A stretch of 64,000 nt of DNA from an uncultured delta proteobacterium (GTDB lineage: Bacteria; Myxococcota_A; Polyangia; Palsa-1104). The stretch is taken from positions 160,001 through 224,000 of the forward strand of contig CAWAWS010000014.1 of assembly GCA_963785725.1 (NCBI GenBank), read 5' to 3'. The translations under genes were made by a program, and so were the position numbers. Below, one piece after another: positions 1 to 64,000 of this stretch (position 1 is its first letter; each line of letters starts with the position of its first letter). The notes below the pieces were generated by a model, which was given only the letters and a program-made list of their open reading frames with translations, searched no databases and was not told the DNA's origin.

Positions 1-1926
1 GCAGCGCAAACAGGCGGAGCGCGCGCAGCTCGACGAGCAGCTGCAGGCGGCCCGCGCGGAGTTGCAGCGCATCGAGCAGACGACGCGCGAGCGGTTGGCG
101 ATGGTGCCGACGCCGGCGAAGGTGGCCGCGGCTGCCAAAGTCACGCCGCCGGCGCGCAACATGAAGGACGCGCTGCCCGTCGACAAAGTGGCGGCCAAGG
201 TGCGCGACGTGCGCTTCGCCGACGACGAGAACGCCGAACGCGTGATCTTGGAGCTGCTCGGCAACAGTGACGCGACGGTCGTGCGCGCCGACGACCATGG
301 CGCGGTGTTGAAGATCGCGCGCGCCGATCTGCCGAAGAAGCTGGAGCGGACGCTCGATGCCAGCGCCTTGAAGGGCCCGATTCGCAGCGTGTCGACCTAC
401 GCCGACGCCGATGATCCGGGCGCCGTGCGCGTCGAAGTGGCGCTCGCCGACGGCGGGCCGCACGTGGCGCCGACGCTGGTGCGCGACGGCGGCACGCTGA
501 CCTGGGAATTCCCGCGCGGCACGCGCTCGCTGGCGCCGGCCAAGGTCGCGCCTTACGGCGTCGAGATGCCGCTGCAAGTGGCGACGGTGACGCCGACGCA
601 GCCGCAGCGCAACAGCGGCCGGCAGCGCAAGACGTTCAGCGGCCGGCGCATCGACCTCGACTTCAAGGATGCGGATATCCACAACATCTTGAAGCTGATC
701 GCGGACGTGGCGCAGGTGAACATCGTCGCGGCCGAGGACGTGAAGGGCACGATCACGATCCGCCTGCGCGACGTGCCGTGGGATCAGGCGCTCGACATCA
801 TCCTGCGCGCCAAAGGGCTCGGCATGCAGCGCGAAGGCAACCTCATTCGCGTCGCGCCGCAAGCGGTGCTCGAGAAGGAGATCGAGGCCGAGGTGGCGCG
901 GGCCAAGGCGCGGTCGAGCTCAAGCCGCTCGATACGCGGCTCATCGCGCTCAGCTACGCCGACGGGACGCAGATCTTGCCGCGCATTCAGGAAGTGATGT
1001 CGTCGCGCGGTCACGTGTCGGTCGACGCGCGCACCAATCAGCTCATCGTCACCGACGTGGCGGCGAATATTTCGCTGGCCGAAGACCTGGTGCGCAATCT
1101 CGATACGCAGACGCCGCAGGTGCTCATCGAGGCGCGCATCGTCGAAGCGGACACGACGTTCGAGCGCGACATCGGCATCCAGTGGGGCGGCAACACGATC
1201 AACTCGACGGCGACGGGCAATCCGACCGGTATCGTCTTCCCGTCGACGCTCGGCGTCGGCGGCGGCGCCACCGACACGGCGACGTCGACCGCCGGTCTGC
1301 AAGGCGCGGGCGCGGCGTCGCCGAACTTCGCGGTCAACATGCCGGCCGCCGTCGGCACCGGCTCGGGCGGCGCCCTCGGCCTCACGCTCGGCTCGGTCAA
1401 CGGCAACTACAACATCAACTTGCGCTTGTCGGCGCTCGAGAACACCGGCTGGGTGCGCATCGTGTCGTCGCCCAAGATCATGACGCTCGACAATATCGAG
1501 GCCACGATCGAGCAGGGCACGTCGATCCCGGTCTCGGTCGTCAGCGCCGCCGGTGCCAACACCATGTTCGTCGACGCCAAGCTCAACCTCACGGTCAAGC
1601 CGCACGTCACCAACGAAGGCTCGATCTTGATGACGGTGCTCATCACGCGTAACGAGCCCGACTTCGTCAACACCGCCGCCAACGGCACGCCGACGATCCA
1701 GAAGAAGCAGGCGCACTCGCAGATGCTCGTCCGCGACGGCGACACCGCGGTCATCGGCGGCATCTACACGCGCAACAGCGGCTTGTCGTACACGAAGGTG
1801 CCGTGGTTCGCCGAGATTCCGGTCATCGGCTGGCTCTTCAAGGCGCGCAAAGAGAACGACAACCGCACCGAGCTCCTCATCTTCATCACGCCGCGCATCA
1901 TCAACCGCAGCGTCGTGACGCGCTAA
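1..1926 (+). CDS. pilQ: Type IV pilus secretin PilQ (5'-truncated by window edge; apparent 1-bp deletion near 910)
   Basis: ORF 62..997 has AMIN-like and STN/N0 sequence (RIDLDFKDADIHNILKLIADV...DVPWDQALD). ORF 778..1926 carries the secretin domain (PQVLIEARIVEA, GGIY, KVPWFAEIPVIGWLFK, ELLIFITPRI). The frames join near GCCAAGGCGCGGTCGAGCTCAAG. Confidence 0.93.
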
Positions 1927-1935
1927 GCCGGCCGC

Positions 1936-3114
1936 ATGTCGCGTCTGCGTCTCATGACCGCCGGCGAGTCGCACGGCCCGTCGCTGGTGGCGATCTTGGA
2001 GGGGCTGCCGCACGGCTTGCACGTGCCGCGCGCCGCCATCGACGAGGATCTGCGCCGTCGCCAACAGGGTTATGGCCGCGGCGGGCGAATGAAGATCGAG
2101 ACCGACAAGGTCGACGTCTTGGCCGGCCTGCGCGGCGGCGTGACGTTGGGCGCGCCCTTGGCCATGGCCGTCCGCAACGCCGATCACGCCAACTGGCTCG
2201 ACGTGATGGATCCGTTTACGCCGCCGTCGGGCGAGCGTTCGAAGGCGCTGACGCGGCCGCGGCCGGGCCACGCCGACTTGGCGGGCTCGTTGAAGCTCGG
2301 GCTGCACGACGCGCGCGACGTGCTCGAGCGTTCGTCGGCGCGGTCGACGGCGGCGCGCGTCGCCGCCGGCGCCGTGTGCAAGCAGCTGTTGCGCGCCTGC
2401 GGCATCGAGACGTTGTGTCACGTCGTGCGCATCGCGGCGGCGACGGCGCCGATGTTGACGACGCGCGACGACGGCGAATTGCGCGCCGCGCGTGACCAGG
2501 CCGAGGCCTCGCCGGTGCGTGCCGTCGACGAGGCGGCCGGTCAAGCGATGGTGGCGCAGATTCAGGCGGCGCAAAAGGACGGCGACTCGGTCGGCGGCGT
2601 CGTCGAGGTCGTCGCGTGGGGCGTGCCGCCCGGCTTGGGCTCGCACGCCGAGTGGGATCAGCGCCTCGACGGTCGCATCGCCATGGCGCTCATGTCGATC
2701 CAGGCGATGAAGGGCGTCGAAGTCGGCATCGGCTTCGACGCGGCCGAGGCGCGCGGCTCGGCGGTGTTCGACCCGATCTTCCACGACGGCAAGCGCTTTA
2801 CGCGGCCGTCCAACCGCATGGGCGGGCTCGAAGGCGGCATCACCAATGGCGAGCCCCTCGTCGTGCGCGCGGCGATGAAGCCGATCCCGACGCTGGCGCG
2901 GCCGCTGCCGTCGGTCGATCTGGCGACGAAGGTGGCGTTCGACGCACAGAAAGAGCGCACCGATTCCTGCGCCGTGCCGGCGGCGGCGGTGGTGGCCGAA
3001 GCGGCGCTGGCGTTCGTCCTCGCCGACGCGCTGCTCGACAAGCTCGGCGGCGACACGATGACCGAGGTCCTGCGTAGCTTGAAGGAGTACCGTGCCGACC
3101 TCGACCACTACTAA
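1936..3114 (+). CDS. aroC: Chorismate synthase
   Basis: TAGESHG, RPRPGHAD, ERSSAR, GGLEGGITNG, MKPIPTL motifs. Confidence 0.97.
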   Translation: MSRLRLMTAGESHGPSLVAILEGLPHGLHVPRAAIDEDLRRRQQGYGRGGRMKIETDKVDVLAGLRGGVTLGAPLAMAVRNADHANWLDVMDPFTPPSGERSKALTRPRPGHADLAGSLKLGLHDARDVLERSSARSTAARVAAGAVCKQLLRACGIETLCHVVRIAAATAPMLTTRDDGELRAARDQAEASPVRAVDEAAGQAMVAQIQAAQKDGDSVGGVVEVVAWGVPPGLGSHAEWDQRLDGRIAMALMSIQAMKGVEVGIGFDAAEARGSAVFDPIFHDGKRFTRPSNRMGGLEGGITNGEPLVVRAAMKPIPTLARPLPSVDLATKVAFDAQKERTDSCAVPAAAVVAEAALAFVLADALLDKLGGDTMTEVLRSLKEYRADLDHY

Positions 3115-3115
3115 G

Positions 3116-3631
3116 GTGTTGCGACCGATCTTCTTGATCGGCTTCATGGCGACGGGAAAGTCGACAGTGGGCCTCTTGCTCGCGGCCAAGCTGGAGCGCC
3201 GCTTCGTCGACTTGGACGCGGTGATCGAGGAGGAGGCGCACATGACCATCCCCGAGATCTTCTTCAACGAGCGCGAGGCGGGTTTTCGCGCGCGGGAGGC
3301 GGCGGCGCTGCGTCGCGTGGCCGCGCAAGGTCCGCAGGTCATCGCGGTCGGTGGCGGCGCGCCGGCGCACGGCGACAACATCGACTTCATGCTGCACGCC
3401 GGTCGGGTGGTGCGCCTCGATGCGTCCGTCGACGAGCTGGTGCGCCGGCTCGACGACGTGAACGCGACGGCGCGGCCGATGCTCGCCGGCAAAGACACGC
3501 GCACCGAAGTCGAGCGCCTGCTGGCCGAGCGCGAGCGGCATTACGCGCGCGCACATTTCACGATCGACACCGCCGGCGTCGTGCCGTCGCAGGTGGCGCG
3601 GCGCATCGCCGAGGAGCTCGAGCGGCTGTGA
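3116..3631 (+). CDS. aroK: Shikimate kinase
   Basis: IFLIGFMATGKSTVG P-loop, DLD, FRARE, GGG; GTG start chosen just after the aroC stop. Confidence 0.95.
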   Translation: MLRPIFLIGFMATGKSTVGLLLAAKLERRFVDLDAVIEEEAHMTIPEIFFNEREAGFRAREAAALRRVAAQGPQVIAVGGGAPAHGDNIDFMLHAGRVVRLDASVDELVRRLDDVNATARPMLAGKDTRTEVERLLAERERHYARAHFTIDTAGVVPSQVARRIAEELERL

Positions 3632-4737
3632 TCACGCGCGTCGACGTGGCGCTGCCGGCACGCGCCGCAGATCGATCGTATGCGATCGTCGTCGATCCCG
3701 ACGCCGGCGCCGCCGAGCGCTGCGCCGAGGCCGTGTGCGCGCTCTTTCCCAGCGGCCGCTTCGGCATCGTCAGCGACGACACCGTCGCGAGGCTGTATCT
3801 GCCGCGCTGTGCCGACGCCTTGCGCGCGCGTGGCCGGCGCGTCGCCGCGGCGGTCGTGCCCGACGGCGAAGGCTCGAAGTCGTTCGCCACCGCCGAGGAA
3901 GTGTGCGAGTCGTTCGCGCGCGAAGGCCTCGACCGCGGCGCCGTCATCCTCGCGCTCGGCGGCGGCGTCGTCGGCGACTTGGGCGGCTTCGTGGCCTCGA
4001 TCTTCATGCGCGGTATCCCGTACGTGCAGCTGCCGACGACGCTCTTGGCGCAAGTCGACTCCTCGGTCGGCGGCAAAACGGGCGTGAACCTGGCGTCGGG
4101 TAAGAATTTGGCCGGCAGCTTCTGGCAGCCGCGGCTGGTCTACGCCGACGTGACGACGCTGGCGACGCTGTCGGAGCGCGATCGTGTGGCCGGGCTGGCC
4201 GAGGTCGCCAAGCACGCGCTCATCGCCGACGTCGAGCTGCTGACGCTGCTCGAGACGCGCGCCGGCGACGCCCGCGCCGGCGAGCCGACGCTGACGGCGG
4301 AGCTGGTGGCGCGCTCGTGCCGTATCAAAGCGGCTGTCGTCGGCGACGACGAATTCGAGACCACCGGCGCGCGCGCCCTCTTGAACTTCGGCCACACCGT
4401 CGGCCACGCGCTCGAGTCCGACTCGCACAAGGAGCACGAGCCGCTCCGTCACGGCGAGGCGGTGGCGCTCGGCATGATCGCGGCCGCGCGCATCGGCCAC
4501 GCGCTCGGCGGCGCCGATCTCGAGCCGCGCGTGACGGCGCTGTTGTCGGCGCTGGGGCTGCCGGTCGATCTCGATCGTCGCCTGTCGCCGGGCGCGCTGG
4601 CGCGTGTTGCCGTCGACAAGAAGCGCGGCGGCGAGCACATCGGCTTCATCGTCGTCGACAGGCCGGGCACGGCGCGCGTCACGCCGATCGCGCCGAGCCG
4701 CATCCACGAAATTTTGCTTGGACGAAAAACGCGATGA
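3628..4737 (+). CDS. aroB: 3-dehydroquinate synthase
   Basis: LGGGVVGDLGGF, PTTLLAQVDSSVGGKTGVN, LNFGHTVGHALE, HGEAV. Confidence 0.97.
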   Translation: MITRVDVALPARAADRSYAIVVDPDAGAAERCAEAVCALFPSGRFGIVSDDTVARLYLPRCADALRARGRRVAAAVVPDGEGSKSFATAEEVCESFAREGLDRGAVILALGGGVVGDLGGFVASIFMRGIPYVQLPTTLLAQVDSSVGGKTGVNLASGKNLAGSFWQPRLVYADVTTLATLSERDRVAGLAEVAKHALIADVELLTLLETRAGDARAGEPTLTAELVARSCRIKAAVVGDDEFETTGARALLNFGHTVGHALESDSHKEHEPLRHGEAVALGMIAAARIGHALGGADLEPRVTALLSALGLPVDLDRRLSPGALARVAVDKKRGGEHIGFIVVDRPGTARVTPIAPSRIHEILLGRKTR

Positions 4738-4762
4738 TACGATCGAATATGGAGGTAGGTGC

Positions 4763-5530
4763 ATGAGGTCAGCACTGCTCCTGTTGGCGCTCCTCGCCAG
4801 CGGCAGCGTCGTCGTCGGATGCGTGAACAACGATGCTTCGCTCTCGATCGAGCAGATGGAGGCGGTCACCGAGGCGACGGCTTGCGTGGCCACGGCGACC
4901 GTCGGTGTCGAGATCGCGCGCGGGCTCTTCGACGTCGCCGCCAGCAACCACATCCAGGGCTACATCGGCTTCCCGCTCGTGCGTAACAACGAGGTCTCAC
5001 GCATGTTGAGCAGCGGCGATCCCGAGCTCGACTCGATCCAGCTGCTCGGCGCCAACGTCTCGCTCACGTTCGCCAGCGCGACGGACGAGGCCAAAGTCCC
5101 GGTCGCCGATCGCAAGTTCTTCTGGGCTTCGGCGGGCGGTCGGCTCGATCCGGCGGCGCTGGCGCCGATGCCGATCGAAGTCGTGCCCAACAACATCGTC
5201 ACCGAGCTCGCCGTGGCGCCCGGCGCCTTCGTGTCGCTCACCGCCAAGATCCAGCCGGTCGGCATGCAGACGAGCGATCGCATCGTCGGCGGTCCCATCT
5301 ATTTTCCGGTCGATCTCTGCAACGGCTGCCTGACGAACGTCATCAGCGCCTGTCCGCTGCCGGCCGGCACCGTCGTCGTCGACACCTGCTACCCGGGCCA
5401 AGACGTGCTGGCGACGTGCTGCCAAGCCTCGGCCTCGCAGCTCTTGTGCGGCTCCTTGGCTCCGATCCAAACGGCGACGATGTCGACGCTGCCGCCGGGC
5501 GCGCACGAAGAAGAAGTCAGCCAGCCGTAG
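4763..5530 (+). CDS. Cys-rich lipoprotein of the pil locus
   Basis: GGAGGT RBS; signal peptide ending VVGC; C-terminal CxxC and CYPGQD..CC Cys cluster; lies between pilQ and mglC, like the lipoprotein gene at this position in myxobacteria. Confidence 0.7.
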   Translation: MRSALLLLALLASGSVVVGCVNNDASLSIEQMEAVTEATACVATATVGVEIARGLFDVAASNHIQGYIGFPLVRNNEVSRMLSSGDPELDSIQLLGANVSLTFASATDEAKVPVADRKFFWASAGGRLDPAALAPMPIEVVPNNIVTELAVAPGAFVSLTAKIQPVGMQTSDRIVGGPIYFPVDLCNGCLTNVISACPLPAGTVVVDTCYPGQDVLATCCQASASQLLCGSLAPIQTATMSTLPPGAHEEEVSQP

Positions 5531-5596
5531 CCGTTTCTGACGCGCTGCGCGCCCAGTCATTTGTAAGACCCGTCGACAAACTCCGAGCGGCAACGT

Positions 5597-5625
5597 TTGA
5601 CTCCCGCTGCTCGACTCGATACAAC
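5597..5625 (+). promoter_or_regulatory. Sigma70-type promoter of mglC-aroQ-accBC
   Basis: TTGACT-17 nt-TACAAC, ending 10 nt before ATG 5636. Confidence 0.5.
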
Positions 5626-5635
5626 CGGGGGACCG

Positions 5636-5995
5636 ATGTTCCAGGAGAACCTCAAGCGGCTGGTTGCGGAGACCGAAGGCGGCGTGGCCGGCCTGCTCAT
5701 GGGCTTCGACGGCATCGCGGTCGACAGCTACTCGGCGCCCAACGGCGGCATCGACATCCAGACCGTCGGCATGGAGTTCAGCTTCATCTGCGGCCAGGTG
5801 CGCAAAGCAGCCGAGATCCTCGAAGTGGGCGGCGTGCAGGAGATCGCCATCCGCTGCGCGCAGCTGACGATCCTCATCCGCGTGATCAGCGTCGAGTATT
5901 TCGTGGCGCTCGCGCTTCGCCCCGACGGTAACTTCGGCAAAGGGCGCTACCTGCTGCGGGTCGTCGCGCCCAAGCTGCAGGCGGAAATCGCCTAA
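5636..5995 (+). CDS. mglC: Roadblock/LC7 protein, MglC-like polarity factor
   Basis: 119 aa roadblock pattern ([12 protein letters not shown]...[11 protein letters not shown]); position between pilQ and accB/accC/TPR gene matches recalled M. xanthus mglC synteny. Confidence 0.7.
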
Positions 5996-6004
5996 GCAGC
6001 GGAT

Positions 6005-6468
6005 ATGGACTCGGCCCCGCACGTCATGGTGCTGCACGGGCCCAACCTGAATTTGCTGGGCGCGCGCGAGCCGCGAATTTACGGCGCGACCACGTTGCCC
6101 GAGATCGATCGGCTGCTGGCGGAAGCGGCGCAGGCGCGCGGCGCGACCGTCGAGTGTCACCAGTCGAACATCGAAGGCGTGCTCATCGATTACATCCAAG
6201 CGGCGGGCAAGACAGCGCACGCCATCGTCATCAACCCGGCGGCGTATACGCATACGTCGGTGGCGATCGCCGACGCGTTGCGCGCGGTGAAGCTGCCGGC
6301 CGTCGAGGTTCACCTGTCGAACGTGCACGCGCGCGAGGACTATCGGCGACAATCGTTCGTCGCCGCCGCCTGCGTCGGCACCATCGGCGGCTTCGGCGCG
6401 CGCAGCTACACGCTCGCGCTCGAGGCCGTGCTCGACCTCCTCCAGGCAAACACGGTAAAGAGAAACCC

Positions 6469-6472
<4 letters not shown>
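6005..6472 (+). CDS. aroQ: Type II 3-dehydroquinate dehydratase
   Basis: [50 protein letters not shown]. Confidence 0.97.
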
Positions 6473-7032
<560 letters not shown>

Positions 7033-7039
7033 TCGGCCC

Positions 7040-8391
<1,352 letters not shown>

Positions 8392-8395
<4 letters not shown>

Positions 8396-8420
8396 CCGGT
8401 TTGATTGCGCCTCGTAAAAT
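8392..8420 (+). promoter_or_regulatory. Near-consensus sigma70 promoter of sgmX
   Basis: TTGACC-17 nt-TAAAAT overlapping the accC stop codon. Confidence 0.65.
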
Positions 8421-8462
8421 TTGAGTGTCCGTCTTCAGTTAAAGGAGTCGGCGCGGAGCCAG

Positions 8463-11400
8463 GTGGCGACGAATAAAGACAAGCTGATTGCTGGAGCTCA
8501 GAAGCTGGTTGAAAAGAACCAGTTCGAGAAGGCGATCAAAGAATATTTAAAGGTCGTCGCCGAGGACGACAAAGACGTTCCGGATCTGGCTCAAGATCGG
8601 CGATCTCTACGCCAAGCTCGGCAAAAAGAGCGAGGCGGCGGAGACCTATTCCAAAGTCGCGCAGTTCTATAGCGACCAAGGCTTTTACCTAAAAGCCGTC
8701 GCTGTTTATAAGCAGATCCTCAAGATCGAGCCGCGGCTCGTCGACGTGAACCAGAAGCTGGCCGAGCTGTACAAGCAGCTCGGTCTCTTGTCGGACGCGA
8801 TGCAGCAGTACGAAGCCGTGGCGGCGTTTTATCATCGCGAAGGCAAGACGCGCGAAGCGCTGGCCGCGCTCAAGCAGATCGTCGAGCTCGATCCGGAGAC
8901 GGTCGCCAATCGCATCAAATTGGCGGAGCTGTACTCGAAAGAGCAGATGGCGCGTGAGGCCATCGACGAATTCTCGAAGGCCGCCGAGCAGCTGCGGCAG
9001 GCGGGGCGCGTCGACGATTTCATGAAGGTCGCCGAGCGTCTGCTGTTCCATTCGCCGGACAATCGGCCGGTCACCAAGGAGCTGGCCGGGCTGTACATCG
9101 AGAAGGGCGATCCGCGGCGCGCGCTGCCGAAGCTGCAGATCTGCTTCAAGGCCGATCCGCGCGATACCGAAGTGTTGTCGCTGCTGGCGCGCGCGTTCGA
9201 GGCGCTCGATCAGCGGCAAAAGTCGGTCAGCGTGCTGAAAGAGCTGGCGCGCATTTTGGGCGAGAACGGCGACAATCGCGCGCGCGACGCCACGTGGCGC
9301 AAGATCATGCAGCTGGCGCCGGGCGATCCCGACGCCGAGGCGGCGTTGTCGAGCGCCGGTCGGGCGCGCTCGCAGCCGGCGATCGAGACGGCCGCGCCCG
9401 CGCCGCCGCCACCGGCGCGCAATGCGACGGGCAGCGCCGTCGCCATCGGGCGCATCGCGCCAACGAACGCGACGGGCGGACGGCCGGTGCAGATGAGCGC
9501 GTCGGGCCGCGTGCAAGCCTTGCGCGACGAGCCGCCGGCGCCCGAGCCGAACGCGCCCAAAGCGCGCACGTGGGACGGGCCGACCGTCGGCCGCGGTGAG
9601 CGCGAGCGCGATCGCGGCGACAACAGCAAAGGCTTCGAAGTCCCCGACGACTCGATGCGCAATGCCGCCGGCGCCGAAGAGGAGATCGCGCGCATCCTCA
9701 ACGAGACCGACGTCTACATCAAATACAACCTGCACGCCAAAGCCATCGAGCATTTGCAGCGCGCGTTCGAGCGTAATCCGCGGCATATCGGCGCGCGCGA
9801 GAAGCTGAAGGCGCTCTTCCTCATCCTCGGCAAGAAGGACGAGGCGGTGCTGGAGCTGTGGTCGCTCGTCGAGAGCGCCGAGCCCGGCCGCAAGCGGCGT
9901 TATCTGCGCGAAATTCTCGAGATCGATCCCGGCAACGCGCGCGCGTCCGGCGAGCTCGGCGAGAAGGTGCAGCCGTCGGTGGGCGCGCTCACGTCGAGCC
10001 TCGACGATCGCGACTACTCGGCGCCGGTGCAGCGCGATCCCGAAGGCACGGGCTCGGAGATGCTCGACGTCGACGATCTGGAGGAGCTGGACGACGACGA
10101 TTCGGCTTCGCCGCCCGATTCGTCGCCGAGCCTGTTCGCCGACGCCTTCGCCGCGGACGAGGCCGAGCGGCGCGGGCATGGCCAAGCGGCCGATCGCCGT
10201 CGCGGCGCGCCCATCGAGATCGAAGACAGCGAAGACGACGAGCTGATTCCCGTCGTCGTCGAGCAGGAGCGCGAGCCGGAAGAGGCGAGCGGCGACGAGG
10301 TCGAAGATCGCTTCGGCTTCGATCATGACGAGGAGCCGGTCGAAGACCGCTTCGGCTTCGACGACAAAGCTGACGAGTCGACGCTGCCGCCGAGCTTTGC
10401 CGAGACGGCGCTGACCGAGGAAGAAGACACCGATACCGCCGCGGGCGAGCCGGAGCGACAGCCGGAACCGGTGCCGCCGTCGCCGCCGCAGCGCGCCCGC
10501 CGCGATTCGTCGGTCGGCCGCGAGCCGGCGCCGCCGCAGCGCGCGCGTCGCGACTCGTCGGTCGGCCGCGAGCCGGCGCACGCCGCGGCGCGACCGCCGG
10601 CGCGCGAGCCGTCGCAGCCGGCCGCGCGACCGCCGTCGAAGAAGCGCAACGCCGCCGAGGAAGAGCTCGACGCCGACGTGCACACGCGCTTCGACGATCA
10701 GCCGCTGAAGTTCGATCACGCGGCGCTGTTCGGCAATCACAGCCACAGCGACGAGGTCGACGAAGCCGATCTGCCGCCGATGTCGTCGATCCCGGGCGGC
10801 ACGCGCACGCAGCAGGCGCCGAAGCTGGACGAGTTCGAGGACGACGATCTGGCGTCGCCGAACAATCGACCGATCACGCGCACGCAGCAGACGCCGGCCG
10901 GCCTGCTCGACGGCGGCGAATCCGGTCCTGTCGGCACGACGCTCGAGGACGAGCTCGACGAAGCCGACTTCTTCGTGCAGCAGAACCTGTTCGACGAGGC
11001 GCGCGTCATCCTCGAGAACCTGCTCAGCAAGCATCCCGGCCATCCGCTGGTGACGGCGAAGCTGCGCGACTTGGAGGCGATGGAGCGCGCGGCGGCGTCG
11101 GCGGCGCACGATCCGTCCGAGGCGCACGAGACGCGGCCGGGCATGTCGGCCGAGATGGACGCCGATTTACCCGACGATCTGCCGGGCGACGTCAACGCGA
11201 CGGCCACGGTCGGCGATCCCGCGGCCGCCTTCGAGATGACGCGCAAAGGCGTCATCGAAAAGGGAGTAACCGCAGAAGACTTCGAAACCCATTATGATTT
11301 GGGTATCGCGTACAAAGAAATGGGTTTGTTGGACGACGCGGTAAACGAGTTTCGCATCGTCATGAAAGACCCGGCGCGCGAGGTGCAATGCCACCTCATG

Positions 11401-11721
11401 ATCGGCCTCTGCTACCTCGAAAAGGGGCTGCAGACCGACGCCATCGGGCAGTTCAAGAAGGGGCTGTACGTCGAGGGCATCACCGAGCGCGAGGCGCTGT
11501 CGATGTACTTCGAGCTCGGGCAGGCGTACGAGCGGCTGACCGATCCGCGCGAGGCGCTCTACTATTACGAGAAGGTCATCAAGCGCGATCCGAACTTCCG
11601 CGACGTCGAGAAGCGCGTGGAAGCGCTGCGCGGCGGCGCGGCGGTCACGCCGTCCTTGCCGCAGGGCAACAGCGACGACGTCGACGCCGCGTTCGATACG
11701 CTGCTCGGCAAAGATCTGTAG
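8463..11721 (+). CDS. sgmX: Large TPR protein, SgmX-like type IV pilus activator (frameshift near 8580)
   Basis: GTG start (MATNKDKL...) joins ORF 8746..11721 across an indel. N-terminal TPR array, long acidic/Pro linker, C-terminal TPRs (ETHYDLGIAYKEMGL). Lies directly after accC, as recalled for M. xanthus sgmX. Confidence 0.7.
10483..10578 (+). repeat. 48-bp in-frame tandem duplication (PPQRARRDSSVGREPA x2) in the SgmX linker
   Basis: Two adjacent copies, 10483-10530 and 10531-10578, differing only at synonymous positions. Confidence 0.9.
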
Positions 11722-11848
11722 CGCCGTAGACCGTAGCTGTAGCCGGTAGATCGACCCGTAACGGCCCGATTTGCGTCATCGTTCGCCCCGTCGCGGCGAC
11801 GATCGCCACAGGTTGACTTCGCTCGTCGCGGCTTAAGTCATTCCTACG

Positions 11849-12322
11849 ATGAAGAGACGTAGCGGTTGGATGGCGCTGGTCGGTTTTGCCGGCGCAGTAG
11901 CGGCCACAGCCCTCATCGGCGCGCGGGTCAATCGGCGCAACAAGCGCTGGTATCGGCGCCTGCAGAAGCCGAGCTTCAGCCCGCCCGAGTGGCTGTTCGC
12001 GCCCGTGTGGACGGCGTTGTATGCGCTCATGGTGGCGTCGGCCTATCGCGTGTGGCAGCAGCCGGAGTCGCCGGCGCGCACGCGGGCTTTGGCGCTGTGG
12101 GGTGGTCAGCTGGCGGCGAACGCCGCGTGGACGCCGCTGTTCTTCGAGGCGCGCCGGCCGGACGCGGCACTCGTCGACGTCGGGCTGCTCGTGGCCGGCC
12201 TCGGCGCCTACGTCAACGAGGCGCGCAAGATCGATCCGCAAGCGGCGTGGCTGATGGCGCCTTATGCCGCGTGGTCGCTCTTTGCCACCGCGCTCAACGA
12301 AGAGATCGTGCGCCGTAATTAG
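11849..12322 (+). CDS. tspO: TspO/MBR tryptophan-rich sensory protein
   Basis: WYRRLQKPSFSPPEWLFAPVWTALY, NAAWTPLFF, PYAAWSLFATALN. Confidence 0.93.
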   Translation: MKRRSGWMALVGFAGAVAATALIGARVNRRNKRWYRRLQKPSFSPPEWLFAPVWTALYALMVASAYRVWQQPESPARTRALALWGGQLAANAAWTPLFFEARRPDAALVDVGLLVAGLGAYVNEARKIDPQAAWLMAPYAAWSLFATALNEEIVRRN

Positions 12323-12470
12323 CCGTTTCCGGTCGGTAATCGACGGCGGGCTCGGCGCTGAGCGTGTGTGCTTTGGCCGCTCGCTCGATGTCGCGCAGGG
12401 TCATCGCCATCACGCGGTCGCGCCACGGCAGATACGGCAGCACGCGAAGGTTCACGTTGCGGAACCAGGT
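12323..12470 (-). pseudogene. Possible C-terminal remnant of an FAD-dependent monooxygenase
   Basis: Minus frame reads WFRNVNLRVLPYLPWRDRVMAMTLRDIERAAKAHTL...DY, resembling the tails of flavin monooxygenases; no start or FAD motif present. Confidence 0.35.
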
Positions 12471-12588
12471 AGCGCACGCGCTCGACGAGGATTCGATGTT
12501 CGAGTTCGGCTTGGCGCGGCTGCTCGACGGGATCGCCGCGCTGATCGGGCCCACGAAGCGGCGCGGCAAGCGGCGCCAGCGATCGTGA
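12471..12588 (+). pseudogene. C-terminal remnant of a TetR-family (TetR_C) regulator
   Basis: DEDSMFEFGLARLLDGIAALI matches the last helix of TetR_C proteins; no HTH upstream. Confidence 0.5.
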
Positions 12589-12601
12589 GGCGCCGGTCGT
12601 T

Positions 12602-12637
12602 CCACGGCCACGGCCACGGCCACGGCCACGGCCACGG
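12602..12637. repeat. (CCACGG)6 simple repeat
   Basis: Six perfect hexamers in intergenic DNA. Confidence 0.9.
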
Positions 12638-12657
12638 CGCGCGAACGCTCACGGCGA

Positions 12658-13257
12658 CTATGGATTGAGCAGGCGCACCGTCCAGCTGCCGTCGTCGTTG
12701 CGCGAGAAGAGCTCGCGTTCGTGCAGGCGATCTTCGCGATTGCGCCACAGCTCGACGGCGATCGGCGTCAAACGATAGCCGGACCAATGCGGCGGACGCG
12801 GCACCGGCCGACCCTCGTAGCGGCGCGTGACTTCGGCCAGGCGCGCTTCCAGCTCGGCGCGCGAATTCAACGTCGCGCTCTGGTCCGACGCCCACGCGCC
12901 CAGCTGCGAACCGCGCGCGCGCGACGCGAAGTAGGCGTCGGCTTCGGCATCGGTGACGGGCGCGACGTCGCCTTCGAAGCGCACCTGCCAGCCGATGTGC
13001 GGCCACCAGAAGTCGAGCGCGGCGTGCCGGTTGGCGGCGAGCTCCCGGCCCTTACGCGAGCGCGTGTTGGTGTAAAAGACGAGGCCGCCGCCGTCGACGC
13101 CCTTCAAGAGCACGATGCGCGCCGATGGGCGGCCGTCGGCGCCGACGGTGGCCAGCGTCATGGCGGTGACGTCGGGGTGGCCGGGCGTCGCTTTGGCCGT
13201 ATCGAAGAGCGCGACGAAGCGCGCCAGCGGATCGGGTGCGGCGGAGTCTGCGGACAT
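12658..13257 (-). CDS. pdxH: Pyridoxamine 5'-phosphate oxidase
   Basis: PSARIVLLKG, FYTNTRSRKG, SQLGAWASDQS, RPPHWSGY, RLHER. Confidence 0.96.
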   Translation of the reverse strand: MSADSAAPDPLARFVALFDTAKATPGHPDVTAMTLATVGADGRPSARIVLLKGVDGGGLVFYTNTRSRKGRELAANRHAALDFWWPHIGWQVRFEGDVAPVTDAEADAYFASRARGSQLGAWASDQSATLNSRAELEARLAEVTRRYEGRPVPRPPHWSGYRLTPIAVELWRNREDRLHERELFSRNDDGSWTVRLLNP

Positions 13258-13359
13258 GACCGCGAGTGTAACGCCTGCCGACGCCGGCGCTACCGACGTC
13301 GCGCGCGGACGATGCGGCCGACGATCGCGCGCGGCGCGAGGAACGGTTTGGCGCTGGCG

Positions 13360-15063
13360 TTACGGCTTTGGCGGCGGGGAGGCGTTGGGCGCGGCGATCG
13401 CCGGCATGTCGCCCGTCGCCGGCGCGCTCGGCTTGGGCGCGCCACCGGCGGTGTCGGCCTGCTGCGCGGACTGAGCGGCGGCGGCGGCGCGCGCGGCGTC
13501 GGCCTCTTCCAGCCGCTGCGCCTCGAGCGAGCGGTCGGGCGGACCGATGGGACGATCTTGGCGGAACTGCTTCTTCATGTGCGAGTTGCGCGTCACGACA
13601 TAGGGCGACTGCAAGAGATCGAGCGGACGCAGGCCCGTCCAGCCCGGCGGCAACGGCGGCTCGACCCATTCGAACACGTGCTTGGCGTCGAGCGGCGCCA
13701 CGTTGACACAGCCGTGCGACTTCACGACGCCGAAACGATCGTGCCAATAGGCGCCGTGAATCGCGTTGTGCCACTGGAAGAACGTCGACCACGGCACTTT
13801 ATTGACGAAATATTCCTTATCTTCGTAGGGCTGATTCTTCATCGTGATCGCCGAAACCTTGGCCCACACGGGATAGGTGCCCATCGGCGTCGGGAAGGCG
13901 CGGCCCGACGACACCAGCGTCGCGAACGTCGGCTTGTCGTCTTCGTAGGTGACCAGCACCTGCTCGCCCAAGTCGATGTCGATCCACTTCTTGATCGTCG
14001 CCGGCACCGTCGTGGGATGCGGCAGGAGGCGCACTTCGTTGAGCGAATCGGCGGCGATCCAGGCTTCGGGCAGGCTGGCGATCGGATTGTCGGGCGAAGG
14101 CGGCGCGGGCGCGGCCGCGGCGTCGGCAGTGACTTCGGCGGCCGGCTTCTTCTTTAGATTTTCTTGCATGATGTTGCCGAACGTCGGTGGCGGCGGCGGA
14201 TCGGCGAACGTCACCTTGAGCCACTTCTTCTTGCCGACGACGCGCTCGTCGACGATGTTGACGCGCGTGCGCCGCTCGAGCTGCGCCGCGGCCGCGCCCG
14301 GTTTGCCCTCGGGCGGCGCCGCGTAGATGTTGGCTTTGTCGGGCGTGACCCAGCCGAACGGCAACGTCACCTTGTCGTTGACGTCGATGCCGTGCCACTC
14401 GGCGCCGCCGCCCATCATGCCGGCGCCCTTCTGCGGAATGACCTTGCCGTCGACGTTGATCCAATATTTCTGGCCGTCCCAGGTGTACGGCTTGTCGACG
14501 GCGGTGGTGTCGCCGCGCTCGAGCATGCGCTCGGGCGTCGCGCCCGCTTTCATGTCGTCGAGCGAGGCCCACATCGGCACTTTGTCGCCCTCTTTGACCA
14601 GCTCCATGACGTACGTGAACGGCAGGCGCGTGCCCTCTTTGATCTTGAGGAGCTGCTCCGTCGACGCCGGCTGATCGGTCGGATGGCCGTCGTGGCCGCA
14701 CAAGTAGCCGAACGGCTCGAGCGCATACCACACGCGCGACGAACAGCCGCCGCGCGACGACTTGACGACGCCCTTCACCGTCAGGCGCGCGCCGTGGATC
14801 GCGTTGCCCACCATCGGCGACGACCACGGGCGGATCTCGATGACCGCTTCGGGCGTCGTCACCTCCACGACTTTGACGTCGGACGGCTCGAGCGGCGGCT
14901 CCGGCAAGAGCTTCGGCGGCTCGTAGGGCTTGATGTCGTCCGCCTTGAGCGGCACGCCGGGAATGACGTGGATCGGATGCGGCACCCACGGCTTGGCCGA
15001 GGCGGCCGTCGGTGGCAGCGTCATCAGGAGGAGCGGCAGAAGCAGGCGGCGGGCGGATCGCAT
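13360..15063 (-). CDS. Secreted L,D-transpeptidase (YkuD family)
   Basis: Signal peptide; WIDIDLGEQVLV, LVSSG, AIHGAYWHDRFGVVKSHGCVN catalytic motif. Confidence 0.9.
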   Translation of the reverse strand: MRSARRLLLPLLLMTLPPTAASAKPWVPHPIHVIPGVPLKADDIKPYEPPKLLPEPPLEPSDVKVVEVTTPEAVIEIRPWSSPMVGNAIHGARLTVKGVVKSSRGGCSSRVWYALEPFGYLCGHDGHPTDQPASTEQLLKIKEGTRLPFTYVMELVKEGDKVPMWASLDDMKAGATPERMLERGDTTAVDKPYTWDGQKYWINVDGKVIPQKGAGMMGGGAEWHGIDVNDKVTLPFGWVTPDKANIYAAPPEGKPGAAAAQLERRTRVNIVDERVVGKKKWLKVTFADPPPPPTFGNIMQENLKKKPAAEVTADAAAAPAPPSPDNPIASLPEAWIAADSLNEVRLLPHPTTVPATIKKWIDIDLGEQVLVTYEDDKPTFATLVSSGRAFPTPMGTYPVWAKVSAITMKNQPYEDKEYFVNKVPWSTFFQWHNAIHGAYWHDRFGVVKSHGCVNVAPLDAKHVFEWVEPPLPPGWTGLRPLDLLQSPYVVTRNSHMKKQFRQDRPIGPPDRSLEAQRLEEADAARAAAAAQSAQQADTAGGAPKPSAPATGDMPAIAAPNASPPPKP

Positions 15064-15186
15064 CGACGCGATCGTAGCAAATGTCGGCAGCGGCGGCTAA
15101 CTCGCGCCTCCCGGCGCTCGCCGATGACGCCGCCGAGGCTGTGAAGTGTGCGGATGCGTGCGGGTGTGCCCGTGCGTGCGTTGCTG

Positions 15187-15310
15187 TTGGGGGCGTGCCT
15201 GGGTGCGGTGCGCGCCGGGCGGAAATAAACCTTCCACCGGCGTGCCGAGCTACACGATGGCCGGCGCGACGGAGCCAGGCTGCGCGCACCGCGCGCCCGC
15301 GCAGCCCGGC
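15187..15310. repeat. Dispersed structured element, copy A
   Basis: TTGGGGGCG-N29-ATAAACCTTC-N20-CGATGGCCGGCGCGACGGAGC then a GC hairpin; same boxes and spacing as 61268-61396. Confidence 0.7.
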
Positions 15311-15365
15311 CAAGCGGACCACCGCTCGGTAAACGATCGGGCGCGCTCGTCGGCGCGCCGCGCGC

Positions 15366-15761
15366 CTACCGGAACCGCTTATGGCACTCCTTGCACGTCG
15401 CCCGCAGGTTCGTCAGCGCCGTGTTCGCCGCCACCGCGTCCTTCGACGCGTACGAGTTCGACAGGTCCGACGCATAACGATTGAGCTTCATCGCCAGCGC
15501 GTCGAACTCGGCGCCCTTGGTGAAATCCTTGATCTTCAAGCTCGTCGCCTGCACGCGCGTCCCCGCCGACGTCAACAGCGCCCACTCGTCGTCGTTGAAC
15601 GACGTCTGCCCGATCTTCTTGAACAGCGGATCCATCACGGTCGCCTGATTGGCCATGACGTCGTCGAGCTTCGTCAGCTTCGGGATCTCTTCCACCGGCG
15701 TCGACAGCTGCGGCGTACAGGCGGAAGCGGCGAGCAACAGCGCGAGCGCGAGCTTTTTCAT
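15366..15761 (-). CDS. Cytochrome c'-like lipoprotein
   Basis: Lipobox ASAC; helical body; C-terminal CKECH heme motif; GAGGAG RBS. Confidence 0.8.
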   Translation of the reverse strand: MKKLALALLLAASACTPQLSTPVEEIPKLTKLDDVMANQATVMDPLFKKIGQTSFNDDEWALLTSAGTRVQATSLKIKDFTKGAEFDALAMKLNRYASDLSNSYASKDAVAANTALTNLRATCKECHKRFR

Positions 15762-15773
15762 GGGTTCTCCTCG

Positions 15774-17231
15774 TCAGTGCGGAACGGCCGGCAGTGAGTG
15801 CGGCTCGGGAATCATCGGCATGTCGGCGCGATCGACGCGCAATCCCGGACGATTGGGCACGCGCGCCGCCGCCGCCACCGGATAAATGCCGGCGACGCCG
15901 AGGAGCACGATGTTGCGCTCGATGTTCGGCTGCATGAACCCGAGATCCGACGGATGCCCGAACTGCCGATAGTATTCGTAGCGCGCGAACACGCCCAGAT
16001 ACGGCAGCGCCTGCCACGTCAACGACGCGTCGGCGAGCGCGATCTCCGCCGTCGCCACCAGGCCCGTCCGCTGTCCGCCCGTCGAATCTTGGTTATAGAG
16101 CTGCGCATGCTCGTAACCACCCGAGCCAGACAAGAACAGGCGCGTCTTCTGCGGCAGCGGCACCGTCACGCGCAGCGTCGCCTGATCGGCTACGAACGTC
16201 GCGCCCGACAGCGGATTGGGCACGATGCTGTGCTCGTAGCGCAATTCGCCCGTCGCCCGCTCGTTGAAGTAGCGCGCCACGGCCAGCGCATACGGCTGCC
16301 AGATGCGCTCCGAGCCGTCGGCGGCGTTCATCGCCATGATGAGCCCGAGCGCCGCCTCCGTGGACCAGAAGTTGGACCAATCGCGACGCCAACGCGCGAT
16401 GGCGCTGTCGATCACCTGCTGCTGCAGCGGCGCGACCGTCCCCGTCGTCGTGTCGCGCGTGGCGCCGTAGATGACATATTCCGAGCGCAGATCGACGCCC
16501 ACCGCGTCGAGCGCGAACAGCCGCTCGGCGCCGAGGTCGACCGTCGTCGTGTACGTGTCCGGCAGCGTCCGCGGCGACAGCGGAATGAACGCCAGGAACG
16601 TCAACGACTGCGCGAAATTCCACTGCTTCGTAATGTGATCGACGAGCGCCTCGTTCGCGCCCTGCGTAAAAAACGTCGTCGAGGTCGCCAGCGACGGGCT
16701 GACCGCGAGCCCGGTGGCATCCGCCGTATTCTGCAGGTTGAGCGTATTGATGCGCCCTTCTTGCGACTGCAAGCCCACCATCAGCTCGGTCTTCTTCGAC
16801 GGAATGAAGAACCCATTCCAATCGAGCGTGTTCGTATACGAGTTCCCTTGCGGATGGAGCACGAACAAGTCGGCGTTGAAGTTGAACGCGAGCCGCTGCA
16901 CCGCCCGCGCCGCGCCCGTCGTGTAGGCGATCCCCGGCCGCAGCTGAAAGAAGAAGTCGCTGAAGCGCGGCAGCGGCGCGCCCTGCGCGCAGGTCGTGGA
17001 CTTGGTCGAATCGCAGGCCGGCGGCGTCGGCGTGCAGTTGCCGGCGGCGTCGCACGACAGCGGCGCATAAGGCGTCGACGGCGCGTTGAAGACGTTGTCG
17101 GTCCAGCCGACGGCGACCTCGGCCGTGCCTTGCACCGAGTTGGCCGCGTGCGCGCGTGGCTCGGCAGCGACGAGAAAGGATGCGGCGGCAGCGATCGACA
17201 GAGCCCGGGCGGCGCGACCGCAACGTGGCAT
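15774..17231 (-). CDS. Outer-membrane beta-barrel, probably for polysaccharide export
   Basis: Signal peptide (AHA), GWTDNV N-terminal motif, alternating aromatic beta-strand pattern; at the edge of the wzx/wza/wzy cluster. Confidence 0.65.
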   Translation of the reverse strand: MPRCGRAARALSIAAAASFLVAAEPRAHAANSVQGTAEVAVGWTDNVFNAPSTPYAPLSCDAAGNCTPTPPACDSTKSTTCAQGAPLPRFSDFFFQLRPGIAYTTGAARAVQRLAFNFNADLFVLHPQGNSYTNTLDWNGFFIPSKKTELMVGLQSQEGRINTLNLQNTADATGLAVSPSLATSTTFFTQGANEALVDHITKQWNFAQSLTFLAFIPLSPRTLPDTYTTTVDLGAERLFALDAVGVDLRSEYVIYGATRDTTTGTVAPLQQQVIDSAIARWRRDWSNFWSTEAALGLIMAMNAADGSERIWQPYALAVARYFNERATGELRYEHSIVPNPLSGATFVADQATLRVTVPLPQKTRLFLSGSGGYEHAQLYNQDSTGGQRTGLVATAEIALADASLTWQALPYLGVFARYEYYRQFGHPSDLGFMQPNIERNIVLLGVAGIYPVAAAARVPNRPGLRVDRADMPMIPEPHSLPAVPH

Positions 17232-17297
17232 GCGCGACAGCCTATCATGACGCGCCGATGCTCGCGCGTTCGCGCGGTGCGATGTTATGCTCGTCGC

Positions 17298-17911
17298 GTG
17301 CCCGCCGACTCCGCCGACTCCGCCGACGTGACGCTGGAGGCGCTCGGCATCCGCCTCGACGGTGCCGACGTGCTGGCGCTGCGCGACGACTGCATCCCGA
17401 TCGCGCGCCGCCTGGTCCACGCGCGCCGCAAGATCGTCGGCCTCTTGCCCGCGTCCGGTCGCGTCGGCGTCACCGCGGTCGGCGTGCAGCTGGGCCTGGC
17501 CACCGTCGAAGTCTCGGGCACGCCGACCGCCTACGTCGACGCCAACGTGCGCTGGCCGGCCATCTCGCAGATCGTCGTCGGGACGCGCGCCGACGACGAC
17601 GAGTCGCTCTTCGCCACCCGCTGGCTGCGCGGCTCGCTCGCGCTCCTGTCGCCGCCGCGCGCCGGTGACGCCGGCGCCGGCCTGCCGCAGCTCGCCCGCG
17701 TCATCCAGACCGGCGGCGAGCTCTTTGCGCACGTCCTCGTCGATCTGACCGGCTTCAAGCAGCTCGGCGAGCACCTGGCGGCGATCGAGATGATGGACGC
17801 CGTCGTCGTCGTGGCCCGCGGCGGCCTGACCCGCGAGCGCGACCTCTTGCGCATCGACCAAGAATTACCGCCCGACCGCAGCCTCGGCGTCCTCATCTCC
17901 AACGTGCGTCC

Positions 17912-17915
<4 letters not shown>
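17298..17915 (+). CDS. Stand-alone BY-kinase-like (CpsD/Wze) protein with degenerate Walker A
   Basis: KIVGLLPASGRVGVT (Walker A without Lys), YVDANVRWP (A'), VLVD (B), DAVVVVARGGLTR, LGVLI. Confidence 0.7.
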
Positions 17916-19005
<1,090 letters not shown>

Positions 19006-19012
<7 letters not shown>

Positions 19013-19069
19013 ACGCGCGCTGACTTGTAGTAAACGCGCGCTGACTTGTAGTAAACGCGCGTTTACTTG
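19006..19069. terminator. 21-bp tandem repeat ending in a palindrome, between convergent stop codons
   Basis: AGTAAACGCGCGCTGACTTGT x2, then AGTAAACGCGCGTTTACT (self-complementary). Confidence 0.65.
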
Positions 19070-20004
19070 CGCGGGCCCACGTGCAAGTAGGCGCGGGCGA
19101 GCGTCTTCCACGTCGCCAGCGAGCGCGGCTGCTGGCGCGCCGCGCGCCACAGCGCCGAGCGCGCCTGACCCCAGCGGTGGTAGCTCAGGTGCTCGTAGCC
19201 GGCCTGATACTCGATGCGCGCGAACGTGCGCTTGACGAACGGCGCGCCCACGAACTGCGGATGCTCGGCCAAAAATTCGCGATAGACCTGATATTCGCCG
19301 TCGACCCAGCTGCCGTCGCGCTGCGCCTGCGCGCTCAAGCTGTCGCCATGCAAGCGGCGCTGCACGAGCGGCTCAGGCAAGTAGCCGACCGGACCCATGA
19401 CCGCCAGGCGCAGCCACAGTCGATATTCCTCGGCTATGCGCTTGCGTGACGCCATGCCGCCGGCGCGCATATAGGCCTCGCGCTGCACCATCGCCGACGA
19501 GCATGAGATCGGATTCTCGTAGAACAGCTGCTCGAAGGGGACGACGGTGCCGTTGATGCCGTAGCGTTTTTGCCGCGACTGCTCCATGTCGTAGCGCGGA
19601 TCGATCTGACCGAGCGCGCCCACCTCCGTCGACGACAACAGCGACTCGGGCATGCTGCGATGAAAGCCGAGCTGCTTCTCCAGCTTTGTCGGCAGCCACA
19701 CGTCGTCGCTGTCGAGGAAGGCGATCCACGGCGCCCGCGCCATGTCGACGCCGCGGTTGCGCGCGCCGCCCGGCCCGGCGTTGGCGTGGCGCACGAGGAT
19801 GAGATCGTCCACACGCTTCGGGCGCACCGGCTCGGGCGAGCCGTCGTCGACGACGATGATCTCGACCGCGCGCAGCGTCTGCGCGCGAATGCTCTCCAGC
19901 GCGTCGTCGAGCCACACCGGCTTGTACGCCGGGATGATGACGCTGACGGCGGGCGCGTCGTGCGCGTTCTCGCCGCGGACGATTTCGACGCGATCTTCAG
20001 TCAT
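19063..20004 (-). CDS. Glycosyltransferase family 2
   Basis: VSVIIPAY, VVDDGS, ARNRG, FLDSDDVW. Confidence 0.92.
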   Translation of the reverse strand: MTEDRVEIVRGENAHDAPAVSVIIPAYKPVWLDDALESIRAQTLRAVEIIVVDDGSPEPVRPKRVDDLILVRHANAGPGGARNRGVDMARAPWIAFLDSDDVWLPTKLEKQLGFHRSMPESLLSSTEVGALGQIDPRYDMEQSRQKRYGINGTVVPFEQLFYENPISCSSAMVQREAYMRAGGMASRKRIAEEYRLWLRLAVMGPVGYLPEPLVQRRLHGDSLSAQAQRDGSWVDGEYQVYREFLAEHPQFVGAPFVKRTFARIEYQAGYEHLSYHRWGQARSALWRAARQQPRSLATWKTLARAYLHVGPRK

Positions 20005-20011
20005 GCTGGGG

Positions 20012-21487
20012 TCATCCGGCGCGTGCCTTTCTGCGGCGTTGCAGCGTTTCGCGCGCGAGCCGCAGCAGCTCGCGGCTGTTTTTGTGATCGATCGTGAGCG
20101 CGCCGGCGACGTAGGCGAGCCCGCCGGCGACGACTTCGGCGCCGAGCGCGATGGCGTTGCCTTGGATGCGCGTGCCCCACAAGAGGTGGCGCACGCCGAG
20201 GACGGCGGCGACGAGCGGCACGCACGCGGCCAGCGGTCGCCACAAGACGGCGCCGATCGCCGACAGTTGAATGCCGTCGGTGGCGCGCACCAGCCACAGC
20301 GACAGCAGCATGCGAATGCCGAAGGCGATGCCGACGGCGAAGCAGCACCACAAGAGGTTGTGGCGGCCGATGGTCGAGATCGAGACGACGATCGCCGTCA
20401 AGTTCACGATCTCGAGGAAGGCGGCGGCGCGCGTGTCGTTGCGCACTTGCATGTAGGCCGACATCGCGCCGGCGACGGGCCGCGTGATCGACAGGCCGGC
20501 CAGCACCATCAGCATCGGGCCCACTTCGACCCAGCGCTTGTCGAGGAACGCCGAGACGATGGTGTTGGCGACGGCGCCGAGCCCGACGGAGAGCGGGAAC
20601 ATGATGAGCGCGATGAGCCCGGTCGCGCGCAAGAGCGCGTCCCGTCGCCGCTCGCGCTCGACGTTGGCCAGCGACGCCAAGAGCACGTCCGTAATCTGCT
20701 CGCCGACTTGGATGGCCGGGATGTCCGCCAAGTTGTAGGCGAGGTTGTAGCCGCCCATGATCCAGGCGCCGTAAAAGCGCGAGACCAGTAAGTTGTCCCA
20801 CTTGCGCGCGACGACGCTGGCGAACTGCCCGACGGAGACGATGCCGCCGTAGCCGACGAGCAGGCGCAGCGTCGCCGCGTCGACGGGCACGAACTCGAGC
20901 CACTCGCGCCGGTCCATCGCCGTCGTCACCATCGCCAAGTTGACGGCCGAGCGCGCGATGTTGCCGTAGACGAGCGCCATGCCGCCGGCGCCGCGCCACG
21001 CCGCGGTGACGGCGACGATCGGCAACGCCGCTTCCGCCATCGCTTTGCCGAGCCCGAGGCGGCGAAAGCGCATGTCGCGCGCCAACAGCCGTTCGGGCAT
21101 GAACGCGATGCGATCGAACGCCATCGCCAGCACCAGGCCGGGCAGAAACAGCGGCAGCTCGGGCGCGTTGACCCAGCGCGAGATCGGCCAGCGCAGCGCC
21201 AGCACGCCCAAAAGCGCGATCACGCCCAGCGTCAGATGAATCAGCGTGGCGTGGAAGATGACGCGGCGGCCGCAGTCGCGGTTGGCGATGACGTACATGC
21301 CGACGCCGAGCTGCGAGAATTGATTGGCCGTGATGACCGCGATCGACGCCGCCGAGACGTCGCCGCAGACGTCGGGCGCCAGGAAATGCGTGAGCGCGAC
21401 GGTGCCGCCGAGGCCGAGCATGCGCGCCGCGCCGCCCATCGCCACTGTCCACGCCACGCCGCTGACTGCTTTGTGCGCCGTGGTCAT
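20012..21487 (-). CDS. wzx: Oligosaccharide flippase
   Basis: About 12-14 TM segments; AVSGVAW N-terminus; DNLLVSRFYG...GGYNLAY (WzxC-like). Confidence 0.88.
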   Translation of the reverse strand: MTTAHKAVSGVAWTVAMGGAARMLGLGGTVALTHFLAPDVCGDVSAASIAVITANQFSQLGVGMYVIANRDCGRRVIFHATLIHLTLGVIALLGVLALRWPISRWVNAPELPLFLPGLVLAMAFDRIAFMPERLLARDMRFRRLGLGKAMAEAALPIVAVTAAWRGAGGMALVYGNIARSAVNLAMVTTAMDRREWLEFVPVDAATLRLLVGYGGIVSVGQFASVVARKWDNLLVSRFYGAWIMGGYNLAYNLADIPAIQVGEQITDVLLASLANVERERRRDALLRATGLIALIMFPLSVGLGAVANTIVSAFLDKRWVEVGPMLMVLAGLSITRPVAGAMSAYMQVRNDTRAAAFLEIVNLTAIVVSISTIGRHNLLWCCFAVGIAFGIRMLLSLWLVRATDGIQLSAIGAVLWRPLAACVPLVAAVLGVRHLLWGTRIQGNAIALGAEVVAGGLAYVAGALTIDHKNSRELLRLARETLQRRRKARAG

Positions 21488-21522
21488 GTGTTATCGAGGT
21501 TCGCGCCGCGAGCGGGGCGCGG

Positions 21523-22101
21523 CTACGGAACGAACAGCGAATCTCCGGCGATGAGCGGCAGATCTTCTTCGGGATGCAGGCCCGACGCGACGCGCTCGTA
21601 GTCGATGGGCACGCGACGCACGCCGTGACCGTCGTTGCGCACGATGACGAGCTTGTGCGGGTCGGCGAACTTGTTGAGCCCGCCGCCCATCGCCACCGCT
21701 TCGGACACGGTCACGTAATACTTGGCCGTGAAGATGCCGCCATGCTCGACGTTGCCGCCGACGGTAAAGCGGTAGCTGTTGACCTCGGTGACGGCGACGC
21801 TGACGACCGGCCCTTCTTTGACGTAGTTCGTCAGCTTGGCCGTGATTTCCTTCTGCAGCTCCGACGGGGTGCGGCCCGCGGCTTGAATGTCGCCGATGAG
21901 CGGCATGGTGATCGTGCCGTCCGGCCGCACGCGCGCGTCGGTCGACATCTCCGGATTCTTCCAGACGTTGATGCGCAGCTGGTCGGAAGCGCCGATCACG
22001 AACTCGCGCTTTCGCGGGTCCGGCTCTTTGCTATAATCATAAACCGACGACGCACAGCCCATCGTCGACAACAGCATGCACATCACAGCGCTTCGGAGCA
22101 T
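21523..22101 (-). CDS. wza: Short OPX polysaccharide export lipoprotein
   Basis: Lipobox MGC; IGASDQLRINVW, VRPDGTITMPLIGDIQAAG; SLBB repeat; no C-terminal helical barrel segment. Confidence 0.9.
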   Translation of the reverse strand: MLRSAVMCMLLSTMGCASSVYDYSKEPDPRKREFVIGASDQLRINVWKNPEMSTDARVRPDGTITMPLIGDIQAAGRTPSELQKEITAKLTNYVKEGPVVSVAVTEVNSYRFTVGGNVEHGGIFTAKYYVTVSEAVAMGGGLNKFADPHKLVIVRNDGHGVRRVPIDYERVASGLHPEEDLPLIAGDSLFVP

Positions 22102-22152
22102 CGACGTTCGCGTCAAGGCGGTCTCCCCGGCGCATCATAACCGGACCGCCTG

Positions 22153-23535
22153 ATGTTCGCCATCCCCGGAATCGTCCTCTTATTGGCGTTTCTGTATACG
22201 CGTCCGCAAGAGTTCATCCCCGAGCTGCGCGCGATCCCGCTTTTGTACGTGTTTTTCGCGCTCGCCATCTTCGGTTGGGCCGTCGATCTCCGCCTGCGCC
22301 GCAGCCGCCCGGTGAGCGTGCCGCAGCTGCCGTGGGTGCTCGGCTTTTACGGCTGGGCCCTGTTCACGGCCGCCATTCGCAAGCCGGAGATGGCCTTGCC
22401 GCTCGCCATCGATCTCGGCATTCCCATCGTCGTCTTCGTGATGCTGGCGACGATGGTGCAGAGCTTTCGCGCCTTCTCCGTCGTCGCCGTCTCGATCTTG
22501 GCGCTCAGCATCTTCTTGGCCGGCATCGGCGTGCATCAAGGTCTGGCGCCATGGGGCTGCCATCGCATCGACGCGTCGTCGACGGATCAAGTGGGCATTT
22601 ACGACGGCCGCAGCTGCAGCGGCGTCAGCGAAAAAGAGTGCGAAGAGGGCGACGTCGAGCCCGGCGCCGACTACGCGTGCGAGAAAATAGGCCTCTTCGG
22701 CACGTCGTCGATCGCCGGCGGTCGCGTCCGTTATCGCGGCGCGCTCAACGATCCCAACGAGCTGGCGCTCGTCATCTCCGTCGGGCTGCCGTTCGCGTTC
22801 GCGCTATTCGAGCGTAAACGCAATCTATGGCGCTTCTTGTTGGCGTTCGGCGGCCTGGCGCTGGTCGCCACCTGCGTCGTCTTCACGCAGTCGCGCGGCG
22901 GCCAATTGGTGTTATTGGCCGTATTGGCCACATATTTCGTCAAACAGTTCGGCTTCAAAGGCTTGATATACGGCGGCATCATCGGCGCGCCGGTCCTGTT
23001 GTTGGGCGGCCGCCAAGGCGAATCCGCCGATTCATCGTCGATCGAGCGCGTCGAATGCATGTACGCGGCGATTCAGATGTTCAAACAATATCCATTTCGC
23101 GGCGTCGGCTTAGGGCAAATTCTCGATTACCACACGCAGACCGCGCATAACTCGTATGCATTGGCGGCCGCCGAATTGGGTTTTCCCGGTATGGTACTTT
23201 GGACCGGCGTCCTCTATGTCACCATCAAGATCCCCTATCAGCTGCTACGCGACTTCGCGCATAAGCCGGAGACGGCCGTCGCGCGCGCCTGGGCGATGGC
23301 GATCTTGTCCGGCAGCCTCGGCATGGCCGTCGGCGTCTTCTTTCTCTCGTTCTGCTATCACCAGACGTTTTGGATTCAAATGGGAATGGCCGGCGCGCTC
23401 TATTCCGCCTGCAAAGCGCACGACCCCGATTGGGAAGTTCGCTTCGGTGCGCGCGATTGGCTATTACTCGTGGGCATCGACAGCGTCCTCGTCGTCGCCA
23501 TATTCCTTTATACCCGCGCCAAAGTGGGCGGCTGA
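22153..23535 (+). CDS. wzy: O-antigen ligase-like / Wzy polymerase
   Basis: Multi-TM; DPNELAL, TQSRGG, PFRGVGLG, AHNSY...ELGFPG. Confidence 0.8.
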   Translation: MFAIPGIVLLLAFLYTRPQEFIPELRAIPLLYVFFALAIFGWAVDLRLRRSRPVSVPQLPWVLGFYGWALFTAAIRKPEMALPLAIDLGIPIVVFVMLATMVQSFRAFSVVAVSILALSIFLAGIGVHQGLAPWGCHRIDASSTDQVGIYDGRSCSGVSEKECEEGDVEPGADYACEKIGLFGTSSIAGGRVRYRGALNDPNELALVISVGLPFAFALFERKRNLWRFLLAFGGLALVATCVVFTQSRGGQLVLLAVLATYFVKQFGFKGLIYGGIIGAPVLLLGGRQGESADSSSIERVECMYAAIQMFKQYPFRGVGLGQILDYHTQTAHNSYALAAAELGFPGMVLWTGVLYVTIKIPYQLLRDFAHKPETAVARAWAMAILSGSLGMAVGVFFLSFCYHQTFWIQMGMAGALYSACKAHDPDWEVRFGARDWLLLVGIDSVLVVAIFLYTRAKVGG

Positions 23536-23559
23536 CCCGATCGCGAGCGGGAGGCGGTA

Positions 23560-24447
23560 ATGGATTGGCGCTTGAAAGCGACGCTACAGAATGTGTTTTC
23601 GCGCGTCCCCGGCGGCGAATCGCTCAATCATTTGTTCCAAAAGTACGTCACGCGCACGTTACCGATCGACGCGCGCCGGCTGACCGAGATCGTGCAGCGC
23701 GCCGGCCGCCACTTGCAGGCGCTGGCGCCGCACCGGCAAAAGCCGCTCGCCGACGCGGTCTTCTACGAGTTCGGCGCCGGCTGGGACTTGGCGAGCCCGC
23801 TCGGCTTTTGGAGCCACGGCGTCGAGAAGCAGTTGTTGGTCGATATTCGCGATCTGTTACGGCTCGACGTCCTGAATCATACGATCGCCCTGTTCGCGCA
23901 CGTCGATCTGCCGTTGCCGCGTCGTCCGGGCGCGCCGTTATTGGCGAAAGAATCGCTGCGCGCGACCTTCGGGATCGATTTCCGCGCGCCCTGCGACGCG
24001 CGCGCCACCGGGCTCGGCGACGGCGCCGTCGACGTCATCACGTCGTCCAATACCCTCGAGCACGTACCGCCCGACGATATTCGCGGCATCTTGCGCGAGT
24101 GCCGCCGCATCTTGGCCGCCGACGGCATGATGAGCATGCTCGTCGACTACCAAGATCATTACTCGTACTTCGATCGCACTATTACGCCCTATAATTTCCT
24201 GCGTTATTCCGAGCGTGATTGGCGCTTCTTCAACCCCTCGCTGCATTATCAAAATCGATTACGACATAGCGATTACGTGCGGCTCTTCGAAGAGTCGGGT
24301 TTCCGCATTCTCGACGTGCAGCCGTCACCGGTCGGCGACTCCGATCTGTCGGCGCTGCGCTCGGTGCCGCTGGCGACGCCGTTTTCCGCCTATCCGGCCC
24401 AAGATCTGGCCATCCGCGACGCACGCTTCGTGCTGACGAAAGGCTGA
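23560..24447 (+). CDS. Class I SAM-dependent methyltransferase
   Basis: YEFGAG motif I, DVITSSNTLEHVP, RILAADG, YQNRLR. Confidence 0.82.
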   Translation: MDWRLKATLQNVFSRVPGGESLNHLFQKYVTRTLPIDARRLTEIVQRAGRHLQALAPHRQKPLADAVFYEFGAGWDLASPLGFWSHGVEKQLLVDIRDLLRLDVLNHTIALFAHVDLPLPRRPGAPLLAKESLRATFGIDFRAPCDARATGLGDGAVDVITSSNTLEHVPPDDIRGILRECRRILAADGMMSMLVDYQDHYSYFDRTITPYNFLRYSERDWRFFNPSLHYQNRLRHSDYVRLFEESGFRILDVQPSPVGDSDLSALRSVPLATPFSAYPAQDLAIRDARFVLTKG

Positions 24448-24451
24448 GCTC

Positions 24452-25045
24452 ATGTTCGACTTCTCCCGCGAAGTGTTCATTTGCAAATGCTCCACGTCCG
24501 TCGATATCCATCAAATGGACGACGATCCGGAAGTGGCGCGCATGAAGTTCAGCCAGGGGCGCGAGTTCGATTTGGCGCGCCTGAGCGTGCAATATCACGA
24601 CGTCAATCATTTGCAGGAAATGCGCGACCGCTTGGCGCGCGGCGAATATTGGATGATCGGCGAGCTCGACGGCGAGATCGTCACCTATACCTGGCTGTTC
24701 GCCCGCGAATATTTCGAATATACCTATTTGCCCGGTTGCCGCTTCACGCTCGGCGACGACTCGGCTTACGGGTATGGCGCTTGGACGCCGAATCACTTGC
24801 GCGGCAAAGGATTACGGCGGCGCGCGTTTCTCGAGGAGCTCGATATCTTGCGGCGGTGGGGGAAACAGTGGGAGGCGAGCGTGTTCATCAAGCAGCAGAT
24901 CGAGGGCGCCAATCGTTCGTTGGCGAAAGTGGGGATCGAGATCGTCCCGCTGTGGCGCGTCGAATATGGCCGCGACAAGAAGCTGCACGCCGAGTCGCTC
25001 ACGCCCGACGAGAAATCGATTCGCCCGTTTTTCCCCGCGCCATGA
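24452..25045 (+). CDS. GNAT-family N-acyltransferase
   Basis: ELDGEIVTYTW and AWTPNHLRGKGL (RxxGxG-like motif A). Confidence 0.65.
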   Translation: MFDFSREVFICKCSTSVDIHQMDDDPEVARMKFSQGREFDLARLSVQYHDVNHLQEMRDRLARGEYWMIGELDGEIVTYTWLFAREYFEYTYLPGCRFTLGDDSAYGYGAWTPNHLRGKGLRRRAFLEELDILRRWGKQWEASVFIKQQIEGANRSLAKVGIEIVPLWRVEYGRDKKLHAESLTPDEKSIRPFFPAP

Positions 25046-27462
25046 ATCGCCTATCTCGGCAGTCGAATATCGTGGCGGCCTTCGTCGCCGCGACGCTGGC
25101 GCTCGGCTGTCGCGCGCAGCCGCCGCCCGGCTCGTCGCTGCCGCCGGCGCCGTCGACCGAGGCCCAAAGAGGCCATCCGCGCTTGTGGATCCGCGCCGAC
25201 GAATTGCCGAAACTGCGCGGCTGGGCGCGCGCCGACAATCCGACGTGGGCCGCGCTCGAGCAAGCGGCGACGCGCGCTCGTACGGTGTACGACAAAGGCA
25301 AAGTCCCGGCCGGTAGAGTCTGCACCGACGATAGCGGCGTCTATACGTGCGAAGGTTACGCCGAATTATTCGCGTTCTTGTCGCTGCTCGAGCCCGACGA
25401 AGCGCAGCGGCGCGCCGACGCCGGCCGCGCCGTCAAGCTGCTCATGGCCGTCGTAAACGAAGCGAAAAAGGGCGCGAAAGAGGGCGAATCGGTGCGCGAT
25501 CCGGCGTTCGCCGTGTCCGATCGCTCGCGCTGGAGCGGCGAAGCGTTCGCGCTCACCGCCGATTGGACTTACCCCTGGCTCACCGCCGAGCAAAAGCGCG
25601 ACGTGCGCGCCGTATTCCTGCGCTGGGCCGACGAGCTGACGCACGCCACGACGACGTCGCACAATCACCCCGAGCCGCTCGGCGTCTATGACGATCCGAA
25701 GCTGACACAAGATCGATTGAACGTTCGTTTCAGCGCCAATAATTATTTCACGGCGCATATGCGCAATATGGGAATGATGGCGCTGTCGTTCGACGCGCAA
25801 GACGATCCCGACGGAAAATTAGCCGCCTACCTCGGCAATGCGACCGGCGCGTGGCTGTATATGGTCGATGATCTATTGCGTACCGACGCCAAAGGCGGAT
25901 TACCGCCCGACGGTCTCGAATATGGCCCGCAAACGTTCGCTTATGTCGCCGAATTCTTACTCGCGTTACATAGCGCCGGCCGCGACGACGGCAAACGCGA
26001 GCCGCAAACACGCTTCGACGGCAATCCCTGGTGGAGCGACCTGATCCCGGCGTGGCTGCACTTGATGAGCCCGCGCACCGTCGAGCATCCGTGGATGGGC
26101 GCGCTGTCGCAGCCGGGGTGGTATGGCGAAGGCCAGAAGTATTGGGCCGCCGATCCGATCGATCTTTTTGCGCCGTTGGGTATTTGGGCGCGCGACACCG
26201 GCGATAGCAAACGCTACGACGCCGCGCGTTTCATCGTGCGCAACATGGCGCCGGGCGGCGCCGAGAAGTTCGACGAGCGTATCGCCAAAAACGACGATTT
26301 CCGGCAATCGATATTGTATTTCCTGTTATTCGATCCGGGCGCGCCGCCGGCCGCCGACCCGCGTCCGTCGCTGCCGAAAGCGCATTTCGCGCCCGGTTTG
26401 GGCCGGATTTACGCGCGCACGAGCTGGGACGGCGACGCCGCGACGTTCGATTACGGGCTGGGCTGGGTGGCCATCGATCATCAGCACGGCGACGGCAACG
26501 GCTTCGAATTCTATCGCCGCGGTGAATGGCTGACCAAAGAGCGCACCGGATATGGGCCCAATATCGCGTGCAGCGATTATCACGATACGCTGGCGGTCGA
26601 GAACGATAAGCCCTATCACGCCAAAGATCCGCACGACTATCGCACCATTCAATGGCAGCGCGGCTCGCAGTGGAGCGGCGATTTGAGCGACGGGCCGGGC
26701 AAATTGCTGGCGCATTCGATCGACGATAAATACGTTTATGCGTTGGGTGATGCGACGCAGCTCTACAATTCGAAGTACGAAGGTGTCGGCGATGTCGAGC
26801 GCGTCGTGCGTTCGATCGTCTGGCTGCCGTCCGATTATGTGGTCGTTTACGATCGCGCGGCGACGAAGAAGGACGGTCGCTTCAAGCGTTTCTGGCTGCA
26901 ATTGCCGGCGCCGGCGACGGTGAGCGGCAAGCGCGCGACGATGCGCACGGCCAAAGGGCAGCAGCTGTTCGTCACGACGTTGTTGCCCGCCGACGCGCAG
27001 CCGCAAGCGGAGCTGGCCGAGCCGCTGAAGGAGAACTCCGAGCCGGCCGAGCTCGATCCGATCGTCGCGCGCTTGCGCGTCGAATCGCGCGCCAAAGACG
27101 TGCGTTTCCTGCACGTTTTGCAGGGCGCCGACGCCAAAGCGGCCGCCGATGCCGTGGCGCTCGTCGACGCCGGCGGCGACTTCGTGGCCGCGGCGGTGCA
27201 CGCCAAGACGGCCGATTGCAAGTCGACCGCCGCTTGCGCCGGTCCCGTCGTCGTCGTCTTTCCGCGCGACGCCGGCGACGCGGCGGCGGTCGAGAAACTG
27301 GCGCTGGCGACGCCGCCGGGCACGCGCGCCGTGCTGTTCACCGGCCTCGTTCCCGGCGCTGAATACGCGGCCGCGCGGCAAGGCGACGGCCGCGTGCATA
27401 TCACCAAAGGTGGTGCGCAGCACGCCGACGACGGTGGCGCCTTGTGGGTCCCGCTGCCGTAA
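25042..27462 (+). CDS. Heparinase II/III-like polysaccharide lyase lipoprotein
   Basis: Lipobox LGC; HPRLW start; alpha/alpha region with EYG; ARTSW...HQHGDGNGFEFYRRGEWL motif. Confidence 0.72.
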   Translation: MNRLSRQSNIVAAFVAATLALGCRAQPPPGSSLPPAPSTEAQRGHPRLWIRADELPKLRGWARADNPTWAALEQAATRARTVYDKGKVPAGRVCTDDSGVYTCEGYAELFAFLSLLEPDEAQRRADAGRAVKLLMAVVNEAKKGAKEGESVRDPAFAVSDRSRWSGEAFALTADWTYPWLTAEQKRDVRAVFLRWADELTHATTTSHNHPEPLGVYDDPKLTQDRLNVRFSANNYFTAHMRNMGMMALSFDAQDDPDGKLAAYLGNATGAWLYMVDDLLRTDAKGGLPPDGLEYGPQTFAYVAEFLLALHSAGRDDGKREPQTRFDGNPWWSDLIPAWLHLMSPRTVEHPWMGALSQPGWYGEGQKYWAADPIDLFAPLGIWARDTGDSKRYDAARFIVRNMAPGGAEKFDERIAKNDDFRQSILYFLLFDPGAPPAADPRPSLPKAHFAPGLGRIYARTSWDGDAATFDYGLGWVAIDHQHGDGNGFEFYRRGEWLTKERTGYGPNIACSDYHDTLAVENDKPYHAKDPHDYRTIQWQRGSQWSGDLSDGPGKLLAHSIDDKYVYALGDATQLYNSKYEGVGDVERVVRSIVWLPSDYVVVYDRAATKKDGRFKRFWLQLPAPATVSGKRATMRTAKGQQLFVTTLLPADAQPQAELAEPLKENSEPAELDPIVARLRVESRAKDVRFLHVLQGADAKAAADAVALVDAGGDFVAAAVHAKTADCKSTAACAGPVVVVFPRDAGDAAAVEKLALATPPGTRAVLFTGLVPGAEYAAARQGDGRVHITKGGAQHADDGGALWVPLP

Positions 27463-27510
27463 GCGAGCGCGTATTCCGGGATTGGCGATTCGGCTTATAA
27501 TAGGGAGCCC

Positions 27511-28659
27511 ATGTCTACGAAGATCTTGTGCGTTGCCGGCGCGCGTCCCAACTTCATCAAGATCGCGCCGCTCATGCGCGTGCTCGGCGCCAATCCGCGC
27601 TTCGCCGCGCGGCTGATTCATACCGGACAGCACTATGACGCCAAGCTATCGAAGGTGTTTTTCGAAGACTTGAAGATACCAAAGCCCGATATCGAGCTGG
27701 AGATTGGCTCGGGGTCGCACGCACAGCAGACCGCGGAGATCATGAAGCGCTTCGAGAGCGTGTTGCAGACGGAGCAGCCGGAGGCGGTGCTCGTCGTCGG
27801 CGACGTCAATTCGACGATCGGCTGCGCCATCGTCACGGCGAAGTTCTTCTTGGACAAGCCGTTCAAGGCGAAGCTCGACGGTAAGATCGTCGAGCGGCGG
27901 CGACCGGTGATGATTCACGTCGAAGCCGGGCTGCGCTCCAATGACGACGACATGCCCGAAGAGATCAATCGCAAGCTGACTGACGCGATCTCGGATCTTT
28001 TGTTTGTCAGCGATCCGGCGGGTATGGAGAATCTAAAGCGCGAAGGCGTGCCCGATAGTCGCTACTTCTTTGTCGGGAACGTCATGATCGACACGCTCTT
28101 GGCGGCGCGCGAGCAGGCGATGCAGTCGCCGATTCTCGAGCAGATCAAAGTCGAGAAGAACGGCTATGTGCTGATCACGCTGCATCGACCGTCGAATGTC
28201 GATGATCCGGCGCAGTTGTCGGCGCTGTTGCGCACGATCGAGTCGGTGGCCGGCGATATGCCGCTCGTGTTTCCGGTGCATCCGCGCACGCGCCAGCGAC
28301 TGGCCGCGGCCAAGCTCGAGCCCGACGCCCGTCGCTGGCGACTCATCGAGCCGCTCGGCTATCTCGACTTCCTGAAGCTCACGGCGTCGGCGCGCATCGT
28401 GCTCACCGACTCCGGCGGCGTCCAGGAAGAGACGACGGTGCTCGGCGTTCCCTGCGTCACGTTGCGCGAAAACACCGAGCGGCCGGTGACGATCAGCGAA
28501 GGCACGAACTTCTTGGCCGGCACCGATCCGAAGTCGGTGGGCGAGCATTTCAAGAAGGCCATGGCGACGTCGACGAGCGGCCGCGTGCCGCGCTTTTGGG
28601 ACGGCAAGTCGGCCGAGCGTATCGACGCCATCTTGACCGGCATCTTCGCGGACGGTTGA
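27511..28659 (+). CDS. wecB: UDP-N-acetylglucosamine 2-epimerase (non-hydrolysing)
   Basis: GARPNFIK, HTGQHYD, HVEAGLRS, MPEEINR, LHRPSNVD, TDSGGVQEE. Confidence 0.95.
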   Translation: MSTKILCVAGARPNFIKIAPLMRVLGANPRFAARLIHTGQHYDAKLSKVFFEDLKIPKPDIELEIGSGSHAQQTAEIMKRFESVLQTEQPEAVLVVGDVNSTIGCAIVTAKFFLDKPFKAKLDGKIVERRRPVMIHVEAGLRSNDDDMPEEINRKLTDAISDLLFVSDPAGMENLKREGVPDSRYFFVGNVMIDTLLAAREQAMQSPILEQIKVEKNGYVLITLHRPSNVDDPAQLSALLRTIESVAGDMPLVFPVHPRTRQRLAAAKLEPDARRWRLIEPLGYLDFLKLTASARIVLTDSGGVQEETTVLGVPCVTLRENTERPVTISEGTNFLAGTDPKSVGEHFKKAMATSTSGRVPRFWDGKSAERIDAILTGIFADG

Positions 28660-28730
28660 GCGGTCGAGCGACTGAGCGTCGGCGACAGAGCCAAGCGACA
28701 CAAATGAGCGACTGTGAAGAGACATAAACG

Positions 28731-29783
28731 GTGAAGACGCGCGTCTATATCACCGTCGACGTCGAATGCGCCGAGGAGCGCGTCATTCGCGGTCAGCTGT
28801 GGCCGCCGCTCGGCTATGACCTGCGCGTGTGGGGCCGTTTCGCCAACCAAAAGGACGAGCTCGGCGTGCCGCTCATCATGCGCGAGCTCGAGGCCGAAGG
28901 CTTGCGCGGCACCTTCTTCGTCGAGCCTTTGGGCGCGCGCTTCTTCGGTATCGACGGGTTGTCCGCCGTCTGTCGCTCGATGCGCGCGCGTGGCCACGAC
29001 GTGCAACTGCACGCGCATCCGGTGCAGCAGCGGCCCGACTTTCGCTCCAAAGGCGGCGCCGCCCCGCCCGACGATCTGCACGCTTACTCCGTCGCCGAGC
29101 AGGCCGCGCTGCTGCAATCGGGGCTCGATATTCTCGTGGAAGCGGGCGTGCCGCGCGCCGAGTTGCGCGCCTTTCGCGCCGGCAACTTCGGCGCCGACGA
29201 GCGGACGTGGGACGCGATGGCGCGCGTCGGCCTGACGCTCAGCTCCAACCTGAACCCCAGTTATACCAAGCGCAATTGCCGCATTCCCTGGCGCGACAAT
29301 GGGCGCTTATTCGACACCGCCATAAGCAATGATAAACGCGTCTTCGAGCTGCCCGTCTCCAACTTCAGCGACGGTCACGGCGGCTTTCGCCACCTGCAGA
29401 TCATGGCCGTTTCGCTGACCGAAATGAAAGATTACCTGCGCCAGGCGCGTACGCTCGGTATCCACGAAGTCGTGCTGTTTACGCATTCTTTCGAGCTCTA
29501 TTATATCGACGACTTGGCGCGTAAACAGGCGAGCGTTAGCTATATCAATGTCGCTCGTCTGCGCGGGTTATGTCGCTTCCTGAAGGAACACAGCGACGAA
29601 TTCGAGGTCGATACGATGGGCGCCTTGGCGAAACGGCTCGCCGACGGCAGCGAAACGGCGACACCGGCGACCCCCAGCCCGTTGCCGCGCATGCGCCGCA
29701 TTCATCGTTACGGTCGTATGATCGAGCAGCTGTTCAAGCGCGTCGAATCGGGTTTCAAAGTCCAATCCCATTACTCGGAATGA
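28731..29783 (+). CDS. Polysaccharide deacetylase family protein
   Basis: ITVDVE, GTFFV, HDVQLHAHP, AFRAG, LFTHSFE. Confidence 0.8.
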   Translation: MKTRVYITVDVECAEERVIRGQLWPPLGYDLRVWGRFANQKDELGVPLIMRELEAEGLRGTFFVEPLGARFFGIDGLSAVCRSMRARGHDVQLHAHPVQQRPDFRSKGGAAPPDDLHAYSVAEQAALLQSGLDILVEAGVPRAELRAFRAGNFGADERTWDAMARVGLTLSSNLNPSYTKRNCRIPWRDNGRLFDTAISNDKRVFELPVSNFSDGHGGFRHLQIMAVSLTEMKDYLRQARTLGIHEVVLFTHSFELYYIDDLARKQASVSYINVARLRGLCRFLKEHSDEFEVDTMGALAKRLADGSETATPATPSPLPRMRRIHRYGRMIEQLFKRVESGFKVQSHYSE

Positions 29784-30940
29784 ATATGCTGAGCGACGCC
29801 AATATCATCTGCTTCGCCAAGGACTGGAGCGAAGATCCCACGAGTAACAACCACGTCATGCGGCTCTTGGCGCAGGACAACGAGGTCTTGTGGCTCAACT
29901 CGATCGCGACGCGCACGCCGAAATTGTCGAGCGGCAGCGATATGGCGAAGATTCGTCGCAAGCTCAAGAGCTTCGCCGACGGGCCGCAGCGCGTCGCCGA
30001 GCATTTGTCGGTCTTCACGCCGCTGGTCTTGCCGTTTCCTCATTCGCGGGCCGCGGTCACGCTCAATCAGCAGATCTTGCGCGCGACGACGGGCTATTTC
30101 CGGCGTCGCTTGGGAATGGGCGACTTCCAATTGTGGAGCTTCATTCCCACGGCCGTCGAATACTTCGGCAAATTGGGCGAGTCGTTTCGCGTTTATTACT
30201 GCACCGACGAATGGTCGCAGTTTTCGTATGTCGACGGCGCGCGCGTCACGGCGATGGAAGAAGAGCTGTGCCGCAAGTGCGATATCGTCTTTACGACCTC
30301 GCGCACGCTGCTGGAGAAGAAGCGGCCGTGGAATCGCGAGACGCACCTGGCTTCGCACGGCGTCGATTGGAAGCATTTCGCCAAAGCGCTGGCGCCGGAG
30401 ACGGTCGTTCCGTCGGAGATCGCGCAGCTCAAGCATCCGGTGCTGGGCTTTTTCGGGCTCGTGCAAGATTGGATCGATATCGACTTAATCGGCTGGCTGG
30501 CGCGACAAAGACCCGATTGGACGATCGTCATGATCGGCAAAGTGGCCGTCGATCATTCGCATTTGCGAGATATTCCCAATATCAAATGGCTCGGCCGTAA
30601 GCCTTATGAAGAGCTGCCCGCGTACTGCAAAGGATTCGATTTGGGACTGATTCCATTTCGCATCAACGAGCTCACGCGTAACGTCAATCCGATTAAATTG
30701 CGCGAATATCTCAGCGCGGGATTGCCGGTGGTTTCGACGCATTTACCGGAGTGCGCGCAATATCCCGAGTGGTGCACGGTGGCGGACACGCGCGAGCAGT
30801 TCTTGAGCGCCTGCGACGCGGCGCTGGCGGCGGATTCGCCCGACGCGCGGCGCGGTCGCAGCGAGCTCATGCGCGCCGAATCGTGGGAGCATAAAGTGGC
30901 GGAGCTGGGGAATCATATTCTGCGCGTCCAGCGCGGGTGA
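29780..30940 (+). CDS. Glycosyltransferase (GT4/TuaH-like)
   Basis: YYCTDEW, SHGVD, LGRKPYEELP, NPIKLREYLSAGLPVVST. Confidence 0.9.
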   Translation: MNMLSDANIICFAKDWSEDPTSNNHVMRLLAQDNEVLWLNSIATRTPKLSSGSDMAKIRRKLKSFADGPQRVAEHLSVFTPLVLPFPHSRAAVTLNQQILRATTGYFRRRLGMGDFQLWSFIPTAVEYFGKLGESFRVYYCTDEWSQFSYVDGARVTAMEEELCRKCDIVFTTSRTLLEKKRPWNRETHLASHGVDWKHFAKALAPETVVPSEIAQLKHPVLGFFGLVQDWIDIDLIGWLARQRPDWTIVMIGKVAVDHSHLRDIPNIKWLGRKPYEELPAYCKGFDLGLIPFRINELTRNVNPIKLREYLSAGLPVVSTHLPECAQYPEWCTVADTREQFLSACDAALAADSPDARRGRSELMRAESWEHKVAELGNHILRVQRG

Positions 30941-30953
30941 CCTTCGGCACTCG

Positions 30954-31549
30954 ATGTCCGACATAGCGGCGGCCTTTACGAGACATTCGGCGCGCCGCGG
31001 CCACGCCTGAAACCGCTGTCTTTCCCCGATCGCCCGGCGATTCACGTCTGGCATCATTACGCGCCTATCGTCGGTTCGGGCTGGTTTCGCGATCGCTTTT
31101 TATGTCTGTTCGCCGGCAAGCTACAGTCGCTCAACGCCTGTCTCGACGCGTGGCCCTTCTTGGTGCCAAAGCGCGCCGAGCGGCTCATTGTCGGCCGCAA
31201 CGCGCACGGCGCCATCGCCTTCGTCGACGATTTCGCGACGGCGGCGCCGCCGCTCTATGTCGTCGATCCGCTCAACGTCGATCTGCTCGGCGAGGGCGAT
31301 CTCAATCTGTTCACGTTCATCGATCAATATCTGCCCGAGAATCGCCTTCCCGCTTTCACCGACGATGAGCTCTATCGTCAGTCGCGCGCCAACGGCGTCG
31401 AGCTCGGCGATGACGAGATCTTGGCGATCGATGTGCCGCTGACGCTCGGCGGAAAAGCGGAGCTCGACAACTTTCACGTCGAGAACATCATCGAGCATTA
31501 CAAGGCGACGGGGCCGATTTACGCCAAGGGCTTCAAGAAGAAGAAGTGA
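30954..31549 (+). CDS. GAD-like/DUF1851 (Tdi1-type) immunity protein (1-bp deletion near 30975)
   Basis: Adding one T to GCCTTTACG gives MSDIAAAFYETFGAP...GSGWFRDRFL...WPFL...VGRNAHG...PLTLGGKAELDN, the pattern of this family. Confidence 0.6.
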
Positions 31550-31614
31550 TCGCGGCCGCATATTCGCGATATCAAAACCTTACTGTCGCGCGTCGATTGG
31601 AAACGAATAAGGCC

Positions 31615-31643
31615 TTGACTTCGAATGGCCGAGCTCGTACATA
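31615..31643 (+). promoter_or_regulatory. Candidate promoter of the tuf leader
   Basis: TTGACT-17 nt-TACATA (weak -10). Confidence 0.35.
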
Positions 31644-31662
31644 ACTGGATAGGTAATATTCC

Positions 31663-31810
31663 CATGACGACCCTCGCGACGATTCTCGGCGGCCACACGA
31701 TGCGCGTTCTTGCGCTCGTGGCCGCCTCGTCGCGTTCCGGCTCGCGGTCATCGTCGCACGCCAACGGCGCGTCATCGCTGGAGGATTCGGGCTCGCCCGG
31801 CTCTTTGTAA
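31663..31810 (+). CDS. Putative 48-aa Ser-rich leader peptide (uORF)
   Basis: AGGT before ATG; MTTLATILGGHTMRVLALVAASSRSGSRSSSHANGASSLEDSGSPGSL; its stop overlaps the antiterminator region. Confidence 0.6.
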
Positions 31811-31868
31811 GGATTCCCGCGAGGGAACTTTGAAAGAGGCCGGGCCCGCGAGGTCCCGGCCTTTTTTA
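31796..31868 (+). terminator. Intrinsic terminator with competing antiterminator (attenuator)
   Basis: Stem AGGCCGGGCCC-GCGA-GGTCCCGGCCT plus T-run; CCCGGCTCTTT (31796-31806) is complementary to AAAGAGGCCGGG (31833-31844) with one bulge. Confidence 0.8.
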
Positions 31869-32037
31869 TTTCCGGCTCCGAAAATCAACGATTTCCAACG
31901 GCGCGAAATGCATTCGCGCCGAATGGGATAGGTGCGTCTGCGTCCGCGATATGGCGGTCGATATCGATAACGCGATTCAAAACGAGCCGGCCCGGCTCGA
32001 TTGACGCGGAGCGAATCCGCATACGAGGAGAACGAAG

Positions 32038-33216
32038 ATGGGCAAGGTGCACCTGAATGTCGGAACCATCGGCCACGTCGACCACGGCAAGACCACGCTC
32101 ACCGCCGCGCTGACCAAAGTCATGGCGGCGCGTCACGGCGGTCGCGGGCTCGCGCTTCGACGAGATCGACCGCGCGCCCGAAGAGCGTGCGCGCGGCATC
32201 ACGATCAACCTTGCTCACGTCGAGTACGAGTCGGCGACGCGGCACTACGCGCACGTCGATTGCCCGGGGCACGCCGATTACGTGAAGAACATGATCACCG
32301 GCGCGTCGCAGATGGACGGCGCGATTCTGCTCGTCGACGGCTCGCAGGGCGCGCAGCATCAGACGCGCGAGCACGTGCTTGTTGGCCAGGCAGGTCGGCG
32401 TGCAGCGGCTGGTCGTGTTCGTGAACAAGGTCGACGTGGCCGATCCCGAGCTGCTCGATCTGGTCGTGCTCGAGGTGCAGGAGCTGCTGGCGGCGCAGGG
32501 TTACGTCGACGTCCCGATCGTGCGCGGCTCGGCGCTGCGGGCGCTGCAGGCCGTCGACGCCGGGCGCGCGAGCGACCCGTCGTGCGACTGCATCGTGCAG
32601 CTGGTCGAGGCGCTCGATCGCCATCTGCCCGATCCCGAGCGCGACTTCGCGGCGCCGTTCTTGATGCCGATCGAGGACGTCGTGACCATCCCGGGTCGTG
32701 GCACGGTCGTGACCGGCCGCGTGCAGCGCGGCGTGCTCGCCGTCGGTGCGCCGATCGAAGTGGTCGGGCTCGCCGACGGCGAGCGCCCGCGCACGGTCGT
32801 GGTGAGCGGCATTCAGTCGTTTCACCGCGACTGTCCGGCAGGCGCGCGCCGGCGACAGCGTCGGCCTGCTCTTGCGCGGCGTCGGTCGCGACGAGGTCGT
32901 GCGTGGTCAGGTCGTGACGCAGCCCGGGGTCGTCAAGCAGTTCGCGCATGGCGAGGCCGAGCTCTACGTGCTCGGGGCCAACGAAGGCGGGCGGCACACG
33001 CCGTTCGGCAGCGGTTACACGCCGCAGTTCTTCTTCGGCGCCACCGACGTCCCGGGCGCGCTCGACGTCGGCGAGGGCGCGCTCGTCCATCCGGGCGATC
33101 GCGCGCACGTGCGGTTCGCGCTGCGGCGGCCGGTCGGCATCGAGCCCGGCGTGCGCTTCGCGCTGCGTGAAGGCGGCCGCACGATCGGCGCCGGCATCAT
33201 CACCAAAGTCGGCTGA
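32038..33216 (+). CDS. tuf: Divergent elongation factor Tu paralogue (EF-Tu3-like); three +1 indels near 32155, 32380, 32832
   Basis: [70 protein letters not shown]. Confidence 0.92.
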
Positions 33217-33255
33217 ATGGAACCAAGGACAGGAGCATCGCGTCCTGCCACGTCA

Positions 33256-33287
33256 AGGCCCGCGCTCGTAAAGGCGGGCCTCCTTTG
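33256..33287. terminator. Hairpin terminator between convergent tuf and GT2 genes
   Basis: AGGCCCGC-N10-GCGGGCCT followed by CCTTTGT. Confidence 0.6.
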
Positions 33288-33295
33288 TCTGTCTG

Positions 33296-34428
33296 TTACC
33301 AGGTGATCTTCTGGCTACCGCGCACGAAGCGCCATAACCCGACCAACGCTGCGAAGTTCAGCACTAAGAACGTGCGATAGACGACGCCGGCGCGACCCGC
33401 GCGCGTCCCGGCAGCGGCCATGAGCAGCAGAAACAGCTGACCCAACGCGAAGGCGCGCATGAGCCACACGCCGTCGAGCGCGAACGCGCCCATCGACCAC
33501 GGCTGCGCCGCCCACGCCGAGGCGACGAAGAACACGAGCAACAGCCACGGGCAGACCAAACGCATCACTTTATGCGACAGCAGCTCGAACCACGACGGAT
33601 TGACGAACGGCACGAGCAAGCGCCGGCATGCGCGCGAACAGCTGATAGTTGCCGGCCAGCGTGCGCACTTTGCGGCCGAACTCGCGCTCGTCGCCGAAGG
33701 CTTCGTCGAGCGCCACGGCCTCCTCGCAAAACAGCAGTCGCCGTCGCTGCAGGCGCAGCTGCATCGGGATCCACATGTCGTCGAGGATGACGTCGGTCGG
33801 CACGTGCGGTAAGTCGCTCTTGCGAATGACGTAGATCGGGCCGGTCACACCCAACATGCTGCGAAAGCGCGCTTCCGACTTACGAATCCAGTTCTCGTAC
33901 TTCCAATAGACGCCCGCGCCGGCGCTGCTCGGCAGCGTCAGGTTTCCGGAGACACAAGCGACATTCGGATCGGCGAGGCGCGTGACCATCGCCCTCAGTG
34001 CGGTCGGCGCCAAAGGCTGTCGAATGTCAGTCAGCAGTAGGACTTCGCCTTTGGCTTCGGCGCGCATGAGGTTCAGCGCCGTCGGCTTGCCGCTGCGCGC
34101 CGGCGCGCGAATGAGCCGCACGCGCCCGTCGCTGCGCGCGACATAGTCGCTCACGATCGCTTCGCTCTCGTCCGTCGATCCATCGGACAGGATCAAGATC
34201 TCCAGCTTGTCGGCCGGATAGTCGAGCGCCAATAGACTGTCGAGCTTGGGAGCGACATAGCGGGCGGCGTTGAACACCGGAATACAGACGGTTACGGTTG
34301 GTGACCAGCGCTCGTCCGGCTGCGTGCGCAGCGGCGACAGTCGCGCCAACAGGGCGACGACGATCGGATAAGCGACATAAGTATAAATCAGGAGACTGAA
34401 GGCGATCAGCGCGATCGCGGATCGCCAC
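33296..34428 (-). CDS. Membrane-anchored glycosyltransferase family 2 (indels near 34420 and 33620)
   Basis: YTYVAYP, SDGSTD, GKPTALN, TDIRQ, YWKYE, ILDD, RKVRTLAGNYQL, SHKVMRL. Confidence 0.88.
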
Positions 34429-34431
34429 GGC

Positions 34432-35139
34432 TTAGCGCGGCGCCTTGACGAAGCGCGCCGGCACACCCATGGCGAGCGCGCCTTCGGGCACGTCATTGGT
34501 GACCACGCTGCCGGACGCGACGACGGCGCCGCGCCCGATGGTAACGCCTTTCATGACCTGCACGCCGCGCCCGAGCCAGACATAGTCGGACAAGGTCGTG
34601 GGCGCGATCTCCTCGACGCGCATGAGCTCGTCGCGCTCGCGCCGATCGGGATCCGACGGGTGACTGTCGGAGTCCGAGATGACACAACGCGCGGCGCAAC
34701 CGACATGACTGCCGATCTTGATGCGCTGATTGACGGAGAAGATGATGTCGCTCGAGAAATAGCAGTCGTCGCCGATGATCAGCTCGGGCTCGTCGACGAA
34801 GCGGCCGCTATCGACCTTGAAGTAGTTGAAGACACAATCGTCGCCGATCGTGATCTTCGTATGGCCGGTGATATAGGGCAGCGCATGAAAGCGCACGCGC
34901 TCGCCGAGCGAATGAATGCGCGCCCGCACCATCGGCTCGTAGAGCAGCTTGCCGGCGACGAGCTCGCGCCCGCCTTCGTAAGCGTCGTGCGCATAATAGA
35001 GCGTCTTATAGAACGCTTTGGTTATGTCAGTCTGCGGAACTTTCCAGCGCTCGAGCCAGCGATAGACATCATGCGCCGCTTTGGCGGCGGGATTGTCTTG
35101 TCGCTTGACCGACAGAACCAGCTTGTCGACGAGATTCAC
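34432..35139 (-). CDS. Left-handed beta-helix acyltransferase
   Basis: Hexapeptide repeats (ITIGDDC, IKIGSHV), VWLG, GVTIGRGAVVASGSVVT, GVPAR. Confidence 0.9.
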   Translation of the reverse strand: MNLVDKLVLSVKRQDNPAAKAAHDVYRWLERWKVPQTDITKAFYKTLYYAHDAYEGGRELVAGKLLYEPMVRARIHSLGERVRFHALPYITGHTKITIGDDCVFNYFKVDSGRFVDEPELIIGDDCYFSSDIIFSVNQRIKIGSHVGCAARCVISDSDSHPSDPDRRERDELMRVEEIAPTTLSDYVWLGRGVQVMKGVTIGRGAVVASGSVVTNDVPEGALAMGVPARFVKAPR

Positions 35140-35154
35140 GGCCGGTGACCGACT

Positions 35155-36340
35155 TTAGGCCCAGACGTCGCCGCGCAGCGACTCGCGGCCAGCGTGCTTT
35201 GTCGAACCCATGCTGCGTAAACAGCGCCAGCACTAGGCGTTCGAGGCCCCAGGCCGCGCAGCCCGTCGACACCGGATTGCCGTCGCTGCCACCGATGTCG
35301 AACGTCTTGCCGAAGAAGTTCTCGTGCAGGTTCGCCGACGCGCAGGCGATGGTGCGCGCCGCGCCGTCCGCTCCCGGCTCGACGTTCAAGCGCATCTCGA
35401 ACTTCAAGTCGTTACGCACCTGCCAATAGGTCTTCGTGGCGTAAGCGGCGCTGAAGAACGGATCATTGGCGGTCTCGAAGACACAATCGAGGTCCCACTC
35501 TTTGACCTGTTGCAGCTGCGCTTCCATGCCCTTTTGTCTGTTCGTGGTGACAAAGGATTCGGTGCCGACGAAGATGATCTCGCGCATCGTGAAGTCCCAC
35601 GCGCGATCGAGACCGACGATGTTCTTCGACTCGTAGCGGAAGCAGCGGCCGACGGCGGTGACGCAGCGCCCTTCGGTCGTCATCTTCGTGTTCTCCATCG
35701 CCTGATAGCAATGGTAACAAACGGCCGGATTCAAGCAGACTTTGGGCGTCTCGAACGCCTTCCAATCGGGCACGTCCAAGTGCGTGCCGTGATCGTTGAC
35801 GCGGCGAAACTCGTCGATTTTGTCGTAATCCTCGACGAGGTGCACGACCATCGACACCGTGTGCGGGAAATACTTGAAGTAGTTGCAGCGCGCCAACACC
35901 TCCGACGGCATCAGCGCCGGATAGTTCTCGTCGACGGCGCCGAAGTCTTTGATACCCAATGTGCGGCACTGACTGTCGATGGCGCGCATGCACGCCAAAG
36001 CGGGACCGGCCAAGCCGACTTGACCGTGGCCTAATTCGAGCACCCAGCGCCGTTTCTTCAGCTCGCCATAGACGTCGTGTCCGTAAGCGCCTTTGTCGCT
36101 TCGCTTGTTCTCGGCGAAGATCTTCTTAGGCAACTTGCGAAAGCGCGAGACCATGGCGTCGACATAGCGCTCGACCTTGTCTTTGGCCTCGGGATCTTTG
36201 TCGTCGACCATGTCGACGTCGATGGCGTCACGCGCGGCATTGACGCGCACGCCGCGCACCGACGGACTGACATAGACCGACTGCTTCTCCAGGTCGGCGG
36301 CCAGATCTTCGTCGACCGCTTTCGGCAGCTGAATGTGCAT
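35155..36340 (-). CDS. Amino acid--[acyl-carrier-protein] ligase (class II SerRS homologue); probable indel near 35185
   Basis: YFKYFPH, PAVCYHCY, CFRYE (motif 2), DFTMREIIFVG, ANDPFF, SANLHENFFG, TGCAAWGLER (motif 3); Cys/Glu/Cys zinc triad; no tRNA-binding coiled coil; directly follows an ACP gene. Confidence 0.88.
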
Positions 36341-36345
36341 TGGGC

Positions 36346-36591
36346 TTAGCCCCCTTGGAGCTGTCCGATGAGCTCCGTCATCTTGCGCACGGTACGGGCC
36401 GACGAATAGGCCTCGTCGGGAACGCTGACGCCGAACTCGTCCTCGAGCGCGAACAAGAGGTCGAGCGCGGCCGTCGATTCCACGCCCAGCTCGCGGAAGA
36501 TGTCGGCGTCGAGCGGGAGCGCGCCGTCCTCTTTCCGCTTGCTGACGCGGCGAATGATGTCGCAAATGCGCGTTTCGATGTTGTCAGTCAT
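36346..36591 (-). CDS. Stand-alone acyl/aminoacyl carrier protein
   Basis: 81 aa acidic protein; LGVESTAALDLLFALEDEFGV with the phosphopantetheine Ser. Confidence 0.9.
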   Translation of the reverse strand: MTDNIETRICDIIRRVSKRKEDGALPLDADIFRELGVESTAALDLLFALEDEFGVSVPDEAYSSARTVRKMTELIGQLQGG

Positions 36592-36609
36592 GATGAGTAG
36601 TCGTCATTG

Positions 36610-37737
36610 TCAGTGGCGGCGTTGAATGCGTTCGTAAACGGCGAAGTAGTCGTCGACCATGCGCTGCGCGGAGTAGCGAGCGAGCGCGCGCCGACGACCC
36701 TCCTCGCCCCATGATACGCCGAGCGCCCGAGCGCTCGCAAGCTGCCACAATCGGCTACCCAACGCGGCCGCGTCGCCGCGCGGGACGAGCGCGCCGGTCG
36801 CCGCCGCCGCGCCGCCACTGCCGTCGACGACGACGGCCGGAATGCCGCCCACCGCCGTCGACACGACCGGCAGCGACGCCGCCATCGCCTCGACGATGAC
36901 CAAAGGTAAGCCCTCGGAGTCGCTGGAGAGCGCGAACACATCGAGCGCGTGCAGGAGCCGCGGCACGTCGCCGCGCGCGCCGAGCGGCAACACCCAACGC
37001 GCGCGCTCGCCCAGCGTCGCCAGCGCCGCATCCAGCGCCGGCTTTTCCGGGCCGTCGCCGACGATGACGAGCCGCAGCCGCTCCGACAAATGCGGCGCCA
37101 GCGCCTGCACCAGTAGCGGCTGATTCTTCTCGCGCACGAGCCGCCCGACGGTCCCGACGACGAACGCGTCCGCCGGCAAGCCCAGCTCCTCGCGCACCGT
37201 CGCCCGCAGCGTCGCCGACGGCGAAAATCGCGAGAGATCGATCCCGTTCTCGATCGTCGTCAGCTTGCGCAAGGCGACGTCGCCGTTGGCGCGCGCCTGC
37301 GCCGCCGTCGTCGCCGACACGGCCACGAACGCGTCACAACACAGCGCCGCCGCCCGCGCCAATAGTCGCCGCCGCCCCCGCATCTCGTTCGCGCCATGCT
37401 TCGTATGCACGCAGCGCGCGCCCGCCAGTCGCGCGGCCGGCGCGCCATAGATCAGCGGCGGCGGATTGTGCGTATGCACAATTTCGATCCGGCGCCGCCG
37501 CAGCGCCAGCGCCAGCTTGCCCACGAGCGTCACGTCGATCCCGCCCGCGCGCTTGCCGAGGCGCACGATGGGAATGCCGTGCGCCGCATATTCCGCCGCC
37601 ATCGGCCCGCCCGCCGGCTCCTCCAGTGACACGACGATGACCTCGGCGCCGCGCGCGCGCTGCCCCGCCGCCAGGTCGAGCGCCACTCGCTCGCCACCGC
37701 CGACCCCGAACGACCCGATCACATGCGCAATGCGCAT
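36610..37737 (-). CDS. Glycosyltransferase family 4
   Basis: GGGE, HTH, ENGID, VGRLVREKN, EGLPLVIVEAMA (EX7E). Confidence 0.92.
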   Translation of the reverse strand: MRIAHVIGSFGVGGGERVALDLAAGQRARGAEVIVVSLEEPAGGPMAAEYAAHGIPIVRLGKRAGGIDVTLVGKLALALRRRRIEIVHTHNPPPLIYGAPAARLAGARCVHTKHGANEMRGRRRLLARAAALCCDAFVAVSATTAAQARANGDVALRKLTTIENGIDLSRFSPSATLRATVREELGLPADAFVVGTVGRLVREKNQPLLVQALAPHLSERLRLVIVGDGPEKPALDAALATLGERARWVLPLGARGDVPRLLHALDVFALSSDSEGLPLVIVEAMAASLPVVSTAVGGIPAVVVDGSGGAAAATGALVPRGDAAALGSRLWQLASARALGVSWGEEGRRRALARYSAQRMVDDYFAVYERIQRRH

Positions 37738-37750
37738 CGATCGCCCGACG

Positions 37751-38479
37751 CTACCGACCCAAACCCTTCAGCATGACCAGCGGCGTCTTGGCGATGATGT
37801 CCAGCTCCGTCGACAAGAACGTCGAGAAGCGCTCCAAATTCGCCGAGTAGGCCAGGTCGAACAGCATCTTCATGCGCATGTCGTCGGCCTCCGAATCGTC
37901 GGCGCCTTCGAGCTGAAATGGGTTGGTCAGCTGCTCCTTGAACTCGCTGATGGGGCTGCCGTTCGGCGCGCGCCCCGAATAGCCGAGCGAGATCTGCGCC
38001 AGCCCCGTGATCCCCGGCTTGACGTTGCGCATGCGCTCCTCGAAGAACGGGATCGCCAGCGCCAGATTCGACAGCAGCTCCGGTCGCTCCGGCCGCGGTC
38101 CGACCAGGCTCATGTCGCCGCGCAAGACGTTCCAGAACTGCGGCAGCTCATCCAGCCGCGTCTTGCGCAAGAAGCGACCCACGCGCGTGACCCGCGGATC
38201 GCCCTCTTTCGCGAGCACGGCGCCGGTATTTCTCTCCGCGTCCGGCCGCATCGTGCGGAACTTCAGCATGTGAAACTCGCGGAAGCGGAAGCCGGTCGTG
38301 CCGTTGCCGTCGGCGCCGAGCAGCTCACCGGCGCGCTTTTGCCGATAGAACAGCGGCCCCGGCGAGTCGAAATAAATGGCCGCGCCGATCAGCGGATAGA
38401 GCGGCACCGTCACCGCCAATCCCACGGCGCCCGCCGCCAGGTCCAGCAATCGCTTGGCGATTCTCACCGACGACGTCAC
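37751..38479 (-). CDS. Priming sugar-phosphate transferase (short PHPT)
   Basis: KRLLD, KFRTM, DPRVTRVGRFLRKTRLDELPQFWNVLRGDMSLVGPRPE, KPGITGLAQ. Confidence 0.93.
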   Translation of the reverse strand: MTSSVRIAKRLLDLAAGAVGLAVTVPLYPLIGAAIYFDSPGPLFYRQKRAGELLGADGNGTTGFRFREFHMLKFRTMRPDAERNTGAVLAKEGDPRVTRVGRFLRKTRLDELPQFWNVLRGDMSLVGPRPERPELLSNLALAIPFFEERMRNVKPGITGLAQISLGYSGRAPNGSPISEFKEQLTNPFQLEGADDSEADDMRMKMLFDLAYSANLERFSTFLSTELDIIAKTPLVMLKGLGR

Positions 38480-38523
38480 TGGCTTTTCACCCCCAACATG
38501 AACCGGCAGTGTATCATGTGGAC

Positions 38524-39012
38524 GTGATCCATCTCCGGGTCCCAGGCACCTTGCGCTACCGCGATCTGGCGGTGCGTGTCGTGGGCGCCGCGTGCAAGCT
38601 GGTCGGTAGCGCGGCCGGCGACTCCGGTCCGCTCCGCTTCAACAACGAGTTCGATCACCAGGTCGTCTCCGCGTTCGGTGAGGCTTTCAACAACGCCGCC
38701 ATCCACAGCTATCGGGGCGAGAGCGGCGATGTCGACATGGAGATCGACGTCGGTGAAGATCGCATCACCATTCACATGCGCGACTGGGGTCCCAGCTTTT
38801 TGCTCGATGACGTGCCCACGCCCGACCTGGATGCGCTGCCGGAGTCGGGGCTGGGGCTGTTCATCATTCGCTCTTTCATGGACGACGTGCAGTACCGTCC
38901 CGGCTCGCCAAACGTGCTCTCCATGACCAAACACCTCGATTCCGCGAGCCGGGCAGTAACCGATCCGGCCGATTCTCTCGATGACAGCGCTGGGGGCAAG
39001 AGTCGCCAATGA
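38524..39012 (+). CDS. RsbW-like anti-sigma factor Ser kinase
   Basis: EAFNNAAIHS (N box), DWG (G1), GLGLFII (G2), MDDV. Confidence 0.9.
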   Translation: MIHLRVPGTLRYRDLAVRVVGAACKLVGSAAGDSGPLRFNNEFDHQVVSAFGEAFNNAAIHSYRGESGDVDMEIDVGEDRITIHMRDWGPSFLLDDVPTPDLDALPESGLGLFIIRSFMDDVQYRPGSPNVLSMTKHLDSASRAVTDPADSLDDSAGGKSRQ

Positions 39013-39308
39013 ACTTCAACAGGACGGATAGCGCGGACCTAACAGTTCTCCGCATTTCCGGCTCATTGGACGCCCTATCGACGCCCGAGCTGCGGCCCAT
39101 GATCGAAACGCTGGTGGCCGAGAAGCGAGCCGAGATCACGGTAGATCTCTCGGAATTACGCATAATTGACAGCTCGGGCGTGGGCGCGATTGTTTCGCTG
39201 TACAAACGAATGAGGGCAGTGGGGTCCAAGGTGGAGGTTGTAGGCCTCAAGGATCAGCCGCTCGCCATCTTTCGACTGCTTAGACTCGACCGAATTTTTA
39301 CGGTATAA
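39009..39308 (+). CDS. STAS anti-anti-sigma factor (RsbV-like)
   Basis: ISGSLD, VDLSELRIIDSSGVG with the phosphoacceptor Ser; ATGA overlap with the kinase gene. Confidence 0.92.
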   Translation: MNFNRTDSADLTVLRISGSLDALSTPELRPMIETLVAEKRAEITVDLSELRIIDSSGVGAIVSLYKRMRAVGSKVEVVGLKDQPLAIFRLLRLDRIFTV

Positions 39309-39343
39309 CCCTCATAGATTTCGTACGCCAGCTGGCGAAATAA

Positions 39344-40718
39344 ATGTCCGACACTCCTGAACCGCACGACCGACCAGCACCTGGCACGGATGCAGCAGAG
39401 TCCGCGGCGGGTGAATTGCGTGCGAATCTACGAGGGGCGGCATTGATGAACTCGGCTCTGAAGATCTCCAGCTCGTCTTCGACTTCGAATCGCTACGGCT
39501 CCGGCGAGTACCGCGACATGCACCGCCGGCTGGGCGCGCTCTCGCGCATCGCCAAGCGTCTGCCCGGTTTGACGAGCGAGCCCGAGCTGTTGGCCGAAGT
39601 CGTGGACTCGCTCTTGACCTATTTCGACACCGCCCGCTTCGTCGAGGTCTTCGTCGCCGATTCGGAGTGGCAGGAGTCGCGGCTCTATTGTCGTGAGCGC
39701 GGCGGCGACTTGCAGACGACCGATTGCGGCGGCATCGACGCGCTGCCCGAGGCCTATCGCGCCGACTTCTCGCTGCCGCGGCTCATCGCCAGCGACGGCG
39801 CGCGCGGCGCGATGATGTCGGCGCCGGTGCTCGAAGGCGTGACGCTGCTGGGCCTGTTGGTCGTCGAAGCGGTGCCCGGCAGCGCCGACTTCACCGACGG
39901 CGATCACGACGCGCTGGCCGGCGTCGCCGCGCAGGTGTCGATGGCGATTCAGCAGGTGCGCACCAAGCATCGTCGCTCGAAATCGAAGCAAATTCAACGT
40001 GATATGGAAGCGGCGCAGCGCATTCAGCGGAGCTTCCTGCCGCTGCTGGCGCCGTCGCTCAACGGCTTCCGCGTCGCCACCGAGTATCGGCCGGCGTTCG
40101 CCGTCGGCGGCGACTTCTACGACGTCATCACCACCGGTGCCGGCCAGCTCATGGGCGTCATCGGCGACGTCGCCGGCAAAGGTGTCGCCGGCGCGCTCAT
40201 GATGTCGCGGGTGTCGAGCGAGAATCCGCCGCTTGGTCGGCGCGCCCACGATTCAGCCGAGCGAAATCCTGAGCAAGCTCAACGACTCGTTCTCGGCGCT
40301 CGGCGTCGACGACAGCTTCATTACTGCCGCCGTCGTCAAGCTGGACCAGGAGTCGCGCCGCTTGACCGTCGCCAACGCCGGCCATGTGCTGCCGCTGGTG
40401 CGGCGCGCGTCGGGCGCGGTGTTGCCGCTCGGCCGCGCGTCCGGTCCGCCCGTCGGCATGCTGCCGAATCAGACCTACAGCGACGACGTGTTCCCGCTCG
40501 GCGTCGGCGACATCGTGCTGCTCATGACCGACGGCGTGCTCGACGCGCTCCATCGCGACGACGATCAGCTCGGGCTGTGGACGGTGATCGATCTGCTCGC
40601 CAACGCGCCGCGCGACCTGACCGAAATCAACAAGCGCATCGTCGCCCTCGTCGAAGAGCGCACCGGCGGCTCGCGCCCCGACGACCTGACCTTGCTCGGC
40701 CTCGAAGTCCTAGAGTAG
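39344..40718 (+). CDS. GAF + PP2C/SpoIIE phosphatase (RsbU-like; frameshift near 40222)
   Basis: MMSAPV GAF segment; IQRSFLP, VGGDFYD, GDVAGKG; continues in ORF 40233..40718 with NAGH, TDG, DDLT. Confidence 0.88.
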
Positions 40719-40795
40719 CTGACCTTTCGTTACTTTCCGTAAGCCGTCGCGCGCAAGCGCCCGCGACAACGCCGCGATTGGGGCGCGCAGCCGGT

Positions 40796-41869
40796 TTACA
40801 TGCCGCAGCCGAGGCCGATGTCGGTGACGTCGACGCCGATGACGAGCATGGTGTAGTCGCCGGTCGTCGTCATGACCTTGAGCTCGTGGTAACCCATCGG
40901 ATTTCCCGGGCGTTCGAGCCACAGCGAGACGACGCGGCCGTCGGGCAGCGCGCACGGCGAGTTGTCGTTGGTGAACGTGCTGGCGACTTGGGCGATCGAG
41001 CCGTTGCCGCTGCGGCGCCAGATCTGCTCGGCGGTCCAGTCGGCTTCGAAGACGAGGTTGCCGTCGGGCAGGAAGTCGCCGCTGTGGACTTCCGAGCCGT
41101 TGCCGACGCCGTTCGGGCCTTCGGCCAGCGTCACGAGCGGCTGCGTCGCGCCCACGCCGTCGATGCCGATGGTGCACAACGTCGTCTGCGGTCCGCAATC
41201 GGCGACGATCGTCTGCTCGTCGGCGCTGAGCGCGGGCAGATCGTGCGTGGGATAGGCGGAGTTGGCCGTCAGTTGCACGGGCGCGTCGAAGGTCATGCCG
41301 CCGCCGGCGCTGCGCCTGGCGAGCCACAAGTCGCGCGTGTGCGCGCCGCCTTCGGCGCTGAAGACGACGAAGGCCGCGTCGCGCGCCACCGCCGGCCGCC
41401 CTTCGGAGTGCACGACGGCGCCGCCGGCCATGACGAGCGTGCCCGTCGTGTCCGTCTTTCCCGTTGGCGACGTGGCGACGAGCGCCAAGCAGGACCACGA
41501 GCCGCAGCCGAAGCGCGTCGTCAAAATGCCGAGCCACAGGCCGTCGCGCGAGAGGCCGACGGCGCTGTCGTCGCCCGCCGACGTCAAGCCGGCGCTGACG
41601 TCTTCGGGCACGGCGCCGCTGACCGCCGCGACGCGATAAATATGCCCATCCTCGCTCAGCCGATAGGCGACGTGCGTCGTCGCGACGCCGGCCAGATCGA
41701 CGGGCGCGTTTCCGGCGTCGTCGGTCCCGGCGAGATCGAAGTTCGTGCCCGCGCCGCCGTCTCCGGTTGGCACGCCGACACGATCAGCCCCATTTCCACC
41801 GCATCCAGACGTGCACAAGAGAACGGCGAGAACGCATTTTCGGAACGTGGTTTCCAATTCGATAGTCAT
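40796..41869 (-). CDS. Lipoprotein with TolB/PD40-like beta-propeller
   Basis: Lipobox SGC; RPAVARDA, PALSADE, FLPDG, ALPDG repeats. Confidence 0.6.
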   Translation of the reverse strand: MTIELETTFRKCVLAVLLCTSGCGGNGADRVGVPTGDGGAGTNFDLAGTDDAGNAPVDLAGVATTHVAYRLSEDGHIYRVAAVSGAVPEDVSAGLTSAGDDSAVGLSRDGLWLGILTTRFGCGSWSCLALVATSPTGKTDTTGTLVMAGGAVVHSEGRPAVARDAAFVVFSAEGGAHTRDLWLARRSAGGGMTFDAPVQLTANSAYPTHDLPALSADEQTIVADCGPQTTLCTIGIDGVGATQPLVTLAEGPNGVGNGSEVHSGDFLPDGNLVFEADWTAEQIWRRSGNGSIAQVASTFTNDNSPCALPDGRVVSLWLERPGNPMGYHELKVMTTTGDYTMLVIGVDVTDIGLGCGM

Positions 41870-41959
41870 TGTAATCCAATTCTGTTTGGTGACCTTCGTA
41901 TCCTAAAATATTCAACGTTTGCGAGTAGATATGACGATTTGCGCGCCTATTTACCGGCT

Positions 41960-43066
41960 ATGGCTGCTGCAGTCTTGTTGCTGGTTGCGTTGGCGCTCAT
42001 CGGCTACGCCTACGTCGGCTATCCGGCGCTCGTCTTCTTGCGCGCGCGCTTCTCGCCGCGGCCGATCCGGCGGGCGCCGATTCGCCCGCACGTCACCGTC
42101 GTCATCGCGGCCTGGAACGAGGCGCGCAACATCTTGCACAAGCTGCAGGATCTGGCGCAGCAGTCGTATCCGCCCGAGCTGACCGAGGTCATCGTGGCCT
42201 GCGACGGCTCCAGCGACGGCACGCCGCTCATCGCCGAGCGCGCGCGGCCGCTTTGGGGTGAGCGGCTGCACGTCGTCAAGATCGCACAGCACTCGGGCAA
42301 GGCGACGGCGCTGAACGCGGCCATGCGGCGGGCGCGCGGCGAGATCGTCGTCTTTACCGACGCGCGCCAAGAGCTGACGCACAACGCGGTGGCGGCGCTG
42401 GTCGACAACTTCGCCGACGCCGAAGTGGGCGCGGTCGGTGGCGAGCTGGTGCTCGCGGGCGACGTGCCGGCGGGCGTGTACTGGAAATACGAGGCGGCGC
42501 TGCGCAAGTGGGAATCGGCGGCGGGCTCGACGATCGGCGTCTCGGGCGCGCTCTACGCCTTGCGCCGCGAGCTGTGGCAGCCGCTGCCGGAAGAGACGAT
42601 CTTGGACGACGTGCTGGTGCCGATGCGGGTGCGGCTGGCCGGCCGCCGCGTCGTGCTCGAGCCGCTGGCCAAGGCGTTCGACCTGGCCGGCGAGAGCTCG
42701 CGCGAGTTCATGCGCAAAGTACGCACGCTGTCGGGCAACTTCCAGCTGCTGGCGCTCGAGCCGCGGCTCCTGTCGCCGCTGGCCAATCCGTCGTGGTTCG
42801 GGCTCATGTCGCACAAGCTCATGCGCCTCGCGGTGCCGTACGCGATGTTGACGGCGCTCGTCGCCGCGGCGCTCTTGCCCGAGCCGTTCCGCGCGATCTT
42901 CTTGGGCGCGCAGCTGATCGCCTATGGCCTGGCGATGGCGCGCTGGCTCGGCGGCGGACAGGCGTCGCGGCTGGCCAAGCTGTGCGAGACCGTCGTCGTG
43001 CTCAACGCCGCGGCCGTCGTCGGTACCTTCCGCTTCTTGCGCTATGGCCGCCGCTTGCAGTGGTGA
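41960..43066 (+). CDS. Membrane-anchored glycosyltransferase family 2 (paralogue of 33296-34428)
   Basis: YAYVGYP, DGSSDGT, GKATALN, TDARQ, YWKYE, ILDD, RKVRTLSGNFQL. Confidence 0.9.
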   Translation: MAAAVLLLVALALIGYAYVGYPALVFLRARFSPRPIRRAPIRPHVTVVIAAWNEARNILHKLQDLAQQSYPPELTEVIVACDGSSDGTPLIAERARPLWGERLHVVKIAQHSGKATALNAAMRRARGEIVVFTDARQELTHNAVAALVDNFADAEVGAVGGELVLAGDVPAGVYWKYEAALRKWESAAGSTIGVSGALYALRRELWQPLPEETILDDVLVPMRVRLAGRRVVLEPLAKAFDLAGESSREFMRKVRTLSGNFQLLALEPRLLSPLANPSWFGLMSHKLMRLAVPYAMLTALVAAALLPEPFRAIFLGAQLIAYGLAMARWLGGGQASRLAKLCETVVVLNAAAVVGTFRFLRYGRRLQW

Positions 43067-43104
43067 TTTTGTTTAAGGCCGTTCGTCGTCTATAACTGCG
43101 GCGC

Positions 43105-44152
43105 ATGTTGCGCGCCGTTCCCGATCGCCAGCTCGACGAGATTCTGTCGAAGGTTTCGCGATCGTTCTACTTGTCGCTGGCCATCTTGCCGCGCGCGATG
43201 CGGACGCAGCTGTCGGCGGCCTATCTCGTCGCGCGCGCGGCCGACACCATCGCCGACACGCGGCTCGTCAAACCCGCGCGGCGCATCGAGCTGCTCGACG
43301 GCATGCGCAAGACGCTGAGCGATCCGGCGCGCATCGCCGATTACGCGCGTGACGTCGGCGGCGAGCTGGTCGCGCCCGACGCCGCCGCCGACGACACCAG
43401 CGCCGCCGAGCGCCTCTTGTTGACGCGCTTGAGCGACTGCCTGACGCGCTTGTCGTCGTTCGCCGACGCCGACCGCGAGCGCGCCCGCAAAGTCATCGAC
43501 CTGCTCATCACCGGCATGGAGCGCGACCTCCAGCGCTTCGCCGATAGCAACCATTTGGTTGCGCTAGAGACGATGGCCGATCTCGACGAGTACACCTATC
43601 TCGCGGCCGGCTGCGTCGGCGAGTATTGGACGGTCATGACGGCGGCGCACGTGCCGACGGTGCGACGGCTTGGCGCGGCCCGACTTCGTGGCGCGCGGCG
43701 TGCGGCTCGGCAAGGCGCTGCAGCTGGTCAACGTCATCCGCGACGCGCCCGCCGATCTGTTGGCCGGGCGCTGCTACATTCCGCGCGAGCTGCTACAGCG
43801 ACACGGGCTCACGCCGGAAGATCTGCTGCACCCGCAGGCGCGGCGGCGGGCGAAGCCGGTGCTCGATGAGCTGCGCCGCTTGGCGTTGGCGCACGTCGAC
43901 GCGGCGTTTCCCTATGTGATGGCGGTGCCGCGTCGCGAGCCGCGCTTGCGGTTGGCGGCGCTGTGGCCGCTGTGGATCGGGCTCGGCACGCTGCACAAGA
44001 TCGCCATCGCCGACGATCCGCTCGATCCGGCGCGGCCGATCAAGATCAGCCGCAACGACGTCTATCGCATCATCGCCGAGTCGTCGTTGGTGGTGAGCGT
44101 CGACAGCGCGCTCGCGGCGCTGCAGCAGCGGCGGCGGCGGCAGGCCGAATGA
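43105..44152 (+). CDS. Squalene/phytoene synthase family protein (frameshift near 43672)
   Basis: KVSRSF, DTIAD, DLDEYTYLAAGCVGE, LQLVNVIRD, GRCYIP. Confidence 0.87.
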
Positions 44153-45189
44153 AACGCGCGGCGCTGTTGGCGTTGGCGGCGGCGGCGCTGTTCGGCGCCG
44201 GCGCGCCGCTGGCCAAGCGGCTGCTGGCGGAAGTCGCGCCGGCGATGTTGGCGGCGCTGTTGTACGCGGGCGCGGGCTTGATGGCGCTGCCGTTCGCGGC
44301 GCGGGCGTGGCGTCGGCGCGAGGCGCCGCTGCGGCGCGCCGACGTGCCGCTGTTGGCCGGCGTCATCGCGTTCGGCGGCGTCGCCGGTCCGTTGGCGTTG
44401 TTGTACGGGCTCGATCGCACGTCGGCCTCGTTGGCGTCGCTGCTGCTGAATTTGGAGGCGGTGTTCACCGTCGTCATCGCCGTCGTCGTCTTTCGCGAAT
44501 GGATCGGCGGGCGTGGTCTCGGCGCGCTCGTCGTCGTCGTCGCCGGCTGCGCGCTGTCGACGTTCGCCGGTGGCGCGCCGCTGACAGGCGCCGCCTCGGT
44601 CGGCCCGCTCGCCGTCGCCGGCGCCTGCGTCGCTTGGGCCGTCGACAACAACCTGACACAGCGCCTGTCGCTGCGCGATCCGCTGGCCGTGGTCGCGGTC
44701 AAAGGGCTGGGCGCGGCGCCGGTGGCGTTGGCGATCGCGCGGCTCACCGGCGCGCCCTGGCCGTCGCTGCGCGGCATGGCCGGCGGGCTCGTGCTCGGCG
44801 CGCTGTCGTATGGCGTGAGCTTGGCGCTCTATGTGCGCGCGACGCGGGCGCTGGGCGCGGCGCGCACGGGCACGCTGTTCGCGGCGGCGCCGTTCATCGG
44901 CGCGGCGCTGGCGATTCCGATCGCCGGCGAGCCGCCGTCGCTGCGACTGGCGGGCGCGGGGCTGCTCATCGCCGGCGGCGTGGCGCTGTTGCTGAGCGAG
45001 CAGCACGCGCATATGCATACCCACGAGCCCCTCGACCACGAGCATCTGCACACACACGACGACGCGCATCATCACCACGCGCATCACGGCGACGAAGGGC
45101 CGGCGCCGCACAGCCATCCGCATCGGCACGAGCCCGAGACGCACGCGCACGCGCACGCCTCGGACGCGCACCATCGCCACAAACATTAG
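44149..45189 (+). CDS. EamA/DMT transporter with His-rich C-terminal tail
   Basis: About 10 TM segments; SLLLNLE, WAVDNNLT; tail HAHMHTHEPLDHEHLHTHDDAHHHH...DAHHRHKH. Confidence 0.88.
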   Translation: MKRAALLALAAAALFGAGAPLAKRLLAEVAPAMLAALLYAGAGLMALPFAARAWRRREAPLRRADVPLLAGVIAFGGVAGPLALLYGLDRTSASLASLLLNLEAVFTVVIAVVVFREWIGGRGLGALVVVVAGCALSTFAGGAPLTGAASVGPLAVAGACVAWAVDNNLTQRLSLRDPLAVVAVKGLGAAPVALAIARLTGAPWPSLRGMAGGLVLGALSYGVSLALYVRATRALGAARTGTLFAAAPFIGAALAIPIAGEPPSLRLAGAGLLIAGGVALLLSEQHAHMHTHEPLDHEHLHTHDDAHHHHAHHGDEGPAPHSHPHRHEPETHAHAHASDAHHRHKH

Positions 45190-45385
45190 TCGCGCTAAGG
45201 GCCGGCGTTTCAGCCCGGCTGCGATGTGTCGGCGATGCTGGCTGGCTGCGTCGGTCCACGGCGACGGTCGTGCGGCTGTGAGCATCGCCAATTCTGTGGG
45301 TTTGCGCGGGCATTCGACGGTGTGCGAGCGTGTCGCGGCGGTCGGCCGCGACGCGCGGCGACGGTGCGCGTGACCGCGGCGCCGG

Positions 45386-45826
45386 CTATTTCGCGCGCAG
45401 CGTCGTCGTCGGGCGCGGCACGGTGTCGGGCGCGGCCTTCGTCAGCAGCTCGACGCGCACCACGCGCTTGACGCTCAGGCACAAGTTCTCGTGCGTCGGC
45501 AGGAGCAGGCGCAGCGGGCCGCCCTGCGCGTCGGGCAGCGGCACGCCGTCGAGCGCGTGGGCCAGCACGGCTGAGGCGTGCGCCTCGGCCAGCGTCAGGC
45601 AAGCGCGATAGTCGCCGTCGTCGTGGACCATGACGTGCGTGGCCGTGGGCAGCGGCTGTGCGCGATCGAGGAGCGCGGCGAGCCGCACGCCTTGGCCGCG
45701 CACCTTCGGGCTCAGCGCGGCCGTGTCGTCGACGCGCGCGGCGCCGGTGGCCAGCGCGTCGACGTCGTGCCAGTCGAGCGCGGCGGGATGGGCGCAGGCG
45801 CCGTCGATCGTCAGCTTCGCCGTCAT
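45386..45826 (-). CDS. Small molybdopterin-dependent oxidoreductase domain protein
   Basis: GVRLAALL, LAHALDGVPLPDAQGGPLRLL, SVKRVVRVE; start placed 6 nt after TACGAT. Confidence 0.75.
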   Translation of the reverse strand: MTAKLTIDGACAHPAALDWHDVDALATGAARVDDTAALSPKVRGQGVRLAALLDRAQPLPTATHVMVHDDGDYRACLTLAEAHASAVLAHALDGVPLPDAQGGPLRLLLPTHENLCLSVKRVVRVELLTKAAPDTVPRPTTTLRAK

Positions 45827-45851
45827 GCGCGCATCGTACACCGAGGCGCGG

Positions 45852-46904
45852 TTACCCCGGCAGGCGGCCGACGTAGCGCGACGACGGGCGAATCAGCCGG
45901 CCGTGGGCGCGCTGCTCGGCGACGTGCGCGCACCAGCCGGCGCTGCGCGCGACCGCGAACGTCGGCGAGAAGAGCGGCCGCGGCAGCCCGACGGCGTCGA
46001 GGAGCACGGCCGTGTAGAACTCGACGTTGGCTTTGAGCGCGCGATCGGGATGGCGGCGCGCCAGCGCGCCCTCGGCCGCGGCTTCCACCGCGCGCGCCAG
46101 CGCCAGCCGCGGCGTCCGCACGCCCGCTGCCTCCAGTCGCTCCAGCGCCCGCTCCAGCACCGCCGCGCGCGGATCGCGTACGCGATAAATGCGGTGCCCC
46201 ATGCCCATCAAGCGCCGGCCGGCGGCGAGCTCGGCCTCGAGCCAGGCCGTGGCGCGCGCCGGCTCGGCGATGGCGTCGAGCATGTCGAGCACCGGGCCGG
46301 GCGCGCCGCCATGCAGCGGACCTTTGAGCGCGCCGATGGCGGCCGTCAACGCCGACACCAGGTCCGAGCCGGTCGAGGCCACGACCCGCGCCGTGAACGT
46401 CGAGGCGTTCATGCCGTGATCGATGACGGTGACGAGGTAGGCGTCGAGCGCGCGTGCTGCCGCCGCCGGCGCGTGGCCGGTCACCATGCGCAGATAGTCG
46501 GCGGCGTGATCGAGCGTGGCATCGGGCGGCGTGGGCGCGGCGCCGGCGCGTCGTCGCGACCAGGCCGCCGCCAGCGTCGCGAAGGCGCCGACGAGCTCGA
46601 GCGGCGGCGCGCTCGGCGGCAAGTGCGCGACGGCCGCGCGCAGCGCGTCCATGCCGTCGGCGGCGTCGAGCGCGTCGCCGATGCGCGCCAGCCGATCGAA
46701 CCCGAGCATGCGACCGCGCGCCAACGCCGCCGTCGCGTCGCTCGCCGACCCGCCGACCATGAGCGCGGCCGCATCGGCGAAGCGCGCCGACTCCGCCAGC
46801 GCTTCCACGTCGTGGCCGGCCAGGATCAGCCGGCCGCGCTCGCCGTCGACGTCGGACAGCCGCGTCTCGGCGGCGATTACACCCTCGAGCCCGTTGGTCA
46901 TCAT
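45852..46904 (-). CDS. Citrate synthase family protein
   Basis: GLEGVIAAETRLS, DHGMNASTF, KGPLHGGA, MGMGHRIY, ANVEFY, GWCAH. Confidence 0.93.
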   Translation of the reverse strand: MMTNGLEGVIAAETRLSDVDGERGRLILAGHDVEALAESARFADAAALMVGGSASDATAALARGRMLGFDRLARIGDALDAADGMDALRAAVAHLPPSAPPLELVGAFATLAAAWSRRRAGAAPTPPDATLDHAADYLRMVTGHAPAAAARALDAYLVTVIDHGMNASTFTARVVASTGSDLVSALTAAIGALKGPLHGGAPGPVLDMLDAIAEPARATAWLEAELAAGRRLMGMGHRIYRVRDPRAAVLERALERLEAAGVRTPRLALARAVEAAAEGALARRHPDRALKANVEFYTAVLLDAVGLPRPLFSPTFAVARSAGWCAHVAEQRAHGRLIRPSSRYVGRLPG

Positions 46905-46921
46905 GCTGCTACCATGCGTTC

Positions 46922-48172
46922 GTGACCCAGGTTGATCAACGTGGATTCGACAATCAACCAGCGTGGCTCACGGCCGAGCAGGCAGCGCGTACGCTCGACG
47001 TGAAGCTGAAGACGCTCTACGCCTACGTCAGCCGCGGGCTCATTCGGCGCATGCAGGATCCCGACGGCAAGAAGCGTTACGCGCGCGACGACGTGGCGCG
47101 GCTGCGCGCTCGTCATGACGCGCGCTCCGGTCACGGCGCCGTCGCCGCCGGCGCGCTGCGTTGGGGTGAGCCGGTATTGGCGACGGCGATCAGCGCCATC
47201 GCGCCCGACGGCCCGCGCTATCGCGGCCAGCCGGCGCTGCGCCTGGCCGCCGAAGGCGCGCCCTTCGAGTCGGTGGCCGAGCTGTTGTGGACGGGCGCGA
47301 TGCTGCCGCTGCGTCCGGCGTGGCCGGCGTCGCTGCCCTTGCCGCGCGCCAAGCTGCAGGCGCTGTTGCCGAAGCGGGCGTCGCCGTTCTTGGTCCTGCA
47401 GCTGACCGTCGTCGCGTTGGCCGCGGCCGATCCGGCGCCGTTTCCGGCCGTGCTCGCGCAGGAGCTCGACCGCGCGCGGGCGCTCGTGCGCACGCTGGCG
47501 GCGGCGGCGGCGCTCGCCTTCGACGGCAAGCGCCACGAAGCCGCGGCGCGCGCGTCGTCGCTGGCCGAGACGGCGACGATCGCGCTCGGCGGTGACGGCG
47601 CGCGGCGCACGGTCGCGGCCGTCGAAGAGGCGCTCGTGCTCTCGGCCGATCACGAGCTCAACGTCTCCAGCTTCGCCGCGCGCGTGGCGGCGTCGACGGG
47701 CGCCGACCTGTACGCCTGTTTGACGTCCGCGCTGGCGACGATGAGCGGCCCGTTGCATGGCGGCGAGTCCGACCGCTTCGCCGCGTTCGTCGCCGAGGCG
47801 GGCACGCCGGCGCGCGCCGCTGCCGTCGTCGCAGCGCGGGCGCGCCGCGGCGATCGCTTTCCCGGCTTCGGCCACCGCCTCTATCCTGCTGCCGATCCGC
47901 GCGGCGCCCGCCTGCTCGCGCTCGCGCGACGCATCGCTCCACGCAGCCTGCGCACGATCGACGCCGTCATCGACGCCGTCGCCGCCAGCGGTGGCGAGCC
48001 GCCGTCGCTCGACGCCGGGCTGCACGCGCTCACCGTCGCGCTCGATCTGGCGCCCGGCGCCGGCGCCGCGCTCTTCGCGCTCGGTCGCACGGCGGGCTGG
48101 GTCGCGCACGTGCTCGAACAGCGCGCCGAGCCGTCGCTGCTGCGGCCGCGCGCTCGTTACGTCGGTGTGTGA
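46922..48172 (+). CDS. MerR/excisionase-type HTH fused to a citrate synthase domain
   Basis: WLTAEQAARTLDVKLKTLYAYVSRGLI; DHELNVSSF, SGPLHGG, GFGHRLY, RPRARYVG. Confidence 0.87.
   Translation: MTQVDQRGFDNQPAWLTAEQAARTLDVKLKTLYAYVSRGLIRRMQDPDGKKRYARDDVARLRARHDARSGHGAVAAGALRWGEPVLATAISAIAPDGPRYRGQPALRLAAEGAPFESVAELLWTGAMLPLRPAWPASLPLPRAKLQALLPKRASPFLVLQLTVVALAAADPAPFPAVLAQELDRARALVRTLAAAAALAFDGKRHEAAARASSLAETATIALGGDGARRTVAAVEEALVLSADHELNVSSFAARVAASTGADLYACLTSALATMSGPLHGGESDRFAAFVAEAGTPARAAAVVAARARRGDRFPGFGHRLYPAADPRGARLLALARRIAPRSLRTIDAVIDAVAASGGEPPSLDAGLHALTVALDLAPGAGAALFALGRTAGWVAHVLEQRAEPSLLRPRARYVGV
46931..46958. promoter_or_regulatory. Palindromic candidate operator between the divergent citrate synthase genes
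   Basis: GTTGATCAAC perfect palindrome plus outer GTTGAT...ATCAAC; overlaps minus-strand TTGATC-17-CATGGT. Confidence 0.45.
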
Positions 48173-48201
48173 TAGCGTCGCGCCCTCAACGGGAGGGACT
48201 C

Positions 48202-48864
48202 ATGAACAAGCTCGTCATTACCGCACTGATCCTCGGTGGATTCTCCGTCGCCCACGCGCAAGCTCCGGCCGCCGCGCCCGCTGCCAAAGCTGCGCCCGCG
48301 GCGCCTGCCGCCAAGGCTGCGCCCGCTGCGACCGCCGCGAAGCCGGGCGAGCCGCCGCCGGGCGTGCCGCCCGCGATGACGCCGCCCAAGCCCGGCGCCG
48401 AGACCGACGCGCTCAAGCCCTTCGCGCACTCGTCGACGATGGCCGGCACCGTCCCCGCCAACGCGATGGGCAACCCGGCCGAGCTGCCGACCAAGGCCAA
48501 GACCACGTGCAAGTGGGTCGCCGGCAACTTCTGGGTCTCGTGTGACATCGACGAGACCGTCGGCACCGGCAAGACCGCGATGCACTGGCAGGGCCACTGG
48601 ACGTTCGGCTACGACCTCGCGGCCAAGGCCTATCGCGGCGTGATGTTCTCGTCGGAGGGCCAGCACATGGCCATGAAGGGCACGCTCGACGGCACGAAGC
48701 TCGTGTGGGAATCGGCGCAGGAGATGAAGGCGACGAACATGCCGACGAAGCTGCGCATCACCGAGGACGCGACCGATCCGAAGGCAATCAAGTTCACCGA
48801 AGAGGGCTTGATGAACGGCAAGTGGATGCCGTTGACGAGCGCCGTCGAGAAGCCGACCAAGTAG
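48202..48864 (+). CDS. Secreted protein, DUF1579-like
   Basis: GGGAGG RBS; signal peptide AHA; Ala/Pro linker; PKPGAE...FGYDLAAKAY beta-barrel pattern. Confidence 0.6.
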   Translation: MNKLVITALILGGFSVAHAQAPAAAPAAKAAPAAPAAKAAPAATAAKPGEPPPGVPPAMTPPKPGAETDALKPFAHSSTMAGTVPANAMGNPAELPTKAKTTCKWVAGNFWVSCDIDETVGTGKTAMHWQGHWTFGYDLAAKAYRGVMFSSEGQHMAMKGTLDGTKLVWESAQEMKATNMPTKLRITEDATDPKAIKFTEEGLMNGKWMPLTSAVEKPTK

Positions 48865-48893
48865 CCGCTTCCCGACGGCGATTCGCGTTCTGC

Positions 48894-51192
<2,299 letters not shown>

Positions 51193-51213
51193 CGGCTGGC
51201 CCTCGTAAGCCGT

Positions 51214-51582
51214 TCACTGATCATCTTTTTTGCTTCCGCCTTCATCGTCGTCGTCCGGCTCCATCGTGCACTGCAGCGGGAACTCGGCCTTCTCGGCCAG
51301 CTCCATCACCATCGCCACCTTCGTCTCGGCGATCTCGTAGGTGTAAACACCGGCGATACCCACTCCGTTCTGGTGGATGTGCAGCATGATCGCCGACGCC
51401 GACGCCTCGTCGTGGTGGAACACGTGCGTCAGCAACGCCACGACGAACTCCATCGTCGTGTAGTCGTCGTTGAGCAGCAGCACCTTGTACAGCTTGGGCC
51501 GCTGCAGCTTCTGCTTGGTCTTCTTCTCCAGCTCGGTCGCGACGCCGCCGTCTTCGACCTTGGGTTTCTGCGGCTTGCTCAT
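51214..51582 (-). CDS. clpS: Clp protease adaptor ClpS
   Basis: YKVLLLNDDYTTMEFVV, MLHIHQNG, YEIAETK, FPLQC. Confidence 0.96.
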   Translation of the reverse strand: MSKPQKPKVEDGGVATELEKKTKQKLQRPKLYKVLLLNDDYTTMEFVVALLTHVFHHDEASASAIMLHIHQNGVGIAGVYTYEIAETKVAMVMELAEKAEFPLQCTMEPDDDDEGGSKKDDQ

Positions 51583-52788
51583 GCCTTCGCTCTCATGACC
51601 CTGTCGGTTCCAAAGCTTTGTCCGCCGCCGCGGCCGGTTTCAAGAATCGGCGTGTGCTCGCGCCAGTAGGCGAGCGCCCGCTCGCGCTCGCTGGCTTCGG
51701 CGCGGATGTGGTCGCGGATCGGCTTGTCCAGCCGCGCGTCCAAGAACAGGTGCGAGCTGAACGTCTCCGACGGCTCGAAGCCGCGCGGGATTTTGTGCTC
51801 GCCGCCCGCGCCGCCTTCGAAGACCTGCACCCGGCGCCGGATGCACTGATCTATCGAGTGATACATGCACACGTTGAAATGTAAGAAGCGGTGATCCTCG
51901 AAGCATCCCCAATAACGACCATAAAGGTGCGTTTGCGAAGCGACATTGAACGCGCCGGCGACGAGCTTGCCGTCGGACAGCCGCTCGGCCGCTACCAGCT
52001 CCACCTGACCCGGCATGTTGGCGACGATGCGGCGATAGAAGCGCGCGGTTGATCCAGCGCCGTCCCCACATCAGCTTGTCCACCGTCGAACGATGTAGAT
52101 CGAAGGCGGCGTCGGCCCAGCGCTCGGGCGCGGCGCGCAATTCTTCCTCACGCAAGGTGCGGATGCTGATGCCCTGCTTGGCCGCTTCATTGCGCTCGCG
52201 CTTGGCCTGGTTGCGCTTCTTGGAGTCGAAGCGGGCCAAAAAGTCGTCGAAGCTGGCGTAGTTGGCGTTGCGCCAGTGATATTGGTAGGAGACGCGCTTG
52301 GCCAGGCCCGCGGCGGCCAATTCGTCGGCTTCGTCGGGCTGCGGAAAGAGCACGTGCAGCGACGAAGCGCGCGCCCGTCGCGCCAGATCGACGGCGCCGG
52401 CGATGACGCGGCGCACGCAGTCGGCGCGATCTTCGCCGGCGCGCACCAAGATGCGCCGGCCCGTGCACGGCGTAAACGGCACCGTCAGCGACAGCTTCGG
52501 GTAATAGCGGATTCCCGCGTTCTCGACGCCCTGCGCCCAGCCCCAGTCGCGCGAAAAATCGCCGTCCGAGTCGGTCTTCAGATAGGCCGGCGCCGCCGCG
52601 ATCAGCTCTTTGCCGCGCCACAGCGACAAATGACACGCCTGCCAGCCGGTTTCACCCGTCGCGCAGCCCGACGTCTCCATCGCCTCGAGCCAATGCCAGC
52701 GCGTGAACGGGGTCGCGTTCTCGTCGAGGAGCGCGTCCCACGCCGGCTGGGGAATCTCGGCGATGCTGTCGTGTACTCGGAGCTCCAC
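51579..52788 (-). CDS. FemAB-like GNAT protein (DUF482; frameshift near 52045)
   Basis: WDAL...PF, GWQACH, YYPKL..VPFTPCTG, SSLHVLF, QYHWRN, LYGRYWG, FEGGAGGEHK..RGF. Confidence 0.85.
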
Positions 52789-52872
52789 GGTGTCCGCGAT
52801 TGTACCTCGCTTCAAGGTGAGTCGCCCGTCGGCGCAGCGCAACGAAACCTTTTCTGCTAGATTCCCCGGCCC

Positions 52873-55201
<2,329 letters not shown>

Positions 55202-55254
55202 CAGTCGCCGGTTCGACCCGATAAGCGTCAAAAATCAATATGTTGTACCGAAGT

Positions 55255-55686
55255 CTAGCGGCCTGGTCGACGCGGCGGAAGCGCGCGGGCAGAACTTTCG
55301 GCCGTCGCTGCGCGTTCGATGAGGTCGCGCAGGAGCGTGCGATGGCAGCGGTTCTCGTCGGCGCAGGCGGAAGAGCAGAGCAGGGTGAGCGGCTCGCCGC
55401 CGGCGACCGAGCGCGCCAGCCACGCGATCTTGCGCGCCGGCGTCGGCGCGCGCATTTCGGCGTCGTACAGCTCTTCGTAGTCGCGCCAGGCGATGAGCGG
55501 CTGCCCGTCCTTGCCGTAGGCCGCAGCGTGCAACGCGACCGAAGGGCCCAGCTCTTTCCACCAGGCGTCCCATGTTTCCGCGTCCTTGGCGATGCCGCGA
55601 GGACGGTAGCGGCAAATGAGGAGGCGGAAGCCGTCGTCGCTCGCCCGCGGGTCGTCCCAGCGCTTGGTTTTGACGCGCAATATCAT
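55255..55686 (-). CDS. DUF488 family protein
   Basis: DDGFRLLICRYRPRGIAK, WWKELGPS, LTLLC, CHR. Confidence 0.8.
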   Translation of the reverse strand: MILRVKTKRWDDPRASDDGFRLLICRYRPRGIAKDAETWDAWWKELGPSVALHAAAYGKDGQPLIAWRDYEELYDAEMRAPTPARKIAWLARSVAGGEPLTLLCSSACADENRCHRTLLRDLIERAATAESSARALPPRRPGR

Positions 55687-55701
55687 GTCGATATAAGTCG
55701 C

Positions 55702-55730
55702 TTGACGAGTATTACCCTGCATTCTAAGTT
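55702..55730 (+). promoter_or_regulatory. Sigma70-type promoter of the TonB-like gene
   Basis: TTGACG-17 nt-TAAGTT. Confidence 0.55.
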
Positions 55731-55759
55731 TCGCGTTCGCGGAAGGTGAGGTCCACCCG

Positions 55760-56461
<702 letters not shown>

Positions 56462-56544
56462 CGCGACGGCATTGGCGTCTGCCGCTGGCTCGTCAGGTTC
56501 GCCTGGCGGGCCAGTTTCATTTTCGGCCTGTACAATCGCGGCGC

Positions 56545-58755
56545 ATGAATCTGCCGAAGCGATCGTCGCGTTGGTTCGCAGCGCTCTTTTACGTCGGGTT
56601 CGTCGCGATCGGCGGGCGCGCGCAGGCGCAGCCGGCCGACCGCGCGGCCGATGACGCCGCGGCGCGCGCGCTCGTGGCGCAGGCGCGGACGCAAGATCCG
56701 GCGCGGCTACCGGATTGGCGGGCGCGCCTCGGCGCCGGCGGCGCGGCCGAGCGCGCGGCGGCGGCGTTCGCCATCGGGCAGCTCGGCGTCGCCTGGGATC
56801 CGCCGACGGCCGAGACGCGCGCCGCGGCCGAGACGGCGCTGTTGGCGGCGTGGACGAGCGAGCGCGACGCGGCGGTGCGCGATCGCCTCGTCGAAGCGCT
56901 GGGCAAAGTGGGCGGCGCGGCGGCGCTGCCGCGGCTGACGGCGGCGCTCGACGGGCCCGAGCGCATCCGGGCGGCGTTGGCGTTGGCGGCGTTGGCCAAG
57001 AGCGGGCAGCACGTCGCGGCCGCGACGACGGCGCGGCTGCAGGCGCGGCTCGTCGACGGCGATGCGAGCATGCGCTGGGCGGCGGCGCTGGCGCTGTTAC
57101 GGCTGAAGGATCCGAGCACGCGCGCGGCGCTGCACGGCTGTTTGCGCGACGCCGACGCCGTCGTGAGCGCGACGTGCGCCAAAGCGCTCGCCGACGTCGG
57201 TGGCGACGAGGACGCGGCGGCGCTGGCGGCGCTCGTCGGCGCGGCCGATTCGCGGCCGGCGGCGGAGGCGGCGCGCACGCTGGTGAAGCTGGCGATGAAG
57301 TGCTGCGGCGACGCGGCGTGCACGCCGTTGGCGGCGCTGGCGGCGACGCGCGGGCCGTGGGCGCCGCCGGTGATGCAGGCGGTGGCGTTCGAGCATTGGC
57401 AGGATCCGCGGGCGTTGCCGATGTTGCGTCAGCGCTACGAGGAGTATGCGCGGGCGAAGACGATGGAGCCGCGGGCGCGGGCGTTGGCAGGCTGCTTAGC
57501 GGCGCTGGCGCACGATCGTGTGCAGGCGCGGCTGCGCGGCCGGGTCGAGCTGCTGCGCGGCTGTGGCGGTCGGCACGTCGGCGAGCGCGAGCGGCAGGTG
57601 CGGATGGCCGAGGCGCTCGCCGAGTCGGCCGAGCCGGAAGCGCCCGGCGGCAACGGCGCGTCGGCAGCAGGCGCGGCGAACGCGGCGACGGCGACGGCCG
57701 CGACGGGCACGTCGCGCAGCGCGTCTGGATCGGCCGCTGCCGACGCGCGCGCGGCCGAGCTGACGCGGCTGGCGGCGAGCCGCTTTCCGGCGGTGCGCGC
57801 GGCGGCCGCCGCTGGCGCAGACGCGGCGACCACGCGCCGGCTGCTCGGCGATCACGAGGCCGAGGTCGTCGCGGCGGCGGCCGAGCGCGCGCAGACGTTG
57901 AAGCTGACGGCGGCCGAACCGGAGCTGGAGACGGCGCTGACGCGCCTCGATGGACCCGACGCGATCGAGGCGCGACAAGCGATCTTGGCGACCGCAGCGG
58001 AGCTCGGGCTGGCAGCGATCGTTCCGGCGGTGCAGCGGCTCCTCGATGTCGAGCCGTATGGTCTGCGGCTGTCGGTGGCGCAAGCGTTGACGAAACTGAC
58101 GGGCAAGCCCGTGCACGCACGGCTGCCTGCGCTCGATCCGGCCGATGAGGCCGCGGCCGCCGTCAGGCCCGCGCCGGCGCTGGCGAACGTGCGCTCGGAT
58201 CGAGGTGACAAGCCGGGCGCGCCCAGCAGCGCGCCGGCGATCGCGCGGCCCGAGCGAGCTGACCAGACCCCGCCCAACAGCGCACCGGCGAACGCGCGGC
58301 CGGATTTGGCCGACAAGCCGGCGGCCGTCAGCGTGCCGGCGATCGTGCGGCTGCGCACGACGCGCGGAATCATCCGCGTGCAGCTGTGGACCGCCGACGC
58401 GCCGCGCACGACGGCCAACTTCGTCACGCTCGTGCGGCGCCACTTTTACGACGGGCTGCCGTTTCACCGGGTCGTCCCCGACTTCGTGTCGCAGAGCGGC
58501 GACCCGCGCGGCGATGGCTCGGGCGGCCCCGGCTACGCCTTGCGCTGCGAGATCGGCATGCGCCGCTACGAAGAGGGCGTCATCGGCATGGCGTTGGCCG
58601 GTCGCGACACCGGCGGCAGCCAATTCTTCTTCACGCAATCGCCCCAGCCGCATCTCGACGGCCGCTACACCGCGTTCGGCGAGCTCCTCGCCGGCAGCGA
58701 CGTCGTTCGCAGCCTGATCGAGGGTGACGTCATCATCGAGGCCCGCATCGAATGA
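56545..58755 (+). CDS. Secreted HEAT-repeat protein with C-terminal cyclophilin PPIase
   Basis: Signal peptide; HEAT repeats; APRTTANF, FYDGLPFHRVVPDFVSQSGDP, GMALAGRDTGGSQFF, HLDGRYT. Confidence 0.87.
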   Translation: MNLPKRSSRWFAALFYVGFVAIGGRAQAQPADRAADDAAARALVAQARTQDPARLPDWRARLGAGGAAERAAAAFAIGQLGVAWDPPTAETRAAAETALLAAWTSERDAAVRDRLVEALGKVGGAAALPRLTAALDGPERIRAALALAALAKSGQHVAAATTARLQARLVDGDASMRWAAALALLRLKDPSTRAALHGCLRDADAVVSATCAKALADVGGDEDAAALAALVGAADSRPAAEAARTLVKLAMKCCGDAACTPLAALAATRGPWAPPVMQAVAFEHWQDPRALPMLRQRYEEYARAKTMEPRARALAGCLAALAHDRVQARLRGRVELLRGCGGRHVGERERQVRMAEALAESAEPEAPGGNGASAAGAANAATATAATGTSRSASGSAAADARAAELTRLAASRFPAVRAAAAAGADAATTRRLLGDHEAEVVAAAAERAQTLKLTAAEPELETALTRLDGPDAIEARQAILATAAELGLAAIVPAVQRLLDVEPYGLRLSVAQALTKLTGKPVHARLPALDPADEAAAAVRPAPALANVRSDRGDKPGAPSSAPAIARPERADQTPPNSAPANARPDLADKPAAVSVPAIVRLRTTRGIIRVQLWTADAPRTTANFVTLVRRHFYDGLPFHRVVPDFVSQSGDPRGDGSGGPGYALRCEIGMRRYEEGVIGMALAGRDTGGSQFFFTQSPQPHLDGRYTAFGELLAGSDVVRSLIEGDVIIEARIE

Positions 58756-58834
58756 TCGGCCGTCTCCGCTGCGGCGGATGTTTCCGTTGCAACGGACGCG
58801 ATCGATCTTCATCCGCTGAAACGGAGACGCCGAT
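58755..58834. repeat. Long imperfect inverted repeat with inner palindrome
   Basis: ATCGGCCGTCTCCGCTGCGGCGGATG pairs with CATCCGCTGAAACGGAGACGCCGAT; inner TCCGTTGCAACGGA. Confidence 0.7.
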
Positions 58835-58940
58835 TATTGGCCGCCGAACGGCCATCGTTGGTCGCGCCAGCGACGAAGCCGAGCGTCCGTCTCAACGGAT
58901 GCGCCAGCGGTTTCGTCGAACGGGGCGGATCGTTCCGTTA

Positions 58941-59168
58941 TTACGGATGTCGCGCGGCGGCCGGCGTTGGTGGCTGGGCGGAGTCGGCCTCGGCGTTCCG
59001 GGCGCCATGCAGTAATAGGCCGCAGAAGGCGAGCATTGTCATCGCCGCAGCCGCCGTCATCCACAAGAGCGTCGCCGGCGGCTGCGCGATGGCGCTGCGT
59101 AACGCGGACAAGGCCGCCGCGTCTTCGTCGCGTTCATTCCAGACGGCCGTGGGGTCCAGTCGTGCCAT
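58941..59168 (-). CDS. Small single-TM hypothetical protein
   Basis: 75 aa with hydrophobic LLWMTAAAAMTMLAFCGLLL; preceded by a sigma54-like site. Confidence 0.4.
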   Translation of the reverse strand: MARLDPTAVWNERDEDAAALSALRSAIAQPPATLLWMTAAAAMTMLAFCGLLLHGARNAEADSAQPPTPAAARHP

Positions 59169-59181
59169 GCGCGTCGCCCAA

Positions 59182-59197
59182 AGCAGCCGCCGTGCCA
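59182..59197 (-). promoter_or_regulatory. Sigma54 -24/-12 motif
   Basis: TGGCACG-GCGG-CTGCT versus consensus TGGCACG-N4-TTGCW. Confidence 0.45.
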
Positions 59198-59349
59198 TGA
59201 GCGGACAGCGCGCAAAATGGCCAGAGCTGGGGGGCAATTGCCGGCGCACGCGCTCGCCGCTCTCCGGAAATCGGAGACTCGGTCTCTTGATTCGCGCGTC
59301 TACAGGCCCCATCCTGCGGGCGCGTCACTTGCAGCTGCTGGCACCCAAG

Positions 59350-59574
59350 ATGCGTGAGAACACCCGGCCCCTCGACAACTTCAAGATCCTCGCCGAAGGG
59401 TTGACGCACGCCACGGGCGCGAATTTTGCCGAGGCGGTTCAGACGCTGCGTTGGGTGCAGGCGTATGTTCGTCGCTGCGTGGAAGCGGGAATGGACAACG
59501 ACCTCCTGATCGCGATGGAGCGTTCGGGGCTGGGTGATCTGGCCGAGGCGCTGCTCGAGGTCGCGCGCCGCTGA
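59350..59574 (+). CDS. Small hypothetical protein
   Basis: Protein-like 74-aa frame whose TGA overlaps the next ATG; start uncertain. Confidence 0.35.
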   Translation: MRENTRPLDNFKILAEGLTHATGANFAEAVQTLRWVQAYVRRCVEAGMDNDLLIAMERSGLGDLAEALLEVARR

Positions 59575-61166
59575 TGGTGGGTGCGCTGCTGGCGACGGCC
59601 GCAGCACGCTGGGGCGAGCGCGTCTTCGTCGTCGCCGACGACGGGCGCGCGTGGACGTTCGCGGCGATGTACGACTGGGCGCGCGGCGGCGCGTTGGCGC
59701 TGCGGGCGCGCGGCGTCGCGCCGGGCGATCGCGTGGCGCTGATGGCGCGCAATTCGGCGGAGTTCGTCGCGGCCTGGTTCGGCTGCGCGCTGGCGGGCGC
59801 GACGGTGGTGCCGATTCCGACGGTGTCAGCGCCGCCGGAGGTCGCGCATCGGCTGGCGCACGCGCGCTGCCGGCTGGCGATCGTCGACGACGATTTTGCG
59901 TCGCTGGCGCGCGCCGGCGGTGTCGCCGTGCTGGCGACGGGCGCGTGGCCGCCGGCGGCCGTCGCGATCGCGGCCGCGGCCGCGGATCGACCGAACGCGG
60001 CGAGCCGGCACGAGGCCGCGGACACGGAGTTACCGGACGAGGCCGCGGACACGGAGTTACCGGACGAGGCCGCGGACGCAGAGTTACCGGACGAGGCCGC
60101 GGACGCGGAGTTACCGGACGTCGACGCGGCGGCCGCAGGCCTCATCCTCTATACGTCGGGCACGACTGGCGTCGCCAAGGCCGCCGCCTTCTCGCACGCG
60201 TCGCTCGCTGCCCACGCGTGCAACGTCGCGGCGACGGTCGGGCTCGACGCGACCGACGTCATCCTCGGCGCGCTGCCGCTGACGCACTCTTTCGGCTGCC
60301 GCATGGTCCTGTTGCTGGCGACGGTGACGGGCGCGCGCATCGAGCTCCTCAGCCGATTCGACGGTCCGCGCGCGCTCGCCCGTCTCGCCGCCGCCGGCGT
60401 GACCTTCTGGCCGGCCGTGCCGACGATGCTCGCCGCCGTCAGTGCTGTCGCCGGCCCGGAGCTGCGGTCGCTGCGCTGGATCTTGTCGGCGGGCGCGCCG
60501 CTGCCCGACGCGCTCTGCCGTCGTGCCGAAGCCCGCCTCGGCTGCGCCGTCCGTCAAGGTTACGGCCTGACCGAAGCGTCGTTTTCGACGATCGACGCGC
60601 CTCCGGCCGCGCGCGTCGTCGGCTCGGTCGGGCGGCCGGTCGCCGGCGTCGAGCTGCGCCTCGGCAGCGACGGCGAAGTGCAGGTGCGCGGGCCGCACGT
60701 CATGCTCGGCTATGTCGACGACCCGGACGCGACGGCCGCGGCGCTCGGCGACGGCTGGCTGCGCACCGGCGACGTCGGCCGCATCGACGACGACGGCCGC
60801 TTGACCATCGTCGACCGCGCCAAGGATCTGATCATTCGCGGCGGCAATAACGTCTATCCGTCGGAAGTCGAAGCGGCGCTGGCGGCGCACACCGCGGTCG
60901 CCGAGGTCGCGGTCGTCGGCCGCCCGGACGAATATTACGGCGAGGAGGTGGTGGCGGTCGTCGTGCGGCGCGCAGGCGCGACCGTCGACGCCGAGGCGTT
61001 GTCGGTGTTCGCGCGCGAGCGCGTGGCGGCGACGAAGGTGCCGCGCGAGTATGCGTTCGTCGCCGCCATGCCGCTCGGCCCATCGGCCAAGATCCTCAAG
61101 CGCGAGCTGCGACGCCGACTCAGCGCCGGCGAGCTGCCGACGACGAAGCCGACGCGCGGCGGCTGA
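59574..61166 (+). CDS. Acyl-CoA synthetase (ANL adenylate-forming enzyme)
   Basis: YTSGTTGVAK, QGYGLTEA, WLRTGD, DRAKDLIIRGG, KILKR. Confidence 0.92.
   Translation: MVGALLATAAARWGERVFVVADDGRAWTFAAMYDWARGGALALRARGVAPGDRVALMARNSAEFVAAWFGCALAGATVVPIPTVSAPPEVAHRLAHARCRLAIVDDDFASLARAGGVAVLATGAWPPAAVAIAAAAADRPNAASRHEAADTELPDEAADTELPDEAADAELPDEAADAELPDVDAAAAGLILYTSGTTGVAKAAAFSHASLAAHACNVAATVGLDATDVILGALPLTHSFGCRMVLLLATVTGARIELLSRFDGPRALARLAAAGVTFWPAVPTMLAAVSAVAGPELRSLRWILSAGAPLPDALCRRAEARLGCAVRQGYGLTEASFSTIDAPPAARVVGSVGRPVAGVELRLGSDGEVQVRGPHVMLGYVDDPDATAAALGDGWLRTGDVGRIDDDGRLTIVDRAKDLIIRGGNNVYPSEVEAALAAHTAVAEVAVVGRPDEYYGEEVVAVVVRRAGATVDAEALSVFARERVAATKVPREYAFVAAMPLGPSAKILKRELRRRLSAGELPTTKPTRGG
60010..60117 (+). 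repeat. 27-bp in-frame VNTR x4 (EAAD[T/A]ELPD)
   Basis: ACGAGGCCGCGGAC(A/G)C(G/A)GAGTTACCGG in four contiguous copies. Confidence 0.92.
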
Positions 61167-61267
61167 GATCGCGCGCGGCACCGCCGACCGAGCGGCGTGC
61201 TTCGTCGTCGCCGGGCGCGCCGATACACCGTCGCCGAGCGGGAGAACGCCTGTCGCGTCAGCTCGTC

Positions 61268-61396
61268 TTGGGGGCGAACGTCGGCGCTGCGAGACCTAGC
61301 CCGCGATAAGCCTTCGGCGCCGTTGCGCGCTCGACCGATGGCCGGCGCGACGGAGCTCGGGCGCGCGCGCCCACCGGGCGCCCGCCGCGCCCGAGC
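61268..61396. repeat. Dispersed structured element, copy B
   Basis: TTGGGGGCG-N29-ATAAGCCTTC-N20-CGATGGCCGGCGCGACGGAGC then hairpin GCTCGGGCGCG...CGCGCCCGAGC. Confidence 0.7.
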
Positions 61397-61529
61397 CAGC
61401 CGGCAACATCCCGCGCCGCCGCCCGCCGCACCCGAGCCAGTCGCGACAGCCCACGCAGTTGGCGCGCCGGCGCCGTCGGGCCCGCCACCCGGCGTGGCAA
61501 GCGCGCCCGCGCCGCGGTACGCTTGCGCC

Positions 61530-62558
61530 GTGCCCACCCGCCACCTGCTCGTCGGCAACCCCACCGCGCAAAGCGGCAAGAACGCCGCCCGCATCACCGA
61601 AGCGCGCCGCCTGCTCGACCTCGCCGGCCTGCCGCACGCCTTCGTCGCCACCGCGCCCGCCGGCGGCACCGTTCGCCTCGTCGCCGACGCGCTCGCCGCC
61701 GATCCGGCGCTCGACGTCGCCGTCTACATGGGCGGCGACGGCACCTTCGCCGAGGTCGCCAAGGCCATCCTCGCGTCCGGCCGCGCCGCCGACGTCCGCC
61801 TCGGCATGCTCCCGACCGGCACCGCCAACGACCAAGGCAAGAGCTTCGGTCTCGACGCCGGCGACACCGATCTCGAACGCAACGTGCGCGTCCTCGCCGC
61901 CGGTCACGAAGCGCGCCTCGACGCCGGCCGCATCCGCGCCTACGACCACGCCGGCGCCACCCTCCGCGACGACTGGTTCTTCGACTCCGCCGGCTGGGGC
62001 ATCAGCCCGCGCGTCCTCGCCCTGCGCAACGAAGATCGCAAAGCCATCGCCGACATTCCGCTCGTGCGCGACGTCTGGCGCGACCAGCTCGTCTACGCGG
62101 GCGCGCTCTTGCGCACCTTCCTCGCCAGCTACGTCGACGACGGCAAGTTCGACGTCCGAGTCACCGCGGACGGCGTCACGCAGGAGTGGCGCGGCCTCAC
62201 CGATCTCGTCGTCAAAGGCACGCGCATTTACGGCGGCTTGTGGGTCTTCGACGCCGCGGCGCGCCCCGACGACGGCAAATTCGAGGTCGTCCCCTTCGTC
62301 GGCAAGCGCGACTGGGTGTCGAAGGCGATCGTCCACCTCGACGGCAGCGGCGTGGCGGCCGAAGCCTTGGCGGCCGTCGGTGTTCGTCAGTCGGCGAATT
62401 TGTCGGCGGCGACCATCGAGCTCGAGATCGACGAGCAGCCCGGCCAGCTCGTGCACGCGCAGATCGACGGCGAGGAATTCCCGTCGGCGGCGCGCATTCG
62501 CATCGATGTGTCGGCGTGCGCGCTGCGCCTCATCGTGCCCGCCGAAACGCCCGCCTGA
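61530..62558 (+). CDS. Diacylglycerol/lipid kinase family protein
   Basis: VGNPTAQSG, GGDGT, LPTGTAND, QIDGE. Confidence 0.9.
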   Translation: MPTRHLLVGNPTAQSGKNAARITEARRLLDLAGLPHAFVATAPAGGTVRLVADALAADPALDVAVYMGGDGTFAEVAKAILASGRAADVRLGMLPTGTANDQGKSFGLDAGDTDLERNVRVLAAGHEARLDAGRIRAYDHAGATLRDDWFFDSAGWGISPRVLALRNEDRKAIADIPLVRDVWRDQLVYAGALLRTFLASYVDDGKFDVRVTADGVTQEWRGLTDLVVKGTRIYGGLWVFDAAARPDDGKFEVVPFVGKRDWVSKAIVHLDGSGVAAEALAAVGVRQSANLSAATIELEIDEQPGQLVHAQIDGEEFPSAARIRIDVSACALRLIVPAETPA

Positions 62559-62668
62559 CCGGCTGCCGATTCGTCACGCCCGCCGGCCCGCTGCTCGTGC
62601 GCGCTCGCCCGTCGCCTTCGCCGGCGCGCCTGCGACGCGTTCGACGTGACGACGCCGATGCTTGCGCG

Positions 62669-63586
62669 TCAGACCCAGACGGCGCGCGGAATGTGCCGCC
62701 ACGCGTCCGCCGTCAGCGAAGGCACGAGCGGCGCCAGCATCGGCAGCGAATCGGGCCGCGCCACGCGCTCGCCCGCCAGCGTGAACGGCCACGGCTGCGC
62801 CCACAGCCGCACCTCGCCGAGCCCGAGCGCCGCCGCCGTTCGCCGCGCGGCCTGCACGAGCGCGTTCGCCTCGTCGCCGCGCGTCGTCGCCAGCAGCGTC
62901 ACCTTCAAGTTGCCCGTCTTCCAGTCGACCATCCAGCGGATCTGCCCGTTGCCGGCGCGCGCGCCCACGAACGGCAGCGACGGCCGCGTCAACAGCGCGC
63001 CGTACGTGCGCGTCCGCTCGACATGCCAATCGAGCTGCGCCGTCGTCGGCCACACGATGAAGTCTTCGTCGACCGGCGGCTCCGGCGCGTACGCCAGCGA
63101 ATCGGCATCGGCGATGAGCGCGTCGACTCCGTCGTCGATGGCGCCGGTCGCGGGCGTGAACAGCAGATCCTCGGCCGGCCGCGCGTCATAGCCGCTGCGC
63201 GCGTATTGTCGCTCGCCCACGTCGCTGTACAAGATCGACGCGACCACCCCTTCGGCGCGCGCCCGCTCGAGCAGCCGATCGATCATCGCCGTCGCATGGC
63301 CGCGCCCGCGCAGCGCCGCCTCGGTGAAGACGCTGGCCACGCCCCACACGTCGCCGCGCACGCCGCGCCGCCAGCCGTCCATGCGATAGGTCTCGCACGA
63401 CGCCAACAGCGCCTCGTCGTCGGCGAGCCAAAACCAGGTCTGCATCGCTTGTCGCGCCCACACCTGCCGGCGCAGCCGCTCTTCGCGCGCCACGTAGCCG
63501 TCGACGCTGAGCTGCGCGCCCCACGCGTCGTGCGCTTGGCGATCGCGCGCGCGCTTCTCGGCTTCGTCGGCGAGCCGCAGCTTCAT
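62669..63586 (-). CDS. GNAT N-acetyltransferase
   Basis: LASCETY, VASVFTEAALRGRGHAT, SILYSDVG. Confidence 0.83.
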   Translation of the reverse strand: MKLRLADEAEKRARDRQAHDAWGAQLSVDGYVAREERLRRQVWARQAMQTWFWLADDEALLASCETYRMDGWRRGVRGDVWGVASVFTEAALRGRGHATAMIDRLLERARAEGVVASILYSDVGERQYARSGYDARPAEDLLFTPATGAIDDGVDALIADADSLAYAPEPPVDEDFIVWPTTAQLDWHVERTRTYGALLTRPSLPFVGARAGNGQIRWMVDWKTGNLKVTLLATTRGDEANALVQAARRTAAALGLGEVRLWAQPWPFTLAGERVARPDSLPMLAPLVPSLTADAWRHIPRAVWV

Positions 63587-63633
63587 GCGCGCCAACGTAA
63601 CATCAGGCCCGCGACGCGGGTAGCGCCGCCGGC

Positions 63634-64000
63634 TTACTCGCCCTCGGGCGGCAGCGGCTGGTTCGGATGCATCGCCCGCCACGTCTGCTCGCGGACCTCT
63701 TTCTGCAGCTTGGGCGCCAGCACGAGCCCCTTGGCGAACTGCACCGCCGTCAACACGTGCCGCAGCTCCTCGGTCCGCTGCGCCTCCAGCTGCTGCACCT
63801 TGGCCTTGTTGCGCACGAGCGTATCGGCCAGCTGCGCCAACAGCGCCTCGTTCGGCGCCGGCGACGCCAGCTGCGCCTTGAGCTCCTTCATCGCCATGCC
63901 CTGCTCTTTGCGAATGCCCCACAGCTGCGGATCGTAGCGACTCCAAATCTCGCGAAAATGCGCCGTCTGCGTGGGATCGAGCGCCATCTGCTGCGCCGTC
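63634..64000 (-). CDS. Spy/CpxP-like periplasmic helical protein (5'-truncated by window edge)
   Basis: LDPTQ...ELRHVLTAVQ (LTxxQ-like) helical pattern. Confidence 0.55.
   Translation of the reverse strand, partial: TAQQMALDPTQTAHFREIWSRYDPQLWGIRKEQGMAMKELKAQLASPAPNEALLAQLADTLVRNKAKVQQLEAQRTEELRHVLTAVQFAKGLVLAPKLQKEVREQTWRAMHPNQPLPPEGE

Follow-up and report, generated by a model that had tools for sequence, protein, structure and literature searches.

The window, i.e. the whole stretch of 64 000 nucleotides that was analysed, carries a Wzx/Wzy-dependent polysaccharide locus in which a priming transferase, glycosyltransferases, Wzx, Wzy_C, OPX and WecB were found, together with genes for an ACP, an aa:CP (amino acid:[carrier protein]) ligase and an LbH acyltransferase. 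The features are as follows.

36346..36591, minus strand: ACP, dedicated carrier protein of 81 aa (PF00550, E 5e-11)
35155..36340, minus strand: long-form aa:CP ligase, paralogue of methanogen-type SerRS (PDB sequence and fold searches; homologues)
34432..35139, minus strand: LbH (hexapeptide) acyltransferase of the maltose/galactoside/polysialate O-acetyltransferase type, proposed aminoacyl transferase
33296..34428, minus strand: GT2 glycosyltransferase, broken into pieces as assembled (profile match)
37751..38479, minus strand: priming phosphoglycosyl transferase, PGT (PF02397)
36610..37737, minus strand: GT4 glycosyltransferase (profile match)
24452..25045, plus strand: GNAT-like family without a name, proposed N-acetylating step, accessory (Atlas 0.96; alignment; loop)
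29780..30940, plus strand: GT4 glycosyltransferase, TuaH-like (profile match)
28731..29783, plus strand: deacetylase-like protein, weak assignment (PF01522, E 0.023, below cut-off)
27511..28659, plus strand: WecB UDP-GlcNAc 2-epimerase (TIGR00236, above cut-off)
25042..27462, plus strand: secreted heparinase/lyase-like protein (NF045571, E 3e-7, far below cut-off)
23560..24447, plus strand: SAM methyltransferase (profile match)
22153..23535, plus strand: Wzy_C-family polymerase/ligase (PF04932)
21523..22116, minus strand: short Wza/OPX export protein (profile match)
20012..21487, minus strand: Wzx flippase (PF13440)
19063..20004, minus strand: GT2 glycosyltransferase (profile match)
17912..19012, plus strand: conserved uncharacterised protein, deacetylase-like only as a lead (Atlas; orthologues in L160, L185)
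15774..17240, minus strand: probable outer-membrane barrel that would partner the short OPX (from its place in related loci; approximate start)

Coordinates and profile matches bear out the first-pass annotation in that the priming transferase, GT4, LbH and GT2 genes share the orientation of the ligase and ACP genes, and in that the ACP gene (PF00550) directly adjoins the SerRS-like ligase gene, which starts at an ATG at 36340, 5 bases past the ACP stop. As assembled, the ligase frame continues to 35069; an alternative frame leads to the C-terminus of the homologues and stops at 35155. Because the base at 35185 that is extra in this assembly is missing from contigs of three soil runs, the ligase ends at 35155, as had been annotated. 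The GT2 gene has two further extra bases (34422/3 and 33618) that are lacking in the contigs of relatives. A ligase–LbH protein of 638 aa (P0079) was rejected as a true fusion, as it reads as a frameshift read-through; it was the only long protein of this kind found among 8000 scored candidates, which is weak evidence.

Assignments in the other arm of the cluster were less firm. Of the two proteins that had been called deacetylase-like, that at 28731–29783 fell below the PF01522 cut-off and matched a NodB-domain chain only at E 1.6, while that at 17912–19012 has no Pfam match and its nearest named Atlas cluster scores 0.82; both families are absent from most orthologous loci. The GNAT call is supported by the nearest Atlas clusters, which are GNATs (score 0.96), and by a CoA-type R-x-x-G-x loop kept in the alignment and loop tally, but not by Pfam, NCBIfam or PDB sequence searches, which returned no match. 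The heparinase/lyase-like gene adjoins the GNAT gene in Kofleriaceae-type genomes too. WecB would imply a ManNAc-type sugar. The putative barrel at 15774–17240 has no Pfam match; its orthologues adjoin Wza or LbH in L151, L160, L186 and L187, a position suggesting that it is probably an outer-membrane barrel partnering the short OPX. Wzc-like and kinase genes lie on another contig (C39), and their orthologues share the locus in relatives. A promoter scan was uninformative (2 sites, 1.2 expected).

The ligase and the adjacent carrier protein

The SerRS-like protein had been proposed to be a carrier-protein ligase and not a tRNA synthetase, and this is supported by sequence and fold matches, a Cys-Glu-Cys set, the adjacent ACP and the presence of an ordinary (canonical) SerRS elsewhere in the genome. 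Sequence, profile and fold searches all recovered a class II core, which has its homologue in SerRS of the methanogen type. The top match was the Bradyrhizobium Gly:CP ligase, which was the best sequence match (E 1e-26, PDB sequence search) and ranked first in Foldseek, and which aligned structurally with Z 31 and an rmsd of 2.3 over 284 residues, a result with which methanogen SerRS ties. The putative zinc ligands C208, E254 and C361 align with C/E/C of the Bradyrhizobium enzyme; C208 and C361 are invariant and E254 is conserved in at least 90 % of an alignment of 63 rows. The score against NF005479, the NCBIfam aa:CP ligase model, was 154.8 bits, below the 357-bit cut-off (a short-form ligase of the same genus scores 402.7 bits), and the methanogen-type SerRS family models gave 110 and 101 bits where 611 and 490 are needed. 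The ligase measures 394 aa in close relatives, as against about 500 aa for full-length methanogen-type SerRS, and carries an extra N-terminal alpha/beta domain of about 70 residues. Taken by itself this domain matched common alpha/beta folds only (best Z 7.5, structure search), methanogen SerRS being absent among the matches listed, with which kinship is still compatible; by sequence it gave ubiquitin-repeat noise only. Whole-model alignment placed it on M. barkeri SerRS from residue 102 onward, with an rmsd of 9.

Ser39, the phosphopantetheine site of the ACP, is invariant, and two PPTase-family genes are present in the genome. The reading of this protein as a dedicated carrier is supported, an ACP gene adjoining the ligase gene in 73 of 80 homologous loci, and the ligase is very probably the enzyme that loads it, judging by homology.

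Glycine selectivity had been read from the ligase motif GCAAWG. The Ala at C+2 (Ala363) is indeed there, and the motif aligns with TGCVAFG of Bradyrhizobium, but the 79 motifs read in 80 loci divide at this residue into 62 with Ala, 16 with Gly and one with Ser, and both Ala and Gly occur among syntenic orthologues. Because of this alternation the residue was rejected as proof of glycine, for which support is therefore weak, and we give glycine in this strain about an even chance. The adenylation enzymes that replace the ligase elsewhere (see below) share the pocket residues D, I and an I-Y pair with the glycine-activating LgrA module 2; pocket positions were read by motif in GrsA numbering, and this reading is a hint only.

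Genomic neighbourhoods and a proposed exchange of the loader

Neighbourhood analysis confirmed a recurrent link between ligase–ACP pairs and surface-glycan loci: glycan or MBOAT genes were nearby in 69 of the 80 homologous loci, and a candidate transferase likewise in 69 of 80; the same tally gave 42/46 for full-length loci and 15/401 for tiles of the organism's own genome, a biased control. The order PGT-GT4-ACP-ligase is kept across families. The suggestion of a Dlt-like logic also gained support, as an MBOAT gene even adjoins the ligase and ACP genes in seven of the 80 loci, mostly with an SGNH-like gene. Two fragmentary MAGs (L006 and L014) have a close ligase and an ACP without a glycan label nearby, an LbH orthologue or a GNAT, and with the reference set used here no ACP match or glycan label was found within 8 kb of the ligase in other long-ligase clades (L124, L126 and L133). 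It is probable, on balance, that the product ends on a surface glycan.

Orthologues of LbH (E<=1e-70) occurred in 12 genomes of a 401-genome sample, six with the long ligase and six with an amino-acid adenylation enzyme, none with both loaders and none with neither, counts that are not independent because the genomes are related. The adenylation enzyme (>=50 % identity) is confined to those six genomes within the sample, its orthologue was not found in the present genome, and the two such enzymes scanned both pass the TIGR01733 (amino-acid adenylation) cut-off. On the LbH tree the adenylation label requires three changes; G067, which keeps PGT-GT4-ACP-LbH-Wzy and has no ligase, sits on a long branch. 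The ACP beside LbH belongs to the same subfamily with either loader (34–56 % identity). LbH lies on the ligase contig in all five Kofleriaceae-type ligase genomes, and stays within the cluster even at 10–14 kb from the ligase. ACP and/or ligase lie directly upstream of LbH in 25 of 33 metagenomic orthologues, whereas 33 loci of distant LbH proteins gave no such case. The nearest matches of LbH, in which His160 is invariant, are O-acetyltransferases, and its solved relatives are annotated as acetyltransferases.

This mutual exclusion of loaders beside a constant ACP and LbH suggests a module in which ACP and LbH look like the core and the ligase like an exchangeable loader. Co-distribution and subfamily together tip the balance slightly towards LbH as the transferase. 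The first-pass annotation had offered the GNAT or the LbH enzyme for this role; LbH, which remains beside the ACP whichever loader is present, is the likelier half of that claim. As for the amide on a deacetylated amino sugar proposed at the same time, it is no more probable than an ester to a hydroxyl group of a sugar, because LbH resembles O-acyltransferases.

Discussion

We propose a scheme, to which we assign even chances as a whole, running from ligase through ACP and LbH to a Wzx/Wzy polysaccharide precursor. By homology, the ligase would use ATP and its zinc site to activate a small amino acid, either glycine or alanine and conceivably serine, and load the aminoacyl group on the phosphopantetheine of the adjacent ACP. 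LbH would then move it to a sugar of the cytoplasmic precursor, probably as an ester, and this precursor may be the repeat unit on Und-PP or else a nucleotide sugar. In what is the weakest step, the GNAT, as an acetyl-CoA enzyme, may cap the amino group.

That the GNAT itself transfers the amino acid, from ACP or aminoacyl-CoA, to a deacetylated amino sugar, LbH being an ordinary O-acetyltransferase, appears unlikely. In its favour, the GNAT tracks the ligase closely, as would fit a transferase in ligase strains: of the 401 genomes seven have it, six of them together with the long ligase, and it was found in eight of ten additional genomes with a ligase. It also adjoins LbH in 13 of 33 metagenomic loci, and 45 of the 80 homologous loci have a different GNAT next to the ligase. 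The accessible text of two sources adds that carrier-dependent GNATs such as SbzI exist, reported with an altered CoA loop (PMC11685415), and that ligases of this kind can aminoacylate free CoA (PMC5370406). However, the loop here is of the CoA type, the GNAT was found in none of the six adenylation-enzyme genomes that keep ACP and LbH, the gene turns up in G008 in a Wzx/Wzy locus that lacks both ligase and LbH, and the pairing of ACP with LbH would be left unexplained. We propose instead that the GNAT follows the ligase only and is accessory.

A second tRNA-charging SerRS, or a supplier of aminoacyl-tRNA to a transferase, could be seen in the structural tie, the low NF005479 score, the retained N-terminal domain and basic linker and the many database copies named seryl-tRNA synthetase; yet with a canonical SerRS in the genome, an ACP at the side of nearly all homologues and an adenylation enzyme in place of the ligase in six genomes, this is highly improbable. 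Moreover, the segment after DPFF matches the Bradyrhizobium enzyme in length and in its LKFE end, and not M. kandleri SerRS, and the N-terminal domain spans about 70 residues, whereas in SerRS about 166 residues precede the catalytic core. Rather doubtful, too, is the idea that the module aminoacylates a target other than this polymer (lipid, glycolipid or small molecule), its frequent place in a glycan locus being incidental. LpxA and LpxD, which belong to the LbH enzymes, take acyl-ACP as donor in making lipid A, and several loci are flanked by epimerase and phospholipid acyltransferase genes; the complete genome G350 has ACP-LbH alone, outside any recognised glycan locus, G101 and G164 have ACP-LbH and an adenylation gene beside housekeeping genes, also outside such loci, and L006 and L014 have no glycan labels. 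Against this stand the gene order kept across families and the in-cluster position of even the more distant LbH genes, and the genes of such pathways are often scattered through a genome, as are the Wzc-like genes here.

The spore-coat analogy drawn in the first-pass annotation does not apply directly, because a second locus, on contig C4, holds the exo-like set (GNAT-aminotransferase-GNAT-deacetylase-Wzy, which we take to be the layout of the M. xanthus exo cluster). The MASC/exo system resembles the present locus in being a Wzx/Wzy pathway with a short OPX; the present polymer is probably secreted or capsular, exported by the short OPX, and not the spore-coat polymer. Glycine is reported as a possible component of M. 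xanthus spore-coat (MASC) polysaccharide.

Vibrio cholerae AlmEFG is a tRNA-independent glycyl-carrier route to lipid A, and thus likewise leads through an aminoacyl carrier to a surface structure; it differs in its loader (an ANL adenylase), its transferase (of the lipid acyltransferase type) and its lipid target. NeuO and the maltose and galactoside acetyltransferases, for which the donor is acetyl-CoA, share with LbH the LbH region at the C-terminus and a histidine motif, D-G/S-H-P; they are annotated as acetyltransferases, whereas the present LbH subfamily is accompanied by an ACP and a loader of amino acids. Bll0957 of Bradyrhizobium (PDB 3mey, 4h2s), with its Agrobacterium relative, has the class II core, Cys-Glu-Cys, Ala at C+2, adjacent carrier and post-DPFF length in common with our ligase, but identity is about 27 %, and the ligase has the extra N-terminal domain and the score below the NF005479 cut-off. 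This short form makes up its own clade and is partnered by acyl-CoA dehydrogenase/DUF1839, in contrast to LbH and GNAT here. A glycine-nitronate pathway is reportedly the subject of work by He and Ryan in 2021. The Dlt system (DltA/DltC/DltB/DltX/DltD), as far as the accessible portion of the source describes it, also loads a small amino acid on a dedicated carrier with ATP for a surface polymer (PMC13721041); it differs from the present locus, which has a synthetase-paralogue loader, a proposed cytoplasmic LbH transferase and a Gram-negative Wzx/Wzy target, and in which profile searches found no DltA-type adenylase, MBOAT or DltD.

Our literature search, which covered few subscription papers, found neither a tie of aa:CP ligases or ACP-linked LbH to polysaccharides, a link that supplements may anticipate, nor a precedent for an LbH enzyme using an aminoacyl-carrier donor. 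A 2022 review describes, in its accessible text, the cellular role of aminoacyl carrier proteins as unknown (PMC9437257); for ligases of this kind the present locus names a carrier along with candidates for transferase and acceptor. Tentatively, and at somewhat less than even confidence, we suggest that long-form aa:CP ligases serve generally as loaders where bacterial surface glycans are aminoacylated without tRNA. They would feed no fewer than three kinds of transferase that are unrelated to one another (LbH in the Wzx/Wzy loci of myxobacteria, MBOAT/SGNH, and one of AAC(3) type in nonulosonate loci of Anaerolineae) and be swappable with ANL adenylation enzymes, LbH acting here on an aminoacyl-carrier donor to give an O-aminoacylated, possibly N-acetyl-aminoacylated, exopolysaccharide. 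If so, the decoration of surface polymers with amino acids would have, besides Dlt and Alm, a further route that derives from a synthetase, and LbH enzymes would have a new type of donor. For the Anaerolineae loci, Campylobacter Cj1295–1299 is presumably a parallel. The loader swap tells which partner to test first, and since ACP, ligase and LbH are small and without evident membrane segments, the first steps could be assayed without culture of the host.

Identity of the ligase and organization of its locus

The window lies on contig C14 of an 8.9-Mb genome (G000), and gene calls and Pfam assignments confirmed the earlier description of a minus-strand order of priming transferase, GT4, ACP, ligase, LbH and GT2 genes. 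The features concerned are:

35155-36340, minus strand: ligase, a methanogen-type SerRS paralogue
36346-36591, minus strand: ACP
34432-35139, minus strand: LbH, a hexapeptide acyltransferase
24452-25045, plus strand: GNAT-like protein (GNAT below)
28731-29783 and 17912-19012, plus strand: deacetylase-like proteins

In sequence searches the best PDB match of the ligase was the Bradyrhizobium Gly:CP ligase (E 1e-26), followed by M. kandleri SerRS; Foldseek likewise ranked the Bradyrhizobium enzyme first for the predicted structure (pLDDT 90), and VIA-align of the model placed it level with SerRS. Residues C208, E254, C361 and Ala363 are in place, the score falls under the NCBIfam cut-offs of both families (aa:CP ligase and SerRS), and there are ~70 additional N-terminal residues, which the model folds into a small alpha/beta unit. 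A quick 58-row tree puts the short classical ligases in a clade of their own, and the genome also encodes a canonical SerRS and two PPTase-family genes. Because of the PDB and fold matches, the Cys-Glu-Cys residues, the missed cut-offs, the separate short clade, the canonical SerRS and the PPTase genes, we call the protein, on sequence and modelling grounds, a long-form relative that would work like an aa:CP ligase, outside NF005479.

Named ligase homologues belong to Polyangia and Kofleriaceae, and DNA close to the window is present in soil metagenomes. Compared with contigs of close relatives, the assembly contains one surplus base each at 35185 (in the ligase tail), 34422/3 and 33618 (both in GT2), and we therefore read the two genes as intact in the population. 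The second arm of the cluster encodes Wzx, Wzy_C, a short Wza, WecB, two further GTs, a methyltransferase and a lyase-like protein, and Wzc-like and kinase genes lie on another contig (C39), their orthologues being inside the cluster in relatives. The calls made for this arm in the first-pass annotation hold in part: the GNAT is GNAT-like by language-model features only, and both deacetylases are weak assignments. The stretch between the arms (31000-33216) contains two genes, one encoding a Tdi1_C immunity-type domain (31160-31549), the other EF-Tu-like, divergent and spread over several frames (32038-33216). At 38509-40718, divergent from the priming transferase, are genes for an anti-sigma factor, a STAS protein and a SpoIIE-type phosphatase; the STAS gene occupies the same place in eight loci, the window included, and partner-switch control of the polymer is possible.

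A proposed ACP-LbH core with exchangeable loaders

Among 401 genomes of the class, 15 match the LbH profile at E<=1e-40; the 12 that do so at E<=1e-70 were taken as orthologues, and G128, G127 and G263 were dropped. Six of the 12 carry the long ligase. It was not found in the other six (five re-searched at E 0.001), and all six encode an unrelated adenylation enzyme (identity at least 50%), so that LbH genomes with both loaders, or with neither, number 0/12. Four further genomes match the adenylation enzyme at 35-38% only. Its gene adjoins ACP and LbH in G101, G164, G307 and G046 and is located elsewhere in G350 and G067, and the two examples scanned were both above the cut-off of the amino-acid adenylation model TIGR01733. 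The ACPs beside LbH form one subfamily. Since LbH genomes carry either loader and the ACP-LbH pairing is kept, we infer that ACP and LbH are the core, which would require an activated amino acid.

The adenylation label costs three changes in the LbH tree (50 rows, paralogues and fragments included), where G350 and G067 are nested among ligase-linked rows, the latter on a long branch. LbH is on the ligase contig in 5/5 Kofleriaceae-type ligase genomes. Metagenomic orthologous LbH loci (n=33, one 49-residue fragment excluded, with near-duplicates and many short loci) comprised 17 with ACP-ligase-LbH, three with ligase-LbH at a contig end, five with ACP-LbH (one with an adenylation gene), four with the separated Kofleriaceae layout and four with little upstream DNA; ACP or ligase was found in 0/33 distant metagenomic LbH loci. 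Counter to our reading, a recognisable glycan locus around ACP-LbH was not found in G350, G101 and G164, and in two genomes, both fragmentary, ligase and ACP occur but neither LbH nor GNAT does. In four loci (L003, L004, L005, L218) a tandem LbH duplicate follows the ligase, the second copies forming their own clade.

It had been proposed that either GNAT or LbH transfers the amino acid. LbH, whose nearest relatives are NeuO and other O-acetyltransferases and which shares their histidine motif, remains the candidate for that role, being retained with ACP across loaders; GNAT may instead be an accessory enzyme, perhaps capping the amino group. GNAT occurs in 7/401 genomes, six of which have the long ligase, and in 8/10 additional ligase genomes. 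It could be the transferase in ligase strains, the more so since aa:CP ligases can acylate free CoA (PMC5370406), but searches of the adenylation-enzyme genomes did not find it and its loop is of the CoA type, carrier-dependent GNATs being reported with a differing loop (PMC11685415). Also counter to our reading, G008 has GNAT by itself, and its locus includes a CapK-like adenylase.

Neighbourhoods of ligase relatives

Neighbourhoods were counted for the best 80 of 205 confirmed ligase relatives, with labels transferred by BLAST from Pfam-scanned reference loci; related Chloroflexota account for the majority of the loci. Among these 80, ACP adjoins the ligase in 73 and is somewhere in the locus in 77; 64 loci carry a glycan-synthesis label and 69 a glycan or MBOAT label, so that ligase and ACP do recur beside glycan genes, as the first-pass annotation had suggested examining. 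Partner genes were AAC(3)-type (45), NeuB (34), LbH (13) and MBOAT (7). In loci of at least 20 kb a glycan/MBOAT label was present in 42/46 versus 15/401 tiles of the own genome, a control biased by label references taken from these same loci. Against the reading, ACP or glycan labels were not found with these references in some long-ligase clades. Short ligases of two same-genus genomes likewise have Wzc, GT2 and deacetylase genes as neighbours.

Several layouts deserve mention. In L016, L017, L021 (cultured Labilithrix luteola DSM 27648), L023, L025, L028 and L032, long ligase and ACP adjoin MBOAT, mostly also SGNH/DUF1574-like genes, in a Dlt- or AlgIJ-like layout. Anaerolineae loci (L061:9763-13793, L065) have ACP-ligase-GNAT-AAC(3)-DUF4910 within NeuB/cytidylyltransferase clusters, often with sulfotransferases. 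An acidobacterial locus (L058:7112-16100) has tandem ligase paralogues with ACP, acyl-CoA dehydrogenase, radical SAM, SGNH and AMP-binding genes. A different polysaccharide locus of the same genus (L121:2806-15634, G236) has a short classical ligase cassette (acyl-CoA dehydrogenase, ligase, DUF1839, AcpS, ACP, GH2), flanked by genes like those at window 43105-45189 (squalene synthase-like, EamA). A CapK/PaaK-like adenylase in the orthologous loci L160:9089-10468 and L151:9146-10516, absent from the window locus, could add a second substituent.

The likeness to Dlt lies in working logic (PMC13721041), but the window locus and Dlt have no component in common. According to a 2022 review (PMC9437257), the role that aa:CP ligases play was unknown, and our literature search, largely at abstract level, returned no paper on a ligase-polysaccharide link. 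We regard the locus as a testable lead whose mechanism we infer throughout.

The amino acid and the spore coat

The second residue after the last zinc Cys (C+2) is Ala in the window ligase. Ala here is presumably a marker of glycine selectivity. C+2 was Ala in 62, Gly in 16 and Ser in one of 80 loci, and Ala in 90, Gly in 24 and unread in six of 120 proteins, with several changes within the LbH-linked clade of the ligase tree. It follows that the amino acid varies between strains or that this position does not decide it; the Ala/Gly switch inside the clade weakens its diagnostic value. Genome G331, which is unpublished, is included in the C+2 tally, the ligase tree and the loader comparison, and none of our claims depends on it.

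An argument from spore-coat glycine was also made. Two sources describe glycine only as a possible component of the spore-coat polysaccharide MASC (bioRxiv 10.64898/2026.09.26.754727; PMC12288465). G000 has a second Wzx/Wzy-type locus (L191):

C4:46882-63489: Wza, kinase, priming transferase, two GNATs, DegT aminotransferase, deacetylase, Wzy_C, AsnB

We take this gene set to be an exo-like layout; it lies on C4, not at the window locus, which leaves the spore-coat argument indirect.
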